Source: Marsupella aquatica (lineage: Eukaryota > Plantae > Marchantiophyta). From it: 64,000 nt of DNA. The notes under the pieces were generated by a model, which saw only the letters and a program-made list of their open reading frames with translations, was not told where the DNA came from and did not search any database. The stretch spans positions 2,434,457 to 2,498,456 of the forward strand of contig OZ316894.1 of assembly GCA_973895155.1 (NCBI GenBank). The letters are read 5' to 3'. Shown in pieces: positions 1 through 64,000 of this stretch (positions are counted from its first letter, which is position 1; each line of letters starts with the position of its first letter). The translations under genes were made by a program, and so were the position numbers.

Positions 1-540
1 CTGCCCACAAAGTAACCCGGACTGCCACAGACTCTATTTGAGACCTCCTACTTCACTGAGTCCAGCTCAAGACATCCACTGAGGGAGAGATATGCTCACT
101 GTTTCCAGTTAGGGGGTGTCCAATTAAGGACAGAAAGATTATGGACTATCAAATTCAATATCCATAACTCTTTTGCTAAGTATAGAGATTGGGGTGCCAT
201 GACCATAAGTCACTTTAGAGTCTAGTAAAAACCAGGAAAGGAGACCCCTTGAACATCTTTAAATTTGGACTTAATGGACCACAAAGATGGATTCATGACT
301 TGACCAGGCACCCCAGCCGGTCGGCAGTAAAAAAATTAAAAAAATGGATGAAGTTTGTCTTAGTTGTCATTAGGTCTGCCTCCCCTAACACAAGGTGGGA
401 GAGGATTTGAAAGAAACAACATTTGGTAGATTTGTGGTGCCTTGAGTCAAGTAATGGCGTCCTGTGAAGCAGGGCAGACCCTACGACGACTGAGGTGAAC
501 TTCATGTGTTTTATTATATTATTGACTACCAACAATCTGA

Positions 541-623
541 GGGGCCTACTCAAGTCCTGAAATCATCTTTGGGGTAGGTTAAGTCCATAAGATGCTGGAG
601 AGGCCTGGTTAAGTCATTTCTTG
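541..623. repeat. Diverged copy of the right TIR of the 57828-59221 element family
   Basis: GGGGCCTACTCAAGTCCTGAAATCATCTTTGGGGTAGGTTAAGTCCATAAGATGC...GTTAAGTCATTTCTTG aligns by eye with 59139-59221. A left-TIR-like remnant (GGACTTAATGG...CATGACTTGACCAGG) lies at ~267-310. Confidence 0.55.
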
Positions 624-930
624 AGTAAGAACTCTAGAGGCTACAGAAAACTAAAATAAAACTGGATAACTGTAAACAAGCTACAGTCATTTGTTTTTGG
701 CAATGCACAGGCGCGGTCGTGGTTATTCCCAACAGCAATAGGGCGTGTCAAAGTATAGTTGTATTTGATTGACCACTCAGGCCATAAAACTCACTTACAG
801 ACAGAATAGGTATGGGTTACCAAAATAAGTACCCCATAAAATATATTGATACTACCAAAAATATAAAACTGTAACCAATGTGTTAAGGGAGAGGGAGAAC
901 TTTGAGATGCCCTAATAAGATTATCACTAA

Positions 931-1021
931 CTATGAAGCTTGGAGACTCCCTAATCCAAATAAGTATGAAGCTTCGAGACCCCCTAATCCAAATAAGTAT
1001 GAAGCTTGGAGACCCCCTAAT
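931..1021. repeat. Tandem minisatellite, ~33-bp unit, about 3 copies
   Basis: TATGAAGCTT(G/C)GAGAC(T/C)CCCTAATCCAAATAAG repeated head to tail. Confidence 0.85.
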
Positions 1022-3212
1022 GCAAATTTCCAAAGCATCTTGTTGCAAGAACACTACAATCCAGCGCCGAAATAGACGTAAAAAGCAGAGGTTGTGATCC
1101 TGATTCACTCTTTCTTTCCAGCAGCTCTTGGCCGAAGGTTTAACGCATGTGTCGTATTTATCACCTGAAGCATTATCAGAACAGACGACGAATATGAATT
1201 CAAGAAACTGACAATGCACAGGCGCGGTCGTGGCCATCCTCGAGGCGGAGCTCCGATTGTTGTTTCCAAACCGAAGAGCTAAAAAGTAGGCAACGTACTT
1301 AAAGTTGGAATTATTGTGAACGTCACTCAAGCCACCGTACCAGAGAAAAACATTCCACGATTCCATGGTTTGTCTGAGAAAGTCTTCGCTAATGTGAGTA
1401 TTCATCGGCGTTTTGTGGAGGTGCCGTTAATTATGCTACCTTGTCACGCTCACGAGTCACCGCAGAGCTTTGTTAATTTGTTATCAATCGACGGCCATTT
1501 CTTGTTTTCTCGTGAATACATGCTGGAGCACTAACAACACGGTCCTTTTCTGTTAACAGCCTTTTCTTGATTGTTTAGCACAAATCGTTGAAGCTTCGCG
1601 CAGTTCTGTGAGTACTAGCGATCGCTACGGTCCTTAATGCGCATACTCTTTCAAACATGACGGTCTTTCTTTGTCAATACATCATCATAAGCAATTCGGT
1701 ACTGCTCGGCGGCATTCGTTATGATTCAGAGGAACGTTGAAATCGAGCCATGAGCACATAGGTCAGTGAGGAGCACGTTCCTCTCTGAACAAGAGCATCA
1801 CCGCAATAGCTCCTGGACAGTCGTTAAGATCGATGAAGTGAAATGTGCAAGTCAAGACACGAGCACAGCGACCTTTTTTGTCGCTAAATGCCAAGTTACC
1901 GATATAATACTGCACACGGACATTGGGTCTTGAAAAATTTGTCTAAAGAAAATAGGACAAGTTTAATCGATTTTTGTTATTATTCGATGGATTGTCCAAA
2001 TCGAGATGGGAGCTCAACAGCTTCCTGGCAAATTAAGCATATTAAACGAGTGACTTCTTTCTGGCTGGTCTTGACGCTCCATGTGCACGAACAGTAATCA
2101 ACAGTAGTGAAGAATGAAGAGAATGTTCGCGAGCAGTAATTAACACGGGTGAAGAATGAAGCGAAATGCAATCCCTACAGTAGATGTCTTGTAAGGTCGA
2201 GTTCTATAGGAGGAACTTTCAGAAGGGACACCTAAATCACCTCTCACTGCCCTTTGTGACTTTGGTAAGATGTTACCCGCAAAGCTTACATATTCCAATC
2301 CGAGCATTCATATATATGAAAATGCCAAAAAGCAGGGGGCGCTGAACCGGGAGACAGGAGCGCCATTCCGCTGTAATAATGAATTGATCACGAATTTGGT
2401 TAGAAGCCCGCTTAGACGCAGCAGTGACATAATTTTGATTTCCAGTTTCTGTCAGATGAACAGTAGCAACACGATAGTCGTCGTAAAGCAACATTCGCCA
2501 TGTATGATTCCATCGAATTTTCAAATGGACACATGAGCACATGATTCAAATTGCCTCTTTTCATGTCGTGGCATTGTGGCAAGCACTGCTGGCGCTGCAG
2601 AAGTAGTAATCGGCAGCAGACAAGAATGAAAAGACTGTTGGTGTTCCGTAAAGTGGACTTCTGGCAATCAGCGAGAGGGACACGCAGCACTGTGTACGAA
2701 AAGCGGGGATGTCAGTTTCTTGTAGGTGTCACTGGAATCGACGGGGAAGGCGCACAAGTGGAAAAGCTTCAGATAATTATTCCAATCACTTACAGTAGTA
2801 TCAAGGTGATATAGATGAAGTGGCAGTCATTCAACCCCATGTTGACTAAAGACATAGAAAAGTCTACAAGATCCCAATCTGAGCACCGAAGTGATCGATT
2901 ACAAAATCTTTCAGACTGAGTAATGAGTACCTGGTGAGTCTAATACAGTCTCAGGTGAGATTCCAGTCATTCAGGGAGGGTGTCATTGTGTATATTGAAA
3001 GTCGCAAGAATTGAACCAGATATTATTCTATCTAATTGCCGCGATGGTTGACTCGGCAGAGAAATGTTGTTTCAAAAGGACACAGATTTTGCTCACCTGT
3101 TCTGTCTTCGAGCCTGCATACTCTGACTTTCTACTTGGAAACTTTGAGCGTTGTATTAATGCATTTTCGGAGCATCATGGCCTTCCTCTCTCCACAATAT
3201 GGACGACACCTT

Positions 3213-3383
3213 TTGACAATCGTTGTATCTTTTTTCACTGCGAATTCTTTGTCATTAAAAAATTCTCTTTGTTTCCCCAGAATCGTAGATAATTGGTCCT
3301 TGACAACTGTTGACAATCGTTGTATCTTATTTCACTGCGAATTCTTTATGTCAATATAAAGTTCTCTTTGTTTCCCCAGAATC
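3213..3383. repeat. Direct duplication of ~70 bp
   Basis: TTGACAATCGTTGTATCTT...TTCTCTTTGTTTCCCCAGAATC occurs at ~3213-3283 and ~3310-3383. Confidence 0.8.
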
Positions 3384-3996
3384 ACGGTGTTTCCATGTCC
3401 CCGACGAACTGTTCACAAAGCTAGATTGACCACATTCATTGGGGGAGCTAGAAAGATATTAGATCGCTTTTGTGTTGCTCTGTTTCTTCCCTAAGTGTAG
3501 AGTGCTGAATTGGCATCGTACACTACTGCGCTCCAAATATCAGATGAAGTGATTTGACGCAATTCAGCATATCTGATTTTTTCGTTTTGCAGAAGCAAAG
3601 AAATCGACCAGTAAAGGAATCAACAAATTTTAAGAAATGTACTGGGGAATGCATACTCCATCGATCGTTACGTATCATTTGTTGCCAACATGCTCGGAGA
3701 CTGTCCATGCTACTGTTTTTGATAAATTAAATGCAACTTGTAATTGTAATATTTGGAGTAAAATAAGAAAGCTAAAAATGGAGGGGTTTGTTTCGCCCAT
3801 CTCTGAAACTTGCCCATTTAAATAATTTTTGGATCTTTTGTTTCAGCTCAAAATTTTACAGCATGTTTTGTGATGCGCATTTTATTACGTGACAGTTTCA
3901 ATTTTTTAGAAGACCATGTGGTTCATTGCCAGTGAGTGCGAAGATAATCAAATATTTATTATAACAGCCATCAGACGCTTTACTTCTGTGAACAAG

Positions 3997-4277
3997 GCCC
4001 TCAGTACTTGGGGACTAGCACCAACTTAACATTTTGGGTAACAACTTTTCACTTTTATGAACACTTTCAAATGCCCTGAGTAGCCCTCACTACTTGGGCA
4101 CTAGCACCAACTTAACATTTTGGGAAAGAAGGCTTCACTTTTATGAACAAAAGGATGCCCTGAATAGTTTGCGTGTCACAACTTACAGGTACTAGCACCT
4201 ACTTGACATTTTGGGAAACAACTCTTCACTTTTATGAACAAAAGGATGCCCTGAATAGTTTGCGTGTCACAACTTAG
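3997..4277. repeat. Degenerate tandem repeat, ~85-90-bp unit, about 3 copies
   Basis: ACTAGCACC(A/T)ACTT(A/G)ACATTTTGGG...TTCACTTTTATGAACA recurs three times. Confidence 0.8.
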
Positions 4278-6182
4278 AGGTCACATATGAATCAAAAGTG
4301 TAAAGAATAGATTTTGATATTCTGAGTGGAAATCCATGGGGCTTCATACTAAGCCCTCAATCCATCCAGGCGTCCATGCAGGGTTTAAATTTCAGTAAAA
4401 TAAACAAAAGGTCGAGTTCATAGTTTTGTAAGAGAATCAACGCAAATAAAGAAAAGCTCGAGAAACATATACCAAAGGACGTGAATGACTTGTTTTCGAG
4501 TTCCTTGTCTAATGATCTGACCTGCACGGAGCAAATTGATCAAGACTTCAGACTTGTCATAACTGATTGTCGATCATCTGCAGAGCCGGGAAACCGCCTC
4601 GATTCACGGAGATTTTTGCGCGACAAGAGAGCTCAACAAGGAGACCGTACCCACCAATTCATGACGCATCGTGCACATGCAATCAAGCATCGCAAAGCCT
4701 GCAACGCAAAGGATGTTCTTCTGCGGGGCACGCCCCGGGGGCGGAGAGAAGGGCTGCCACATTGCCACATGTGTATGAGATCTTCCTTTCGACATTTCGT
4801 TCAGAGTCACAGCGATCATGGCTCTTTACTTCTTTAGATTCGTCATCATCATTGTCATCAAAATATGTTTTACTACTGTTAAAGACCTTGACGTGAATAT
4901 CTGGCATCAATTAATTCGATGGAATTATATTTATAGGTAAACTAAATCTGATTTCTGATTCGTGAACCGCCTCGTCCCACTTCCATCGTTATGAAACAGC
5001 AACTTTACAAAACTCAGAAATCTTGCGATCGTTTACTACTTTACTCTACAGCTCTACTGTACAGAAAGGTCCGTTCGAGAAAGGTGAGAGATCATTCGTT
5101 TGATAGCATTGCAATCGATCATTATTCGATCTGATGGACGTGAATGGTGACTTTTGTCAATTTTCCAAATCGGCAAAATAGTGAGAGGATTTCCGCGAGG
5201 TGCGGACTGAGTTTGTGCTTTTTTTCTGAAACTACGGACGCTCTCAATCCAACAAGACAGTAGCGCGTGTCAAACTTAGAAAAGACTGATTGGACTGCGG
5301 GTAGTCACTTTTGACGGGTTCGAGAGCCAAGGTCCTTAGAAAAGCCTTCTGTCCGGCTTATTACTTCCGTCCAGTCTCCCATCGATGCCTTTTCTTTGCC
5401 TTCGAAACGGGAATTCTTAATTAAGCATGTCTCAGAGCTTATCAGGTAAGTTCCACTCTTGATATTGCTCACCCAGGAAAACGTGAGCCGGCTGCAGGAC
5501 CAATGGGTGAAGCTAGACTCAGATTGTAATGGACCCAACTCCAAACATGTTGAGAGATGAAACAATTCCAAATACAGTGGACAATGTCTTCCTTGTCATG
5601 AGTGTCAGCGTGTACATCAGATGTACGGAGAGTATGAAAGCGAGTGTTGGGTGGCACCAATGCCGGTCCGATCGTTGGTTTTCGAGTGTGACTTTGCACT
5701 CAATAGTCCATCAGTAGAAGTCTAGAAGGTCTACCATAGCTATTTGGAGAGAATACTTCACAAGCTTTCTACAAACTATTGGAGAAAAGATAAAGAGATG
5801 ACAGTGAGAACCAAAAACTGCACCGACCAATGCTCGTCGTTTTTCCAACCGTGTTATATCTTAAGTCAAGTCAAGATTGGAAGGGTGTTGTCAGAGAGTA
5901 CAGTAGTACTTCTTCGATTCGTACCCATAGTTTCGTTTTCCTGACAAATCCCAGGTTTGACACCCTCGTTGTGATGTTTGACTCCCTTCGGCTTCAGAAA
6001 CGGCGGAAAAGAGAGACGAGTCGGGACACGGGAGTGTCGGACGAGCCTGCTCCGACCTGCCCTCGCGGACCCTGCCCCGATCCACACCACCTGTCCTCCT
6101 GCCCTGCCTCCAAGGTACTACTCTACTACTCTAGGGCAGAGGAGCTTCTCTGACAGTGTCAGCGGGAAGTCCGCCAGGATTT

Positions 6183-6720
6183 GGTCTGGGGTCTCCTTGT
6201 CGTTCCATTCTTTTGGGTCTTTGTTATAAATTGTAGCAGCCCTACACTGTACAACAGGGCTCTCAACCCCAGCATGATAAAGCTGTCTTTGTTATAAACT
6301 ACAGAAGCCCTATACTATACAACAGGGCTCGGTCTGGGGTCTCCTTGTCGTTCCATTCTTTTGGGTTCTTTGTTATAAATTATAGAAGCCCTATACTATA
6401 CAGCAGGGCTCTCCACCCCAGCGTTAGCAAGATAAAGCCCTCTTTCGGAGTTAACAAGATAAAGATAAAGCTGTCTTTGTTATAAAATATAGAAGCCCTA
6501 TCCTATAGAACAGGGCTCTCAAAGCCCGGCGTTAACAAGAGAAAGATAAAGCTGTCTTTGTTATAAAATATAGAAGCCCTATCCTATACAACAGGGCTCT
6601 CAAAGCCCGGCGTTAACAAGAGAAAGATAAAGCCCCCGTGTTAACAAGATAAAGCCCTCTCTCAAATATTATAGGAACTCTTGTAAAAGCACTCAAATAT
6701 TATAGGAACTCTTGTAAAAG
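6183..6720. repeat. Array of 5 palindrome-containing repeat cores plus a 31-bp tandem duplication
   Basis: Core CTTTGTTATAAA-TA(T/C)AGAAGCCCTAT-CTATACAACAGGGCTC at ~6219, 6287, 6368, 6475 and 6556; CTCAAATATTATAGGAACTCTTGTAAAAG twice at 6661-6720. Confidence 0.85.
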
Positions 6721-8051
6721 TTATGGGAGTTGATCTTGTTTGACTATAATAAGGAAAGCCTGTGAACTCAATAAGTACACAATAAAGACAACCTAGAAAA
6801 AAAGTAAGCAATAACAATACACAATAGTGTGACAGTCTAATGGTCTACATCATTTTCTAGTATTGAAGTATATATGCAAGTGGGACATATATGGATGTCC
6901 ACTAAGGGCAGGTTTAAAGGTTGAGGCACACTTATACTGGGACTAGGACCCACTGCAGCTAGAAATCTATAATGGCCTTTGGTTGTCAATGTTTTCTCAA
7001 GAGGATCATGCCAAGTTGACAAAAAACAAAATTTGTGACGAGGTTCTCGTTTTATGGGCACCTATTAAACCTGCTCACTTTTGTTTCTATTGTGCTTGCC
7101 ATTTGCACATGGACAACATGTTCTAACCAGAAGTGAACAGGTGGATGTTCTAATCTAAAGTGAAGACACAAGTGGACGTTCTAATCAAAAAGTGAAGACA
7201 CAAGTAGACATTATATTGTAATAGAAAGCAAGATTGCGTGACTGAATTCAGGGCACCTTCTCAATTAGAAAATCCCTGTGGGGCTCTTTAAGCTTTGTCA
7301 TCTCAATCTGAATAGCTGTACTCTGCATTCTATTTGAATAGTCAGATTGCCCCTTGGCGTACAACACCTAAAAGTTCTTTATCATGTACTAGCCTAATGC
7401 TTGTGTGTTGCACAAAACATGTTGAGGTGAGAAAAAATTAGAGGTGAAGAAAAGAAGTCTAGGTGAGAAAAAGATGTAGAGGAGAGAAGGTAGTGAGATG
7501 AGAAAAAGATATAAAGATACAAAATCAAGGTGAAAAAAATGTTGAGATAATGAAAGAATATTCTTGAATAAGTTGGGTTAACTTATTTAACTAGGAATAA
7601 AAAAGATCACAACACACTATTTTTGCATTAGCGATTGGCAATCTCTTGTATTAATTCTCCAGTATAATACATATAAATGGAGATATGGATACAATGAGCT
7701 TTTTGTACTCACCTCTAAAATTTGCTTTCTTTGAACAGACCCCTTTTTGGTCCTCACCTCTATACCTCTATTTATGTTCAATGAATGATTAATTTTAGTT
7801 TTTCCGGCTAGTTACTTACAATGAATGGCCCCTCTCCGTGTTTAGTTTGTTTTCTTTCTTTTTCCATTAATTTAGACCATTTGTATGGAGTGATTCTGTG
7901 TTTGGGCCACATCCACATTCCATACCCCCCAAGAACCGGCTTGCAAATATCAGTCAATGTGCAAAATATCTCGTCATTGAGCATCGGCTCCAAAAGAGTT
8001 GCCGTAGTTCATCGACTGCCATGCAATAACGCAGTCCCTTCGCAGTTCCTT

Positions 8052-8242
8052 GGAAGGCGGAACAAACTGAATTTGTTTGGACATAATCACGAGAACACTA
8101 CCGTAGATTGGCAGAACAAATTCCTCTTTTTGCCCTTTCCACGGAGAGTGCCTTGAAAGGCGGAACAAACCAAAGTTGACTGGACATAATCACGAGAAAA
8201 CTACCGTATATTGGCAGAACAAAATCCTCTTTTTGGCCCTTT
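8052..8242. repeat. Tandem duplication, ~102-bp unit, 2 copies
   Basis: AAGGCGGAACAAAC...GGACATAATCACGAGAA...TTGGCAGAACAAA..CCTCTTTTTG repeated. Confidence 0.8.
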
Positions 8243-11200
8243 TTCTCTGCGTAGGCACGGAGCCCAATTTGCTCCTCAAAGCCGTGTGATCCGCTCTTAC
8301 CCAATCGGGAGACTTGCCGTCGCCGTTCCGAGAACCTGGAGAGCATAGACCCTGCTTTCATCTACAGCAACATGGAAGAATCGTGTGGTATGTAGCAGAT
8401 TAGCAGGAGCGAAGACTCCGCCAAATTCATCAATTAACGAGAGGCCTATTTCGTGATTCTGGAACAAGATTGTCATGGCTCTTTGATGGAATCGTGGAAT
8501 CGCAAATTAAGTTCTGTTTTGCAAGTTGATTGTACACTGTAATCACAGATATAAATGTTACGCTGTAATCACAGATATAAATGTTACGTCTTGATTGGAA
8601 TCAGTTTGCTACTTCCATATGCCTTTTGAACAGCTACATCAGAGGCCTAAATAGTTGACGCAGTGCATCTTTTGCATCGGCTTTGATTGTCGTTGGTCCG
8701 CTCTGAACTTTCTCGTGAGAACCATTTCTCGTAGTGTGCTCTCCAATATCCAATTGACCACACTCCAAGTGCCGAATAGGTCTTTCCAATGCCTGGTCTG
8801 CCCCTCGAAGCTTCTGTTTGGTGAGTCTTGGATAAAACTTTTTACTGATATGACTAAAGCACTGTAGAAAGAGGAGAACGAACCGCAAAAGAGGTTGCGT
8901 TGGTAGAACACAATCACAAAAGCAATGCTCAAAAAGCTTGAAACTCTCAACTTGGTGGAGAATGCTGATGTCCTCATTAGGCAGAAATGCTGACAGTGCA
9001 TATCTTGCCCTCTTGCATCATGTTTAGTGTTCGTCGGTTACGGTGGTTCTCCTTGGTCCTTTCTGGACTTTTTCACCCCTTTGTTGTTGGCCCTGTTTCA
9101 GTGGTTTATGTGTTCTCGTATTGTTTTGCATACCTTTAGACACAGAGCGGTCAGCACGACTTCAATCCGAGAGAAAGGAGCCTGAGGATGACAGAGAGAG
9201 AGAAAGCTCCTCAGGCTTTCTGCACAGCGACTGTTTGCTATTCCTTGGGCTTCGCCTTTTGTGAGCCTCCCCAGAATGTCTTTCGCAACTCTGTCTTTTT
9301 AGGCGACTTTCAATTTCCGCCATTCCGAGATAAATCTTCCTTTAAATTGAATCCCGCATGATTTGGACACAAATAAGTGTACAGGCTCGGCGAGGTCTAT
9401 CAAGGTAATGACGACGTGCATGTGTTAAAAGATTTTGGAACTATCGGCTTTATCGACGACACTCCTGCGAAGGGACAATCGGCTGCTTGCAATTGCCGCC
9501 GTGGACATTAAAAATATTACTAAAAACCTGTCATCTAATTGTGGAGCCCCCCGAGCTATGCACATTACCGTTCCCTTAATGGAAATGCGTAGACGCACTT
9601 TGCCGGATGAGTGCCGAAATGTTCGCGCTGCTGTTCGGGAACTCGAGCTCTGAGCCACGGAGCATCGGATGTCCTCACCGACGACAATGCTGGCGTTGAT
9701 GCTGGTCCTACATTCTGCCATGGCGATCTCCCGTTGCACGCTCGTTCTCCCAATCGTTCACGCAGCTGTCTGGGAACTCGAGCTTTGACCTTGCTGGAAA
9801 TCTAGAAAGCGAGCTCGCGTGAGCAATAAAGAGTCATCATGTTACTCCTCACTCCTCAGGAACTCGAGCATTCAGCGTGGCGGACATGCGCACAGACCAA
9901 TTCGCGCTGCTCTCTGGGAATTTGGGCCCAACTTGCGCTTTTTACCCTGTTGGGATTTCGGAATGTGAGGCCTTAGGAGTAAAGGAAGAATAATACCGCG
10001 TTGGTCTACGGGAACTCTAGTATTCTGTGTGGTGGACATCCGAGCAGCAGAATTGATTCACCCTGTGGGAGTTTCGGAATGTGAGGTCCCATAATGTCGC
10101 GTTGGTCTTCGGGAGCTCTAGCATTCTCCGTGGTGGACATGTGAGCAGCTGAGTTGACAGCATCTCCAGCGGTGGCTGCTAAATGTCACTAACCTCATCT
10201 TAAACCCCTCCAGTATTTTAAAAAACACTGTTTATAATTAATTTTTTTTAAAGCCAAACAAAATAGAATGAAGAAAAAAAAATCAAAGTGCCCAAGGGCA
10301 AAAAAGGCCTACCTGAAAACATGATACCAATGACAAAGCAGCCCAATGAAGGGGAGCAAAAGAAGAGAAAGAGCCCAAGAAAAACCAACCAAGGGTCCCC
10401 AACCAAAAGCCAACAAAAAAAACAAAGATAAAAAATTGAAACTACAAAGGAGCTTTGAAGGCTAACACCCTACTGAGCTGAGAACTGAAAAGCCTAGTAA
10501 AGCAAAATAGTTCCAAATGAATACAAACCACCAGATTCCGAAAGATGTGAGCAAAAGTAACCCCAAAACCCTAGAGGGGGGGGGGGCGGAGGGGGGGGGG
10601 GGCGGGGGGAGGGGCAGAACCTAAATCCCTAGAAACAAGAAAAAGGAAGTCACAAAAAATCTATGATTGCCTAGAATGTGCTGATGAGCTAATTGTCCAC
10701 ATTAGTGTCTTAGCTCAGTTTGCAAGTGGAAACATAGATGTACTCTAAGGGACTAAGCCTCTGCTGAGCCATAATCCTATGCCAGCCTAGCCCAGGGGTT
10801 ATGAGATTTCAATCCCCTTGGCTAGCCAGCATGGAGGGTTATTATTTCAGGTCAAAGTAAAGCCAAAATGCACTTAAGAGAGATTACTCATTAACCCATG
10901 GCCACTCTGGAGCCATGGCTGCAACCCACGGTCCTGGGGATTAAAATATATAATCCCCTTGGGGCCATGGGTTACACATGCACGTTTTCCTTTGGCATCC
11001 CTCTGCCAGGAGGTGGCTGGTAATTAGCAACTTGTATGGGGTTTAGAAGAACTTGGGGGCACACGTCTCCACTGTTCACCCATTGTAAACGTGAGGTTCA
11101 TTGCATACAGCAAAGCTAAAATGTGTCAGGTCAATAGTAAATGCAAGATCCTGATGAATAGAAAGAACGTGGCTGGCAATCTACAACTTGTAGTAAGGAC

Positions 11201-11666
11201 GGTTTGATAAGAACTTGGGGACACAAGTAGCCTCAGTTCACCCATTATAAACGTGAGCTTCATTGCACACACTAAAGCTGCAATGCCTCTGCCAAAGAGG
11301 GTCAAGAATATACAAACCCTGAATAGAAATTACACAGACACCATGTCTTACGAGGAGTCACTACTGAAGTAAAAATCAAACGTATATACCCATGTATATT
11401 ACCTATTTTAAATATTTTTGCTTGGATGGGATTCCTAACCTAGCATGGGACTTATGAAATGTTTCTTACCCCAAGATAGCATGGATTTAAAGTTAACTTG
11501 CTCAACTTTGATCCAACTACCACTTTTAGATCCCATCCAAGCTTCTGACTCTAGTAATATCGTACCATTGAAATTGTCAATGTAGGCTAGGGGCTCCTTG
11601 TGCATCTACAGTAGGACACCCCCTTCCTTGCTTGCAAAACACAGAAAATATAAATAAACACCCATG

Positions 11667-11669
<3 letters not shown>

Positions 11670-11711
<42 letters not shown>
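11670..11711. repeat. (AG)n microsatellite
   Basis: Uninterrupted AG dinucleotide run. Confidence 0.95.
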
Positions 11712-11713
<2 letters not shown>

Positions 11714-14700
11714 CCATTTTGCTGAAACAAAGTAGAAAAGAAAAAGCAAAAGAGTACCAGGAGAGGACAAACACTAAACTCAAGCAAAAAAACAAATTTG
11801 CAGTAGACAGAAGAAATCAAAATTTATACTCACACGGCCTGTCTGTTTTATTCTAGCATGTTCGAGTTATTTGCCAAAAAAACGCCAACTGTTAGAAGAC
11901 ACTCAGAGAGCAGCATGCTTTGCTCCCAAGGTTTGGAACCGCCAACAAATAAAGTCCATGATGCTGATACTCCACGTCAAATGATACACTCATCAGATAT
12001 ACGTTTTGCCTTTGTGGGTTTCAAAGTAATTTTCAAAGTTTATTTTTTCTCCAAGGTGACGAAAGATATTTTCTGTGAAAAAGAGGATGTTCCCCATATT
12101 CCTATCCAAATTACCTAGATCACACTTTTGAGTGTTAAACTTTTCTCAATTTAAGGATAAGTGTCCAACTCTGGCCAATGGGGTCGGTGACTAGGTGAGA
12201 AACTGGCGAATGGAAGACAAAACCCAGGAAAATCTTGTCAAACAAGGTGCATCCGCCACGCTTAAGGGCCTTAAAGAATTTATAAATCAGAGAAAACAAA
12301 GTACAAAGCTTGCCAAAAGTGGCTGAGAGGTGGCTGAGACGTTTCTCTGAAGTGGTATTTTTCAAGTGTCCGCCACTAAAAATACTGATGTCATCAGATA
12401 TTTCGCCTTTCTAAGTTCTCGAGTAATTTTAAAGGTTTTTCTTTCTCTCCAAGGTAGCCAATGTGTCAAGGATAAGATGCTCAGCATCTTCCTTATCTAC
12501 TTTTCTGAGATAACTTCCTGACTGTTGGATCTCCCTTGATTAAGCGATAACCATCAGATTCTGGCCAATAGGGGTCTGTGGATACGTGAAAAACCGGCCA
12601 ATGGAAAGCAAAAAGCTTAGCGCAAGTGGCTAGGACTTTTCACCGAGGTGTAATTGTGCGAGTTTATTATTATGTCACCTAAAAAACGCTCATCGTCACA
12701 TAAACAGTGTGCGGCTTTGTTTCTTTGTCGGCCCAATCTCACAGACAAATGAGCACCTCCCTTTCCACATCGAACACAGGCCACCCGTAACTTCAGGACG
12801 TCGCGTTCTTTGGCGCCAGACCGAAAGAAACATGGGGAGGGACCGTCGCCCCCTCGATCCCTGCCCCGGTCGCCCCCACCTAACCACGGTCAGGACGGTA
12901 AAGTACAGTGGTCCCAACCGGTTCCAGAGTTCGACACATCAGTTACAAGTTTTCAGAGTGCCCTGCGGGCTCCACCACTGCCCTGAAACGAATGCCCCCC
13001 GGGGAGCATGGCGTCACTCCACTCGTGCAGTTCTCAGTTAACGGTTTAGGTTCCATGCTCCAATTGACTGGAGCTACACTGGACTGGAGCTACACTTCGT
13101 TTTAGTCATCTCTGGTGCCTGAGTCCCTCATAGCAGACCAGTGTCCTCATAGCACTCCCACTGGTCTGCTATCCTACCTGGCTGGGAGCACTAAGGTGTC
13201 TCAAATATGTGAATTTTGTGAGCTGGACCACACCTGAGACTGTCCCGGGTTGGGCCAACGGGCCTGACTGGTCAGGCACCGAATGTCACGCCCGACCAGT
13301 CAAGCCCGGGATTTAGTGACCGATAGGGAGGGCCGGCAAAAACGTGCAGACTACCTCGCGACTCTGCTTTGTCCCCAAAGGTTGGGGGTCAGGCTTACGA
13401 GTGTTTGATGCAAGCGCCAGGACCCCACTTAATGTTGACTACCCCCGAAAAAAACCCCCCGGGTGTACCCACTTTCGCTGCGCCCAAGTGCTTTGCAGGC
13501 CACCCGTGAGGTCATTTTTGAGACACCCTACTACAGCGGAAACAGCCCATTGGACCCAGTTCTGGAACCTCTACCGTGCCACGGTCACGACACCCAAACT
13601 TCCCGGCCACTTATTTTTCACTGTCGAGGCCAGAATTTGTGCATTCTAGATATAGTGGGACACAGCCCTCCAAGACCAACTGACTGCTGCAATTGGTGGT
13701 GTGCAATCTGGCATCTCTTAAAGCAGTGAGAGTGCAGAGATGCATTTCAGCTTGTATCCTAAAGGAGGTACCAATTGAGTCCAAAGCAGCTAATGGATGG
13801 GAGTGCTCTCATAGATCCAAGTCAAGTTTGGAACCATCCACATAAACTATGCCAGGCTGGACTTTGACATTGATTTAAAAATTAAGAGAAACTTGCTTGA
13901 TGGGCTTCATGAGCGGAAACAGCCCATTGGGCCCAGCTTGGTCAATGCAAACTGTTGCTATACTTTCTGGGTGGATTAGGGTGCCTCAAAGCTGACAATT
14001 TGAAGGACCTTAACTCCCTATTTACTTGTTATGGACTACAAAATTCATAGTCCAAAACTTTTTGCCATAAGGATTGGTTGTATGCCATTACAATTAGCCA
14101 CTGTAGAGGCTAGTGAAAGAAGAAAAACAAAACAAAAGTTTTACACAGCCTTGTGAAAGAGTTTGTTTCTGGCAGAATGCCATTGTCTGTAATTTCAAAA
14201 CTTTGAGACTCCCTATTGTAAGCATTCATGAGGCTGTTCTGAGGCACAGGGTGGACAGCAGCAATCTTTTGTAGCTAAAAAATTTGCAGATCATTGACCA
14301 TAAAAACTAGCTGGCTAGTGATACTGGTGTTTAGTCTTTTCCATTGGCCACCATTGAATCTGACTTTGTGTGGGAGCATTTGCCACAAATTACTCTACAA
14401 TCAGCTGGTCCTCCTGCATAACTACACTAGTTGCCTTTCTATACTACTGAGTTCCTTGCCCTCCTTTTAGTGGTAGTCACCACCACCTTGGAAACTTTCT
14501 AAAAACAAGGGAAAAAATGGCTGGGTGCTGCTTCCTGTGCCTTCCCTACGGAGTTATCAATCATCTGGTCTCTCAAATATAGCCTATCCATGGCCCAATA
14601 AGAACCAGTCTTGCACAGGCTGGTCCTCAATGAGAGTCCAAATCCAAGAATGAAGCATCACAGGAAGAGAAGGCACTTGAGTTTTTGCAATCAGTAGGAA

Positions 14701-15578
14701 CAGGCAGGAGAGATTCAAATCCGACATTCAGTGAGATTACCTGCTCATGATGTATGATATCAATCACGAAGAGCACAAAGTTTCCATGATCCACCAAAAG
14801 GAATAGGCACAATATTTATGGCAAGGCAACTGATAACAGGAGGACAAAGTAACTGAGTGGACCCAGGTTGGAGGGAAACAATTTCAGAGCATCCTCCATT
14901 TGAGAGGAATGGATCATCATTGTTTAGGGTGCTGATCATGAGTGACAAGATAGGACATGAATTGGCGACTTAGAATTATAAGCTATAGTTGTGATGTTTC
15001 ACCCATTACTCCAAAGCCAATGATGACCCATTCTCTGCCCAAAGCAGTTACCTTTCGTTAACTACCTTACCCCCCCAATTTTTTTTTTTTAAAAATCTGG
15101 TCAAAATTCTAATCTGCTCTCAAACCAATCTTTGGTCATAGGCCCCCGATGGACCCCCAAGTTTGTCAAATGACTCGGATAGATTTTTGTCACCCAGATG
15201 GACTGCAACAAAACCCTCGTTTTGCTCATCTAGTACAGATTACACAGATGAATCCAAGGTGACAAGAAAACATTACTGTCATCTTTGCAAAATTGCAAAA
15301 TTCTCTCTCAATTCTCAATGAAATATGACCATATTATCGCGTTGGGAAGATTTTTCCAATCGCTTTTCTAACAAACCCAATAAATATAACTCCATTGCAT
15401 ATGAGGGAGGTATTGAATGTCAAAGTTAGCTACTAATAAACTGTCAAAAGCATTAGTGTGAATTTGTTCTTTAAATATTCATAAGTTTCAATTCTTTCTG
15501 AAAACGAGAGATATTTGAATAGTTTGGAATCTCCTTTCCAAGCCTCTTCTACAGAGGCCCAACAAAAGCCAATTCTGC

Positions 15579-15936
15579 GAGGGATATGCTCAATAGACCC
15601 CCTCCAGGAGAAACTTTACTTGATCAGCCCCCTCCAAACTTTTTTGCCCCAATCAGCCCCCTCATTATGGCCCGTACCCTTTTCTCCCGTGTAAGCCAGT
15701 TTCCCCCGTGTAAAGGCCATACTGCACAGTTGGGAGCCATGCCACCACGCAGGGTCGCCTCCCGCAGTCGCCCATGAGACTCCGCTGCAGTAGGGCGCAA
15801 CTACGCGGTTTTGCGTTCTCGCACTATGGTCCCTTATGAGCGTGAATACTTCGTGGTTTATGTCTTCAACAAAATTTCTGTTTAGGGCGCACATTGTCGG
15901 GGCGCACATTGTCGGGGTGGTTTAGGGTCAAGCGCG
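15579..15936 (+). repeat. Left terminal inverted repeat of the MULE
   Basis: Near-identical reverse complement of 27943-28288; contains an extra tandem GGCGCACATTGTCGG copy. Confidence 0.95.
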
Positions 15937-16382
15937 TAGTAATCAGGCAACGGGACCTCGTAATTAGAAGTCAAAATCGGGCATTTGCCCATCCACGCCG
16001 CCACGATCAACATTAGGGTTATGTTACGCGAATGCGAATACATTGACATGATTGTATTCTATTTGTAAACTGATCTCCATAATTTTTTAATATCCTCCCA
16101 TCCCAACTTTTGTCCATGCTCGATAACAAGTACACTCAACTTTCCACGAGGCGCACGGCGCACGGCGCACGCACCTGCCACCATCGATTGCAGAGGAAAA
16201 CAAGGTACTACTGTGCAGATGTTAGAATGTGTAAACTGAAGGCACAAACAATGTCAGGAAACGACGTCAGTTCATGGGCTGTAGAGCCCTTTCGCATGTG
16301 GCTTAGTAAATGTTTTTGAGCTTTACGTTAAATGGACATGACTAACCTCTGCACAGTACTCATATGCACATTGAAGTACAGG

Positions 16383-19300
16383 ATGGCAAATGATGTAAGT
16401 GACATCAATCTTTGGCGTCGAGGGGATGTCTGTGAGGTGGACATTCCCGATTCTGACAGGCAATCACCACAAAGAGCAAGGCGGGGAACAACACGAAGAC
16501 ATCTGAAAAATCTGAAATCAATCCTGGATGGGAAGAGTCCCGAAGAAGGTGAATCTATTGTGCTTCAAGTTAGTATTTGGAGGATTTGTTTGGCTTAAGT
16601 ATGAAGTTGCTCCCGTATGAATCATAAGTTTTGCACTGTTGAAGTGGAGAGCTCCCATAGACGTTCTTCATTATGTATTCTACAATGCTCTTGGCAGTGG
16701 AAGCAGAGGCGGCTCGCATTCATCTGGGCGAGCGTTTTAACAATTTTGATGAATTTGATAGATGTTTGGACTCGTGGGCTGTCATGCATGGCCGAGTAGT
16801 GTATAGACTTAAAACCTCCCCCAATTTTCGAACAAGGGTTTGCCGATTTAGTAAGATTGCTCATCGACATGAAAGGAAGTCAAGTGGTGACATCAGACCT
16901 GGGCCAAACAGTTTTGAATGTAGTGATAGTTCAGAAGATGAAGATTCACTATATATCCATGAATTGGATGATGAACATGAACATGAATTAGATTGGCACT
17001 ATAATAGTCGTTACGGTGAGTATAGTGGGTTCCGTGACAGAGGAATGACATCCGAACCAAGGGGGACACGAAGGACACACAATGCCTATGCAGAACCATT
17101 ATTGACAGCGGAAGAGGTAAAGCTTTTGAAGAGTCCATACCTATATCATTGTGGTTTTTTTGAAGGGTTAGAAATGTAATACTTGTCACTCTGTGTTTTG
17201 ATGCATGGTATGTTTGTGCTGCCATTGCAGATGGAAGATCGTGAGTTTCAAATTGCTATTCAATAGATGGCAGGATCAACAAACCAGTCTGGAGCAATCG
17301 TTCTCACAAATGCTCCACAGGTATACCTAAACCGGAATGTCTTCTTTGCATTTTACCATCAATGTTTTGTATATATACGACGTCATGAGTGTCTTCTATG
17401 TTTCATATAAACATCTCCATTGTGGTGTGTATTTTGTATACAATGACACCACTGTCTTCTGTGTTTCCATATACAATAACATGAATATGTTCTGTGTGGA
17501 TTGCAATAGGAGGTTCGTGCACCCCTTGGACCTCTGGATCCAAACTGTCTCCAGAGGAACACAACGATGGCAAAGAAACCACGCACAGTAGTGCAGCATA
17601 GCAGTGTGTGGCTACCTGGGTCACATGCCCCTGGCACGGTAAAAGTCAGGAAGATATCTACCACAGGAGTATGCGGGGAGTTTTCTAGGTTTAGGCCCCC
17701 GCCAGAGTACGATGAAGATGGTTTTGATTGTTCAGCCTACTGCCCATTCAGGGTCCGATGTCACAGGCAAGCTCACAGCGGGGCTCATATCATTACTGTG
17801 TGTGAGCTGAAACACAATTGTCCAGCATCTAAACACAAGTGGAGGGGCCCAACACAAAAGGCAGTGTGGTTAGGAGACACACTGGCGCCTAGAGTGTGTA
17901 GAAATCTGAAGGTGCCGGTCAAAGAACTACTCTGTGGATTTCAAGGGGATTATAAAAAGAACAGCACTTACCACCAAATGTGGCGAGCAAAAGACTATGT
18001 ACGGGATCTGCACCTTGGTGGGCAGGAAGACACGTTTCAAATGATTCCGGCATTAATTGCCAGGGTGAGAGAGACTGACCCTGGTGCAGTGGCAGTCTGG
18101 TCCCCAATGGAAAACTCCAACGTTTTCTGTCGAGCATTCATTTGCCCATCAGCTACACGAAAAGCATGTACCTACATTCAACCTCTCATCTCTCTTGATG
18201 CATGTCATACAAAGAACAGGAAGTACCCCACTCAACTGTTCTTAGCTACATGTTTGGATGGAAATGGCCAAGGATTGATTCTATGTTACGCAGTAGCTCC
18301 AGTTGAGAACACAGATAATTGGATCTGGTTTCTGGAATTGGTAGATAGATCACTCTACGGCATTGAATTGCCTCACATGCCACTCATATCAGACCGACAG
18401 AAAGGCCTACTTGCCGCTGTGAGTTACGTGTGGCCAGGTAAGATACATGCAGCATGTGCAAACCACCTGAGAGCTAATGTCAAGAACAGGCATGGCAAGG
18501 CAGCAGCAGATATTTTTACAGGATGCATATATGCCAACGATGAAAGACAGTAAGTCCAAAAACCTTCATTGCTTTGATTCTACATACATTTGACTTCTTA
18601 TGTATACACCGCATACTCAATGTTCAATACAATAATTATATTACCTCTCCTCGAATACAGAATGTGAAGTACATATCACTCATGCAAATGTTTTCTCTGT
18701 GTATGACATGATTGTATACATTAACATCAATGTTTTCCCTGTGCACCGGTATCAGATTTGAAGCATGTTTGAAGCGACTGGCAGAGTCCGTCAAGGCATA
18801 TGAGAATGCAAATGTTGTAGACTACATCAGAAGTTTTGATGCAAAACTTTATGCCAGGCATGCCTTTCCACTTCCCCGCATGGCAAAGGTTACAAGCAAC
18901 CCTGCTGAGCAAGCAAATTCAGGCTTACTCCCCTTACGCGAATTTGCTCCTTGCAAGTTGATGGAGCGCATGTGGGTATATGTTCAGCAAAAGTTTAAAG
19001 AAAGGAAAGTAGCTGCGTTGACGAGACAGGAAGTACTCACTATTCCAGCCCTGCTCAGGTACAACAAGAATCTCAAGACGTTTGGTCAATGGCAGGTAAT
19101 CTTCATGCCTGGTCTGTGTATGCATTACTAGCTACGTGTTCTGTATATACTGTAACATCAATGTCTTCTTAATAGCTCGGTGTTGAATTAAAATACACTA
19201 GTATGAATGTATTCTTTATTTGAATAGTTTAGTAATTATATCCAAGTTTTCATATGCTCAGGTGTTTGATGATGGTGCGTCCACAGCCAAGGTTCAAACT

Positions 19301-20272
19301 ACATCCCAAAGTGAGGAGTATCTAGTGTCACTGTCACCAAAGAAATGTTGCACTTGTTGGGAGCTGCAAGAGATGGTGTGGCCATGTGAGCATATAATGG
19401 CTTGGGATGACCAGGAAGGCAGAAATTTTTCTGCTCATTTTCACAAATGTTGGCGGACTGCTTCAATTAGGGCCTTGTATGACAATGTTTTACCTAGCTT
19501 TATTGTATCAAACTTAATGCCAAGTCCAAATTGTGTTGCTCCTGTGGCTGCTGTGAAAAGGGGCAGACATAGAATGGTCCGCATCGAACAGGGTCGTGGA
19601 GGGAGGCATCCACCTAGGGCTCTTGGAGAAGGCGAAGAATCAGTGATTGACTCCCTTGGACAACTGTTCTTGAGATATCCACTAGATGATGATCCAAACA
19701 GGGTGGAACCTTTTTCAACAGCAAACACTATTGCTGGACTTCCAATTGTTCTTGTTCAATCGAGGGCAAAGAAAGCGGGGCCTAACACTGGGAAGTGCAG
19801 GTGCAGTAAGTGTGGGCAGGTTGGACATAACCGAAGATCTTGTGATAAAGTCCATAGTGTGACGCCAACAGATCCAGCAAGAGTAAGGATTCCAACATTA
19901 ACAGTCTTCTTACAAGTATATATCATTACTGTGGGCTTCATGCATGTGTGGTCTCATGCTAGGGACAAATTTTAAAATTGCCTTCATATGCAGGTGGACA
20001 ATGGTGATGCAGTCAATTTGGAGCACCCACCTGTGTCACCCTTTCCTTGGGAAGACCAACTACCGCAGACTGAATATAGTATTGAATCGACCGCACCAAC
20101 AGCAGGCACAGGACCAATCCAGAGCATTGTATCTCAGCCCCTTCTCCAAAATAGTGAACAACAATTGCCACAAGCTTTCATTGATAGGTGCATGGAATTG
20201 GCCAATGAGGCTGCAATAGAGTGTCAGGGATTTGGGTCACAATATCATGTTGATATTACTGAACCTTACTAG
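16383..20272 (+). CDS. mudrA-like: MuDRA-like (MULE) transposase, spliced, about 970-985 aa
   Basis: Predicted GT-AG exons 16383-16548, 16698-17116, (17231 or 17267)-17320, 17510-18549, 18756-19095, 19262-19882, 19994-20272 join in frame. Motifs: MuDR N-terminal GERF...WAV; CPFRV...HNC; DDE residues SLDACH, ISDRQKGL and TSNPAEQ; CANH (CxxH); SWIM finger CTC...PCEH; zinc knuckle CSKCGQVGHNRRSC. The start codon is uncertain. Confidence 0.93.
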
Positions 20273-20781
20273 TTACTTATTTATTGAACTTTGGTTGTGC
20301 ATCAAAACAGACTCTTGTCACTTTTTTCCACCATTATTCTCTGATGAATACAACATATTCATGTTGTCTTTCCGTTTATCTTCCATCCTTGCACTTGAAG
20401 ACAGCGACCATGTTGTCTTCTTAACTTCCTTCATTGTTATTGAAGACATTGACCATAATGTCTTCAAATTTGAATCTACTTCCGCAATGATATTGGCGCG
20501 CGGGACCATTGGTCGACATTGAGTGTTCCATGGAGAATGTGCGCGTTTTGCGAGCGGACTAAAGCGGAGTCTTTGAAGTTGTCCACGTGAGTGACAACAA
20601 AGGGAGGAGGTCTTAGGAGACCAGTGTAGTAGAGGACGGACAGGACAGCACTACAGCGCCAGAGAGAGGGGTCTGAGTAGATTGTGCAGCGCCAGAGAGA
20701 GCGAGAGCGCCAGAGAGAGCAAGAGCACCAGGGACAGGAGAGCGACAACGAGAGCGCCAAGGATAGGATTGCCATTTGGCA

Positions 20782-21513
20782 ATGGCAAAGTTCAACGAAG
20801 GCAGTGTTGGTTTTGTAGTTCAGTTGTTTTGGGCATTGGGGTTCGCCATATGGACCGTATTTGCAGGTTTGAGTGCACTACTCTTCTTCCTCCATCGCAT
20901 GTTGGAACGGATTTTGTGTTTGTCTTCAGTGTGGAATCGAGATAGGCTGCCTCCCCTTGCTCAAAGTACAGCGCCATCAAAATCAGAGGGTCACGATTCC
21001 CCTGTAGTGGCTGTTGTTGGGCCACCAAAACCTGTATTGGCTCGGCGCCAGGGTGCTAATGCAGGTCCATCTTTGTCAGCCTCACAAGCACAATTGGTTG
21101 ACGTTGCGCAAACTCAGCCTGCCACAAGGGTGAAATTACAATCACAGACTTTGTCCTCTCGCTCTAAGTCAATTGCTCTTCCATACAATTGTGATCTAGG
21201 CTCTACCTCAAAGAAGAAATGGTATGCCATTGCTAGGGGGCGCAGTCCTGGAATATATCGTACTTGGGAGGAGGCAGAATGTCAGGTGAGCGGATTCAGT
21301 GGAGCTAGTCACAAGTCTTTTAGGTCCCATTCTGAGGCGGAGGCATGGCTTCAACGACAATTTAGTGCAATGGGTGCACAATGGAGGGCTCCTATCAAAG
21401 CAGATGGTCATAGAGTTAATGTTGAGTTGCTGGGAGTAGATGAGTCTGGGCATGAAGTATTTAGGTGCACCTGTTGTGGGGAAGTATTTTGTAGCAATGA
21501 GCTCTTGACTTAG
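20782..21513 (+). CDS. MULE cargo protein: N-terminal hydrophobic segment, RNase H1 N-terminal hybrid-binding/Caulimovirus viroplasmin (Cauli_VI) domain, C-terminal Cys cluster
   Basis: Open 243-aa ORF from ATG 20782. KKWYAIARGRSPGIYRTWEEAECQVSGFSGASHKSFRSHSEAEAWL (~21214-21352) fits the Cauli_VI/HBD consensus (YAV..G..PGIY.TW.E....V.GF.GA.YKSF.S..EAE.WL). The N-terminal VGFVVQLFWALGFAIWTVFAGLSALLFFL is hydrophobic; the C-terminus has FRCTCCGEVFC. Confidence 0.85.
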   Translation: MAKFNEGSVGFVVQLFWALGFAIWTVFAGLSALLFFLHRMLERILCLSSVWNRDRLPPLAQSTAPSKSEGHDSPVVAVVGPPKPVLARRQGANAGPSLSASQAQLVDVAQTQPATRVKLQSQTLSSRSKSIALPYNCDLGSTSKKKWYAIARGRSPGIYRTWEEAECQVSGFSGASHKSFRSHSEAEAWLQRQFSAMGAQWRAPIKADGHRVNVELLGVDESGHEVFRCTCCGEVFCSNELLT

Positions 21514-21699
21514 TTTACACCACAGTGGTAACAAGTTCAAATAATAGCTCACAGGAAGTAGCAATTGCAATTTTGATTTAGTTGCAGACATTGAAGTCTG
21601 CAACAGCATTGTACTCCAACAATTTAGAGATGTTCTACAAATTTTGAAACTATTTTGCAGTTGTCATGTGGATCTTGTGTGAAACCACTAGTGTTGGCC

Positions 21700-22012
21700 A
21701 TTTACGTACCCCCGCTCAAATTTCTTCTTGAAGCAGAATCGAATATCCTGCCGTTGGAAAAATGGCTAAGTGTGGTGCGAAGACTATATGGACAATGTCT
21801 TCCAAAACTCACAACATCCACCATTTACCCCTGCTCAAATGGCTTCTTCAAGCAAAATATCCTGTCGTTGGAAAAATGGCTAAGTGCACGGTGCGAAGAC
21901 TATATGGACAATGTCTTCCAAAACCCACAACATCCACGGTCATTTACCCCTGCTCAAATGGCTTCTTCAAGCGAAATATCCTGTCGACAATGTGGACAAT
22001 GTCTTCCAAAAC
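21700..22012. repeat. Tandem repeat (~115-bp unit, ~2.5 copies) between the convergent MULE genes
   Basis: CCCTGCTCAAATGGCTTCTTCAAGC...ATATCCTGTCGTTGGAAAAATGGCTAAGTG...GGACAATGTCTTCCAAAAC recurs. Confidence 0.85.
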
Positions 22013-22280
22013 TGAAGGTGCAAACTGAAGGTAGTATCCAGCAGAATGAATAACTTTTATACATCAGAACACAGTGAATGCAACTTGCTTTTTATTCATA
22101 AATGTTTCCAGTACAAGTTGCAAGTTGAGTTGTGACCTTGCAGTGTAGATGTATCACGGGCCTCCTTGCCTTCCAATGAAGCTACATTGTATTTGAAGCT
22201 ACCTCAAGCTACATTGCATCTAAAGACCATTGAAGCTACCACAAAAATGGCTTAGTACCACACGGGAAGGGTGTCCACGC

Positions 22281-25200
22281 TCAGTCAACATACTGGGAAG
22301 GGTGCGGGAGTTGGTCAATAACCTCCCTGAATGTATCTTGTGAAGCAGTCATTTGGGAGTCATGCAAAAGTTGTGATGGCCCAAATGTGTCTACATTGTC
22401 ACCATCATCTAGCTGGATTTCATGCAAGGGAGTTGGTTGAGTAGAAGACTGTGCTCCTCTTCCTCTCCCTTGCCCCCCGCCTCTACTTGTCGCGATTTTA
22501 CTTCGCTTTGGCTTGCCTCTCACTCTGTCTTCAACTTCTGATGTTGCTAAGTCATCATCTTCGGGGTGCAAAAACACAACTTTTGTTTTGGGGTTGACTG
22601 CCAATAGAGGAACAACCTGCAATGCCTGGCTCATACCCTTGCTTGATTTAGAGGCCTCCTTCCTCTTCCTTGAGACAGGAACAGGTACTAAGGACAAAGC
22701 AGCTCCTCCTTGTGGTACCTACAACCCACAAAGACATTAGAATACATGGACAAAGAGGTATTCACATTCCACAATGAAGCAGAGGAATTTTGCTGCTGCA
22801 CCTGTGAGGAGTTCGTAGCCGGTGCAGGGCCTGGTGTTGGCACTGGTATAGGGGCTGGTGCTTCTGCTGGTCCTGGTGTAGGGGCATGTGCTAGTGGTGG
22901 TCCAGGGATACCGGCAGGTGCATGTGTTGGTGTTGTTACAGGGACAGGGGCTGAGTGTTCATTTGTTGGGATAGGGGTTGGGGCAGGTGCAAGGGATTGC
23001 TCCACCAAATTTCCCTTTCCTTTTCGCCTTTTGCTTGCCTTTTCCCGTTGTTGCCCTTCCTACAATCCAAAGCAACATCAAAAGACATTGACAAAGAGGT
23101 ATTCACATTACTCAACAATTGGACGCCGCTGATGAGAAGGAATTCAATTATGTGGCCTAAGACACAAAGGCGTACCTTGGAGGGGTTGGTAGCTGGTACT
23201 GGGATTGCTAGTGCCACTGGTGCTGAGGACATTGTTGACACATCCCTTCCCCTTTGTCTTCCTCCCTACAATGAACAAAATTATTAATTGACATAGAAGA
23301 CAGTGAGGGTTGTGTATTCACTCCCTGCAAAGCAGTTTGATAAGGAAATTAGCCTGGTACATCAAGACATACCTGGGAGGGGTTGCTTGTCGGTGCTGGT
23401 GCTGCTACTGGTTTTGGGGGCACCGCTGATACACCCCTTCCCCTTTTACTTCCTCTCTACAATGGAGAATATCATTAAGTGACTTGAATACACCGAGGGT
23501 TGTGTATTTAACCCCTGCAAAGTAATATGAATAGAAAGGAATGTGGCCTTGTACAGGAAGGCAAACCAGGCTGACCTATATCAAATTTCTTTCCCGTGCA
23601 TGGGCTAGAATGAAGAAATTGTAGTGCACGCAGAAGACAATTAGGGTGATGTATTCAAACTTCCAAGTAAGCGCTTTTGAGACTTACAATCTGTGGTGGG
23701 AGGGCTGGTGCTGGTGATTCCACTGCTACAACCCCTCCAGGAGCCCTTCCGCTTCGTCTCTAGAATGAAGACATTGCAGTGCACACCAAAGACAATGAGG
23801 CAGATGTATTCAGACATTGCAAAGCATTGGAAACAAATGTTTTTACCGAAAACACAAAGGCAAACCTGGGAGTGAAAAGACATTGGGGTTGAAGTATTTA
23901 GACTACATTGCAATTGCACAAATTCCAAGTAAGCACTTCTGAGACTTACAATCCGTGGTGCGAGGGCTGGTGCTGGTGATTCCACTGCTACGACCCCTCC
24001 ACTTGTCCTTCCGCTCCGTCTCTAGAATGAAGAAATTGCAGTGCACGGCGAAGACAATGAGGCAGCTGTATTCAGACATTGCAAAGCATTGCAAACATAT
24101 GTTTTTACAAAAAACACAAAGGCAAACCTGGAAGGGGTTTGTTGACATTGGAGGGGATGGTGCTGCTTTCTGTACTGGGGATGGGGACTCCAGTGGTACA
24201 CCCCTTCCCCTTCGTCTTTGTCCCTACAATATATGAAATGAATGCTTAGGGGAGTGAAAAGACATTGGGGTTTAAGTATTCAGACTAGATTGCAATTGAA
24301 TGACTTCCAAGTTTGCACTTTAGAGACTTACAATCTGTGGTGTAGGGGCTGTTGGTGGTGGTCGTGCTGCTGCTACTGGTACCGACTCTAATAGTACAAT
24401 CTGTGGTGCAATGGCTGGTGGTGCTGGTGCAAGTGGTGGTAAGGACTCCGAGACTAATATACACGATACAGGGGCTGGTGCTGTTGCTGCGACTGGCGCT
24501 ATGAAGTCTGGGAGTAGAGTCTCAGGTGTAGGGGTTGGTGGTGCTACGAACTCCGAGATAGTCTCCGATACTACTCCTTCCTGCAATGAACACAAGGAGC
24601 ATCCGAATACTATGAGGCTCATGTATTCACAATTTGCAAAGAAATTCCAAAAGTAATTGAAGCAAAGAAACAAAGACTGACCTGGAGGGGGTAGTCGTCC
24701 TCTCCCTCTCCATAGGCGTAAAGAATATTTTGGAGGCTTGAAACCAAGTGACGCTGTTGTGAAAAGCTGATTCCTTGTTCATAAACATCCTGAATAGGAT
24801 TGTCAATGGGATCCTGAACAGGATGGTCAATAGGACCCTGAATAGGATCATGAACAGGATGCTCAATAAGATGGTCTAAATCCTCAACATGAGAAGGATT
24901 CTGATGATTATTGTCTTCATCATCCTGAACAGGATGGTCAATAGGATCCTGAATAGGATCATGAACAGGATGCTCAATAAGATGGTCAACATCCTCAACA
25001 TGAGAAGGATTCTGATGATCACTGTCTTCATCATCCTGAACATGAGAAGGAACCTGAATAGGATCTTGTACAAGAGGCGGGTCCTCAACTGAAGTATTGA
25101 GGACAGGTTCAGATACAACGTCTGGCTCATCTGGCTGTTGATCAGCATCATTTAGCAACAGACCCCACTTCTCAGGCCCAGGCTCATAGTCACTATCGTC

Positions 25201-26242
25201 AGAAGTGTCCTCCCACTCTTCATTTAGTCCAGCCTGCACATGGTTGGGACAAGATGAGAATGGAATGTACAAACAACAAGCAAAGATCGCAGGAAGTAAA
25301 ATAAAAAGGTCATACCTCTATTCGTGCAGCTTCAGTGGTCATGCCCCGACCTTTGTATTCCTGTAGCAAATTGTTAGTGGCTGTGGCTATGCTGACAGGC
25401 TTTTGCTCTTCTTTCCACTCCTTGTAATCTTGGTATGCAACATCGAAGTCCACTTCTTTGGGGCCATGCTTCCACTGCAGAAGTGCTCTTTTTTTAGTCA
25501 AGTAATTCAAGGCATCTGCAATGAGAGCCTCTCGAATTGTATCAAACTGCATCAGCTCGGGAGGTTGCACCTCCACATCTGCCCGGGGGAAAATGCATGG
25601 CAGGACACTACAATCTAATTGAAGTGCCTGCAACTTACGATCTCTAGGTAGGAGTACCGGCAAAACTTGGATTGAAGCAACCCAGCGAGACAAAATAGGA
25701 GAAATTGCAGCAGCTGACACAGAGTCTTGCAACATCTCGTACACACTGTCATCCAACAAGGATGACCAACCATTAGCCTGCCCTGCACGTATGTGCACTT
25801 CCTTGATGACACGAATAAGCAACGATTTTGCAGGAACAAGCGGCTCATCTACAGCAACACCATACTTCTTCTTTAGCATTGTCTTCTTCCGCAACTTAGT
25901 CTGTCTCCACCGAAGTCGCACAGTGGATCGAAGCCGGTTCCAAGAGGCCTGATTGTTGTCCTTCCTCACATTTGGCCCAGGGGCCTTATGTTTCTTGGCA
26001 ATCCGAGTGGAGAAGTCGGATTTTGAGAACAACCAAGGGTTGCCCGCCTCCAGTAATGCAGGTGGCAACTCCAACTTGTGTGTGACGTCCATGTGGGTCT
26101 GGAAACCAGCAAAGGAAGAAAATGATCGAGGCTTGTGATCACCAGCTATGCAGACAAACACATGCTTGCCTTCAGCATCGACACGATGTCGGAAGTGATT
26201 CTCTTCCTCTGCTACCCGAATTCTTCTCATTCGTGGCGCCAT
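22281..26242 (-). CDS. MULE accessory gene of unknown function (multi-exon; Zn-finger-like N-terminus, acidic His/Pro repeats, RGR/Pro-rich micro-exons)
   Basis: Exon 1 is 26242-25316 (309 codons; C-x4-H...H-x4-H motif CIAGDH...HMDVTH; donor GAG|gtatga). Exon 2 is 25233-24682, exon 3 is 24580-24332, and exon 4 is 24223-24128. Further phase-0 micro-exons start near 24021, 23761, 23457, 23266 and 23059. The last exon runs ~22717-22281 (RKRK; RGGGQGRGRG). Boundaries of the later micro-exons are approximate. Confidence 0.75.
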
Positions 26243-26380
26243 GGAAACTGAGCATGAACCTTGGTTGGGCTCAAAATCGAACCCAACCTCTCCAGCCTAT
26301 GACCTTGACCTTCAGCCTGTATTGCTTTCCACTCCTTAATGGAAGCAGAGCGGTCCCTACACTCATGCCGACGACTTCAA

Positions 26381-27680
26381 CAGATAAGCAAATTTAGAAG
26401 ACACGAATGTCATGGTATTCAAAGAGAATAGAAGAACTCGCAAACATCCATGTCATGGTATTCAAAACATGCACCTCCAACATTCGTCGACATGCAGACA
26501 ATGTTTGTAAAGTCAGGATGCAGTCAGTCATACCTAGTGCTTCGACCGAGAATCTCCCCCTTCAAATCAGACGCAGATCAATCCCTGTCATGAAGTCCAC
26601 TTTGCCTAGAGCTTGCAGGCAACCACAAAATCCAGAGAGGAAACTTCATTCACAAATTCAAGGATAGGATTCAACTGCCATTGGAAACAATCCCTACACT
26701 GTTATCCACGTAATATTGGAACTATGTAGTGCCAGAACCGGAAGACATGGATGTGATGGTGATCAAAAATTGCAGAATGCAAGAGACATTCAGGTAATGG
26801 TATTCTGCGCATCAACACGATGCAAAAAAATGCAGGACACAGTATCTTGGGCTACATTGACGGACAATCCTCCTCTGAAAGAACAACAGAGGAAAATACT
26901 CTCACCAAAACAAAACAGCCCATCAATGTTTGCAAACCAAGAAGATAACAGGTTCAGATATAAGCAAAACTAGAACACACGAATGTCTTGGTATTCAAAC
27001 AGGGCAGCAGAACTCAAAGACATTCATGTCATGGTATTCGAAACATGCACAACATTCAAACTTGTCGACATTTAGACAACGTTTGTAAAATTCAGGATGC
27101 AATGCACGTCATGAAGCATTCAGAAATAACTTCTTCAGCACTTTGCAAACAATGGTGCTACAAGATTTATACTTTGGCAAAAAGAGCTGAAATCATACCT
27201 AGTGCTTTGACCAAGAAACAAAGACATGCGGGTTCAAGTGGGATGCAGATTAATCCCTGTCGTGAAGTCCACTTTGCCTAAAGCTCGTAGGCAACCACAA
27301 AATCCTGAGAGGAAACTGAAGCCCCCGCTGAAGCCACAAATTCAAGAACAGGATTGAACTCCCAAATGCAACCTAGCCCTACACTGTTATCCACGTATTC
27401 AAACTATGCAGCAGAACCAGAGGACATGGATTTCATGGTGACAAAAATGCACAAGAACAAGGAGACTCTGCAAATGATCTGAACTAATCTGAACAATGCA
27501 AAACTGAACAATGTAGAAAAACTTACGACCAGATAGATAAGATAATGCAGGAGACGTCATTCATGTTATGGTATGCAGGACTAAACAGTTTCTTGGGCTA
27601 CATTGGCGGGCGGACAATCCTCCTGTGGAATTGAAGAACAACAAAGGGAGACACTCTCACCAAACCAAAACAACCCACCA
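26381..27680. repeat. Diverged direct duplication (~570-700 bp) inside the MULE, upstream of the minus-strand gene
   Basis: TAAGCAAA..TAGAA.ACACGAATGTC.TGGTATTCAAA, ATACCTAGTGCTT, AATCCCTGTC.TGAAGTCCACTTTGCCTA, CCCTACACTGTTATCCACGTA and CTTGGGCTACATTG each occur twice, from ~26385 and ~26961. Confidence 0.85.
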
Positions 27681-27942
27681 ACAATCTGGCAGGCGCTACA
27701 ATGTGAAAAAAATCTCGGAGAATGGGGTGAATGAACACTACTCGATCCTAGCAGTGGGCCGCAACTCAAACCTCAAGCTCTCCTTTGGCATCGATCAATG
27801 AAATGTGCACACGATCAAAGCATGAACCTCCCCAAAATGGCCAGCCGCCAGCAGCAAACAACGCCTCACCTCCATGAACGATGCCTCAGTCCCCTCCGTA
27901 AAACAACGAAAAATGTCGATCCCACCCTCGACAAATGACTCT

Positions 27943-28288
27943 CGCGCTTGACCCTAAACCGCGCCCCGACAATGTGCGCCCTAAAACAGAAATTTTGTTG
28001 AATACATAAACCACAATGTATTCACACTCATAAGGGACCATAGTGCGAGAACGCAAAACCGCGTAGTTGCGCCCTACTGCAGCGGAGTCTCATGGGCGAC
28101 TGCGGGAGGCGACCCTGCGTGGTGGCATGGCTCCCAACTGTGCAGTATGGCCTTTACACGGGGCAAACTGGCTTACACGGGAGAAAAGGGTACGGGCCAT
28201 AATGAGGGGGCTAATTGGGGCAAAAAAGTTTGGAGGGGGCTGATCAAGTAAAGTTTCTCCTGGAGGGGGTCTATTGAGCATATCCCTC
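27943..28288 (-). repeat. Right terminal inverted repeat of the MULE
   Basis: Reverse complement of 15579-15936 with few substitutions. Confidence 0.95.
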
Positions 28289-29408
28289 CCAATTCTGCTC
28301 TAAGTATGGAAAGGGAGATTTATGTTCTTAATTAAAGAGACAATGAGAAGGGTGTCAATGAACCAAAAGCGTAAAAGCTATCACATCCAGGGAGGTTATA
28401 CGAGTACCAGACTAGGTACACGGGAGCATCTCTTTCGTGCAGGAACAAGGAAGTAAAAAATACCGATTTGTAAAGTTAACCTTTGTACAGTAGTGCGTGG
28501 ATTTCGCGGGCAACCCGCCGGTGAATCGATGGGGATGGCATGCGTGTGGGCGAGTGATGATGGGGCCATGGGGCATCGGGGCCTGTTGGGGCCTGTTGGG
28601 TACAGTCGCTCCGTCGGCGGCAGGGCCGCCCCGGAGTATATTAGGCCAGCCCCGGCCCGAGGCCCCATCTTGACAGCCCCTCAAAGTTGAAGCAGCAAGA
28701 GAACGAGAAACTGCGCACGAAGCGAGAGTCGAAATTGTCGTTCATGAACGTCGACAGAAGAGCGCAGCAGCCAGCAGAGAAAAGTGCCCGAGGTGCTCGG
28801 TATATGAGAAGCTTGTATCGAGAAAGCTGGCATTGGATTCTTCCTTCGCCAAAAAAAAAAACACACCTGCGTCCGAAGGCAGCATCGTGTCCATCTGTCG
28901 GTCTCTTCTTTCGCCATTGCGGGAGGGTCGCGAAGGTTTCAACTGGGTGCCAGACAGTCGTCTTCGAAAGGACACAGTTGTGTGCTGCTGCTCTGGCTTC
29001 ACCGACCGGCAAGCAGTCGTCCGACTCGGCTGATCGTGTTGTTTTGAGTCGGCTCTGACGCCTGTCTCGTTATCCGCATGTCTAGTGGGATTAGTGGCAC
29101 CTCTGCTTTGGATTTGGTCGAGTCAAACGAATATCACAGGATCGACTCTGGGTCTTGGCATTTCGAGTTTGTGGAGTGTGTGAAAGAGCTCACTGTTGTG
29201 AAAACTCTGCTGGTCAGTTAATTCAAGGAGTGAACATTCGGTAGTCTTGAGTACGTGTTGTGAAGGCAGAGGTTGCTGAGCAGGGAGCCAGGTGGGGTGT
29301 CTGTGTGTGAGGTCTGCGTATACGTTTTCGGAGTTTGTGTTGGTGGACATTGTGATCGGAGGATAGTAGAGCTAATAAGGGGGCAGGGTGGAGTCAGAAG
29401 TACCAGCG

Positions 29409-29969
29409 ATGGGAAACGCTCAAGGAGGGCACAGGAAGGGGTCCAAGCAGGTTGTTACAGTGTTGGAGAGTGATGGACGAGTGCTGGAATTTCCTCGCTC
29501 GTTGCGCGTTGCGGATCTGCTTTACGACCATCCCAAACACTTCGTATGCCATTCCAGCGCTCTTGTACTCCTACAGCAGGGGAAGATGTTGCCTCCGAAT
29601 GCTTGGCTTACGCGAGGGGAGGTCTATTTCTTACTCCCTGTTCCGAAGAACAAAGCTGAATTTAATCCTTCTACAGCGACAGCAAAGGTCGATCCGCAGC
29701 TCACATCTACGCAACCACGAAACGAGCTTAAAGCTGGTGGCACGATGAAGTTCCTCATTACAAAGCAGCAGCTGGCCAAGATTCTTGCTGAAGGCTCCAT
29801 CAAGGTTGAGGCCAAAGCTCCAGAGCTAATTTCGTCGCTACCTGAAACAAATGCACCTTCCAGGTCGACTTCATTGAGGGTGCTGCACCGTCCGTCTCCC
29901 CCTGTCGTGAAAAGATCGGTCACGTGGTCTCCTGGACTGGAGAGCATCTCTGAAGTCCCTGTCATGTGA
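29409..29969 (+). CDS. DUF4228 / PADRE family protein (186 aa)
   Basis: N-terminal MGN (myristoylation-type start); V..SDGRVLEF....RVADLL..HP.HFVCHS; L..GEVYFLLP; C-terminal WSPGLESISE. All are typical of plant DUF4228 proteins. Confidence 0.9.
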   Translation: MGNAQGGHRKGSKQVVTVLESDGRVLEFPRSLRVADLLYDHPKHFVCHSSALVLLQQGKMLPPNAWLTRGEVYFLLPVPKNKAEFNPSTATAKVDPQLTSTQPRNELKAGGTMKFLITKQQLAKILAEGSIKVEAKAPELISSLPETNAPSRSTSLRVLHRPSPPVVKRSVTWSPGLESISEVPVM

Positions 29970-32900
29970 ATGGTATGATGTCCGGGGTTGTAGAGACTTA
30001 TGTAAAGTTCCAGTCATACGACTGGAACAACTTAACTTCACAGCGGCAAGTATATGGCATCATTTTCGGATCTCGAAATTCTCTGTTCCCAACGCACATT
30101 TCAACAGCATTCCGATTATGCTTCGTCGGATCGAGCTTGGAGTTTCCTTGCCCAATGCCCCGCAGAGATGGTTTCTTGAGAAGGAGGCTGCTCTTTGTAG
30201 CAGTCTTAGCAGACCTTCCATCTGCCCGGCATCGACGAGAGACGCCCTTTCGTCAGACCGCTTCGTGCACAAAGACCCACGAAGTTTGTGGTCTTTGGCC
30301 GCTGCGGAGGGGATAGACGTCCCTGTACCGTCGTCCAGTTCGCATTGTAACTCGCTAACGCAACTAAGGAGACTGATCAATCCGTACATGGTACTCTCTC
30401 TGATCAAGATTGGCGTCCTCTGCGGCGAATGTAAGCTCAGGTTGTTCATGGGTTTTGACAATGGTCTAATTTTCGGCTCGATTTGCATCTCTCTTCACCT
30501 CTATGGTGTAGAAGGCGTAACTGCGTGCCTGTGAGTCAGTTTGGTGCTATGTCGCCATGGCGAATTATCATATCTGTGTTCGGTTGCAAGTTCAGGCGTC
30601 ATCGACGGTAATGTAACCCGCATGATGGAGACTCCTGATCTACACACGTATTCTTGGTTTTTGTTCCGGGGTGCAACGGTAATGTAGCTCCCTTGACGGA
30701 TATCAAAGTAGCAGGGGACATCATCCCCTCTGTACATTTCAACCTCATTTATTCTAGCGGGATTAGTAAGCAGAGTTCCAGTGAGACATGTCTCTCCTCC
30801 ACGCCTTGTAAAGTGGAAACTCAACGCAGCTCTCCCCAAGTTGCTCCCAGTCAATCACAAGAGGAGGGACGATAGTTTTTTGGGATAGTTAGATTGCCGC
30901 CAACTACATTTTGTTGCATATTAGAAGTCTAGCGAGACCTCTTCAGATAAGGATCTGAGATAGGTTTTATTCTTAGCAGCTCCGTAAGCACAGTCTGAAC
31001 ACCGACAACTCCTTTGATCGGAAGAGACGTAGAAGAGTTAAGGTTCGATGTATATGTGTAACCTCTCACGTCCTTCTACATATCTGTATTTCTATGCAAT
31101 GCACATCCTGGTAATCAAGATACGTCGGTGGGCATTGTTTTCCTTGATCAGTACGGGTACTTTTGCCTTCTCATCTATTGAGTTCATTGGGCTTGCTCTG
31201 TGATTGAAGGTTGTATGAGTGAGCGCATCAGGTCTTGCTTGCAGTGTCATTTCCCGCCGATTGTGGCAGTTGGAAGCTGCGTTGTTTGTTCTCCGTTTAT
31301 CGACGTCGCTGGCATCGTGTGTCATGTGAGTTGTGGTTGCCTTTTACAAAGAACGATCACAATTTTTTGTTGTGTGTCCGTTCACCTCGTTCAAGAGGAG
31401 CGGAACAAAGCTGTTCATTCGGTGCCCACTGTCTGGACGGTGTCATTCAAGATGCGTTGGAGCTGAGTACATGAGAGTGAATATTAGCGGTGCGACACTA
31501 GTGTTGCCTAGCTGGATCCATTGACCGCCGAGCATCGCTGGGAGGACGGTGTTGGAGCGAGAAGCCTGTCAAACCCCCGGCTCATCAAAGTTGAAACTCG
31601 CACCGTTTCTGTAGGGGAATCTTTGCTTGCGGCGCCGAGGCTGTCTCGCGTTTCAATGCGAGTACATTAGCACTGTCGATCTGCAAAGCTGCTGTATTAC
31701 CTGCTTGCATGTTCGGCAGTGGGTCCACTGGAGGTCTATCAGACCCCACTTCCGACCTCCAAGTCTCCAACGCAGCCGTCCTGCGTTGCTTGTTGCTAGC
31801 GTGGGCCCCCCGTACTTGGAAAGGCACTGCGGGCAGTGAGACACTCGAACACTGGAACGTTGTGGAAATACGTAAACCCGCTAAAAATCTCCCTATGACG
31901 AGTTCACGTGTTCTCTTGCAGTGTCGTGTGTGTTTTCGTTTTTTTTTCTCCTTTCTTATTATATAATCCAACTGTCTAATCCCTGTCTTGGGTACTATAT
32001 GATCGTCTGTCTAATCCTCCCACCCAGTCAGCAGCCATGCCGAAGACCTTAAATGTCACGTTTCTCCACCGGAAAGTGCTTCCTCCGTCGTTATTGTAAT
32101 CTTCTGCCTAATCCTTCCATCCTAGTCAGCTGTGGTCTCCGTTCAATCTCGCGCCTCTCTGCACTCTTAAGATTTTTCCGTCCTTTTCATTGGAAGGTTG
32201 TTTGATCCCGTAGATCACTTGAGACGTGATTCCACAGTAGCACTGTTCAGCAATTCAAATGACGATTGCTTTTGTGCACATCTTTTGCACGGCAAGCTGT
32301 ACACGTGATTTCACTTGCTGTGTAGGATGTTCTTCCTCTGATCTCGTTCTTTGTCTGGGATGGTGATGGATCTCTCTTCATATCGACATATTCGTTTTTA
32401 AATCTGTCTTGCTATCGAAGATGGTGTTTGTAGTTTGCTAGGATGCCGACATGTCGACGTGATTTCTCCTTTACTACAGGAGATTGTGGTGGGCATTTTG
32501 GTTTTCTTCAAGATGATCTTTTATCTATGGCACGTCATGAAAACTTTCCCGTCAAGCGCAAGTATTTATAAATGGATGTACACTCCTTCGAGGAGCGTGC
32601 ACGTTTGTTGTCACCTTCTGCTCGTTTCAGTTTTCTAAGTTTCTCGTTCATACTGCTGATGATCTGCCATGACGGTACTTTCGTGCTCTCATCACTTGCA
32701 ACCGTGGACCCCTCGTAACAACAGCCCTTGAGCCAGCCGTCTTGTCTTGCCCAAGTCAATTTTCATAAACCCCACTTCCTCGAGCGTCACTAATTTTCCT
32801 CCGAACTGCCCCCTACTGGCCTAGTTTCTCAATCTCTCTCTACGTCTCTGTTGCCTCGTTTTTGGATCTCTCTGCCCCTCGTGGACTGGGCACCCAGTCT

Positions 32901-33589
32901 TGGTCTGCGAAATTGCATCCAAACGGGGCCGTTATAAATTACGTTATCCTAGCCATGAACTGCCGATCGGTACCGACTGCTCCGATATCCAGTCTCTCAG
33001 ATGAAGACTCGAGTCAAAGATACACTTGACAAGTTTATTGCCATCCTAGGTTTGACTTTGCGAAACAGAGTGTTTTAAAAACCCATCAATTTGAGAGCGT
33101 GAAGACGCGAGGTAACAACTGGTCGACATGGCTCATCCAATGACTAGTGGTTTGAAGGATTCTAACTTAATTATACAGACAAATTATGGCTGATAATACT
33201 AACTCGGTGAAATCTCAACGGCCCGGGATTGGAGGAGTTCCTGAATGGTTAGGTGGGTATCGACTAATCCTCATAAGGGAGACGCAAGAGTAGAATTCCC
33301 AGAGAAAGTTCCAAGACATGGTAGAACTACTGTCGTGTGATTAATTCCTCTGTTGGAATTGTTTGAATCCAAGGCTCTCCATCTAAACTATCAATCGTCG
33401 CAGTAACAAGAAGGACAAGGATTGGATTAGGAAGTCTGGAAGAGTCCAGAACTTAACGGAGGAATGAGGTCATCATCCGAAGGGAGAATGGGGTTTGCGG
33501 ATCGAAATCGGACTCTGGATATAGGATATCTGAGAGACTGCTCCGTCTGTTGTCATCTCCCACCAGCAACTGCACAGACTATTTGCAAG

Positions 33590-34158
33590 GTGACCACAAT
33601 CTACAGCGGATCCCATTCAACTGCTGTACGCATTGCTTCAAGCTCCAAAAGTAGCACCACACCAAAGTTTTTTTTTGTGAGGGAGTTGGACTATCTCCAA
33701 GTTGACCACAGTCTACAGTACAGCGGACCCCTTTCAACTGCTATACTCAGAGCTTCAAACTCCACAACTAACCCCACACCAACGCGCTTTTTTGTGAGGG
33801 AGTTAGACTATCTGCAAGTTGACCACAATCTACAGCGGATCCCTTTCAACTGCTGTACGCATTGCTTCAAAATCCACAACTAACACCACACCAACGCCTT
33901 TTCTTGTGAGGGAGTTTAGAATATCTCCAAGTTGACGACAATCTACGGTGGATCCCTTCAGCTACCGTATTCATTATTTTTGCCCCAAGCTCCACAACTA
34001 ACTTCCCACCAGTGATAAGTTTTGGTGAGGGAGTTGAACTCAATCAAGCTCCACAAGTAATCCCCCAGCAGTGTTTTTGTTGGTGAGGGAGTTAACTCAT
34101 TGCTTCAAGCTCCTCAACTAACTCCCCTCCACTGATTTCGTTTTGTGAGGGAGTTGAC
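33590..34158. repeat. Compound minisatellite (four ~115-bp units followed by ~58-bp sub-units)
   Basis: TGACCACAATCTACAGCGGATCCC...CTTCAA.CTCCACAACTAAC...TTTTGTGAGGGAGTT recurs. Confidence 0.88.
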
Positions 34159-35319
34159 TGGCGAATGCCTCAAGAGTCTACGAAGGATACTATGTGGGAC
34201 ACACCTAATATTTTGTAGTATATGCTCATTATGTTTTTTCAAAGTCCTTAGATCTTTCCTGATCTTAAGGGAAGCCGTGAGATCTTGAAGTATGCAGAAT
34301 CCAACTGCAGCTAAGGTAGATTTCAGCCAATATGACTCAAGTTCTCGTAATTTTCAATCATTGCCACGACTTGGAGCGAAACTTCACCAACTAAAACATC
34401 ACTGCCCCACTACGTCTCGATTTTAACGGGTGAGGTACTCAAACTCGCTTGAAGTCTTTAATCATGATGGGATTGGGAAACCCTCAGCACGGATCTTGTT
34501 TCCTACTCCTGATGATTTCAGAGGTGGAGTTCTGACCAGAGGCGCAGCCCATGCCGCCCCACGGCCGTTTGACTTGCTAAAAACCCACGACTCTACAGGA
34601 ATGCAAACTTTCCGAACTGTTGATTAAACATTCATTTCACTTGAGGCAACTAAAACGTAGTAATCCCAATGACCTTCTTTCCTTTCGCTATAATGAAGGA
34701 TCAGCCGCCTTCGGTAAAGTAAGTATTTGGCTTATGAACGACGGTCGAGGACTTTTCCTTTAGCTCTGGCTCTCTTTCTCTCCTTTTTTAAACAGTCTGT
34801 TGGGAATCAATCTGCCTCCTTGGATTCCCTTCGATCAAACCCTTCAGGACCGGTCAGGGTTTCAAGGTATGCAGTCACCTCTGTGGCCACCGTGAATTCA
34901 GCAACACAAATGGCATTAAATGAAAACTTTCAAAGCAAAAAGAATTCAACCGTCATGAAGAGTAGGCCACGTTGAGGCAATGCACGGTCTTCTATCTTCA
35001 AAAGCGGCCTCCTCGATTTCATCCCTGCTAATCGGGTTTGACCTCGCCTAGAGAGATCATTCGAAGATCGGTGGGTGATACCTTCAGCAGACCTTGATTC
35101 ATCCATGAAAACCAGGCCTGCTGTGTGCACTTTCACTGTATGGAAAGAACTATTTGGTGCACATTTTGTGAGGCCAACCAAAAAAATGAATGAAACTGGA
35201 TGTGAATGACAAAAGTCCTGTTGACGTCCACTGCTAGATCCTTTCAGGAGAATGAGTGAAGCACAATTGATTGGGTTGACATTGGGGTTTGGTAACTCGT
35301 ACTAAGGACAAGAGATCGA

Positions 35320-38300
35320 TTGACCAATATATTCCGTTGGCTGGTACAGAAGGTGTCATTTTTGCTCTATTGGAGGGAGATAGAAACGTGGTTGTGGACA
35401 AGGAGATCAGCTTAATTTAAGGTTCTGGCTAGGGCGAGTGATGTAAGGAGAGGATGCAAAGAATCTTCCTTGTCTAATTTTCCTAAATTAAGTTCCCTGA
35501 GATTCTTGGTAATGGGGTCTGTGGCTACATGGCAAACTGGCTAATGGAAGACTAGAACCCTAGCCCCTTTGGACCGAAAGTGGCTGATACTTTTAAGAGG
35601 TGAATGTAGCAAAATCCGAGCCTCTAAAAACCAACTCTGGACAAAACCAAAATGAACCGTTTGTTGGTACAGCAGGTTTGGTCTTTGCTCCTTGGGTGGC
35701 TGGGAGATAAAAACGCAGTTGTGGGCCAGGATCAGAGTCATTTTTAATGTTTTTTGGCCAATGTCATCTTGCGTAAAAGGAGAAGATGCTAAGATTTTTT
35801 TCTATCTAATTTTAGTAGAATAATTTGTGGTGGTCAGATCTTCCTACATTGAAGTAGAACCCTCAGACTGGGTATGTGGTTAGGCAAGAAATGGACTGAT
35901 TGAAGACAAAAAGACCTGGGGAATTTTGGCCAAAAGTGGTTAGTACTTTTCACATAGGTGGAATCTAGCTAATTTTTGCCACTGCAAAAAACAATGGAGA
36001 GGACATAGAATGACCAACAACCAAAATGTATCGTTTGGTGGCACAGTACGTTTGATCTTTTCTCTATGGGAAATAGAAATGCAAATGTGGGTAAGGATCA
36101 GCTTTTTAAGGTGGTTTTGCTTTTGGCTAGGGAGGCTAAGGCACCTTAATGATTGAGAGATCCTAAGATTATTCCTTAGCTTGTTTTCCTAGATTAATTT
36201 CTGACTATCAGACTTTGTTAGATTTAACAAGACAACATCAAACATGTGAAACATGAAACAAGCAAGTAGTTGACACAAGAAATAGTTACGTGATTCATTT
36301 GTCTAGAGGCTACATACACATGAACATACAAGAGAGCTTTATTACACTCCAGGCTTGGCGACCATTATAAATCTATAGTAGAGTCTCAAGTCCCTATGTT
36401 TTTGATAAATCTGCAACAATGAACCTAACTTCCACTTCAAGCTTACTCCAGCTTCTGCATAGTTTTACTAAGTAGCATATCTAACATTGATCATGAACTT
36501 GACTATGGCTAGACTAACTTCTAGAGTCACTCTAGACCCAAGAATAAATGTCTAGCATAACCATGAGATTCTGGCTCATAGGTTATGCTCTAGGTGGGAA
36601 ACTAGCTAAATAATGGAAGACAAAATTCCTAGGCCAAAAGTGGCTAAGACTTCTCCTAGACATGGAATCTGGACCATTTTGGCCGGCTCAAATTGGGAAA
36701 GTGGGTAATGGAAGACAAAAAAAAGCTAGGGAGTTTTAGCTAAGGTGGAATCTAGCCAGTTTTGGCTAACAAAAAACGCTGCATAAGACGTCCATTGACC
36801 AATATCTACCTAAGCTGGTAAAGTAGTGTTTGTCTTTGCTCTATGGGAGGTAGAGAGTGGTGGGCAAAGATCACCTTCATTTGTTTGAAGGTTTTTAATT
36901 TTTAGCCACGGTGGGTAATGTCACATTGAGTGAAGGAGACGATACTATGAATGTTCATTATCTAATTTGCAAGATTAGTTTCTGACCATCAGATCTTCAT
37001 ACATTCAAGGATAAGAGACACTCAGACTTGGTAACATTGTTTGTGGGTGGGAAACTGGCTAATTGAAGACAAAAGACCTAGCCATCTTTTGTTACCAGAA
37101 ACAGCCCACAAGGAATACATTGAAAGTGGCTAAGGGAAGACAAAAAAGACCAAGCCAATTTAATTGCTTCTTTTTTCTCTGCCTCCTTCCTTCAGGCAGT
37201 TTTTTTGGGGTTTCCCTCTTTCCCCCCAAAAAAAACCAAAAAAGGGGAAAAAAAAAGAGACCCAGCCAATTTTTGCTAATAATGCAGGACAAGGCATACG
37301 TTGAAAACTGGCTAAGACTACTTAGAGAGGTAGAATATAGATAACTTTTGCTACAAAAACTATTCCATACAGTAGATTGACCAATATGCACCGTTGGCTA
37401 GTACAGTAGGTTTGTTCCATGGAAGGGATGGACACGCAGTGGGCAAGGGTATCAGTCATTCAGTCTGGCCTCAATAATGAGACACAATTGAAACAGAGTC
37501 CAGATTGATTGGTTAGATTCCATTATTAGTGTCATTACATAACGCTCATGCGAAGAATGTATCAAGGCATCCAATGCCCAATGGACCTCGCCAGACGGAG
37601 GGAATTGATACCTTCACACTGAGGATCCATGTAAAGTGCAATGTGGGTCTCCATATTGCACCATTGATACATTCCCTGGGCCATTGACTGGGCCACTAGG
37701 GGCGAAGGGAGCAACAGCGGATGAACTACTGTAGTTTCCTTTCCACAGATCCTTCTAGTAGTTAATTTGGTTCTTCTCCAAACGAGAAAGTGGTTGCAAG
37801 TGGGGCCATTGTTGGCTTTTCAAAACGTATTGAGAAGAAGAAAAAAAGCAGGAGAGACGATGAGGGGTAAGTGTTGAGGGTTAAGGGTTTCCCTTTTTGC
37901 CAATGTGGCCTTGAGTGAAGGAGAAGATGCTAAGAATGCTCCTTATCTACTGTAGTTCTCTTAGATTGATTTCTGATCATTAGATGTCCTAAATTTAAGG
38001 ATAAACATCAGATTCCAGCTAAAGCAACGTGTGGTCAGGGGGAAAATGGCCCAGGGAACACAACACCCCTGACAAATTTTTGCCAAAGTGGCAAACAGTG
38101 GAGATGGTTGACCTTCATGGAGAGTTGAGAGAAAAGACAGGAGACCATCATATGTCGGTAAAAAGAGCATCCAAGACCAAAAAAAAAACAAAGCCTAAAA
38201 AGGCATGAGAAACGCCAAAAGCAAGTGATGGCCTTTCTCAAGCATCTCTCAAAACAATTCTCCAACGTCATAAATTGGCTCATTTGCAGACCTAAGGGGC

Positions 38301-38543
38301 ACCACTTGAAGTTCTCATTGTATCATATCAGCCAGTGAATCTTTGGATATTGAAATCATGGTCACGTCAAGGCATCAAGGAGACGTATCAGAAAAAAGTT
38401 TCTTTGGGTGCTTAGAAGTAAAAAGTTCATATCAATTATGCTTACAACTTTCCCTCCTAGCCTTGGTGGGTTGGGGCAATTTGCGGCCTCGTTTCTCGGG
38501 CAGGGTTTCAAAGTTTTTCCTATTTTCCTTTTTTTGGTATTTT

Positions 38544-38580
<37 letters not shown>

Positions 38581-38870
38581 CGCTGTAATGCCTCACCTTG
38601 TTTTAACTATCAGATGCTACGAATGTTCTTTAACTAATACCCTTAGATTAATTTTTGACCACTAGATTTCCTTTAGATTTAATGATAACCGTCAGATTCA
38701 GGCTACTGGTAATGGCTAGGTGGGAAGCTAGCTAAAAGGAAGACAAGAACCTCATTTGAAAAGTTTTATCTAGGCTGTTGTTTGTCTTCCATTAGCCAGT
38801 TTCAGCCTATTGTGACTACAACTTTTCAATGAGGTGGAATTTGGTCAATTTTCACCACACAAAAACTCGG
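35320..38870. repeat. Cluster of old, degenerate ~400-500-bp repeats; the family is also present at ~11870-12690
   Basis: Recurrent motifs GG(T)GGGAAACTGGCTAATGGAAGACAAAA, GCCAAAAGTGGCT, GGTGGAATCTAGC, GATGCTAAGA and TTGACCAATAT. Confidence 0.6.
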
Positions 38871-40392
38871 TGTTATATCGTACTGCTGGACCCGTCATCC
38901 ACTGAACTATCTACCAGAAAACTATTCAATAAACAAATGATCGCATGAAAAGTCCCACCACACAAGGTACTTTCAAAGGGGCCAAGAAGCGGACCCATCA
39001 CTAAACCTCACTAAGGATGACCAAAGCAAAGCTCATTCGCTATGGTCAGGCACTCATTGAAAACAGGCCTTGCAAAAGTAACCTTGCTAAAGGGCTATGT
39101 GAGCCATTGCTTTTATTAGTAGGTAATGAGCAATGAGCAAGATCAAAGCATAACCACATTTCTTATGGACCCCATGACCCACACAACATGCATATTATTC
39201 TCTAATGACTAGTCACTCCGATCTATATCTAAACACAATCATTGAAACAATGGAGGAGAACCCACCCAACGTCATTGCAAATTGGAACCATTGGCCCCCA
39301 CCTATCACTACTCACAATATGCCCTCCCTACACCCTAGCTCTAGAGGGAGCATATACACTCTAAACCCAGGCCCAAAGATTGCCATGTCATAAATAAACA
39401 GCTCATCTACACAGCTTTCTTTTACTACGACAAGCATTTTGAACGACGACTAAGGCTTCCACGTAACCAAGGAACCACATGATACTAGAGTAGGAATCAT
39501 GATACCAAATTAAACTGCTATGATGCATGCACAACACCTTCATTCTTAGGTAACAACATAATGTAAACCTCTTCCAAAAAAGGTAGTCCAACTACATTCC
39601 CACCGTTTCTCATCGGAAATCCAAACGCACGGTCCAAACCAACGACTCTCTTGGTAGAGTATGTGGCTCTTTTTTCTTCTCTTAAGTTGATTAAGGTGTA
39701 GTATGACACCCTCATCATTCTTTTTATTGTAATTGTAACGTGCGAGCAAACAGTAAAACTTTTCCTCGCACGAGCAAAAAAAAAATCTTGCATGACCCCT
39801 ATTTTTCTACATGCAACTGCCTCGCTATCAACTACCTGGTTGGTAACATCCCTTTTGGGGACTCCCTTTATGCTAGCGAGCTCGCTAGCCATCTGGAGTC
39901 TTTAAAAAAACACACAAAATGTAAAAGGCACCAAAAAGCAACTGAAATTTGGAGCCATTATTGTCTCGCTATCAAAATCTCCTGTTTGCTCGCAACATAG
40001 AATACCTCCTTTTTATTTGAGACCAATCACTCTGTTGACATGGTCTTCTTGTGCGGATCATCTGCTGTGTTAAGGCATGCAAATCTTCTCTGTAAAGCCG
40101 GGTTTTCATGCCTAAGTACATGGTTATGGGTGCTGCTCTCCATGTCCCTGGCATGGCTGTCAAGTCTTAGGGTTCACCATGCATTTTGCTGAGCCCTTGG
40201 TTTGAATTTCATTTGCACAACTTAGGGCCATAGAGTAAGCATTCTTGCAGGGTGAGTTTTTAAGTTCTTGGAGAAAATCCTATAATTTGTTAGGCACACC
40301 TTCAGCTTCATCCACTCATGCATCCATGTACTATTAAGGTTGGGCTCATCAAAGATAACATAAAGATGCTGTGAGGAAAGAACATGACCAGG

Positions 40393-43300
40393 TGTGACAC
40401 GGGTAACGTGTCACTTAACCGAACCCAGGTCGTAGATTAGGTCTTATACGGTCGATTAGGACCGTAGCCATAGCATAGAATAACACGTATAGCCGTCTGT
40501 TGCCATTATGAATAGATTAGGAGTAGGTTAAGTCGACCGAATGATTAAAAATTTAGGAGGAGGATTATTACGCGCGACCAAGGTACGGTGGCGGCGATGG
40601 AGTAAAAATCCGTTAGAAGAATCACGCTTGGACCGAGGCGCCGACTTCAGCTCATTATCAACGACCAAAACGGCCTGGCCTTCTCACGCTCGGGCTCATC
40701 CTGGCACCTCCATAAGAGAGGAGCCGATGGCACTGCGGGCCATTTGCTCATTTCTACCTTTTGGAATTCGCGGACGCTGCCATTCACTCGCCTTTTTGCT
40801 CGAATCAAGCTGACCTTTACAAGGAGATTATCAAGGGATAAGAGCAAAATGTGGCGAGATTTAGTCAGGACGAGCAAGGCCTCCACAAGCACGAGGACCA
40901 GCCGGGTGGGAATGCGGACTCGACGAACCGGACTACAAGGTTAGTATGACCCTTACAGCCTTGGGATTTTGGACCTTGTTTGGCGAGGTAGGTGCTAAGT
41001 TCTCCGAGACTTACTGGTACTCTTGTCCCGAGAAAGCCGCTTACGAACGAAGATATGCGAAGCTGGTGGCCAAGGTAGCACTGGTTAATTGCGAGAAGAC
41101 AGCCATCACTAGGGATTCCAGCTACAACGAGCTGCGAGACTACATCACCGAGCTATATCTCAGCGAAGGGCTTAGATCGGTAGCAGAGGCGATTCTTGAG
41201 GTCCCAGCAAAGTTCTTTAGGCTGAAGGGCAGCCAGCGGCTTACTCAAGCGGAGTTCGACAAGATTCCGGGGTACCTAGACCAGCAGATCGCAGCCGAAA
41301 AGCGCCAAGAAGACATCAGCAGACAACGGGAAGCGGTGCGTAATCTTACTTTCCTCGGGGAAAGTTCCAACGCCTTCGACTGGGATATGGCCACCCCAAC
41401 ACCACCAGCACCTCAGCCGATGACCACCGGCGTACCTCCGAACCGGTCCCAAGTCCGACCAGTGATCAACATAGAGTGTTCTTTGGGTTCCGAGCGAGTT
41501 AGTCCGCAACTCGAGCAACGTTCTCATAAGCGGCCAAGGACGACGCCGGCCCCCGAATCAACAGCGTGAACCAATGCGGCGCCTGCACCTGCCCCGGCAA
41601 ACCCCCCAGTCAACCAGACCCGATGGCCCCCGGATAACCCGACGGCCCCCGGATAACCCGAAGTCCAACTTATTACAGGTGATCCGCATCCCCGAAGTAG
41701 TCTGGATCGCGATCAAGAAACTTGAACACGCGGACTATCTCAAGGAGCATCAGTTGGAGCCGTTCGCTCACTTGCTATGGAGACCATGCGCCGCCGGGCA
41801 AAAGGAGATTTGTGAGTTCATCTCCAATTTCGACATCGACGCATCGACCACTAAGGTTTCAGGGCAGACCTTATCACTCACGGAGCATCGGTTGGCACAG
41901 ATCTTCTGCCTACCAACCGGGCCGGTGCCGGTTGAACTCCGAATTCGGGATAAGGAGTATACACCTCGGCACTTCAAACCCGAGGGTAAGACGGACAACG
42001 GATACAAGCAGGGGTCGTGCACCAACTTAATCTACATGGAGCGGCTTAACTTCATACGGACTACCCTACACATGATTGAGCCACGATCCGAGATCTCCCT
42101 CTGCACGATCGTACAGGTGGAACAATACAAACGGTGGAACTGGGCCCAATTCTTTTACCATAGATTCTCGGGGGAGCTGAAGCGGGCTCAGGGTGGTATG
42201 GCTATTGGGGGGAAGACTTACTTGGGAAGTCATATCGGCATCATCCTCGCCTGGTACAAGGCACGGCGGGAGTCCAGAGGAAAGAATATGGCCACCTCAG
42301 CCCCGACTAATGTCACCCCCGCCCCAGAGGAGGCAACCCCGAGCGCGCGGACTACCGCCCCTCGGCCAAACCCCAAGCCAGAATCCCCGACTAATACTCT
42401 GTCACCTCCTCCTGTTGAAATTCCGCCGCCCCTTTCCGTCGAGCCTCCGCTACCCGTGGTACAACCACCCCCAATCCCTCCACCACCTGAAGAAACCTTC
42501 CCCTCCCCAGCGCAGACTACGGAGGAGATCGTTGCCCCGCCCAAGGAACCACCGGTACCCGAGAGGATGGAGGACTACCAAGTAGCCCCGGGGACCATGG
42601 CCGACAACCTGGTCCAGAAGTTTAGCCAGACTATGTCTGGGGAGCTGGCGACGTACATCGGACAACAAGTCTCGGTGTACTTTCAACCAGCCTTCTTCAT
42701 GTTAGAGCACCAACCACGGATCGTAAGCCACTTGGAAGAAGAACTCATGGCGAAGGGGAATGAGATTGGGCGCCTCCAAATGCTAGTAGAGCACCTTGAG
42801 GAGGAGGCCACTACCCGCCACGAGGAGTTAGTCCGCACCGTCGAACAGAGGGATGAACTAACACAGGAGTTGAGCGAAGCGCAAGCAGATCTCAAGAAGC
42901 TGGACGATACCGTGCTTCAATTGTGCTCAGAATCTTTGGCTCGGGTTACCAACCTGACCGACCTCAACAAACAGTTGCTGCAGGCAACGTAGCAGGTAGC
43001 TAGTCTCTCCGCCGAACGGGATAAATTGTTGGCGCATGACCAGACCCATCACGACTCCATTAACCAGCTCAACCTGGAGGTAGCGCGGCTCCAGACAGAG
43101 GCCGATGAAGCTGCAAACAAGGCGGAGGAGGCGGTGCGGGACAATAAGGCCTTGCAGGATCGCGTTGCCCTGCTTGTCCTCCAACGGGGAAAACCTGGGC
43201 CCACCTCTGATCAAGGTGGCTCGAGGTCTCGCCCCGACAGGGGGACAAACCCTGGTCTGACCACAGCACACACATAAGGGGTGGTTAGCGAAGGGTGGAA

Positions 43301-44248
43301 GCAGGCGCCGCGCGAGGCAGTTGAGTCAGCGGCATCTTTTGGTTAAGCGTAACAACAGAATAGCTGTCATTAGGCGCCGATTAGCGGCAGTAGGAAGAAT
43401 TAGGACCAAATCAGTTAGGAGCAGCCAGCGTAGGATGGAGTCCATCAATGGACTAGATTTTGTCAGTAGGCTTAGCTGCTGCCATTCCGGTTAGCACTCT
43501 TGTCGTCAACGGTCAACCAGTCAGTACGGCACGGCCAGTTAGTCAAAGGGTAGTTAGTCAGTAGGTATTGCCCCGAAAGGTAGTATCCTCCGCTTTCCTT
43601 CCGCAAACATAGTATTTAGGCTTCCCCTTCCGCTATGAAAAGGGAGAAGGCTTAGTTATCTCAGCAGAAGAAAAGGCGAGACACGGGGAGTCCCGGCCTG
43701 AGTAGGGTCAGAGCGCACCAAGGAGTGAGAGCCAGAGTCGAGCTTGCTGGGCAAGTGCGAGGCAGGGCCTCGTAGAGACTGGGCATCGACTGCCGTTGGG
43801 CCTGCTGACCCCCTTAGAAGTCGAGTCAACCATGTAAACTGATGCTTCGCTGAGTAAATGTAGTCTTTTCCCTCTAATGTTTTCGCGAGTAACTGGTGTT
43901 GTGTGTATGCTTTGTCTGGGCAAAGGCGCCATTTTAAGGGACGTACCGGGTGCGGACTAATGGTAGGGATTGCCACCATTGCATGTCACAAGGTTCTGTC
44001 GCGTCGATGGCTTGAAAAGCCTCAAGCCGAGAGTTAGTCCGAGTCACTAACTGAGGGAAAATTCCAATGGTGGAAAATAAATATACCTATGACTAGTACG
44101 AATTGCGTAAGTGTTATACCAGTAAGTATATCGACTTAGCGGATCGGGGCCACTACACACCTCCTTGCCCGAACCCTCACCCCTACTGGTGGTCGAGGTT
44201 GCGCCATGGAACTAAACTGGATTTAAGGCCCAGGTTAGGGACGCGACA
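40393..44248 (+). mobile_element. 3.86-kb TG...CA element with 5-bp TSD; probably a giant solo LTR carrying an ORF (element A)
   Basis: Starts TGTGACAC, ends GGGACGCGACA, and is flanked by CCAGG at 40388-40392 and 44249-44253. It is GC/CpG-rich relative to its flanks. No internal LTR pair, gag or pol motifs were seen. Confidence 0.82.
40727..43277 (+). pseudogene. Disrupted long ORF of element A (reconstructed ~840 aa): retroelement accessory domain, Pro-rich linker, C-terminal coiled coil
   Basis: ORFs 40946-41569, 41574-42992 and 43026-43277 fuse if in-frame stops (40811, 40862, 41567, 42990) are read through and one copy of the 19-bp duplication at 41619-41656 is removed. The C-terminus is heptad-rich (EELMAKGNEIGRLQMLVEHLEEE...LEVARLQTE). 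Confidence 0.75.
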
Positions 44249-44255
44249 CCAGGCC

Positions 44256-44578
44256 TGTGGGGAGAAATCAGATCAGGAAATACACTCCAAACATACACGT
44301 GCTCAATAGTTACATGGTTTGCCTCAAGGTTGGCTACGTCCACGGGAAGACCAAACTTTATTAACGGTTATGTGTCTACTCAAGCATCACCATAGCTCCC
44401 ATCTCTTCAAGCTCTCATCTCTTGCTATATCACTGTGTTCTCTCTTGAGAACTCTCTTGTGTGTTCTCACACCACATAGAAGTTGAAGAGATAAGGACCA
44501 ATTATTCAACTAGGGTTTACTCTAACCCTAGTTAACATACTAACCATAGTTCAACCCAAGACTGAGTTAAACTCTACA
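44256..44578 (-). repeat. 3' LTR of the copia element
   Basis: TG...CA termini; matches 53096-53410 over 315 bp with about 4 substitutions counted by eye. Confidence 0.95.
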
Positions 44579-44590
44579 AACTCCCCTTGA
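44579..44590 (-). other. Polypurine tract of the copia element
   Basis: Minus strand TCAAGGGGAGTT immediately precedes the TG of the 3' LTR. Confidence 0.8.
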
Positions 44591-44771
44591 CTCACGTCTT
44601 GGGAGGGTTCATAACATTGTCTTTTCCTTACAAGTTCCTCCGCGGGAAGTTCAAGACAGTAGGGCCAAAAGACCCTCCCCCTAATGCAAGGGTTAACTAG
44701 AACTAAGCCGTAGCCGATAACCCATCGGATGGAGTACTCATATAGAGACATTTTCTTGGTTAACTCTATAT

Positions 44772-45989
44772 TTACAATATTTGTAAATAATTACAATGCC
44801 TTGAAAAACTATCGGAGTCTAATACTTTGGTAAAAGCATCCGCTGGATTAAGTTTTCCATCAATCTTGACAAACTCAAATTCATCATCCGATAATGCCTG
44901 TCGGATGAAATGATAGCGGACATCAATGTGCTTTACCCTGCCATCCATCACCTGATTCTTGACAGTGTAAATTGCACTTTGACTATCACAATGAAGATAT
45001 ACACACTCATCTGATAAACCCATCTCCGTGACAAGCTTTTTCAACCAAATGGTCTCTGATGCTGCTTCTGCTGCTGTTACATACTCGGCATCCATAGTAG
45101 ACTTTGCAACACACTTTTGGAGAGTAGACTTCCAACTAATGCATCCACCAGCAAGTGTAAATACATATCCAGTTGTCGATCTCCTCTTATCCAGATCACC
45201 TGCATAGTCTGCATCCACATAACCTTGAAGCACTTTCATATTGTTTGAACTTGCATCAAACAATAAACCCTTCTTAGTGGAACCTCTGATGTAGCGCAAA
45301 ATCCATTTCACTGCTTCCCAATCAACTTTTCCTGGATTTGCCATGTATCTGCTTACCTTGCTAACGGCATAAGCTATGTCTGGTCGGGTGCATACCATGA
45401 GATACATTAAACTACCCACAGCACTTTCATAAGGAACTTTGGACATCAAACTTTTTTCTGTCGCATCCGATGGACAAAATGCTACAGAAATATTGAAATG
45501 CCTTGCCAAAGGAACACTCACAGCCTTAGCATTTGCCATGTTGAATTTTGAGAGTACCTTCTCTGCATATCTTTTCTGCGTCAGCCAAAGTTTGGCTTTG
45601 TTAACATCCCTAACAATCTCCATGCCTAGGATCCTCTTGGTTGTGCCCAAATCCTTCATCTTAAACTTAGAACTGAGTTGGGCCTTAAGCTTATCAACTT
45701 TGCCCCTATCCTGTGCTGCAATGAGCATGTCATCCACATAAAGTACAAGGATGACAAGCTTAAAACCTGTGTTGTTCACACGCCTTATGTAAACACATGG
45801 ATCGTACACGCTTCGCACAAATCCAAGTGATTTCAAAAATTCATCAAAACGCTTGTTCCATTGCCTTGGGCTTTTTTTGTTGAGTAAAACCCTTGGCTAC
45901 CAACCGAGCCTTAAATATCTTTTCAGCATCCTCCGTGGGTCCATCTTTCTTCCTATACACCCACTTGCTGTCAACAGCCTGCTTGTCAC
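44772..45989 (-). pseudogene. Copia reverse transcriptase and RNase H (C-terminal part of pol, internally deleted)
   Basis: KWVY...KARLVAKGFTQ, SPRQW, LYVDDML, MKDLG, YESAVGSLMY...TRPDIAYAV, GYVDADYAGD..RRSTTGY, KHIDVRYHF, NPADAFTK. Confidence 0.95.
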
Positions 45990-47035
45990 TGTCGTATGCT
46001 AACAAAAGCAAATATCATCGAATATATGCTAAAAACTCGGTGTTCGTTCTCGTGGAAGAACAAGAATGGGATGAAAAGATGTTTTAAAGTGTTTTGAGTG
46101 GTTTAGAGATGGTACTCAACATCTATAAGAAAAATAGAATCTTAAACAAAACACAAGGAATTAATAAAATAAGAACAAAGTGACATTTGCTGTATAACAG
46201 AATCTTAGAGCTTTTAGAGGTATAGTTTAGCAATATTGAACTCCGTCACCATGTCTTAAGAAAGAGCTATGGCATTATTTGAGACGTTGATAAGTCAAAC
46301 ATAACCTTGCTATAATTGCTCTCTAGGTTTCTATCATAAATCTATGTTTAAGAAGTGTCTATGCTCACAAAACCCAAGATAAGTTTCGGATTGTGTGTAT
46401 AGTAGTGTGTCATTAAAATGCCGGCAACATGTTTCCTTCTTCAGCGATGCGCAATTCCAAAGAAAAACTAATGCACATTCAGTATACCACAATGGTACTT
46501 CAAATCCGTGAATTAAGAATGTCGCTACTTCTTAATCTATAGATTTCTCTTTTCTTGATTTCATGCAATACTTATCTTCCAAATATAAGTCCTTCATGTA
46601 AATACAGAAATGGACAACAAATGTTGTAGTTTGGATTAGGCACCGACCAACGGATCTTCTAATACATTCCACAAACTGTATTTTTATGGGTTTTACTTCT
46701 TATGATAATTGCAACATGCATTACCATACGAAGGAGGGGTAGACTCCTAGCACAAGTAATCAAATTCCAAGGTATGCAAATCTTCCTTGCAAAATTGCAT
46801 TACACGTACAAGGGACAAAACTCCAAGATGAGGAGATGCAAATAACTATCCACACTGTTTCAAAATGAGACTGGTATCACAATAAGTACATGAGATTGCC
46901 CACGGGCTAAGAAGAATGAAGAGACATGCCTCTTCATTTCCTAAGTCTAAACTAAGTAAAGTAAAAGTCAACTTTGACTAAGGAATAGTCAAATGGTCAA
47001 AGCTAAGTAAAAGTCTACAAAATAAAATACTAATC

Positions 47036-48874
47036 TCATACTATAATAGGAGGAGGGTCGACTACAAGTAAAGGGAGGCGAGCTACATAACCAAGGGCTA
47101 TCTTCCCTTTGGTCCTCTGTCCCTTCAAATATTGTCGACGGAAAAGGTCCTCACGATAACGAATCAAACGGGGCTCACTGGTCTTTCGGATGGGATGTCC
47201 ATCCGGTCCGATCCAAACAAAGTAATCTGATGGCCATGGAATGTCTGGAGCTGGAAGAGGGAAAGGTGCTATGACCTTTCTACAATGATAAACCCAACTC
47301 CAAAGGTCAGGAGTCTCAATCGTGGGTAATCTCAGCTTGTCGATAGGTAGCCATAGAATACCACGAGAAATCGGAACCATGTCGTAGGTGTGTGGAAAAG
47401 GAAAAGACTCACGACCAAACATAAGTGGAGGTAAAGGAGGTGCAAGAGGAGTGTGTGCGTCGATGAGTGACGTAATCATCCTATCAAACTGGGCGGGAAA
47501 GACAAAAAGAGGCTCAATGTCGGCAACAGAAGAGACAATAGGAGGCTGAGACATCAAAGGAGTAGGAGCTATAAATGGTACACTGGGAGGCTCTACAGTC
47601 TCAGGCTCAGGCTCAGTCTCGGGAATAGGCTCAGGAATAGGTTCATCTCCTTCCATGGTAGGAGAGGGAAATGAATCATCAAGGGGTGATAGGGTGGTAT
47701 CCTCAATAGAGGAAAATGGATCTGGAGGGGGTACTGGTGAAGGGGGTAAAGGAGATGGAGGGTGCTCAGGTGAAAATGTAGGAGGGATAGGGGAAAGAAT
47801 GGGATCAGGTAGAGGGGGTGTAGGTGAGGATGGAGAAGGGAGTGAAGGGTCAGCAATAGGTAGCTCCGGCTCATCCACATCCATAGGGTGATCAGGCTGT
47901 GGTGAAGGTGCAGGGGGTGAGACATGAGGGGGTGGGACGGTACGAGACTCAGAAAGCAAAGCACGAATACAGTCAAGCAACTGTAGAGGGGTACAACTCA
48001 AGAATCTAGTGGCCTCATCTACCAAATGCTGGTTGAAACCAACCACACTAGCTAGTCGCTTAGCATCACCAACAAAATCAGTCCATGACGTGTAAGAAGT
48101 GGAAGCAACAAAAGAGGGAGAAGTCATCCCTGGTAGATCTGGTGCTATCGTCTGCTCCACTGGAGGGGGTCTCGGAGATGTCGTCGGTGGTGGAGTCAAC
48201 TCTCTCGCTAACTCTGGCTGAGGTAGCTCAAAGTGTCTCGCTCTCCTCCTCCAATCGCTCAGCTCCACTGGTAATAAGCAGCCTCTCGAAAAGTAAATGT
48301 GCGCCAAGTAGGGTGTCAAATAGGTATCACCGGTAGTAGACAAGACAACCACCTGCTTGGCGATCACATCCGAAAGAGCTAAGGCCCAGTTGATCCTCCT
48401 CTTGCCGGTCCATGATACGATGATAGAGTTGGTCAAGTAAACCATAGCCCTGGTGGGTTTGGTCGGATGAAAGATAGGTACAAGGAATCGGAGTAGATGA
48501 GCTAACTCCCGGTTCCTGCACTGATCAATCTTCCAACCAGACCTCCGGTCCCTGGTACCTCTAAAATAGGGGACAGTCAAGTCCTCTCCAACAGAGATAA
48601 GTCTCTCTCCCTCCTGGCTCAACTGGTACACCTCAAAAACAACGGCGGTGGTACACACATCAGCTGAACCTCTAGTAGAACTCCGAAAAGTGCCAGTTCA
48701 GGGTGGACGAAGAAAATCGGCAATGATGGACCCATGCACCATATCCCAAGGAAGAAAAAGTAAGGAACTCAAGCCCATCTCTACCAGGTTACTAAGGAGT
48801 CTAAAGTAAGCCTTAGGACCTGGAGGTAAGGTCACCCTGATGGCCTTACTAATTGGTAAGCTTCTGGTGGCCAT
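47036..48874 (-). pseudogene. Long ORF of element B (612 aa with one in-frame TGA): retroelement accessory domain and Pro-rich region
   Basis: ATG at 48874 is in frame with the 540-aa ORF, with a single TGA at 48698-48700. Motifs GWKIDQC...LRFLVPIFHPTKPT, INWA and TYLTPYLAHIY precede a long Pro/Ser/Glu-rich tract. Confidence 0.8.
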
Positions 48875-49239
48875 AGCTCAGAAAATCTGAGAAGGCTCTA
48901 GAGCTCTCCTCCTAAAAACGGTTAAGCATTGAGGCTCAAGAATGAAATCTCAGGGATCTAAGGTAGTTGCGCTACTATGGGAGAAGGAATGTACTGAAAA
49001 GAGATAGAAATGAAGGAGCTCTGATCAGGCGAAGCTCTCGAAATTGCAATTTCTTCAATTCCAAGAAATCAGAGAGCATCGATGATCCAATACTCCTCAA
49101 CGTCTCATCAATAGCAGTTCAAAATCGGGGTGAACATTCTGTAGGCAGCTGCGCTCCTATAGCAATTGAAATGAGCTCGAATGGTGGTCTAACGAGTGAG
49201 CACTGAGGGTCGAAGCTCGCGCTCTACTGCCGGCCGCCA

Positions 49240-49570
49240 TGGACGTCCCTCAAAGAAAACTGGAGAAAAAGGTTTGGGCCGGCGCGGACATCACATTAGG
49301 TCGTGGCGGGGTGGACGTCCCGGACGTCCCTACGTGGAGGCCGTCCAAGACGTCCTCGAGTTTTTCATGCGGGCCGGCGCGGAAGGAGTCGGCCGTCCTT
49401 AGCAAAAAATGGGTGCCATCCCGGCCGTCCCTGTGTAGAAGCCGTCCAAGCCGGCGCCGTCTTCGCCGTCTTTCGCGAGGAGGCCGTCCCGGCCGTCCCT
49501 GCGAGGAGGCCGTCTAGGCCGTCACCTCATTTTTGAAGCTCCTTTCTACTTCTTGCCGTCTTGACGTCTA
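49240..49570. repeat. CpG-rich array of short GG(A/C)CGTCC motifs upstream of the element B ORF
   Basis: About a dozen GGACGTCC/GGCCGTCC-like 8-mers within ~330 bp. Confidence 0.75.
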
Positions 49571-49737
49571 ATATGTGAAAACCAGAGTAGCCTTGACGTC
49601 TTCCAATGGTATCCTTACCCATTTGAGCTTATACTAGCTTAATTTTGCTTAAAGGGCCTTATAAAAACTTTAAAAATTTTAAAAATTTATGGTTTTGATA
49701 CTTTAACTCTCTTTTTTAGAATAATCACCTAATTACA

Positions 49738-52326
49738 GTCACTAGGTAGACTTGTGAGTTCCCAAGTCTTGTTATCATGAAGTGATTTCATTTCCATGCG
49801 CATCACCGCCTGCCACTGTTGCTTCTCCATAGAAGCTAGGACCTATCGAAATGAGGATGGATCTCCATCTTCTGTCACCAATGCATCAATAGATTCTTCA
49901 TCCAAATCCACTTGATCAGAAGGAAGCCAAGTTCTATACCTTTCCCGGGCTTGATGTTTGCGAGTTCCTCTTCGCAGTGAAGACTCTGACTGATCTGATT
50001 GTAGTGTGCTTTGCCTTACAGTGGTGTCAACATATTCTTTATCTGACACATCCTTTCCCCTTACATCCTCTAGAGGAGGAGATTGCTCTTTGTTAGTAGT
50101 AGGGAATTGATCTATCTCCCCCTCCTTCAATGATTTTTCTTCATTGAAGGATACATCCCGACTAACAAGTAACTTGCAATCAACTGGATCCCACAACCGA
50201 TAACCTTTAACTTCATGCTGATAACCAAGAAAAATACATTTCTGGGCTCTAGGATCCAGCTTAGTCCTATTGTTGCTAGGAACATGTGCATATGCTTCAC
50301 AACCAAAAACCCTAAGCTTTGAATAATCAGTAGGTCGATTGTGCCATAGCTCAAAGGGGGTTTTGTAAGTAATTGCCCGACTAGGAGAGAGATTTACTAG
50401 ATAAGCAGCTATGTTGACAGCTTCCGTCCAAAAGATTTGTGGCAATTTAGAGTGGCTCAACATGCTCCTTGCTCGCTCCAACAATGTGCGGTTGAGTCGC
50501 TCAGCAACACCATTTTGCTCAGGAGTGTACACAGTTGTGAGATGGTGAATAATTCCCTTATTTGCACAATACGTGTTGAACTCACCAGAGGTGTATTCAC
50601 CATCATTATCTGATCGTAGATATCTCACATTCTTTGCAGTATGTGTCTCAACTTGAGCTACCCATTATTTGAAGATGGAAAGCACTTCAAACTTATGGGC
50701 AATGAAATAAATCCAAACAAACCTTGAGTAATCATCGATAAACGATACATAGTATTGTTTGCCTGAATGTGAGGAAATCGGAGCAGGACCCCACACATCG
50801 GAATGAATATACTCAAGTACAACTTTAGAATGATGAATGGCAGTCGGAAATGGAGTTTTTGTTTTCTTGCCGACAATGTAATGATCACAAAAACTCAACT
50901 TGCATGCTTGCAATCCTGGTAGGAGATGTCGCTTGTGTAGGATTTCCAAAAAAAATTCACTCATGTGACCAAGTCGAGCATGCCATAAATTGATTTTCTC
51001 CTCCTGAGATGTGACCAGATTAACTTCGGCAAGAAGTGTGGTGCCTTCCAAGACATAGATGTTTCTTTTCCTCTTGCCAATAAAAACTTCAGTTGATCCA
51101 TGCGTGACTGTTAACACCCCATCAGTTGCACTCCAGTGATAACCCTTTGCATCCAAGTAGTCAAGAGAAATCAAATTCTTACACATTTCTGAAATGTGTC
51201 TGACATTTGATAGAGTACAGTACTTGCCACCGGGTAGTTGAATCTTTATGGATCCAATCCCTAAAACTTTGCAAGAATGATTATTTCCCATCAAAACAGA
51301 TCCGTTGATAGGAGTGTAGGATGAGAAAAGTTCACGCATATAGCACATGTGATACGAGCAAGCGGAATCCAAGATCCATTGACAATCCTCAACTTGGGAA
51401 GTGGTACACAATGCAAATCCTTCACTATCCTCTTCTCGAATAACTACTTGGGTTGAAGAACCGGCAACTTCCTTGAATGTGTCTTTGACGCGACAATCCT
51501 TCTTCATGTGGCCCACTTTGTCACACTTCTAACACTTTATCTCACGAGTAGACTTGGATGGTGATTTGGATCGAGATCTAGATCTGGATCTAAACCTCCT
51601 CCTACCAAAAGATTGGTCGTGGAACCTTCCTCGCTCCATGGGAAGTGGGTTAAACCTTTTGTTTTCATGAGATGGCTCCCTTGATTTGCCTCTTTCTACC
51701 AACAGTGTTGTTGATGATGAGGTTGAGGTAGGATGAGCTGAAGAAACCAGCTTAGACTGCATGTCATCGGTCAACAGGGCACTCACCACATCATTGTAGG
51801 ATATAGTTGTCTTATCACGGAATAGAAGAACTCGAGACAAAGATTGGTACGAAGGTGGTAGTGAACTCAAGAGTTGTAAGGCTTTCTTTTCTTCGCTCAA
51901 ATGCTCCCCCAAATTCTCTAGGTCAACCACAAGATCATTGAACTAATCGATATGATCTTGAATCTTGACTCCATCAGCCATTTTGAATTGCATGAGCTTC
52001 AGGCTTGCATACATTCAGTTTGACATCTCCTTCTTGTAGTACTTGTTGCGCAATGCTTGAAACAAGTCCGTCACCGTTTGTGTTGCTTTTTCCTCAAACT
52101 GCTTCTTCACATTGTTTTTCAGGTACATGCCAACAATACTTACCGCTTGATCCTGGAGATCATGCCAATCATCATCTTCCATCTCCTTGGGTTGAGATCT
52201 TAGTACCTTGCCTAGGCCCATCGCCCTAAGTGCATCCCTCACGTTACGTTCCCACATTGTATAGTCCATCCGACCATCAAATTTTTCCACCTCAAACCTT
52301 TGACCTCCAATCCTAGTAGTCGCCAT
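49738..52326 (-). pseudogene. Copia gag-protease-integrase and start of RT, with in-frame stops
   Basis: Gag FEVEKFDGR.DY.MW; zinc knuckle C*KCDKVGHMKKDC; protease WILDSACSYHM; LWHARLGH; integrase HSDVWGP, LRSDNDGEY and PEQNGVAERLNRTLLE. Stops near 52015, 51943, 51529, 50665 and 49843. Confidence 0.95.
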
Positions 52327-53095
52327 CGCTGGAATGCCAAATGTAGTGTGGAGTCATCTTCCGACAAGAATTAAACGTCGAATGCTCAGATGTGGGGTGT
52401 GAAAATAAGGCCAAAAATGAAAGTTGGTGAATTTTGAAACTGATCACTCCTATGTGTAGCCCACAAGGTAACGCTCCAAATTCTAAAAACGGTTTGTCAA
52501 ATGGGATCTCGAGTGCCGAGAATTTTTACTCCGACCGGAGGGGGGTAAAAGATGAAATAATTACCCCTCGAGGGAATCTCTTATGCCAAAGATTTCACTA
52601 GTATACTTTTTCAGAATTGAATGCACCAATACTTGCCTAGCTTCCCCAAGTATGCCTCTCCAAAAGTTGAAGTTGATCCGATTTTATTTGCCGCTCGGAA
52701 TTTTTGACCTTTGGTAAAAATTTAAGCCTCTGGAAAAAGAATCTTTTTGGGAAATTCCGTCCGCCCTTGTACAGCCCCTGTGGGGGACTTCACAGGGGGC
52801 ACTTCCCCCTGCCCGAGCCCTGTCGAGCCCTAAAAGGCCTCCTCAAAGTTTTCGACCTCCTTGCGCATCCGCGGAAGTCGCGACTACTCGCGGCAGAAAG
52901 TACCCCTCGGGGGATTCACTCAAATTCCCGTCTCAGTTTTTGATGAAATCCAATTCTGATTTCAGATTCAGAAAATTTGTTTCCGTTTCTGACCTTAGGC
53001 CTTCATTGCTTCACTAAAATGAGCCCCTGGTTGTGTGCTCCACACTTGTGAGAAGATTGAGTCCGATCTTCTTTCAATAGCTCCGCTTCAAAGAG

Positions 53096-53410
53096 GAAAT
53101 CAGATCAGGAAATACACTCCAAACATACACGTGCTCAATAGTTACGTGGTTCGCCTCAAGGTTGGCTACGTCCACGGGAAGACCAAACTTTATTAACGGT
53201 TATGTGTCTACTCAAGCATCACCATAGCTCCCATCTCTTCAAGCTCTCATCTCTTGCTATATCACTGTGTTCTCTCTTGAGAACTCTCTTGTGTGTTCTC
53301 ACACCACATAGAAGTTGAAGAGATAAGGACCAATTCTTCAACTAGGGTTTACTCTAACCCTAGTTAACATACTAACCATAGTTCAACCCAAGACTGAGTT
53401 AACCTCTACA
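53096..53410 (-). repeat. 5' LTR of the copia element (last 8 nt of U5 absent)
   Basis: Matches 44264-44578; followed on the + strand by the TSD AGGCC. Confidence 0.93.
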
Positions 53411-56400
53411 AGGCCCTTTGGATGCTCAAATCCAAAAACAAATGCAGTAACTTTGCAGCAGTAGTCTTCGAATCCACCTCCGCTACGCAAGGAGACTCTA
53501 CTTGACTTGAGGCACCACAAAACCTACAAAATGCTAATTTTTTGATAAACCTCGATATTTTATTGGATGACTAAAAGAGTATGTTTGAGCCCAAAAAGCT
53601 GTTTATTGTGGTCTCTTAAGTTCAGGCTACCCTCCTGAAAAATGCTGGGATGTTTTGGTGACACCTCCAAGACTCAATCCCATATCCTCATACATCACTA
53701 TTTTACAAAACTGCACTATTAATTTTGCAATTGTGCACTTTTCTTTAGGTACCTAGAGCACAGTTACTCAGAACCAAAACTTAGCTAGGTGCCTTTTTCA
53801 AATAAGTTAATAGAGTCCAAGTGAAGTGTAAAATTATTATGCTTTTGCAAAACAAATGACTTAAGAAAAGTTCCCAATTGTAGATTTTTCATGATATAAG
53901 ATTGAGTGTTAGGAGATGTCCAAAAAGTCCCAACTTTTTTCAGTAGGTAGATCACACCAAACAATTTTCAGCTCAAACAAAATCTCATCTCAGATCACCA
54001 AATAAAACAATAGGGATTATCAAAAATGAACATTTTGTAGGTTTTGTGGCACCCCCAGCCAGCCGGTAGTGGCACCGTGTGTATGGGCCTGTGTAGTGGT
54101 GGCGGACCCAATGACGACTGCTGCAGAGTTAGTGCATTTTTTTGAATTTTGATGCCCAACTGTCCAACAGGCCTGGCCACATCCAGAATCCATCTTTGGG
54201 GTCCATCAAGTCCAAAAGATGCTAGGGGTGCCTGGTTAAGTCCTCTCCTGAGATGCAGGGCACTTGGCGCAGGTCTTTGTGTCTTTTTTTCTTCTCCTTC
54301 ATTGTGTGGGTTTACTTGGATATATAACTCCTTTCCTAGTGATTCCTCCCATCCTTACATATCATTCTAATCTCTGCATGATCCCATTAGTTTGTTATCT
54401 CTAGTAACTGGCATCCTTACCCTGGGCCTTAACCATTCAGAACTTGCCTTGTAAATGCTGTTTGTAGTGGCATTATCTATGAAGAAACCAATGTCAACTT
54501 ACCAGTAAATCTCCTTAGCACCCATTCAGAACTTGTGTTATTCTTTTTTAGTACCTGGCAATATTGATGGTCTGTCTTCCAAATTTATGAAGAAACCAAT
54601 GTAGACTTTTTTGAGTATGGAGGATGGCCAGTTTTACAAACAAACCACTTGAGTGGCCCATTCTGTTGGCCTGTAAGTTACTAGGGTGACTTTACAGGAC
54701 ATTGGAGGCAAATGTCTACCCTCCTACATGGCAACCAGTGGGCCCAAGTAAATGCTGATGTGGAGTGCTCATTTTCTCTACAAGTTTATACCACCTGCAG
54801 AGGTGGCTCAAACATTTCCAAACTTTGGCTCCTTCATTAAAAGGATTAGCATTTGTTGAAGTTTGGTATGGAGTCTATGTTTAGACCAAAAAGTGGGCCT
54901 TCTAGTTTGTTTAATTTGCTGAAAAAAGTTCACAAGTGCCCCTGATCTCTTGTACGGCTACCTTTATATTATGGACAACTCTAAAATGTCTTGAGAACTT
55001 GTATCAATGTATAAAATGCTAGATAAGGATCTATCCTTTGGAAAGTGGCCAAACTCATCCATAGTAAGTTAGGCCCAGACTTCTCTGTCACTCAGTCTAG
55101 ATTGCATGTAAAATATATCCTGAAAGAATTGTAGATTTTTTGACGCAGCAACTAACCCAATCTTAAGAGTTTTTACTTAAATTGACAATATTTTTGGGAA
55201 AGTTAGAAGATTCATTTCATAAAGTAGGATCTTCCCAGACTTGCCATCATGCACAATTGCAAACTCCATTGTGGAGTCTGTAGCTCAACATTGGCACCAT
55301 CGTTTGTGGTAACTCTAACGGAGCTTTAAGAGATAAATTGCATGGGACTTGCCACCAGAGTACTTAAACCCTCAGCAGTTCAGTACTAGGTCTGATGGAG
55401 GCACTCAAGAATTGAATAATTCTGCCTCCTTTCCACTTCTCATTCATAGGACGTTGTCTCCATTGTATGCCGGCATGTCCAGGGGAATGTCCTTCACATG
55501 CCCCCAAGATATGTAGTTTGAGTGGTCATTTCTTAGGTAAGGTTAGATGTCTGATCTTGAATCAAGCTCGGACTAATCAAGAAAAAGTGCAGGAATGAAG
55601 GGAAGTTGTGCCCTATTAGCCCATTATCTTGCCCATTCTATAATGTATAGGCATTCAATCTTGATGTTCCAGACTTGGGGGGGGTATGTTTTGCAGAAGT
55701 GTCACATCATATGCAACAGAGTATATAACCATTAAATGGTCCTGAAGGAAGATTTCCATAATTTTGTAAGTTAATTTTTTTGGCCCATTTTAAGAATAAT
55801 AGGCCCTCATTAAATGGGTCATATAAACTATGGAATTGTCAAAGAAAGTTAGGGTTTTTTGTGTCATGTACATGCATGAGACATGTGGCATGTTTTAAAT
55901 TGGTACACCTGTCATTATGCAATTGGTACACGTGCATTCCCCCAATAAGGAAGTTTCAGAATTTCCCAAGAAAATAGCCTAAAGTATGCATGATTGGGTG
56001 TAGGGTTTGTTTCGTTATGTTTAGAGGCAAACCAATTTCCGGGCCAATTGTTGCTACTGTCATTGGAGGGCTATGGAAGGGCATAACCTGAGGAGGCCAT
56101 TCACGAGGCTATTAAGACTCCGGTAGGAATTGAGTGTTAGGTTAGGCTAGGGCTTTTGGTATTCATGTTTGGGATTCAGACCAGGGAGTGAAGGGGCAGC
56201 CAACCTGTCGCCTAGTTCTAGTGTTCAGTTTGCACACATTGCAGCTTCACGCAAACTAACTAAGGTCAAAAGTTTGAGCTTGATGCCACAGTCTATAATG
56301 GACTGTAAAGGAGATGGGGGATGTACTGTCAAGTGGAGAGGTGGAGAGGTGGAGTAAATTGGATTGAGTGGAAAGGCAAAGCAAATTGCATGATCCTTAA

Positions 56401-57827
56401 ATTTTGGGCTCTAGCTTATGAGTACTGTCTTATCTTTCCCTTTATTGCCTTCATTCATTCAGGATAAATTTTACTTTAAAAAAATTAGATTAAAATAACT
56501 GCTTTAAAGTAAATAAGGGCAAGAACTTATAAGTTAGGGGTTCCAGACCCAGAAACATTGCATGCAATGTATGTAAGACCCTCCATACAGTGCCCCCCCC
56601 CCCCCCAGTGACCCCGTCCCCCCCAACACAACCCAAAATTTTCCATAAAGTACAAAAATACAAAGAGGGATTTGCAAGTCAGATATCAGTCAAGCCTTTG
56701 TTGGAAAGACAAAAAACACTGCCTGCATTTGTAATGGAGGGGAAGCATTGTCTGGTTGCTCAGACTATTTGTAAGCAGGAGTTGCCCCCTGGGCCCTCAC
56801 TAAGGGAAATGTAATGAAATATACCTGTGACCAAAGGCCCCCTAGGTACCCCTTGTTATATTTTGGAGGAACATTAAAATTTACCTTGTTCGTTCTAAAA
56901 AGAATTTTCAGTCCTATATAAAACCTACCTATGTTATTATAATCAGACATATTTTGGAATTTAAAATACCCTTCATTTGCTATAAAAAATTACTCACCCT
57001 AGCTCCCCGCCTAGCTCGCAATCCTGACCCAGCTCCCCGCCCAGCTTGCAGTCCGCCCAATGTCAAACACTGGGTCAAACACGGGTCAAACACTTTCACC
57101 CAAACCCTGGCCCAAGATCACGCAAGCTCTGTAGATGATGAAGAACTCGCAAAGAAAGCCTGAAAGAAAGTGAGAAAGTGGGGCCCTAGCTGGGACCTCT
57201 CGGGAGACCCCTCCTGTCCTGCCTCAATGAGTCCCCTCCTCCCGCACTATCTCGCTCCCGGTCTCGCTAGCCCCTTGGACCCACTGATAATCCTGGCCAT
57301 CCGATCTAGGGCATCATACATCAGACGGCTCTTACAAAGTAGGAGGGGCAAGGGGGAACACAACACTCTTTGGGCACTCTTCCCCCCAAATCCCGTACAC
57401 CCAAATCCATTGGTATGTTGACACGTGGTCAAATCAACGGGTGACGCGTGTCATTGGGTATTTCCATGGCCCTTCAATTGAACAACTTTTGGACACATTA
57501 AAAAAGAGACTTCATTTATTCTAATCAACATTGGAGGTATATAAGGACCTTGTTGGTTAGAACCGTGTTATAATATTATTTGCAAAATTGATATTTCCCA
57601 TTGGACGTTTGCACGTATGTTTTGTTATTTTGTAAGCTGAGGGCCCAGGGGAGTTGCCCAAGGAATTTTTGGTTAGGAGCACATATTTGAGTAGAATGAA
57701 AGAAATACACAATTATAGTGCACACTAGCCTGGCCATTCTTTGAATGCAAATAGAGGGGGCATTCGAGTCCTTTGCCTCTTCACCGATTCCACCGTTCAA
57801 TTGGGTTCCAGCATGAGGAGTTCTGGA

Positions 57828-59221
57828 CAAAGAAGGACTTAACAGGACAGTCCCTTTGGCATCTTATGGACTTAACATGACTCCAAGATGCCATCATGAC
57901 TTAATAGGACCCCTGTGACTGCCCACCAGGATCTTGTTGGAGTGCATACAATAAGTCACGGTTGGCTGTTGAGTGTGTGTTTCACAGTTTGTAGGCACAG
58001 TATGTTTTAGCATAGACTTTAGCGAAGAGTTTAGGGGAGTCTTGAACAGGGTTGGGATAGCTAGGATGGCCCATAGCTCAATGCGGGAGGAGAGTTGATA
58101 GCTTACTGTTTTGAATGAGAAACCTTGGCAACCAATATCTCCAGTCTACTGAAGGAGGAAAACATTGCATGAACCTGTGTGGTCTTTGTTGGATTGTGGA
58201 CATTGCTCGATCGTGCACACCACACTTCAATCATTGGATTGTGTTGGGTGACTCAAGTGTTGGCAACTCCAAGATACCAGTTACGTACTGATGGAATCAT
58301 GGTTTTTGTTTACGGATTTAAGGTCAGCCCAAGCTGATTGCCTACTCTATTGATATTAGATCGCCCATTTAGAAGTGTGGAAAATTTTGAGTTGACAGGC
58401 CAGGAAGTGCTGTCCTTGCTCGATGGCAGGCGATTGAGCTTTGCCGTCGCCAAAAATTACTTGCAGCAGGGTGCGCCCTTTGTATTTCTATGGCGCCTTG
58501 AGTCATTGTTCAGAATTAATCGAGAAGAAAATCAACGTAGATTTCCCTCCGCTGGTCCGCGATAATGGACGATTCACAGAATAGGTCAAAATTTGAGGTC
58601 GACATCATAAACCATATGTGTGATCATCTTCAATTCTTGAACATTCGTCTAATGCCCCAAAAGTGTTAGCTGATATTTGATTTGAGACTGAATGAGTGAG
58701 CTAGAATCAAGATGTCACTGGCGCCTGCCGATGCTTTTGTTGAGAGGAAGTTCTATTTTGAGACTCCAGCTTAGTGGAGCTTTAGATGGTCTTCCAAGAC
58801 CTGTTCCAATCTACATTACATATCACAACATGTTTAGCTTCAATCCTGTTTAGTTTCGATCTTGTCATCTCTGTGTATTGTTGACTAAAACTCCTTGATC
58901 CCTTCCCCGACATTTGCTGTTCATGCATGGTACTGTTTGAAACTGACCTGGCCTGCTGCTTGCTGTTCATGCTTGCCTTAAACGCCTCTCCAAGAAGCTC
59001 AGCTAAATCACTCCGCTAAATCACCTCTACTCTGGTCCCAACTGCGCTGTACTGCATGGTGACCTGATGTTCTTGTATGACAATGACTCATGACCCGACG
59101 AGCACTCCATAAAAACCTAGTGACGGTGGGCAGTCACAGGGGTCCTATTAAGTCCTGATTGCATCTTGGAGTCCTGTTAAGTCCATAAGATGCGAGAGGG
59201 GTCCTGTTAAGTCCTTCTTTG
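57828..59221. mobile_element. Non-autonomous TIR DNA transposon (MULE/Foldback-like), 1.4 kb
   Basis: TIRs at 57828-57927 and 59125-59221 (CAAAGAAGGACTTAACAGGAC...GTCCTGTTAAGTCCTTCTTTG) contain internal GGACTTAACA sub-repeats. The flanking direct repeat is AGTTCTGGA (9 bp; 11 bp GAGTTCTGGAC if the termini are shifted by one). No transposase ORF. Confidence 0.88.
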
Positions 59222-62137
59222 AGTTCTGGACCATTTTCAGAAGTCTCACCCTGCCCTCAATCCCCCTTTCCCACCCACAACGTTTAACTACATTTACTCC
59301 CTCAAAGTCATGGTCGAGAGGCTTCACTTACTCCACAATGTTGACCCCAAAGAGTAGATTCAATAAGGACTATATACTTAAATTGGCTTAGGAGTAGGGA
59401 CTTCATTGCAAATTTATAATAGCCTGGTGCCTGATCAAGTCCTTGAATTTGTTTCCAGTTTAATGACATGGTGTCAAGGCAGCTAGACTGAGAGCACACT
59501 CAACAAATGGCTACCAACTAACCCCAAAGTTTGGGAGATTTGAAACTCAGGAACATCTGCCAAAAAGTACAAATTCAAAGCTTTTGATGTTCACTTTGCA
59601 AAAGTTTTGTCATAGAACAGAGCCTTTTGTTTACTACATCATTTCCATTTGATTTACTACACCCTCTGCCCAAACATGTTTATTGCTGTACCCTTACATG
59701 GTGTCTCATCTCTCATGGGGGCTTTACAAGAAAGAGGGGACAGACAAAGTGAGTTTTCCCAGACCTAATACTTCATTTTTTGGTCTCTAGCACTCAAATT
59801 TTCAATACTTATTTAAATATTGGGCAAACCATTAGCTTTTGCCACATTTGCTAAGTTTTATGAAAAACTCCGTCCATTTGAGTTAGTTTTGGTTTCTCTT
59901 TCTTGGTTTGGGGGGATTTTGGTTACTCTTTCTTGGTTTGAGGGGTTTCCTATTGCTCATTTCTTTTGAGTTTGGTTTTTGTCCACTTTGTGAATTTTTT
60001 GTTTATTCTTTTGTACTTTGTTGTGGCCCAAATCTACAGACCTGACATATTTAGGCTTAGGCATTTCAATTCACATTTTAGCTTAGGCATTGATTTTGCT
60101 TATGCATTTCAACTTTAGTGTGTACAAATGAATGGAGCTCACATTTGCAACGAGTGAACAGGACGATTTGTGCCGATTCCCAGCAGTTTCCAATTCTTGG
60201 AAAGGTGCCTGAGTTCTCCTTATTGCACGTGAATGTCTCTAATCATCACTCATTCTGGATGGGACCACCTTCAAAAAGCCTACCAAATTCTCGTTGATGA
60301 ATCCTGTCTAGTGTCTACACACTGCGTCAATACAATTTGGTAGGGTCACATCTCCCTCCCCAACTTGTCGCTGGACTGATCCGATCCGATCCCAACTCCG
60401 AGCCGAATTTCCTGACCTTCCCGGACGGCTGGAATCCAGCCTCGTCGCCCTCTTGCTGCACTACTGCAATCGCTCGTCCATGCTGATCTGGATACGATTT
60501 AGGGACAGAGAAAGTGTGCCTGTTTGTCGTGCCCCATGACAGTCACTACTTTCAGACCGGCGGGATCTTCAATCTGATTTGACCGAATCCGATCGGGATC
60601 GACATTTTGTTGTAAACGCCTTTGCCCACCATTCATCATTGATTGTTTTTTTGCCTGGAAAGAACCAAATGAAGTCCATTCATCATTAATTTTGCTCAGT
60701 GGGTGAAAGCAATTTTGCTCAGTGGGGTGAAAGCAATTTCATCTGTAAGAAGTGCTTAAACGGTCGAATCCAGTCAGAACGAGTTTCCGGATCAGAGCTG
60801 GATCGATCAATATGTACAAGTTCGAGTACAATTTGTTTCCGGGCACTCCGGGATTCCGAACCACTGATCCGTAGCCGCTGCCTCAAATCGCTTAGGCCAC
60901 ATTCATGCTTCAATTTGCTGTTGGAAGAGTGGATGTCGTTGACTTCCTGCTCCCGGCCGACAATCTCGGGCCGATGTCTGTAATCATGCACAGCTCCAGA
61001 AACCTTAGTTCCCGGTAACCATTCCACTTGGTTAATAATAACAACAAACGTCTGTCTGGTGCGGTGCAAGGGCCGTCGCCGCAAAGCTCGATACCGGCCT
61101 CGTGTCTTGTATTCATGCCTGCAACGTCGGTGAATTCTTTCCCAATTGTCAAACTCTTGTCTACGGATCGATCCAGCGGCTAGCTGGAGTCCCTTCTTCC
61201 CTCCATCCCTTCCCCAACTTGTGATAACAAACCTGTGGGATGTGATCTGATCCGAGCTTCGAGCGGAGGTTTCTGACCTGGAAACCCAGCAGACCCGCCA
61301 CGCCCAGGAAAATAGGTGTGTGAGCTGACGCACAGGTGGATTGCTATTTTGTGGTCCTGCCGTAAACGCGTTCACACATCGGATCTGATCTGGGATTACC
61401 TGATCGGGATCGATCGATCAAATTGCTGAAGAAATATGTTTATTACACTCAAGAATGTTCCCAGATGCATAGAACGAGTTCGGTATCTGATCTGAAATTA
61501 TCTGATGGGAAAGATCGATCAAATTGATGGAGAACCAACAAGTCTCGTGATATATACGTGTAACAACTTAGCAGGCATAACCCCCACCTTTTTTTTCACA
61601 TACAATTTTGCTTGACACTCTTTGTTCATGTGGACTCCTTTCATTAACCAAACCCATTAACCCTTATGGATGGTCGAACCTCAGGTCAAACTTTGCCCGT
61701 ACTTAACTTAACATATCACGCAGCAGTGAAGTTGAAATGAAATTCAACGTCACCCCTTGATTGGATTATTTTCTCCAAAGTCTAAATCAGCTCCAGAGCA
61801 CATATCCAGAGTAGTAGGAACATTGATGTCCTATTTTGTTTGATCTGGTTGGGTGGGACCTTTTAGAGGCCATAGTAAGATGTGCCTGGTTTGGCCTTGA
61901 CAGGCAAATGAGGGGTCTGGATCCTCATCCGTCATCTGTCACACCCGGCCATCCCGAACTCTCGATCCCGACCCCACCCCAAGCCTGTCCCGGCCCGACC
62001 CTGTCCCAACCCAACCCCGACCCGGCCCCGAACACGAACCCAAACTGGGGGACCGGCTCTCTAAATCGGGGAAGTCCGGGGGAGCCCGGGACCAGGCTGG
62101 GAAGGGGTTTGGGAGAATTCAGGACCAGCCGAGGAAT

Positions 62138-62218
62138 AAAGAGGAATATGCATCATCTGGCCTCTTTTGGAGCCGTATAAAGAGGAATATGCATCATCTG
62201 GCCCCTTTTGGAGCCGTA
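62138..62218. repeat. 40-bp tandem duplication
   Basis: TAAAGAGGAATATGCATCATCTGGCC(T/C)CTTTTGGAGCCGTA twice. Confidence 0.85.
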
Positions 62219-63061
62219 ATGTGACAAGTTGACATGTCAGGAAACACATAAACTTGCCCGTCAGCTCTAACCGGGAAGATGTGTCTTGTTGGGTGCTTGG
62301 AATCAAGATATTTTTTAAAGATATTTGGAATTGCCCTCTTTTCATATCTTCAAAGATTAAATCTGGACCGTATAATGAGTAAAAAGGGCTGCAGCAGTTG
62401 AATTACAAGGACTCTGACCCCATTCAGGCATGGTGTCTGCCAATCCTACATGGCAACCATTTGGTCCAAGTAAATGCTGATGTGGACTAACAAGGATAAC
62501 AGCACCACTGTCCCCAAAGCAAAACCTGGTGGATCCAGGTTACTAAAATAAACCAAATATGTGATCAAAATAGTAAAAAAAGTGCTCTATTTTGTCCTCC
62601 CCAGACCTGGTGGACACTGGTGATTTAAAGGCCTAAGACATTTTATTTTTATTAATATTCATGTTGAGTCATAAAAATCTTGACTATGCATTCTCAAGAA
62701 ACGGAGCAAAATCAATAAGGGCATTAAGTTTTAAAATTCCATGCAAGTTGAAGAACATCATCCCAACAAAAACCCTAAACCTATCTGAGGTTATGGCCAG
62801 TAAAGTAGTCACAACCTGCGAGACGAGAATACTTACTTGTTTTTTTAGCAGATCAGAAAAGCACTCCATTAAAATTATTGTCATGAGAGTTGTCATATTG
62901 TGTGAGGCAAAGTGCACGCAGGTCTTGTGTATGGCCCCTCCCGCTATTTGCTCCCTCGCTTTCCTGCCAACAATGGAAGAGTAGACAATTTTTATTTCAG
63001 CACAGTAGACTGCCACCAAACAGAGGTGGTGACAGTCCCCAGCCCGGGGCCCGGCAGCGAG

Positions 63062-63427
63062 ATGGTGCTGCAACTGAGCAACGGGTTGCCGCAGCTGGGA
63101 GATGGCAGTCTAGTCCACACCTTAGGAGCAAAGTCTGTTGATGGCCATGGATTTTTAAGTACCCGAAATTGTGTAAAGGTGACTTTGGGATCTGGTAGAA
63201 GCGGAGCAAATGGCGCAGCGCAGATGAGGTGGGTGGATTTTGGAGGTGTGCAATTCAATGGCAGGCGTCAGCTTCAGCAGCAGAGAAATTACCAAGTTGT
63301 TTCGAGTTCCTTGAGGAATGAGGGCGGTGGGGAAGAAGAGCAGCAGTCCTCGGCCAGGCGTTCAGTGCACTTCATTGGCATTGGTGGGTCAGGGCTTTCT
63401 GCTCTGGCATTTTTGGCTCTGAATCAG
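63062..63427 (+). CDS. murC: UDP-N-acetylmuramate--L-alanine ligase, probably plastid-targeted; exon 1 only (gene continues beyond the window)
   Basis: After a ~100-aa Ser/Gly/Arg-rich extension comes VHFIGIGGSGLSALAFLALNQ, the MurC N-terminal Rossmann motif (HFIGIGGxGMS.LA), followed by the splice donor CAG|gtctgt. Confidence 0.8.
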
Positions 63428-64000
63428 GTCTGTTGCACGTCTCTCGTTCTTTAGCCAGCTTAAAAAATCATGCTCCGTTCGAATTGCCAATTTTAAGCTT
63501 CTAGAGCAATTCAGCAAAATTGTCCTTCTCCCCATTGCTCCGTCTCCTAATTTGGAACTCACGACATCCCAGTGTTCCGCCATCGTTCTGTTAACTTACA
63601 TTTTGTGGTACTTTGGCGATTGCATTGTTGTCAGAATATGGAATAAAAGGAATGTGTCGTTTTAGCTGCAGTCCAGGCCATATGCTCGGGCGAAAAGAGA
63701 AGGAGTGTGGTTTTGCCCCTACAATCTACACTTTTGGAGCCTGGCCATGGCAGGTCCTGAATCACTCGGCCAATTTCGTCGTATTTAAAAAAAAGGAAAA
63801 GTAAATGCATTCTGTTATTCGACTCATGAAACTACAAACAAGGAGCTCCATTCAAAGGCTTTCAGGACGTTTCGGTTTAGTGCAGAAAGTTAGGGCAAAT
63901 CATTCTTCAATTGGAACTGGAATGTCAGGAATCAAATATTACAAGAATCCTGCTTCCCTGCGAACTCCGGACATTGTATATAATCTGAACCCAGAATCAA

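Follow-up and report, generated by a model that had tools for sequence, protein, structure and literature searches.

Two LTR-type elements and an interrupted copia retrotransposon

Within the window, i.e. the whole 64-kb stretch of Marsupella aquatica DNA analysed here, two elements of about 3.8 kb, designated A and B, lie next to and within a host Ty1/copia element (Table 1). The TSD of the host copia (AGGCC) overlaps that of A, while B is inserted in the RT of the copia, so that the flanks of B are the two halves of the copia RT frame. The window holds 791 pairs of TG and CA that are spaced 3-5 kb and bordered by a 5-bp duplication, so that such boundaries carry little weight on their own. 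The boundaries of A and B are nevertheless real, because empty sites were found in the sequencing runs. For B, a joint from 45984 to 49738, which skips 3,753 bp, is present in all four runs; for A, two of the four runs continue from 40392 into the sequence behind the far end of the copia with a single CCAGG. The coordinates, TG..CA ends and 5-bp TSDs given in the first-pass annotation proved exact.

Table 1. Features of the window with position, strand and basis.
Feature	Position	Strand	Remarks
Element A	40393..44248	+	likely solo LTR, 3,856 bp, TG..CA; depth step and varied flanks at 40393, no terminal repeat, even cover
Element B	45990..49737	-	likely solo LTR, 3,748 bp, TG..CA; empty site in 4/4 runs, no terminal repeat
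Left TSD of A, CCAGG	40388..40392	+	one copy at empty site in runs X3, X4
Right TSD of A, CCAGG	44249..44253	+	sequence
Left TSD of B, GTCAC	45985..45989	+	sequence and empty site in reads
Right TSD of B, GTCAC	49738..49742	+	sequence and empty site in reads
Host Ty1/copia element	44256..53410	-	LTRs 44256-44578 and about 53096-53410, 98.7% identical; TSD AGGCC
Upstream frame of A, 207 codons	40946..41569	+	without family match; may form the N-terminus of a single longer gene
Main frame of A, 505 codons	41475..42992	+	first ATG 41574; family domain, Pro-rich tract, coiled-coil-like region
Family domain of A	about 41739-42242	+	in main frame of A
19-bp tandem duplication	41618..41655	+	between the two frames of A
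Open continuation of main frame of A past stop	42993..43277	+	about 95 codons
TATA-like box of A	43633..43644	+	candidate promoter near U3/R border; consensus match only
AATAAA of A	44076	+	
ORF of B, 612 codons	47036..48874	-	one stop; N-terminal family domain, Pro-rich tract, second conserved C-terminal domain
N-terminal family domain of B	about 48275-48874	-	
Second conserved C-terminal domain of B	about 47050-47464	-	
Array of 17 GACG(G/T)C motifs	49242..49600	-	upstream of ORF of B; candidate binding sites

Neither element shows direct or inverted terminal repeats above shuffled sequences (six of six comparisons not significant), and a Pfam scan of three long ORFs from the two elements revealed no gag, RT or integrase domain, which bears out the reported lack of repeated LTRs, TIRs and retroviral domains. 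A and B share no DNA similarity. Both are multi-copy in the sequencing reads. Read cover is even across A (5,522-8,666 in 11 bins of run X2), and that of B drops towards its 5' end in run X3 (from 26,191 to 6,036), which we counted against reading B as an LTR. No PBS or gag was found behind the 3' end of A or B copies among the 24 loose read ends listed of 2,036. The CG observed/expected ratio is 0.87 for A and 0.64 for B, compared to 0.53 for the copia and 0.33 for the flank; youth explains the higher CG in A and B as well as protection does.

Interrupted reading frames

Initially, each element was described as holding one long ORF with colinear motifs. The colinearity is retained in BLASTP and profile comparisons, the single intact frame is not: A contains stops at 41567 and 42990, the latter likely premature, and B contains one at codon 59 of 612 (48698-48700), which is missing from nearly all other B copies in the reads. 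Thus, neither gene is intact in the window, and these two copies do not bear out the proposal that an expressible gene stays behind with every solo LTR. Among the 12 of 51 indels listed, those within the ORFs leave the reading frame unchanged (+3 at 41164 in the upstream frame of A, -1/+1 at 47165/47171 in B), and those outside measure 1-2 nt. The upstream frame and the coiled region of A had no match among the fetched relatives. The gene itself would be transcribed from signals in the 550-860 bp preceding the ORF. Behind the ORF, B has a tail of 1,046 bp; a relic of a downstream polypurine tract (PPT), picked out by eye in this tail, was rejected (12 of 200 shuffles equally good).

Remote homology of the A and B proteins

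Compared by BLASTP, the two proteins match with an E value of 5e-4 and colinear motifs. An independent profile of 85 relatives of B, built without A and B themselves, scores A at 19.7 bits, while the best of 1,000 shuffled sequences reaches 9.5 bits; the A-B profile comparison in HHalign is weak (probability 23%, E 9e-4). Judged by these sequence comparisons, the A and B proteins are remote homologues, as originally suspected.

The family, for which a HMMER search yielded 273 relatives, is without a Pfam entry. Word-index protein searches with the A and B domains gave no matches, and the suggested comparison with the plant mobile domain (PMD, PF10536) and Transposase_32 (PF20167) families led nowhere in Pfam, with no match of either domain at the gathering cut-off. 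Among 54 relatives a single one matches Transposase_32, at an E value of 0.014 only, and none matches a VANC-type Pfam family. In viral contigs, there were no matches for B or the DNA motif; one match to A (L001, E 3e-4, 39 residues) was dropped after scoring zero with the family profile.

The first base of A as the probable start of a 3' LTR

At position 40393, read depth climbs in all four runs (in X2 from 3.9 to about 4,600-5,200), and contigs with unlike flanks end at this very base (4, 10, 2 and 9 contigs across the four runs; flank agreement 0.42-0.63). One flank, a T-run followed by a purine tract abutting the TG, is common to three of the four runs; this PPT-like flank is known from 30 letters, and three runs likewise share another, non-purine flank. 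For A, the 5' boundary is thus shared by other copies, some of which lie directly behind a PPT-like tract. Many unlike flanks at the first base together with one polypurine flank indicate that A starts where a 3' LTR starts, which places its ORF within U3. We therefore regard A as very probably an LTR that contains the ORF. For B, the same reading is probably correct and is drawn from its structure. Hence, the idea of a solo LTR with an accessory gene inside is supported for both elements, strongly for A in view of its flanks and PPT. The parents would be full elements with two LTRs of about 3.8 kb, cut down to one by LTR-LTR recombination. Against this reading, no full-length parent carrying the ORF in each of two LTRs turned up, and the contigs of the relatives stop before the LTR end.

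It is very improbable that A and B are self-standing, non-autonomous TG..CA units which are moved by an integrase in trans and never were one of two LTRs, a class put forward at first as the alternative. While the lack of a visible parent would fit such units, as would the presence of the domain in a CACTA transposon (see below), where the gene has evidently changed vehicles, the PPT-like tract directly before the start of A weakens the case. Moreover, relatives adjoin pol directly, and A and B lack terminal inverted repeats.

Three settings of the gene among relatives

A motif scan of metagenome contigs gave 53 loci, of which 44 were verified by HMM; the nine that failed the profile were left out. 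The gene occurs in three settings: about 600 bp inside the start of a Gypsy LTR that directly follows pol and a PPT; internally in the Athila-like element L003, where a PPT-like tract lies on either side; and in a 4.6-kb CACTA DNA transposon with a 3-bp TSD (L032).

In the first setting, represented by L029 and L053/L004, RT or integrase is followed by a stop, a PPT, a TG start and, 570-660 bp further on, the ORF, with no PBS-like site between PPT/TG and ORF. In L026 and L035, the TG start of L029 recurs behind unrelated flanks and is again followed by the ORF. Both L029 and L053 are short-read contigs in which no LTR end is reached, and either may represent a collapsed path. In L053, a single weak PPT-like site lies 750 bp past the ORF. 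The proposed dN/dS check, run on the nine-locus family of this setting, gave values of 0.03-0.35 in all 36 pairs, at most 0.21 in 35 of them. With a dN/dS of about 0.1, this family is under purifying selection.

L003, which carries both conserved domains of B, is the closest full-architecture relative of B with DNA context. Near-identical PPT-like tracts flank its ORF, one on each side, and the order is ORF, PPT, TG, about 980 bp and a tRNA-Asp-type PBS, which matches the tRNA-Asp PBS of FIDEL at 17 of 18 bases. As a TG is found only behind the downstream PPT, the ORF in L003 appears internal, upstream of an LTR of about 1 kb. The tRNA-Asp PBS and the Gypsy domain order without chromodomain, which would mark an Athila-like (non-chromovirus) Ty3/Gypsy parent, are features of L003; for A and B such a parent is a prediction. 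The gene-in-LTR reading, probable for A and B, does not extend to a universal arrangement, given L003 and the CACTA element.

L003 also lends some weight to the notion that A, B or both, B being the stronger candidate, arose by deletion or aberrant priming from Athila-like elements with LTRs of about 1 kb and an internal 3' extra ORF, in which case the gene would normally lie outside the LTR. The length of the L003 tail resembles that of B, and the plant extra ORFs described so far are internal (PMC7264820, PMC6317226; accessible text). However, had one internal deletion produced these units from a short-LTR element, a repeat of an end should persist within them, and no repeat of either end was found inside A or B. 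Furthermore, neither ORF has a PPT and TG behind it, the tail of B has no significant likeness to that of L003, and for A many flanks and a PPT converge on one first base. We therefore consider a derivative origin improbable.

Under the preferred reading, in which the gene lies within the LTR, it would originally have been a 3' extra ORF lying, like that of L003, between pol and LTR. The 5' border of an LTR is set by the site of plus-strand priming, so that a shift of priming upstream, to a PPT adjoining the end of pol, would have brought the gene into U3. We give this origin of the U3 gene an even chance. Athila is described as having two PPTs. The accessible text of PMC1142308 and PMC2844528 does not state this.

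Similarity of the family domain to VANC21

The family domain was modelled confidently (pLDDT 92.8); a single-sequence model of A was useless (pLDDT 32.8), so that the fold of A is deduced from homology only. Among 48,161 chains, VANC21 of the Arabidopsis MuDR-like transposon VANDAL21 (PDB 9lnj, 9lnk; PMC5735166, accessible text) was the only one with Z of at least 5 (Z 7.7, rmsd 4.2, 197 residues aligned; next 4.1). A repeat comparison gave Z 7.9, and rmsd was 4.0-4.2 over 196-197 residues across comparisons, at 10-11% identity. The TM score was 0.43, versus at most 0.16 for the other rows listed, with a Foldseek E value of 2.0. According to the comparison tool, a Z below 8 may reflect a common arrangement, and the VANC21 score is thus moderate. 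At the sequence level, a PDB search matched only outside the domain, VANC21 being absent among the 18 PDB sequences at E up to 1. Nothing in a viral fold library matched at E up to 0.001. In sum, the model makes a VANC/PMD-type fold likely for the family domain. This agrees with the PMD-like, anti-silencing direction surmised earlier, as does the link between VANC and MAIN drawn in a 2026 paper (PMC13547354, accessible text).

Further likenesses to VANC21 are that the accessory gene is transposon-borne, that A has a coiled-coil region as VANC21 does (PMC13547354, accessible text), and that short motif arrays occupy adjoining non-coding DNA in B and L053. In B, the top 5-mer of the array has 14 copies, a number reached in none of 100 shuffles, and the top 7-mer count is reached in one of 100. 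Motif arrays are enriched in the 5' part of B and in both non-coding parts of L053, and more weakly in L032. A has no enriched motif array by shuffle test, nor is its TTAG-rich pattern significant. In contrast to the A/B family, whose members come from other plants and lie in probable retrotransposon LTRs and in a CACTA element, VANC is described as dicot-specific and MuDR-encoded (PMC13547354, accessible text). As the gene resides in LTR-type units and CACTA, not in VANDAL/MuDR, we do not file it as VANC, although it may work like one.

Accordingly modelled, the protein would be a sequence-specific DNA-binding chromatin factor that acts, VANC-like, on short CG-rich arrays in its own LTR; DNA binding and demethylation by the A/B family are predictions. 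It would likely bind the DNA of its own element and so resist silencing. For anti-silencing activity as such, we put the chances somewhat below even. Slightly less probable again, yet a serious possibility, is that the proposed structure holds but that the protein, a PMD/MAIN-like factor associated with chromatin or particles, serves a different purpose, such as integration targeting or element transcription. The fold match, itself moderate, does not reveal a function, A has no motif array, and MAIN-type PMD proteins promote silencing, the function of extra ORFs being an open matter (PMC13547354, PMC4408406; accessible text). On the other hand, VANC21, an anti-silencing factor bound to DNA, is the only clear neighbour in structure, and the gene is accompanied by family-specific CG-rich arrays in B, in L053 and in the CACTA element, as is described for VANC targets (PMC5735166, accessible text). 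Taking structure and fold jointly, we find it reasonably likely that A and B are solo LTRs, probably of Ty3/Gypsy type, each with a broken accessory gene of VANC/PMD-like fold.

Relation to known elements

Plant LTRs are commonly taken to be non-coding, and what the extra ORFs of retrotransposons do has long been an open question. Accessory genes in or overlapping U3, and hence present in both LTRs, are familiar from MMTV sag, HIV nef and the foamy-virus bel ORFs; these are vertebrate retroviruses whose proteins are unrelated to the A/B family. Among the titles and abstracts listed from openly accessible literature, we found none on an ORF inside a plant retrotransposon LTR and none on VANC-like proteins in retrotransposons. 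The accessible text of PMC2864245, PMC12844716, PMC12859917, PMC13468544 and PMC5408684 holds nothing on LTR-located ORFs.

Closest in layout are the 3' extra ORFs of Athila/Tat (OTA) Ty3/Gypsy elements, including those with PMD and coiled coil (PMC7264820, PMC6317226, PMC4408406; accessible text). They resemble the A/B genes in being accessory ORFs in pol sense downstream of pol, in the combination of domain and coiled coil (in A) and in the 5-bp TSD; LTRs of several kb, like those of A and B, are also on record, in the accessible text, for non-chromoviruses. However, the Athila/Tat ORFs are described there as internal, whereas the A/B ORF appears to follow the PPT within U3 and would thus remain in solo LTRs, and the A/B family has no Pfam PMD match. 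Retrosat2, RIRE3 and RIRE8 of grasses have LTRs above 3 kb, many solo LTRs and an extra ORF, and their termini TGTCACACCC..GGGCGTGACA are resembled by the ends of A (PMC3485330, accessible text). Their ORF0 is placed upstream of gag-pol in the description and treated apart from the LTR.

Implications

A conserved, selected gene family appears to lie inside LTRs in at least two plant genomes, the internal arrangement of L003 being likely ancestral. With VANC21 bound to DNA as a concrete structural lead and with candidate target motifs, its function is directly testable. Were the gene-in-LTR reading to hold, solo LTRs, usually seen as inert leftovers, would be able to keep a whole trans-acting gene. 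It is conceivable, albeit unlikely, that several plant Gypsy lineages moved a VANC/PMD-fold anti-silencing gene into U3 by an upstream-PPT shift, whereupon an intact solo LTR, with promoter, gene and target motifs together, would be self-contained and could keep the whole family unmethylated in trans. If true, retrotransposons would possess an anti-silencing system whose domain family is also used by CACTA transposons. Jumping genes of the kind described here may, as the modelled fold suggests, be equipped within the repeat with a protection of their own against silencing.

Results

Insertions A and B are real features of the window, and their placement, TG..CA ends and target site duplications (TSDs; see table) are as the first-pass annotation had stated. 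Since TG..CA pairs with a 5-bp duplication are frequent by chance (791 at 3-5 kb spacing within the 64-kb window), empty sites were sought in contigs of four sequencing runs (X1-X4). For B, which breaks the RT frame of the Ty1/copia element hosting it, 45984 is joined to 49738 in contigs of all four runs. A lies 7 bp from the copia end, and the copia TSD overlaps its own; in two of the four runs the flank at 40392 runs on into the sequence behind the far end of copia with one CCAGG, and thus both insertions are absent there. In neither A nor B do the ends recur within the element, in direct or inverted orientation, above the level of shuffles, in agreement with the earlier statement that both lack an LTR pair and TIRs, and no DNA similarity was found between the two. 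The insertion points of A and copia are 2 bp apart, with overlapping TSDs (44249-44256, 53411-53415). The copia 5' LTR is without the last 8 bases of the 3' LTR (53085-53100 compared with 44256-44263), probably owing to a small deletion, and no tRNA-Met-type PBS was found after it. A PADRE-domain gene and a presumed MurC-like fragment in the window, together with liverwort relatives of the protein, point to a land plant outside the seed plants.

Features of the window
Feature	Position	Strand	Remarks
Mutator-like element	15579-28289		12.7 kb; TIRs ~360 bp (94%); TSD 9-10 bp; holds MULE transposase
ORF with RNase H1 N-terminal domain	20767-21513		inside Mutator-like element
Antisense ORFs	24320-26296		in Mutator-like element; without Pfam match
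PADRE-domain gene	29379-29969
Insertion A	40393-44248	+	3,856 bp; TSD CCAGG
Stretch of A skipped in one X3 contig	40692-43098		~2.4 kb; variant without most of the ORF
TATA-like box	43633		in A; candidate promoter
copia element	44256-53410	-	TSD AGGCC
Insertion B	45990-49737	-	3,748 bp; TSD GTCAC
Frame with terminal motif	62906-63454		motif presumably MurC-like; no Pfam match for the frame

In all four runs the read depth jumps exactly at 40393, where contigs with unlike flanks end (4, 10, 2 and 9 per run, among the 24 of 27 loose ends listed). One flank, common to X1, X2 and X4, has CCCTTTTAGGGAGGG as its last bases and, together with four window-matching bases, adjoins the TG; judged by its sequence, it is a T-run with a polypurine tract (PPT), as expected before a 3' LTR. 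Because a second shared flank at 40393 is not rich in purines, sharing by itself proves nothing, and the argument lies in the sequence of the flank. Provided that the first and last bases of A are the LTR start and end, the simplest reading, given that neither end recurs inside, would be a single LTR including the ORF, and the TATA-like box would then place this ORF in U3. Cover of A is even in X2 (5,522-8,666 across 11 bins) and that of B fairly even (692-1,322), with a drop at the 5' end of B in X3, these read-cover sums not being equal to copy numbers.

In A we find, in this order, a frame of 207 codons closed by a stop, a duplication of 19 bp, a frame of 505 codons (shared domain, Pro-rich tract and coiled region), a further stop and ~95 more codons; the 612-codon ORF of B holds a single stop, at codon 59, which is absent from nearly all other copies. 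Both window copies are therefore broken, so that the expressible gene which each solo LTR was proposed to leave behind is not found in A or B. Indels within the ORFs keep the frame among the 12 of 51 indels listed. The N-terminal domain of B has 273 relatives at E<=0.001 (four named Calypogeia fissa proteins among 20 looked up), its C-terminal domain is common to five relatives, and Pfam offers no fitting family for the A/B domain. With a family profile of 85 relatives, A and B left out, the A frame is the only other significant match among 525 window frames; its domain scores 19.7 bits, whereas none of 1,000 shuffles exceeds 9.5, which bears out the suggested remote homology of the two ORFs. 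HHalign aligns A with the B family over 162 columns (E 9e-4, probability only 23%).

Scanning metagenome contigs for the motif yielded 53 loci, of which the family profile confirmed 44, and relatives occur in three settings. In the first (L029 and L053/L004), pol, a stop, a PPT and TG are followed by the ORF 570-660 bp on, with no PBS-like site between TG and ORF; the TG start of L029 recurs in L026 and L035 after unrelated flanks, the ORF again following. This layout repeats that of A in other genomes, although the contigs stop before the LTR end and could be collapsed. Across nine L029-family loci, only three of which reach the LTR start, dN/dS is 0.03-0.35 in 36 pairs (<=0.21 in 35); for L053 and L004 it is 0.43, on 30 changes.

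The second setting, L003, is a full element collapsed into a circle; it encodes gag, RT, RNase H and integrase and has a tRNA-Asp-type PBS. Its ORF has both B domains. A PPT-like tract stands on each side of this ORF, the two being nearly identical, and TG comes only after the downstream tract; the ORF is thus most likely internal. This speaks against the LTR as a universal location of the gene and, for B, sustains the rival derivation from an Athila-like element with ~1-kb LTRs and an internal ORF. The solo LTR with a gene first proposed for both insertions is strongly supported for A, by its start after a polypurine tract, and for B it stays the likelier reading, on structure, beside this alternative. 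Priming at the upstream tract, a route suggested by L003, would draw the gene into U3. The Athila-like L003 is complete (1-10852 of its circular assembly), and its gag, its pol and its extra ORF are all intact; a GCGCTA-type motif is repeated across its whole length, ORF interiors included.

In the third setting, a CACTA start lies ~780 bp ahead of the ORF at 19 loci, whose left flanks are of 13 kinds; L032 also shows the right end to match and a TSD of 3 bp, its two ends lying ~1,190 bp upstream and ~3,370 bp downstream of the motif. The domain thus also travels with a DNA transposon. The VANC-like domain family forms the main ORF of this 4.6-kb element, 18 other loci being alike.

Discussion

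Genes encoded in U3 occur in retroviruses. Extra ORFs of plant Gypsy elements are well known and, in the accessible portions of PMC7264820, PMC6317226 and PMC3485330, described as internal, whereas in A and its relatives of the first setting the ORF apparently lies inside the LTR. Our literature search, which covered titles, abstracts and openly accessible papers, found no description of an LTR-located plant gene of this family.

The model of the B domain is confident (pLDDT 92.8, 123 aligned sequences). Foldseek gave no match at E<=0.001; VANC21 reached a TM-score of 0.43 (E 2.0), the other rows listed <=0.16. VIA-align places VANC21 at the top of 48,161 chains, with Z 7.7 and rmsd 4.2 over 197 residues (runner-up Z 4.1), and a repeat comparison gave Z 7.9, values below 8 that may reflect a common arrangement, and fold likeness shows no function. 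The protein MAIN contains a plant mobile domain. Structural homology between VANC and MAIN is reported (PMC13547354, in part), the same domain is present in Tat extra ORFs (PMC4408406, in part), and VANC proteins remove DNA methylation from the transposon family that encodes them, often targeting tandem motifs (PMC5735166, in part). Ahead of the B ORF we count 17 GACG(G/T)C motifs, and CCGGA is in excess on both sides of the L053 ORF; no such array was found in A. In direction, the earlier guess of a plant-mobile-domain-like, anti-silencing protein is supported by the VANC21 match, the lack of an array in A counting against an anti-silencing role. Another chromatin role is nearly as probable. 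Taking fold match, VANC/MAIN literature and motif counts together, we favor, at somewhat less than even chances, a DNA-binding factor that would protect its own family from silencing.
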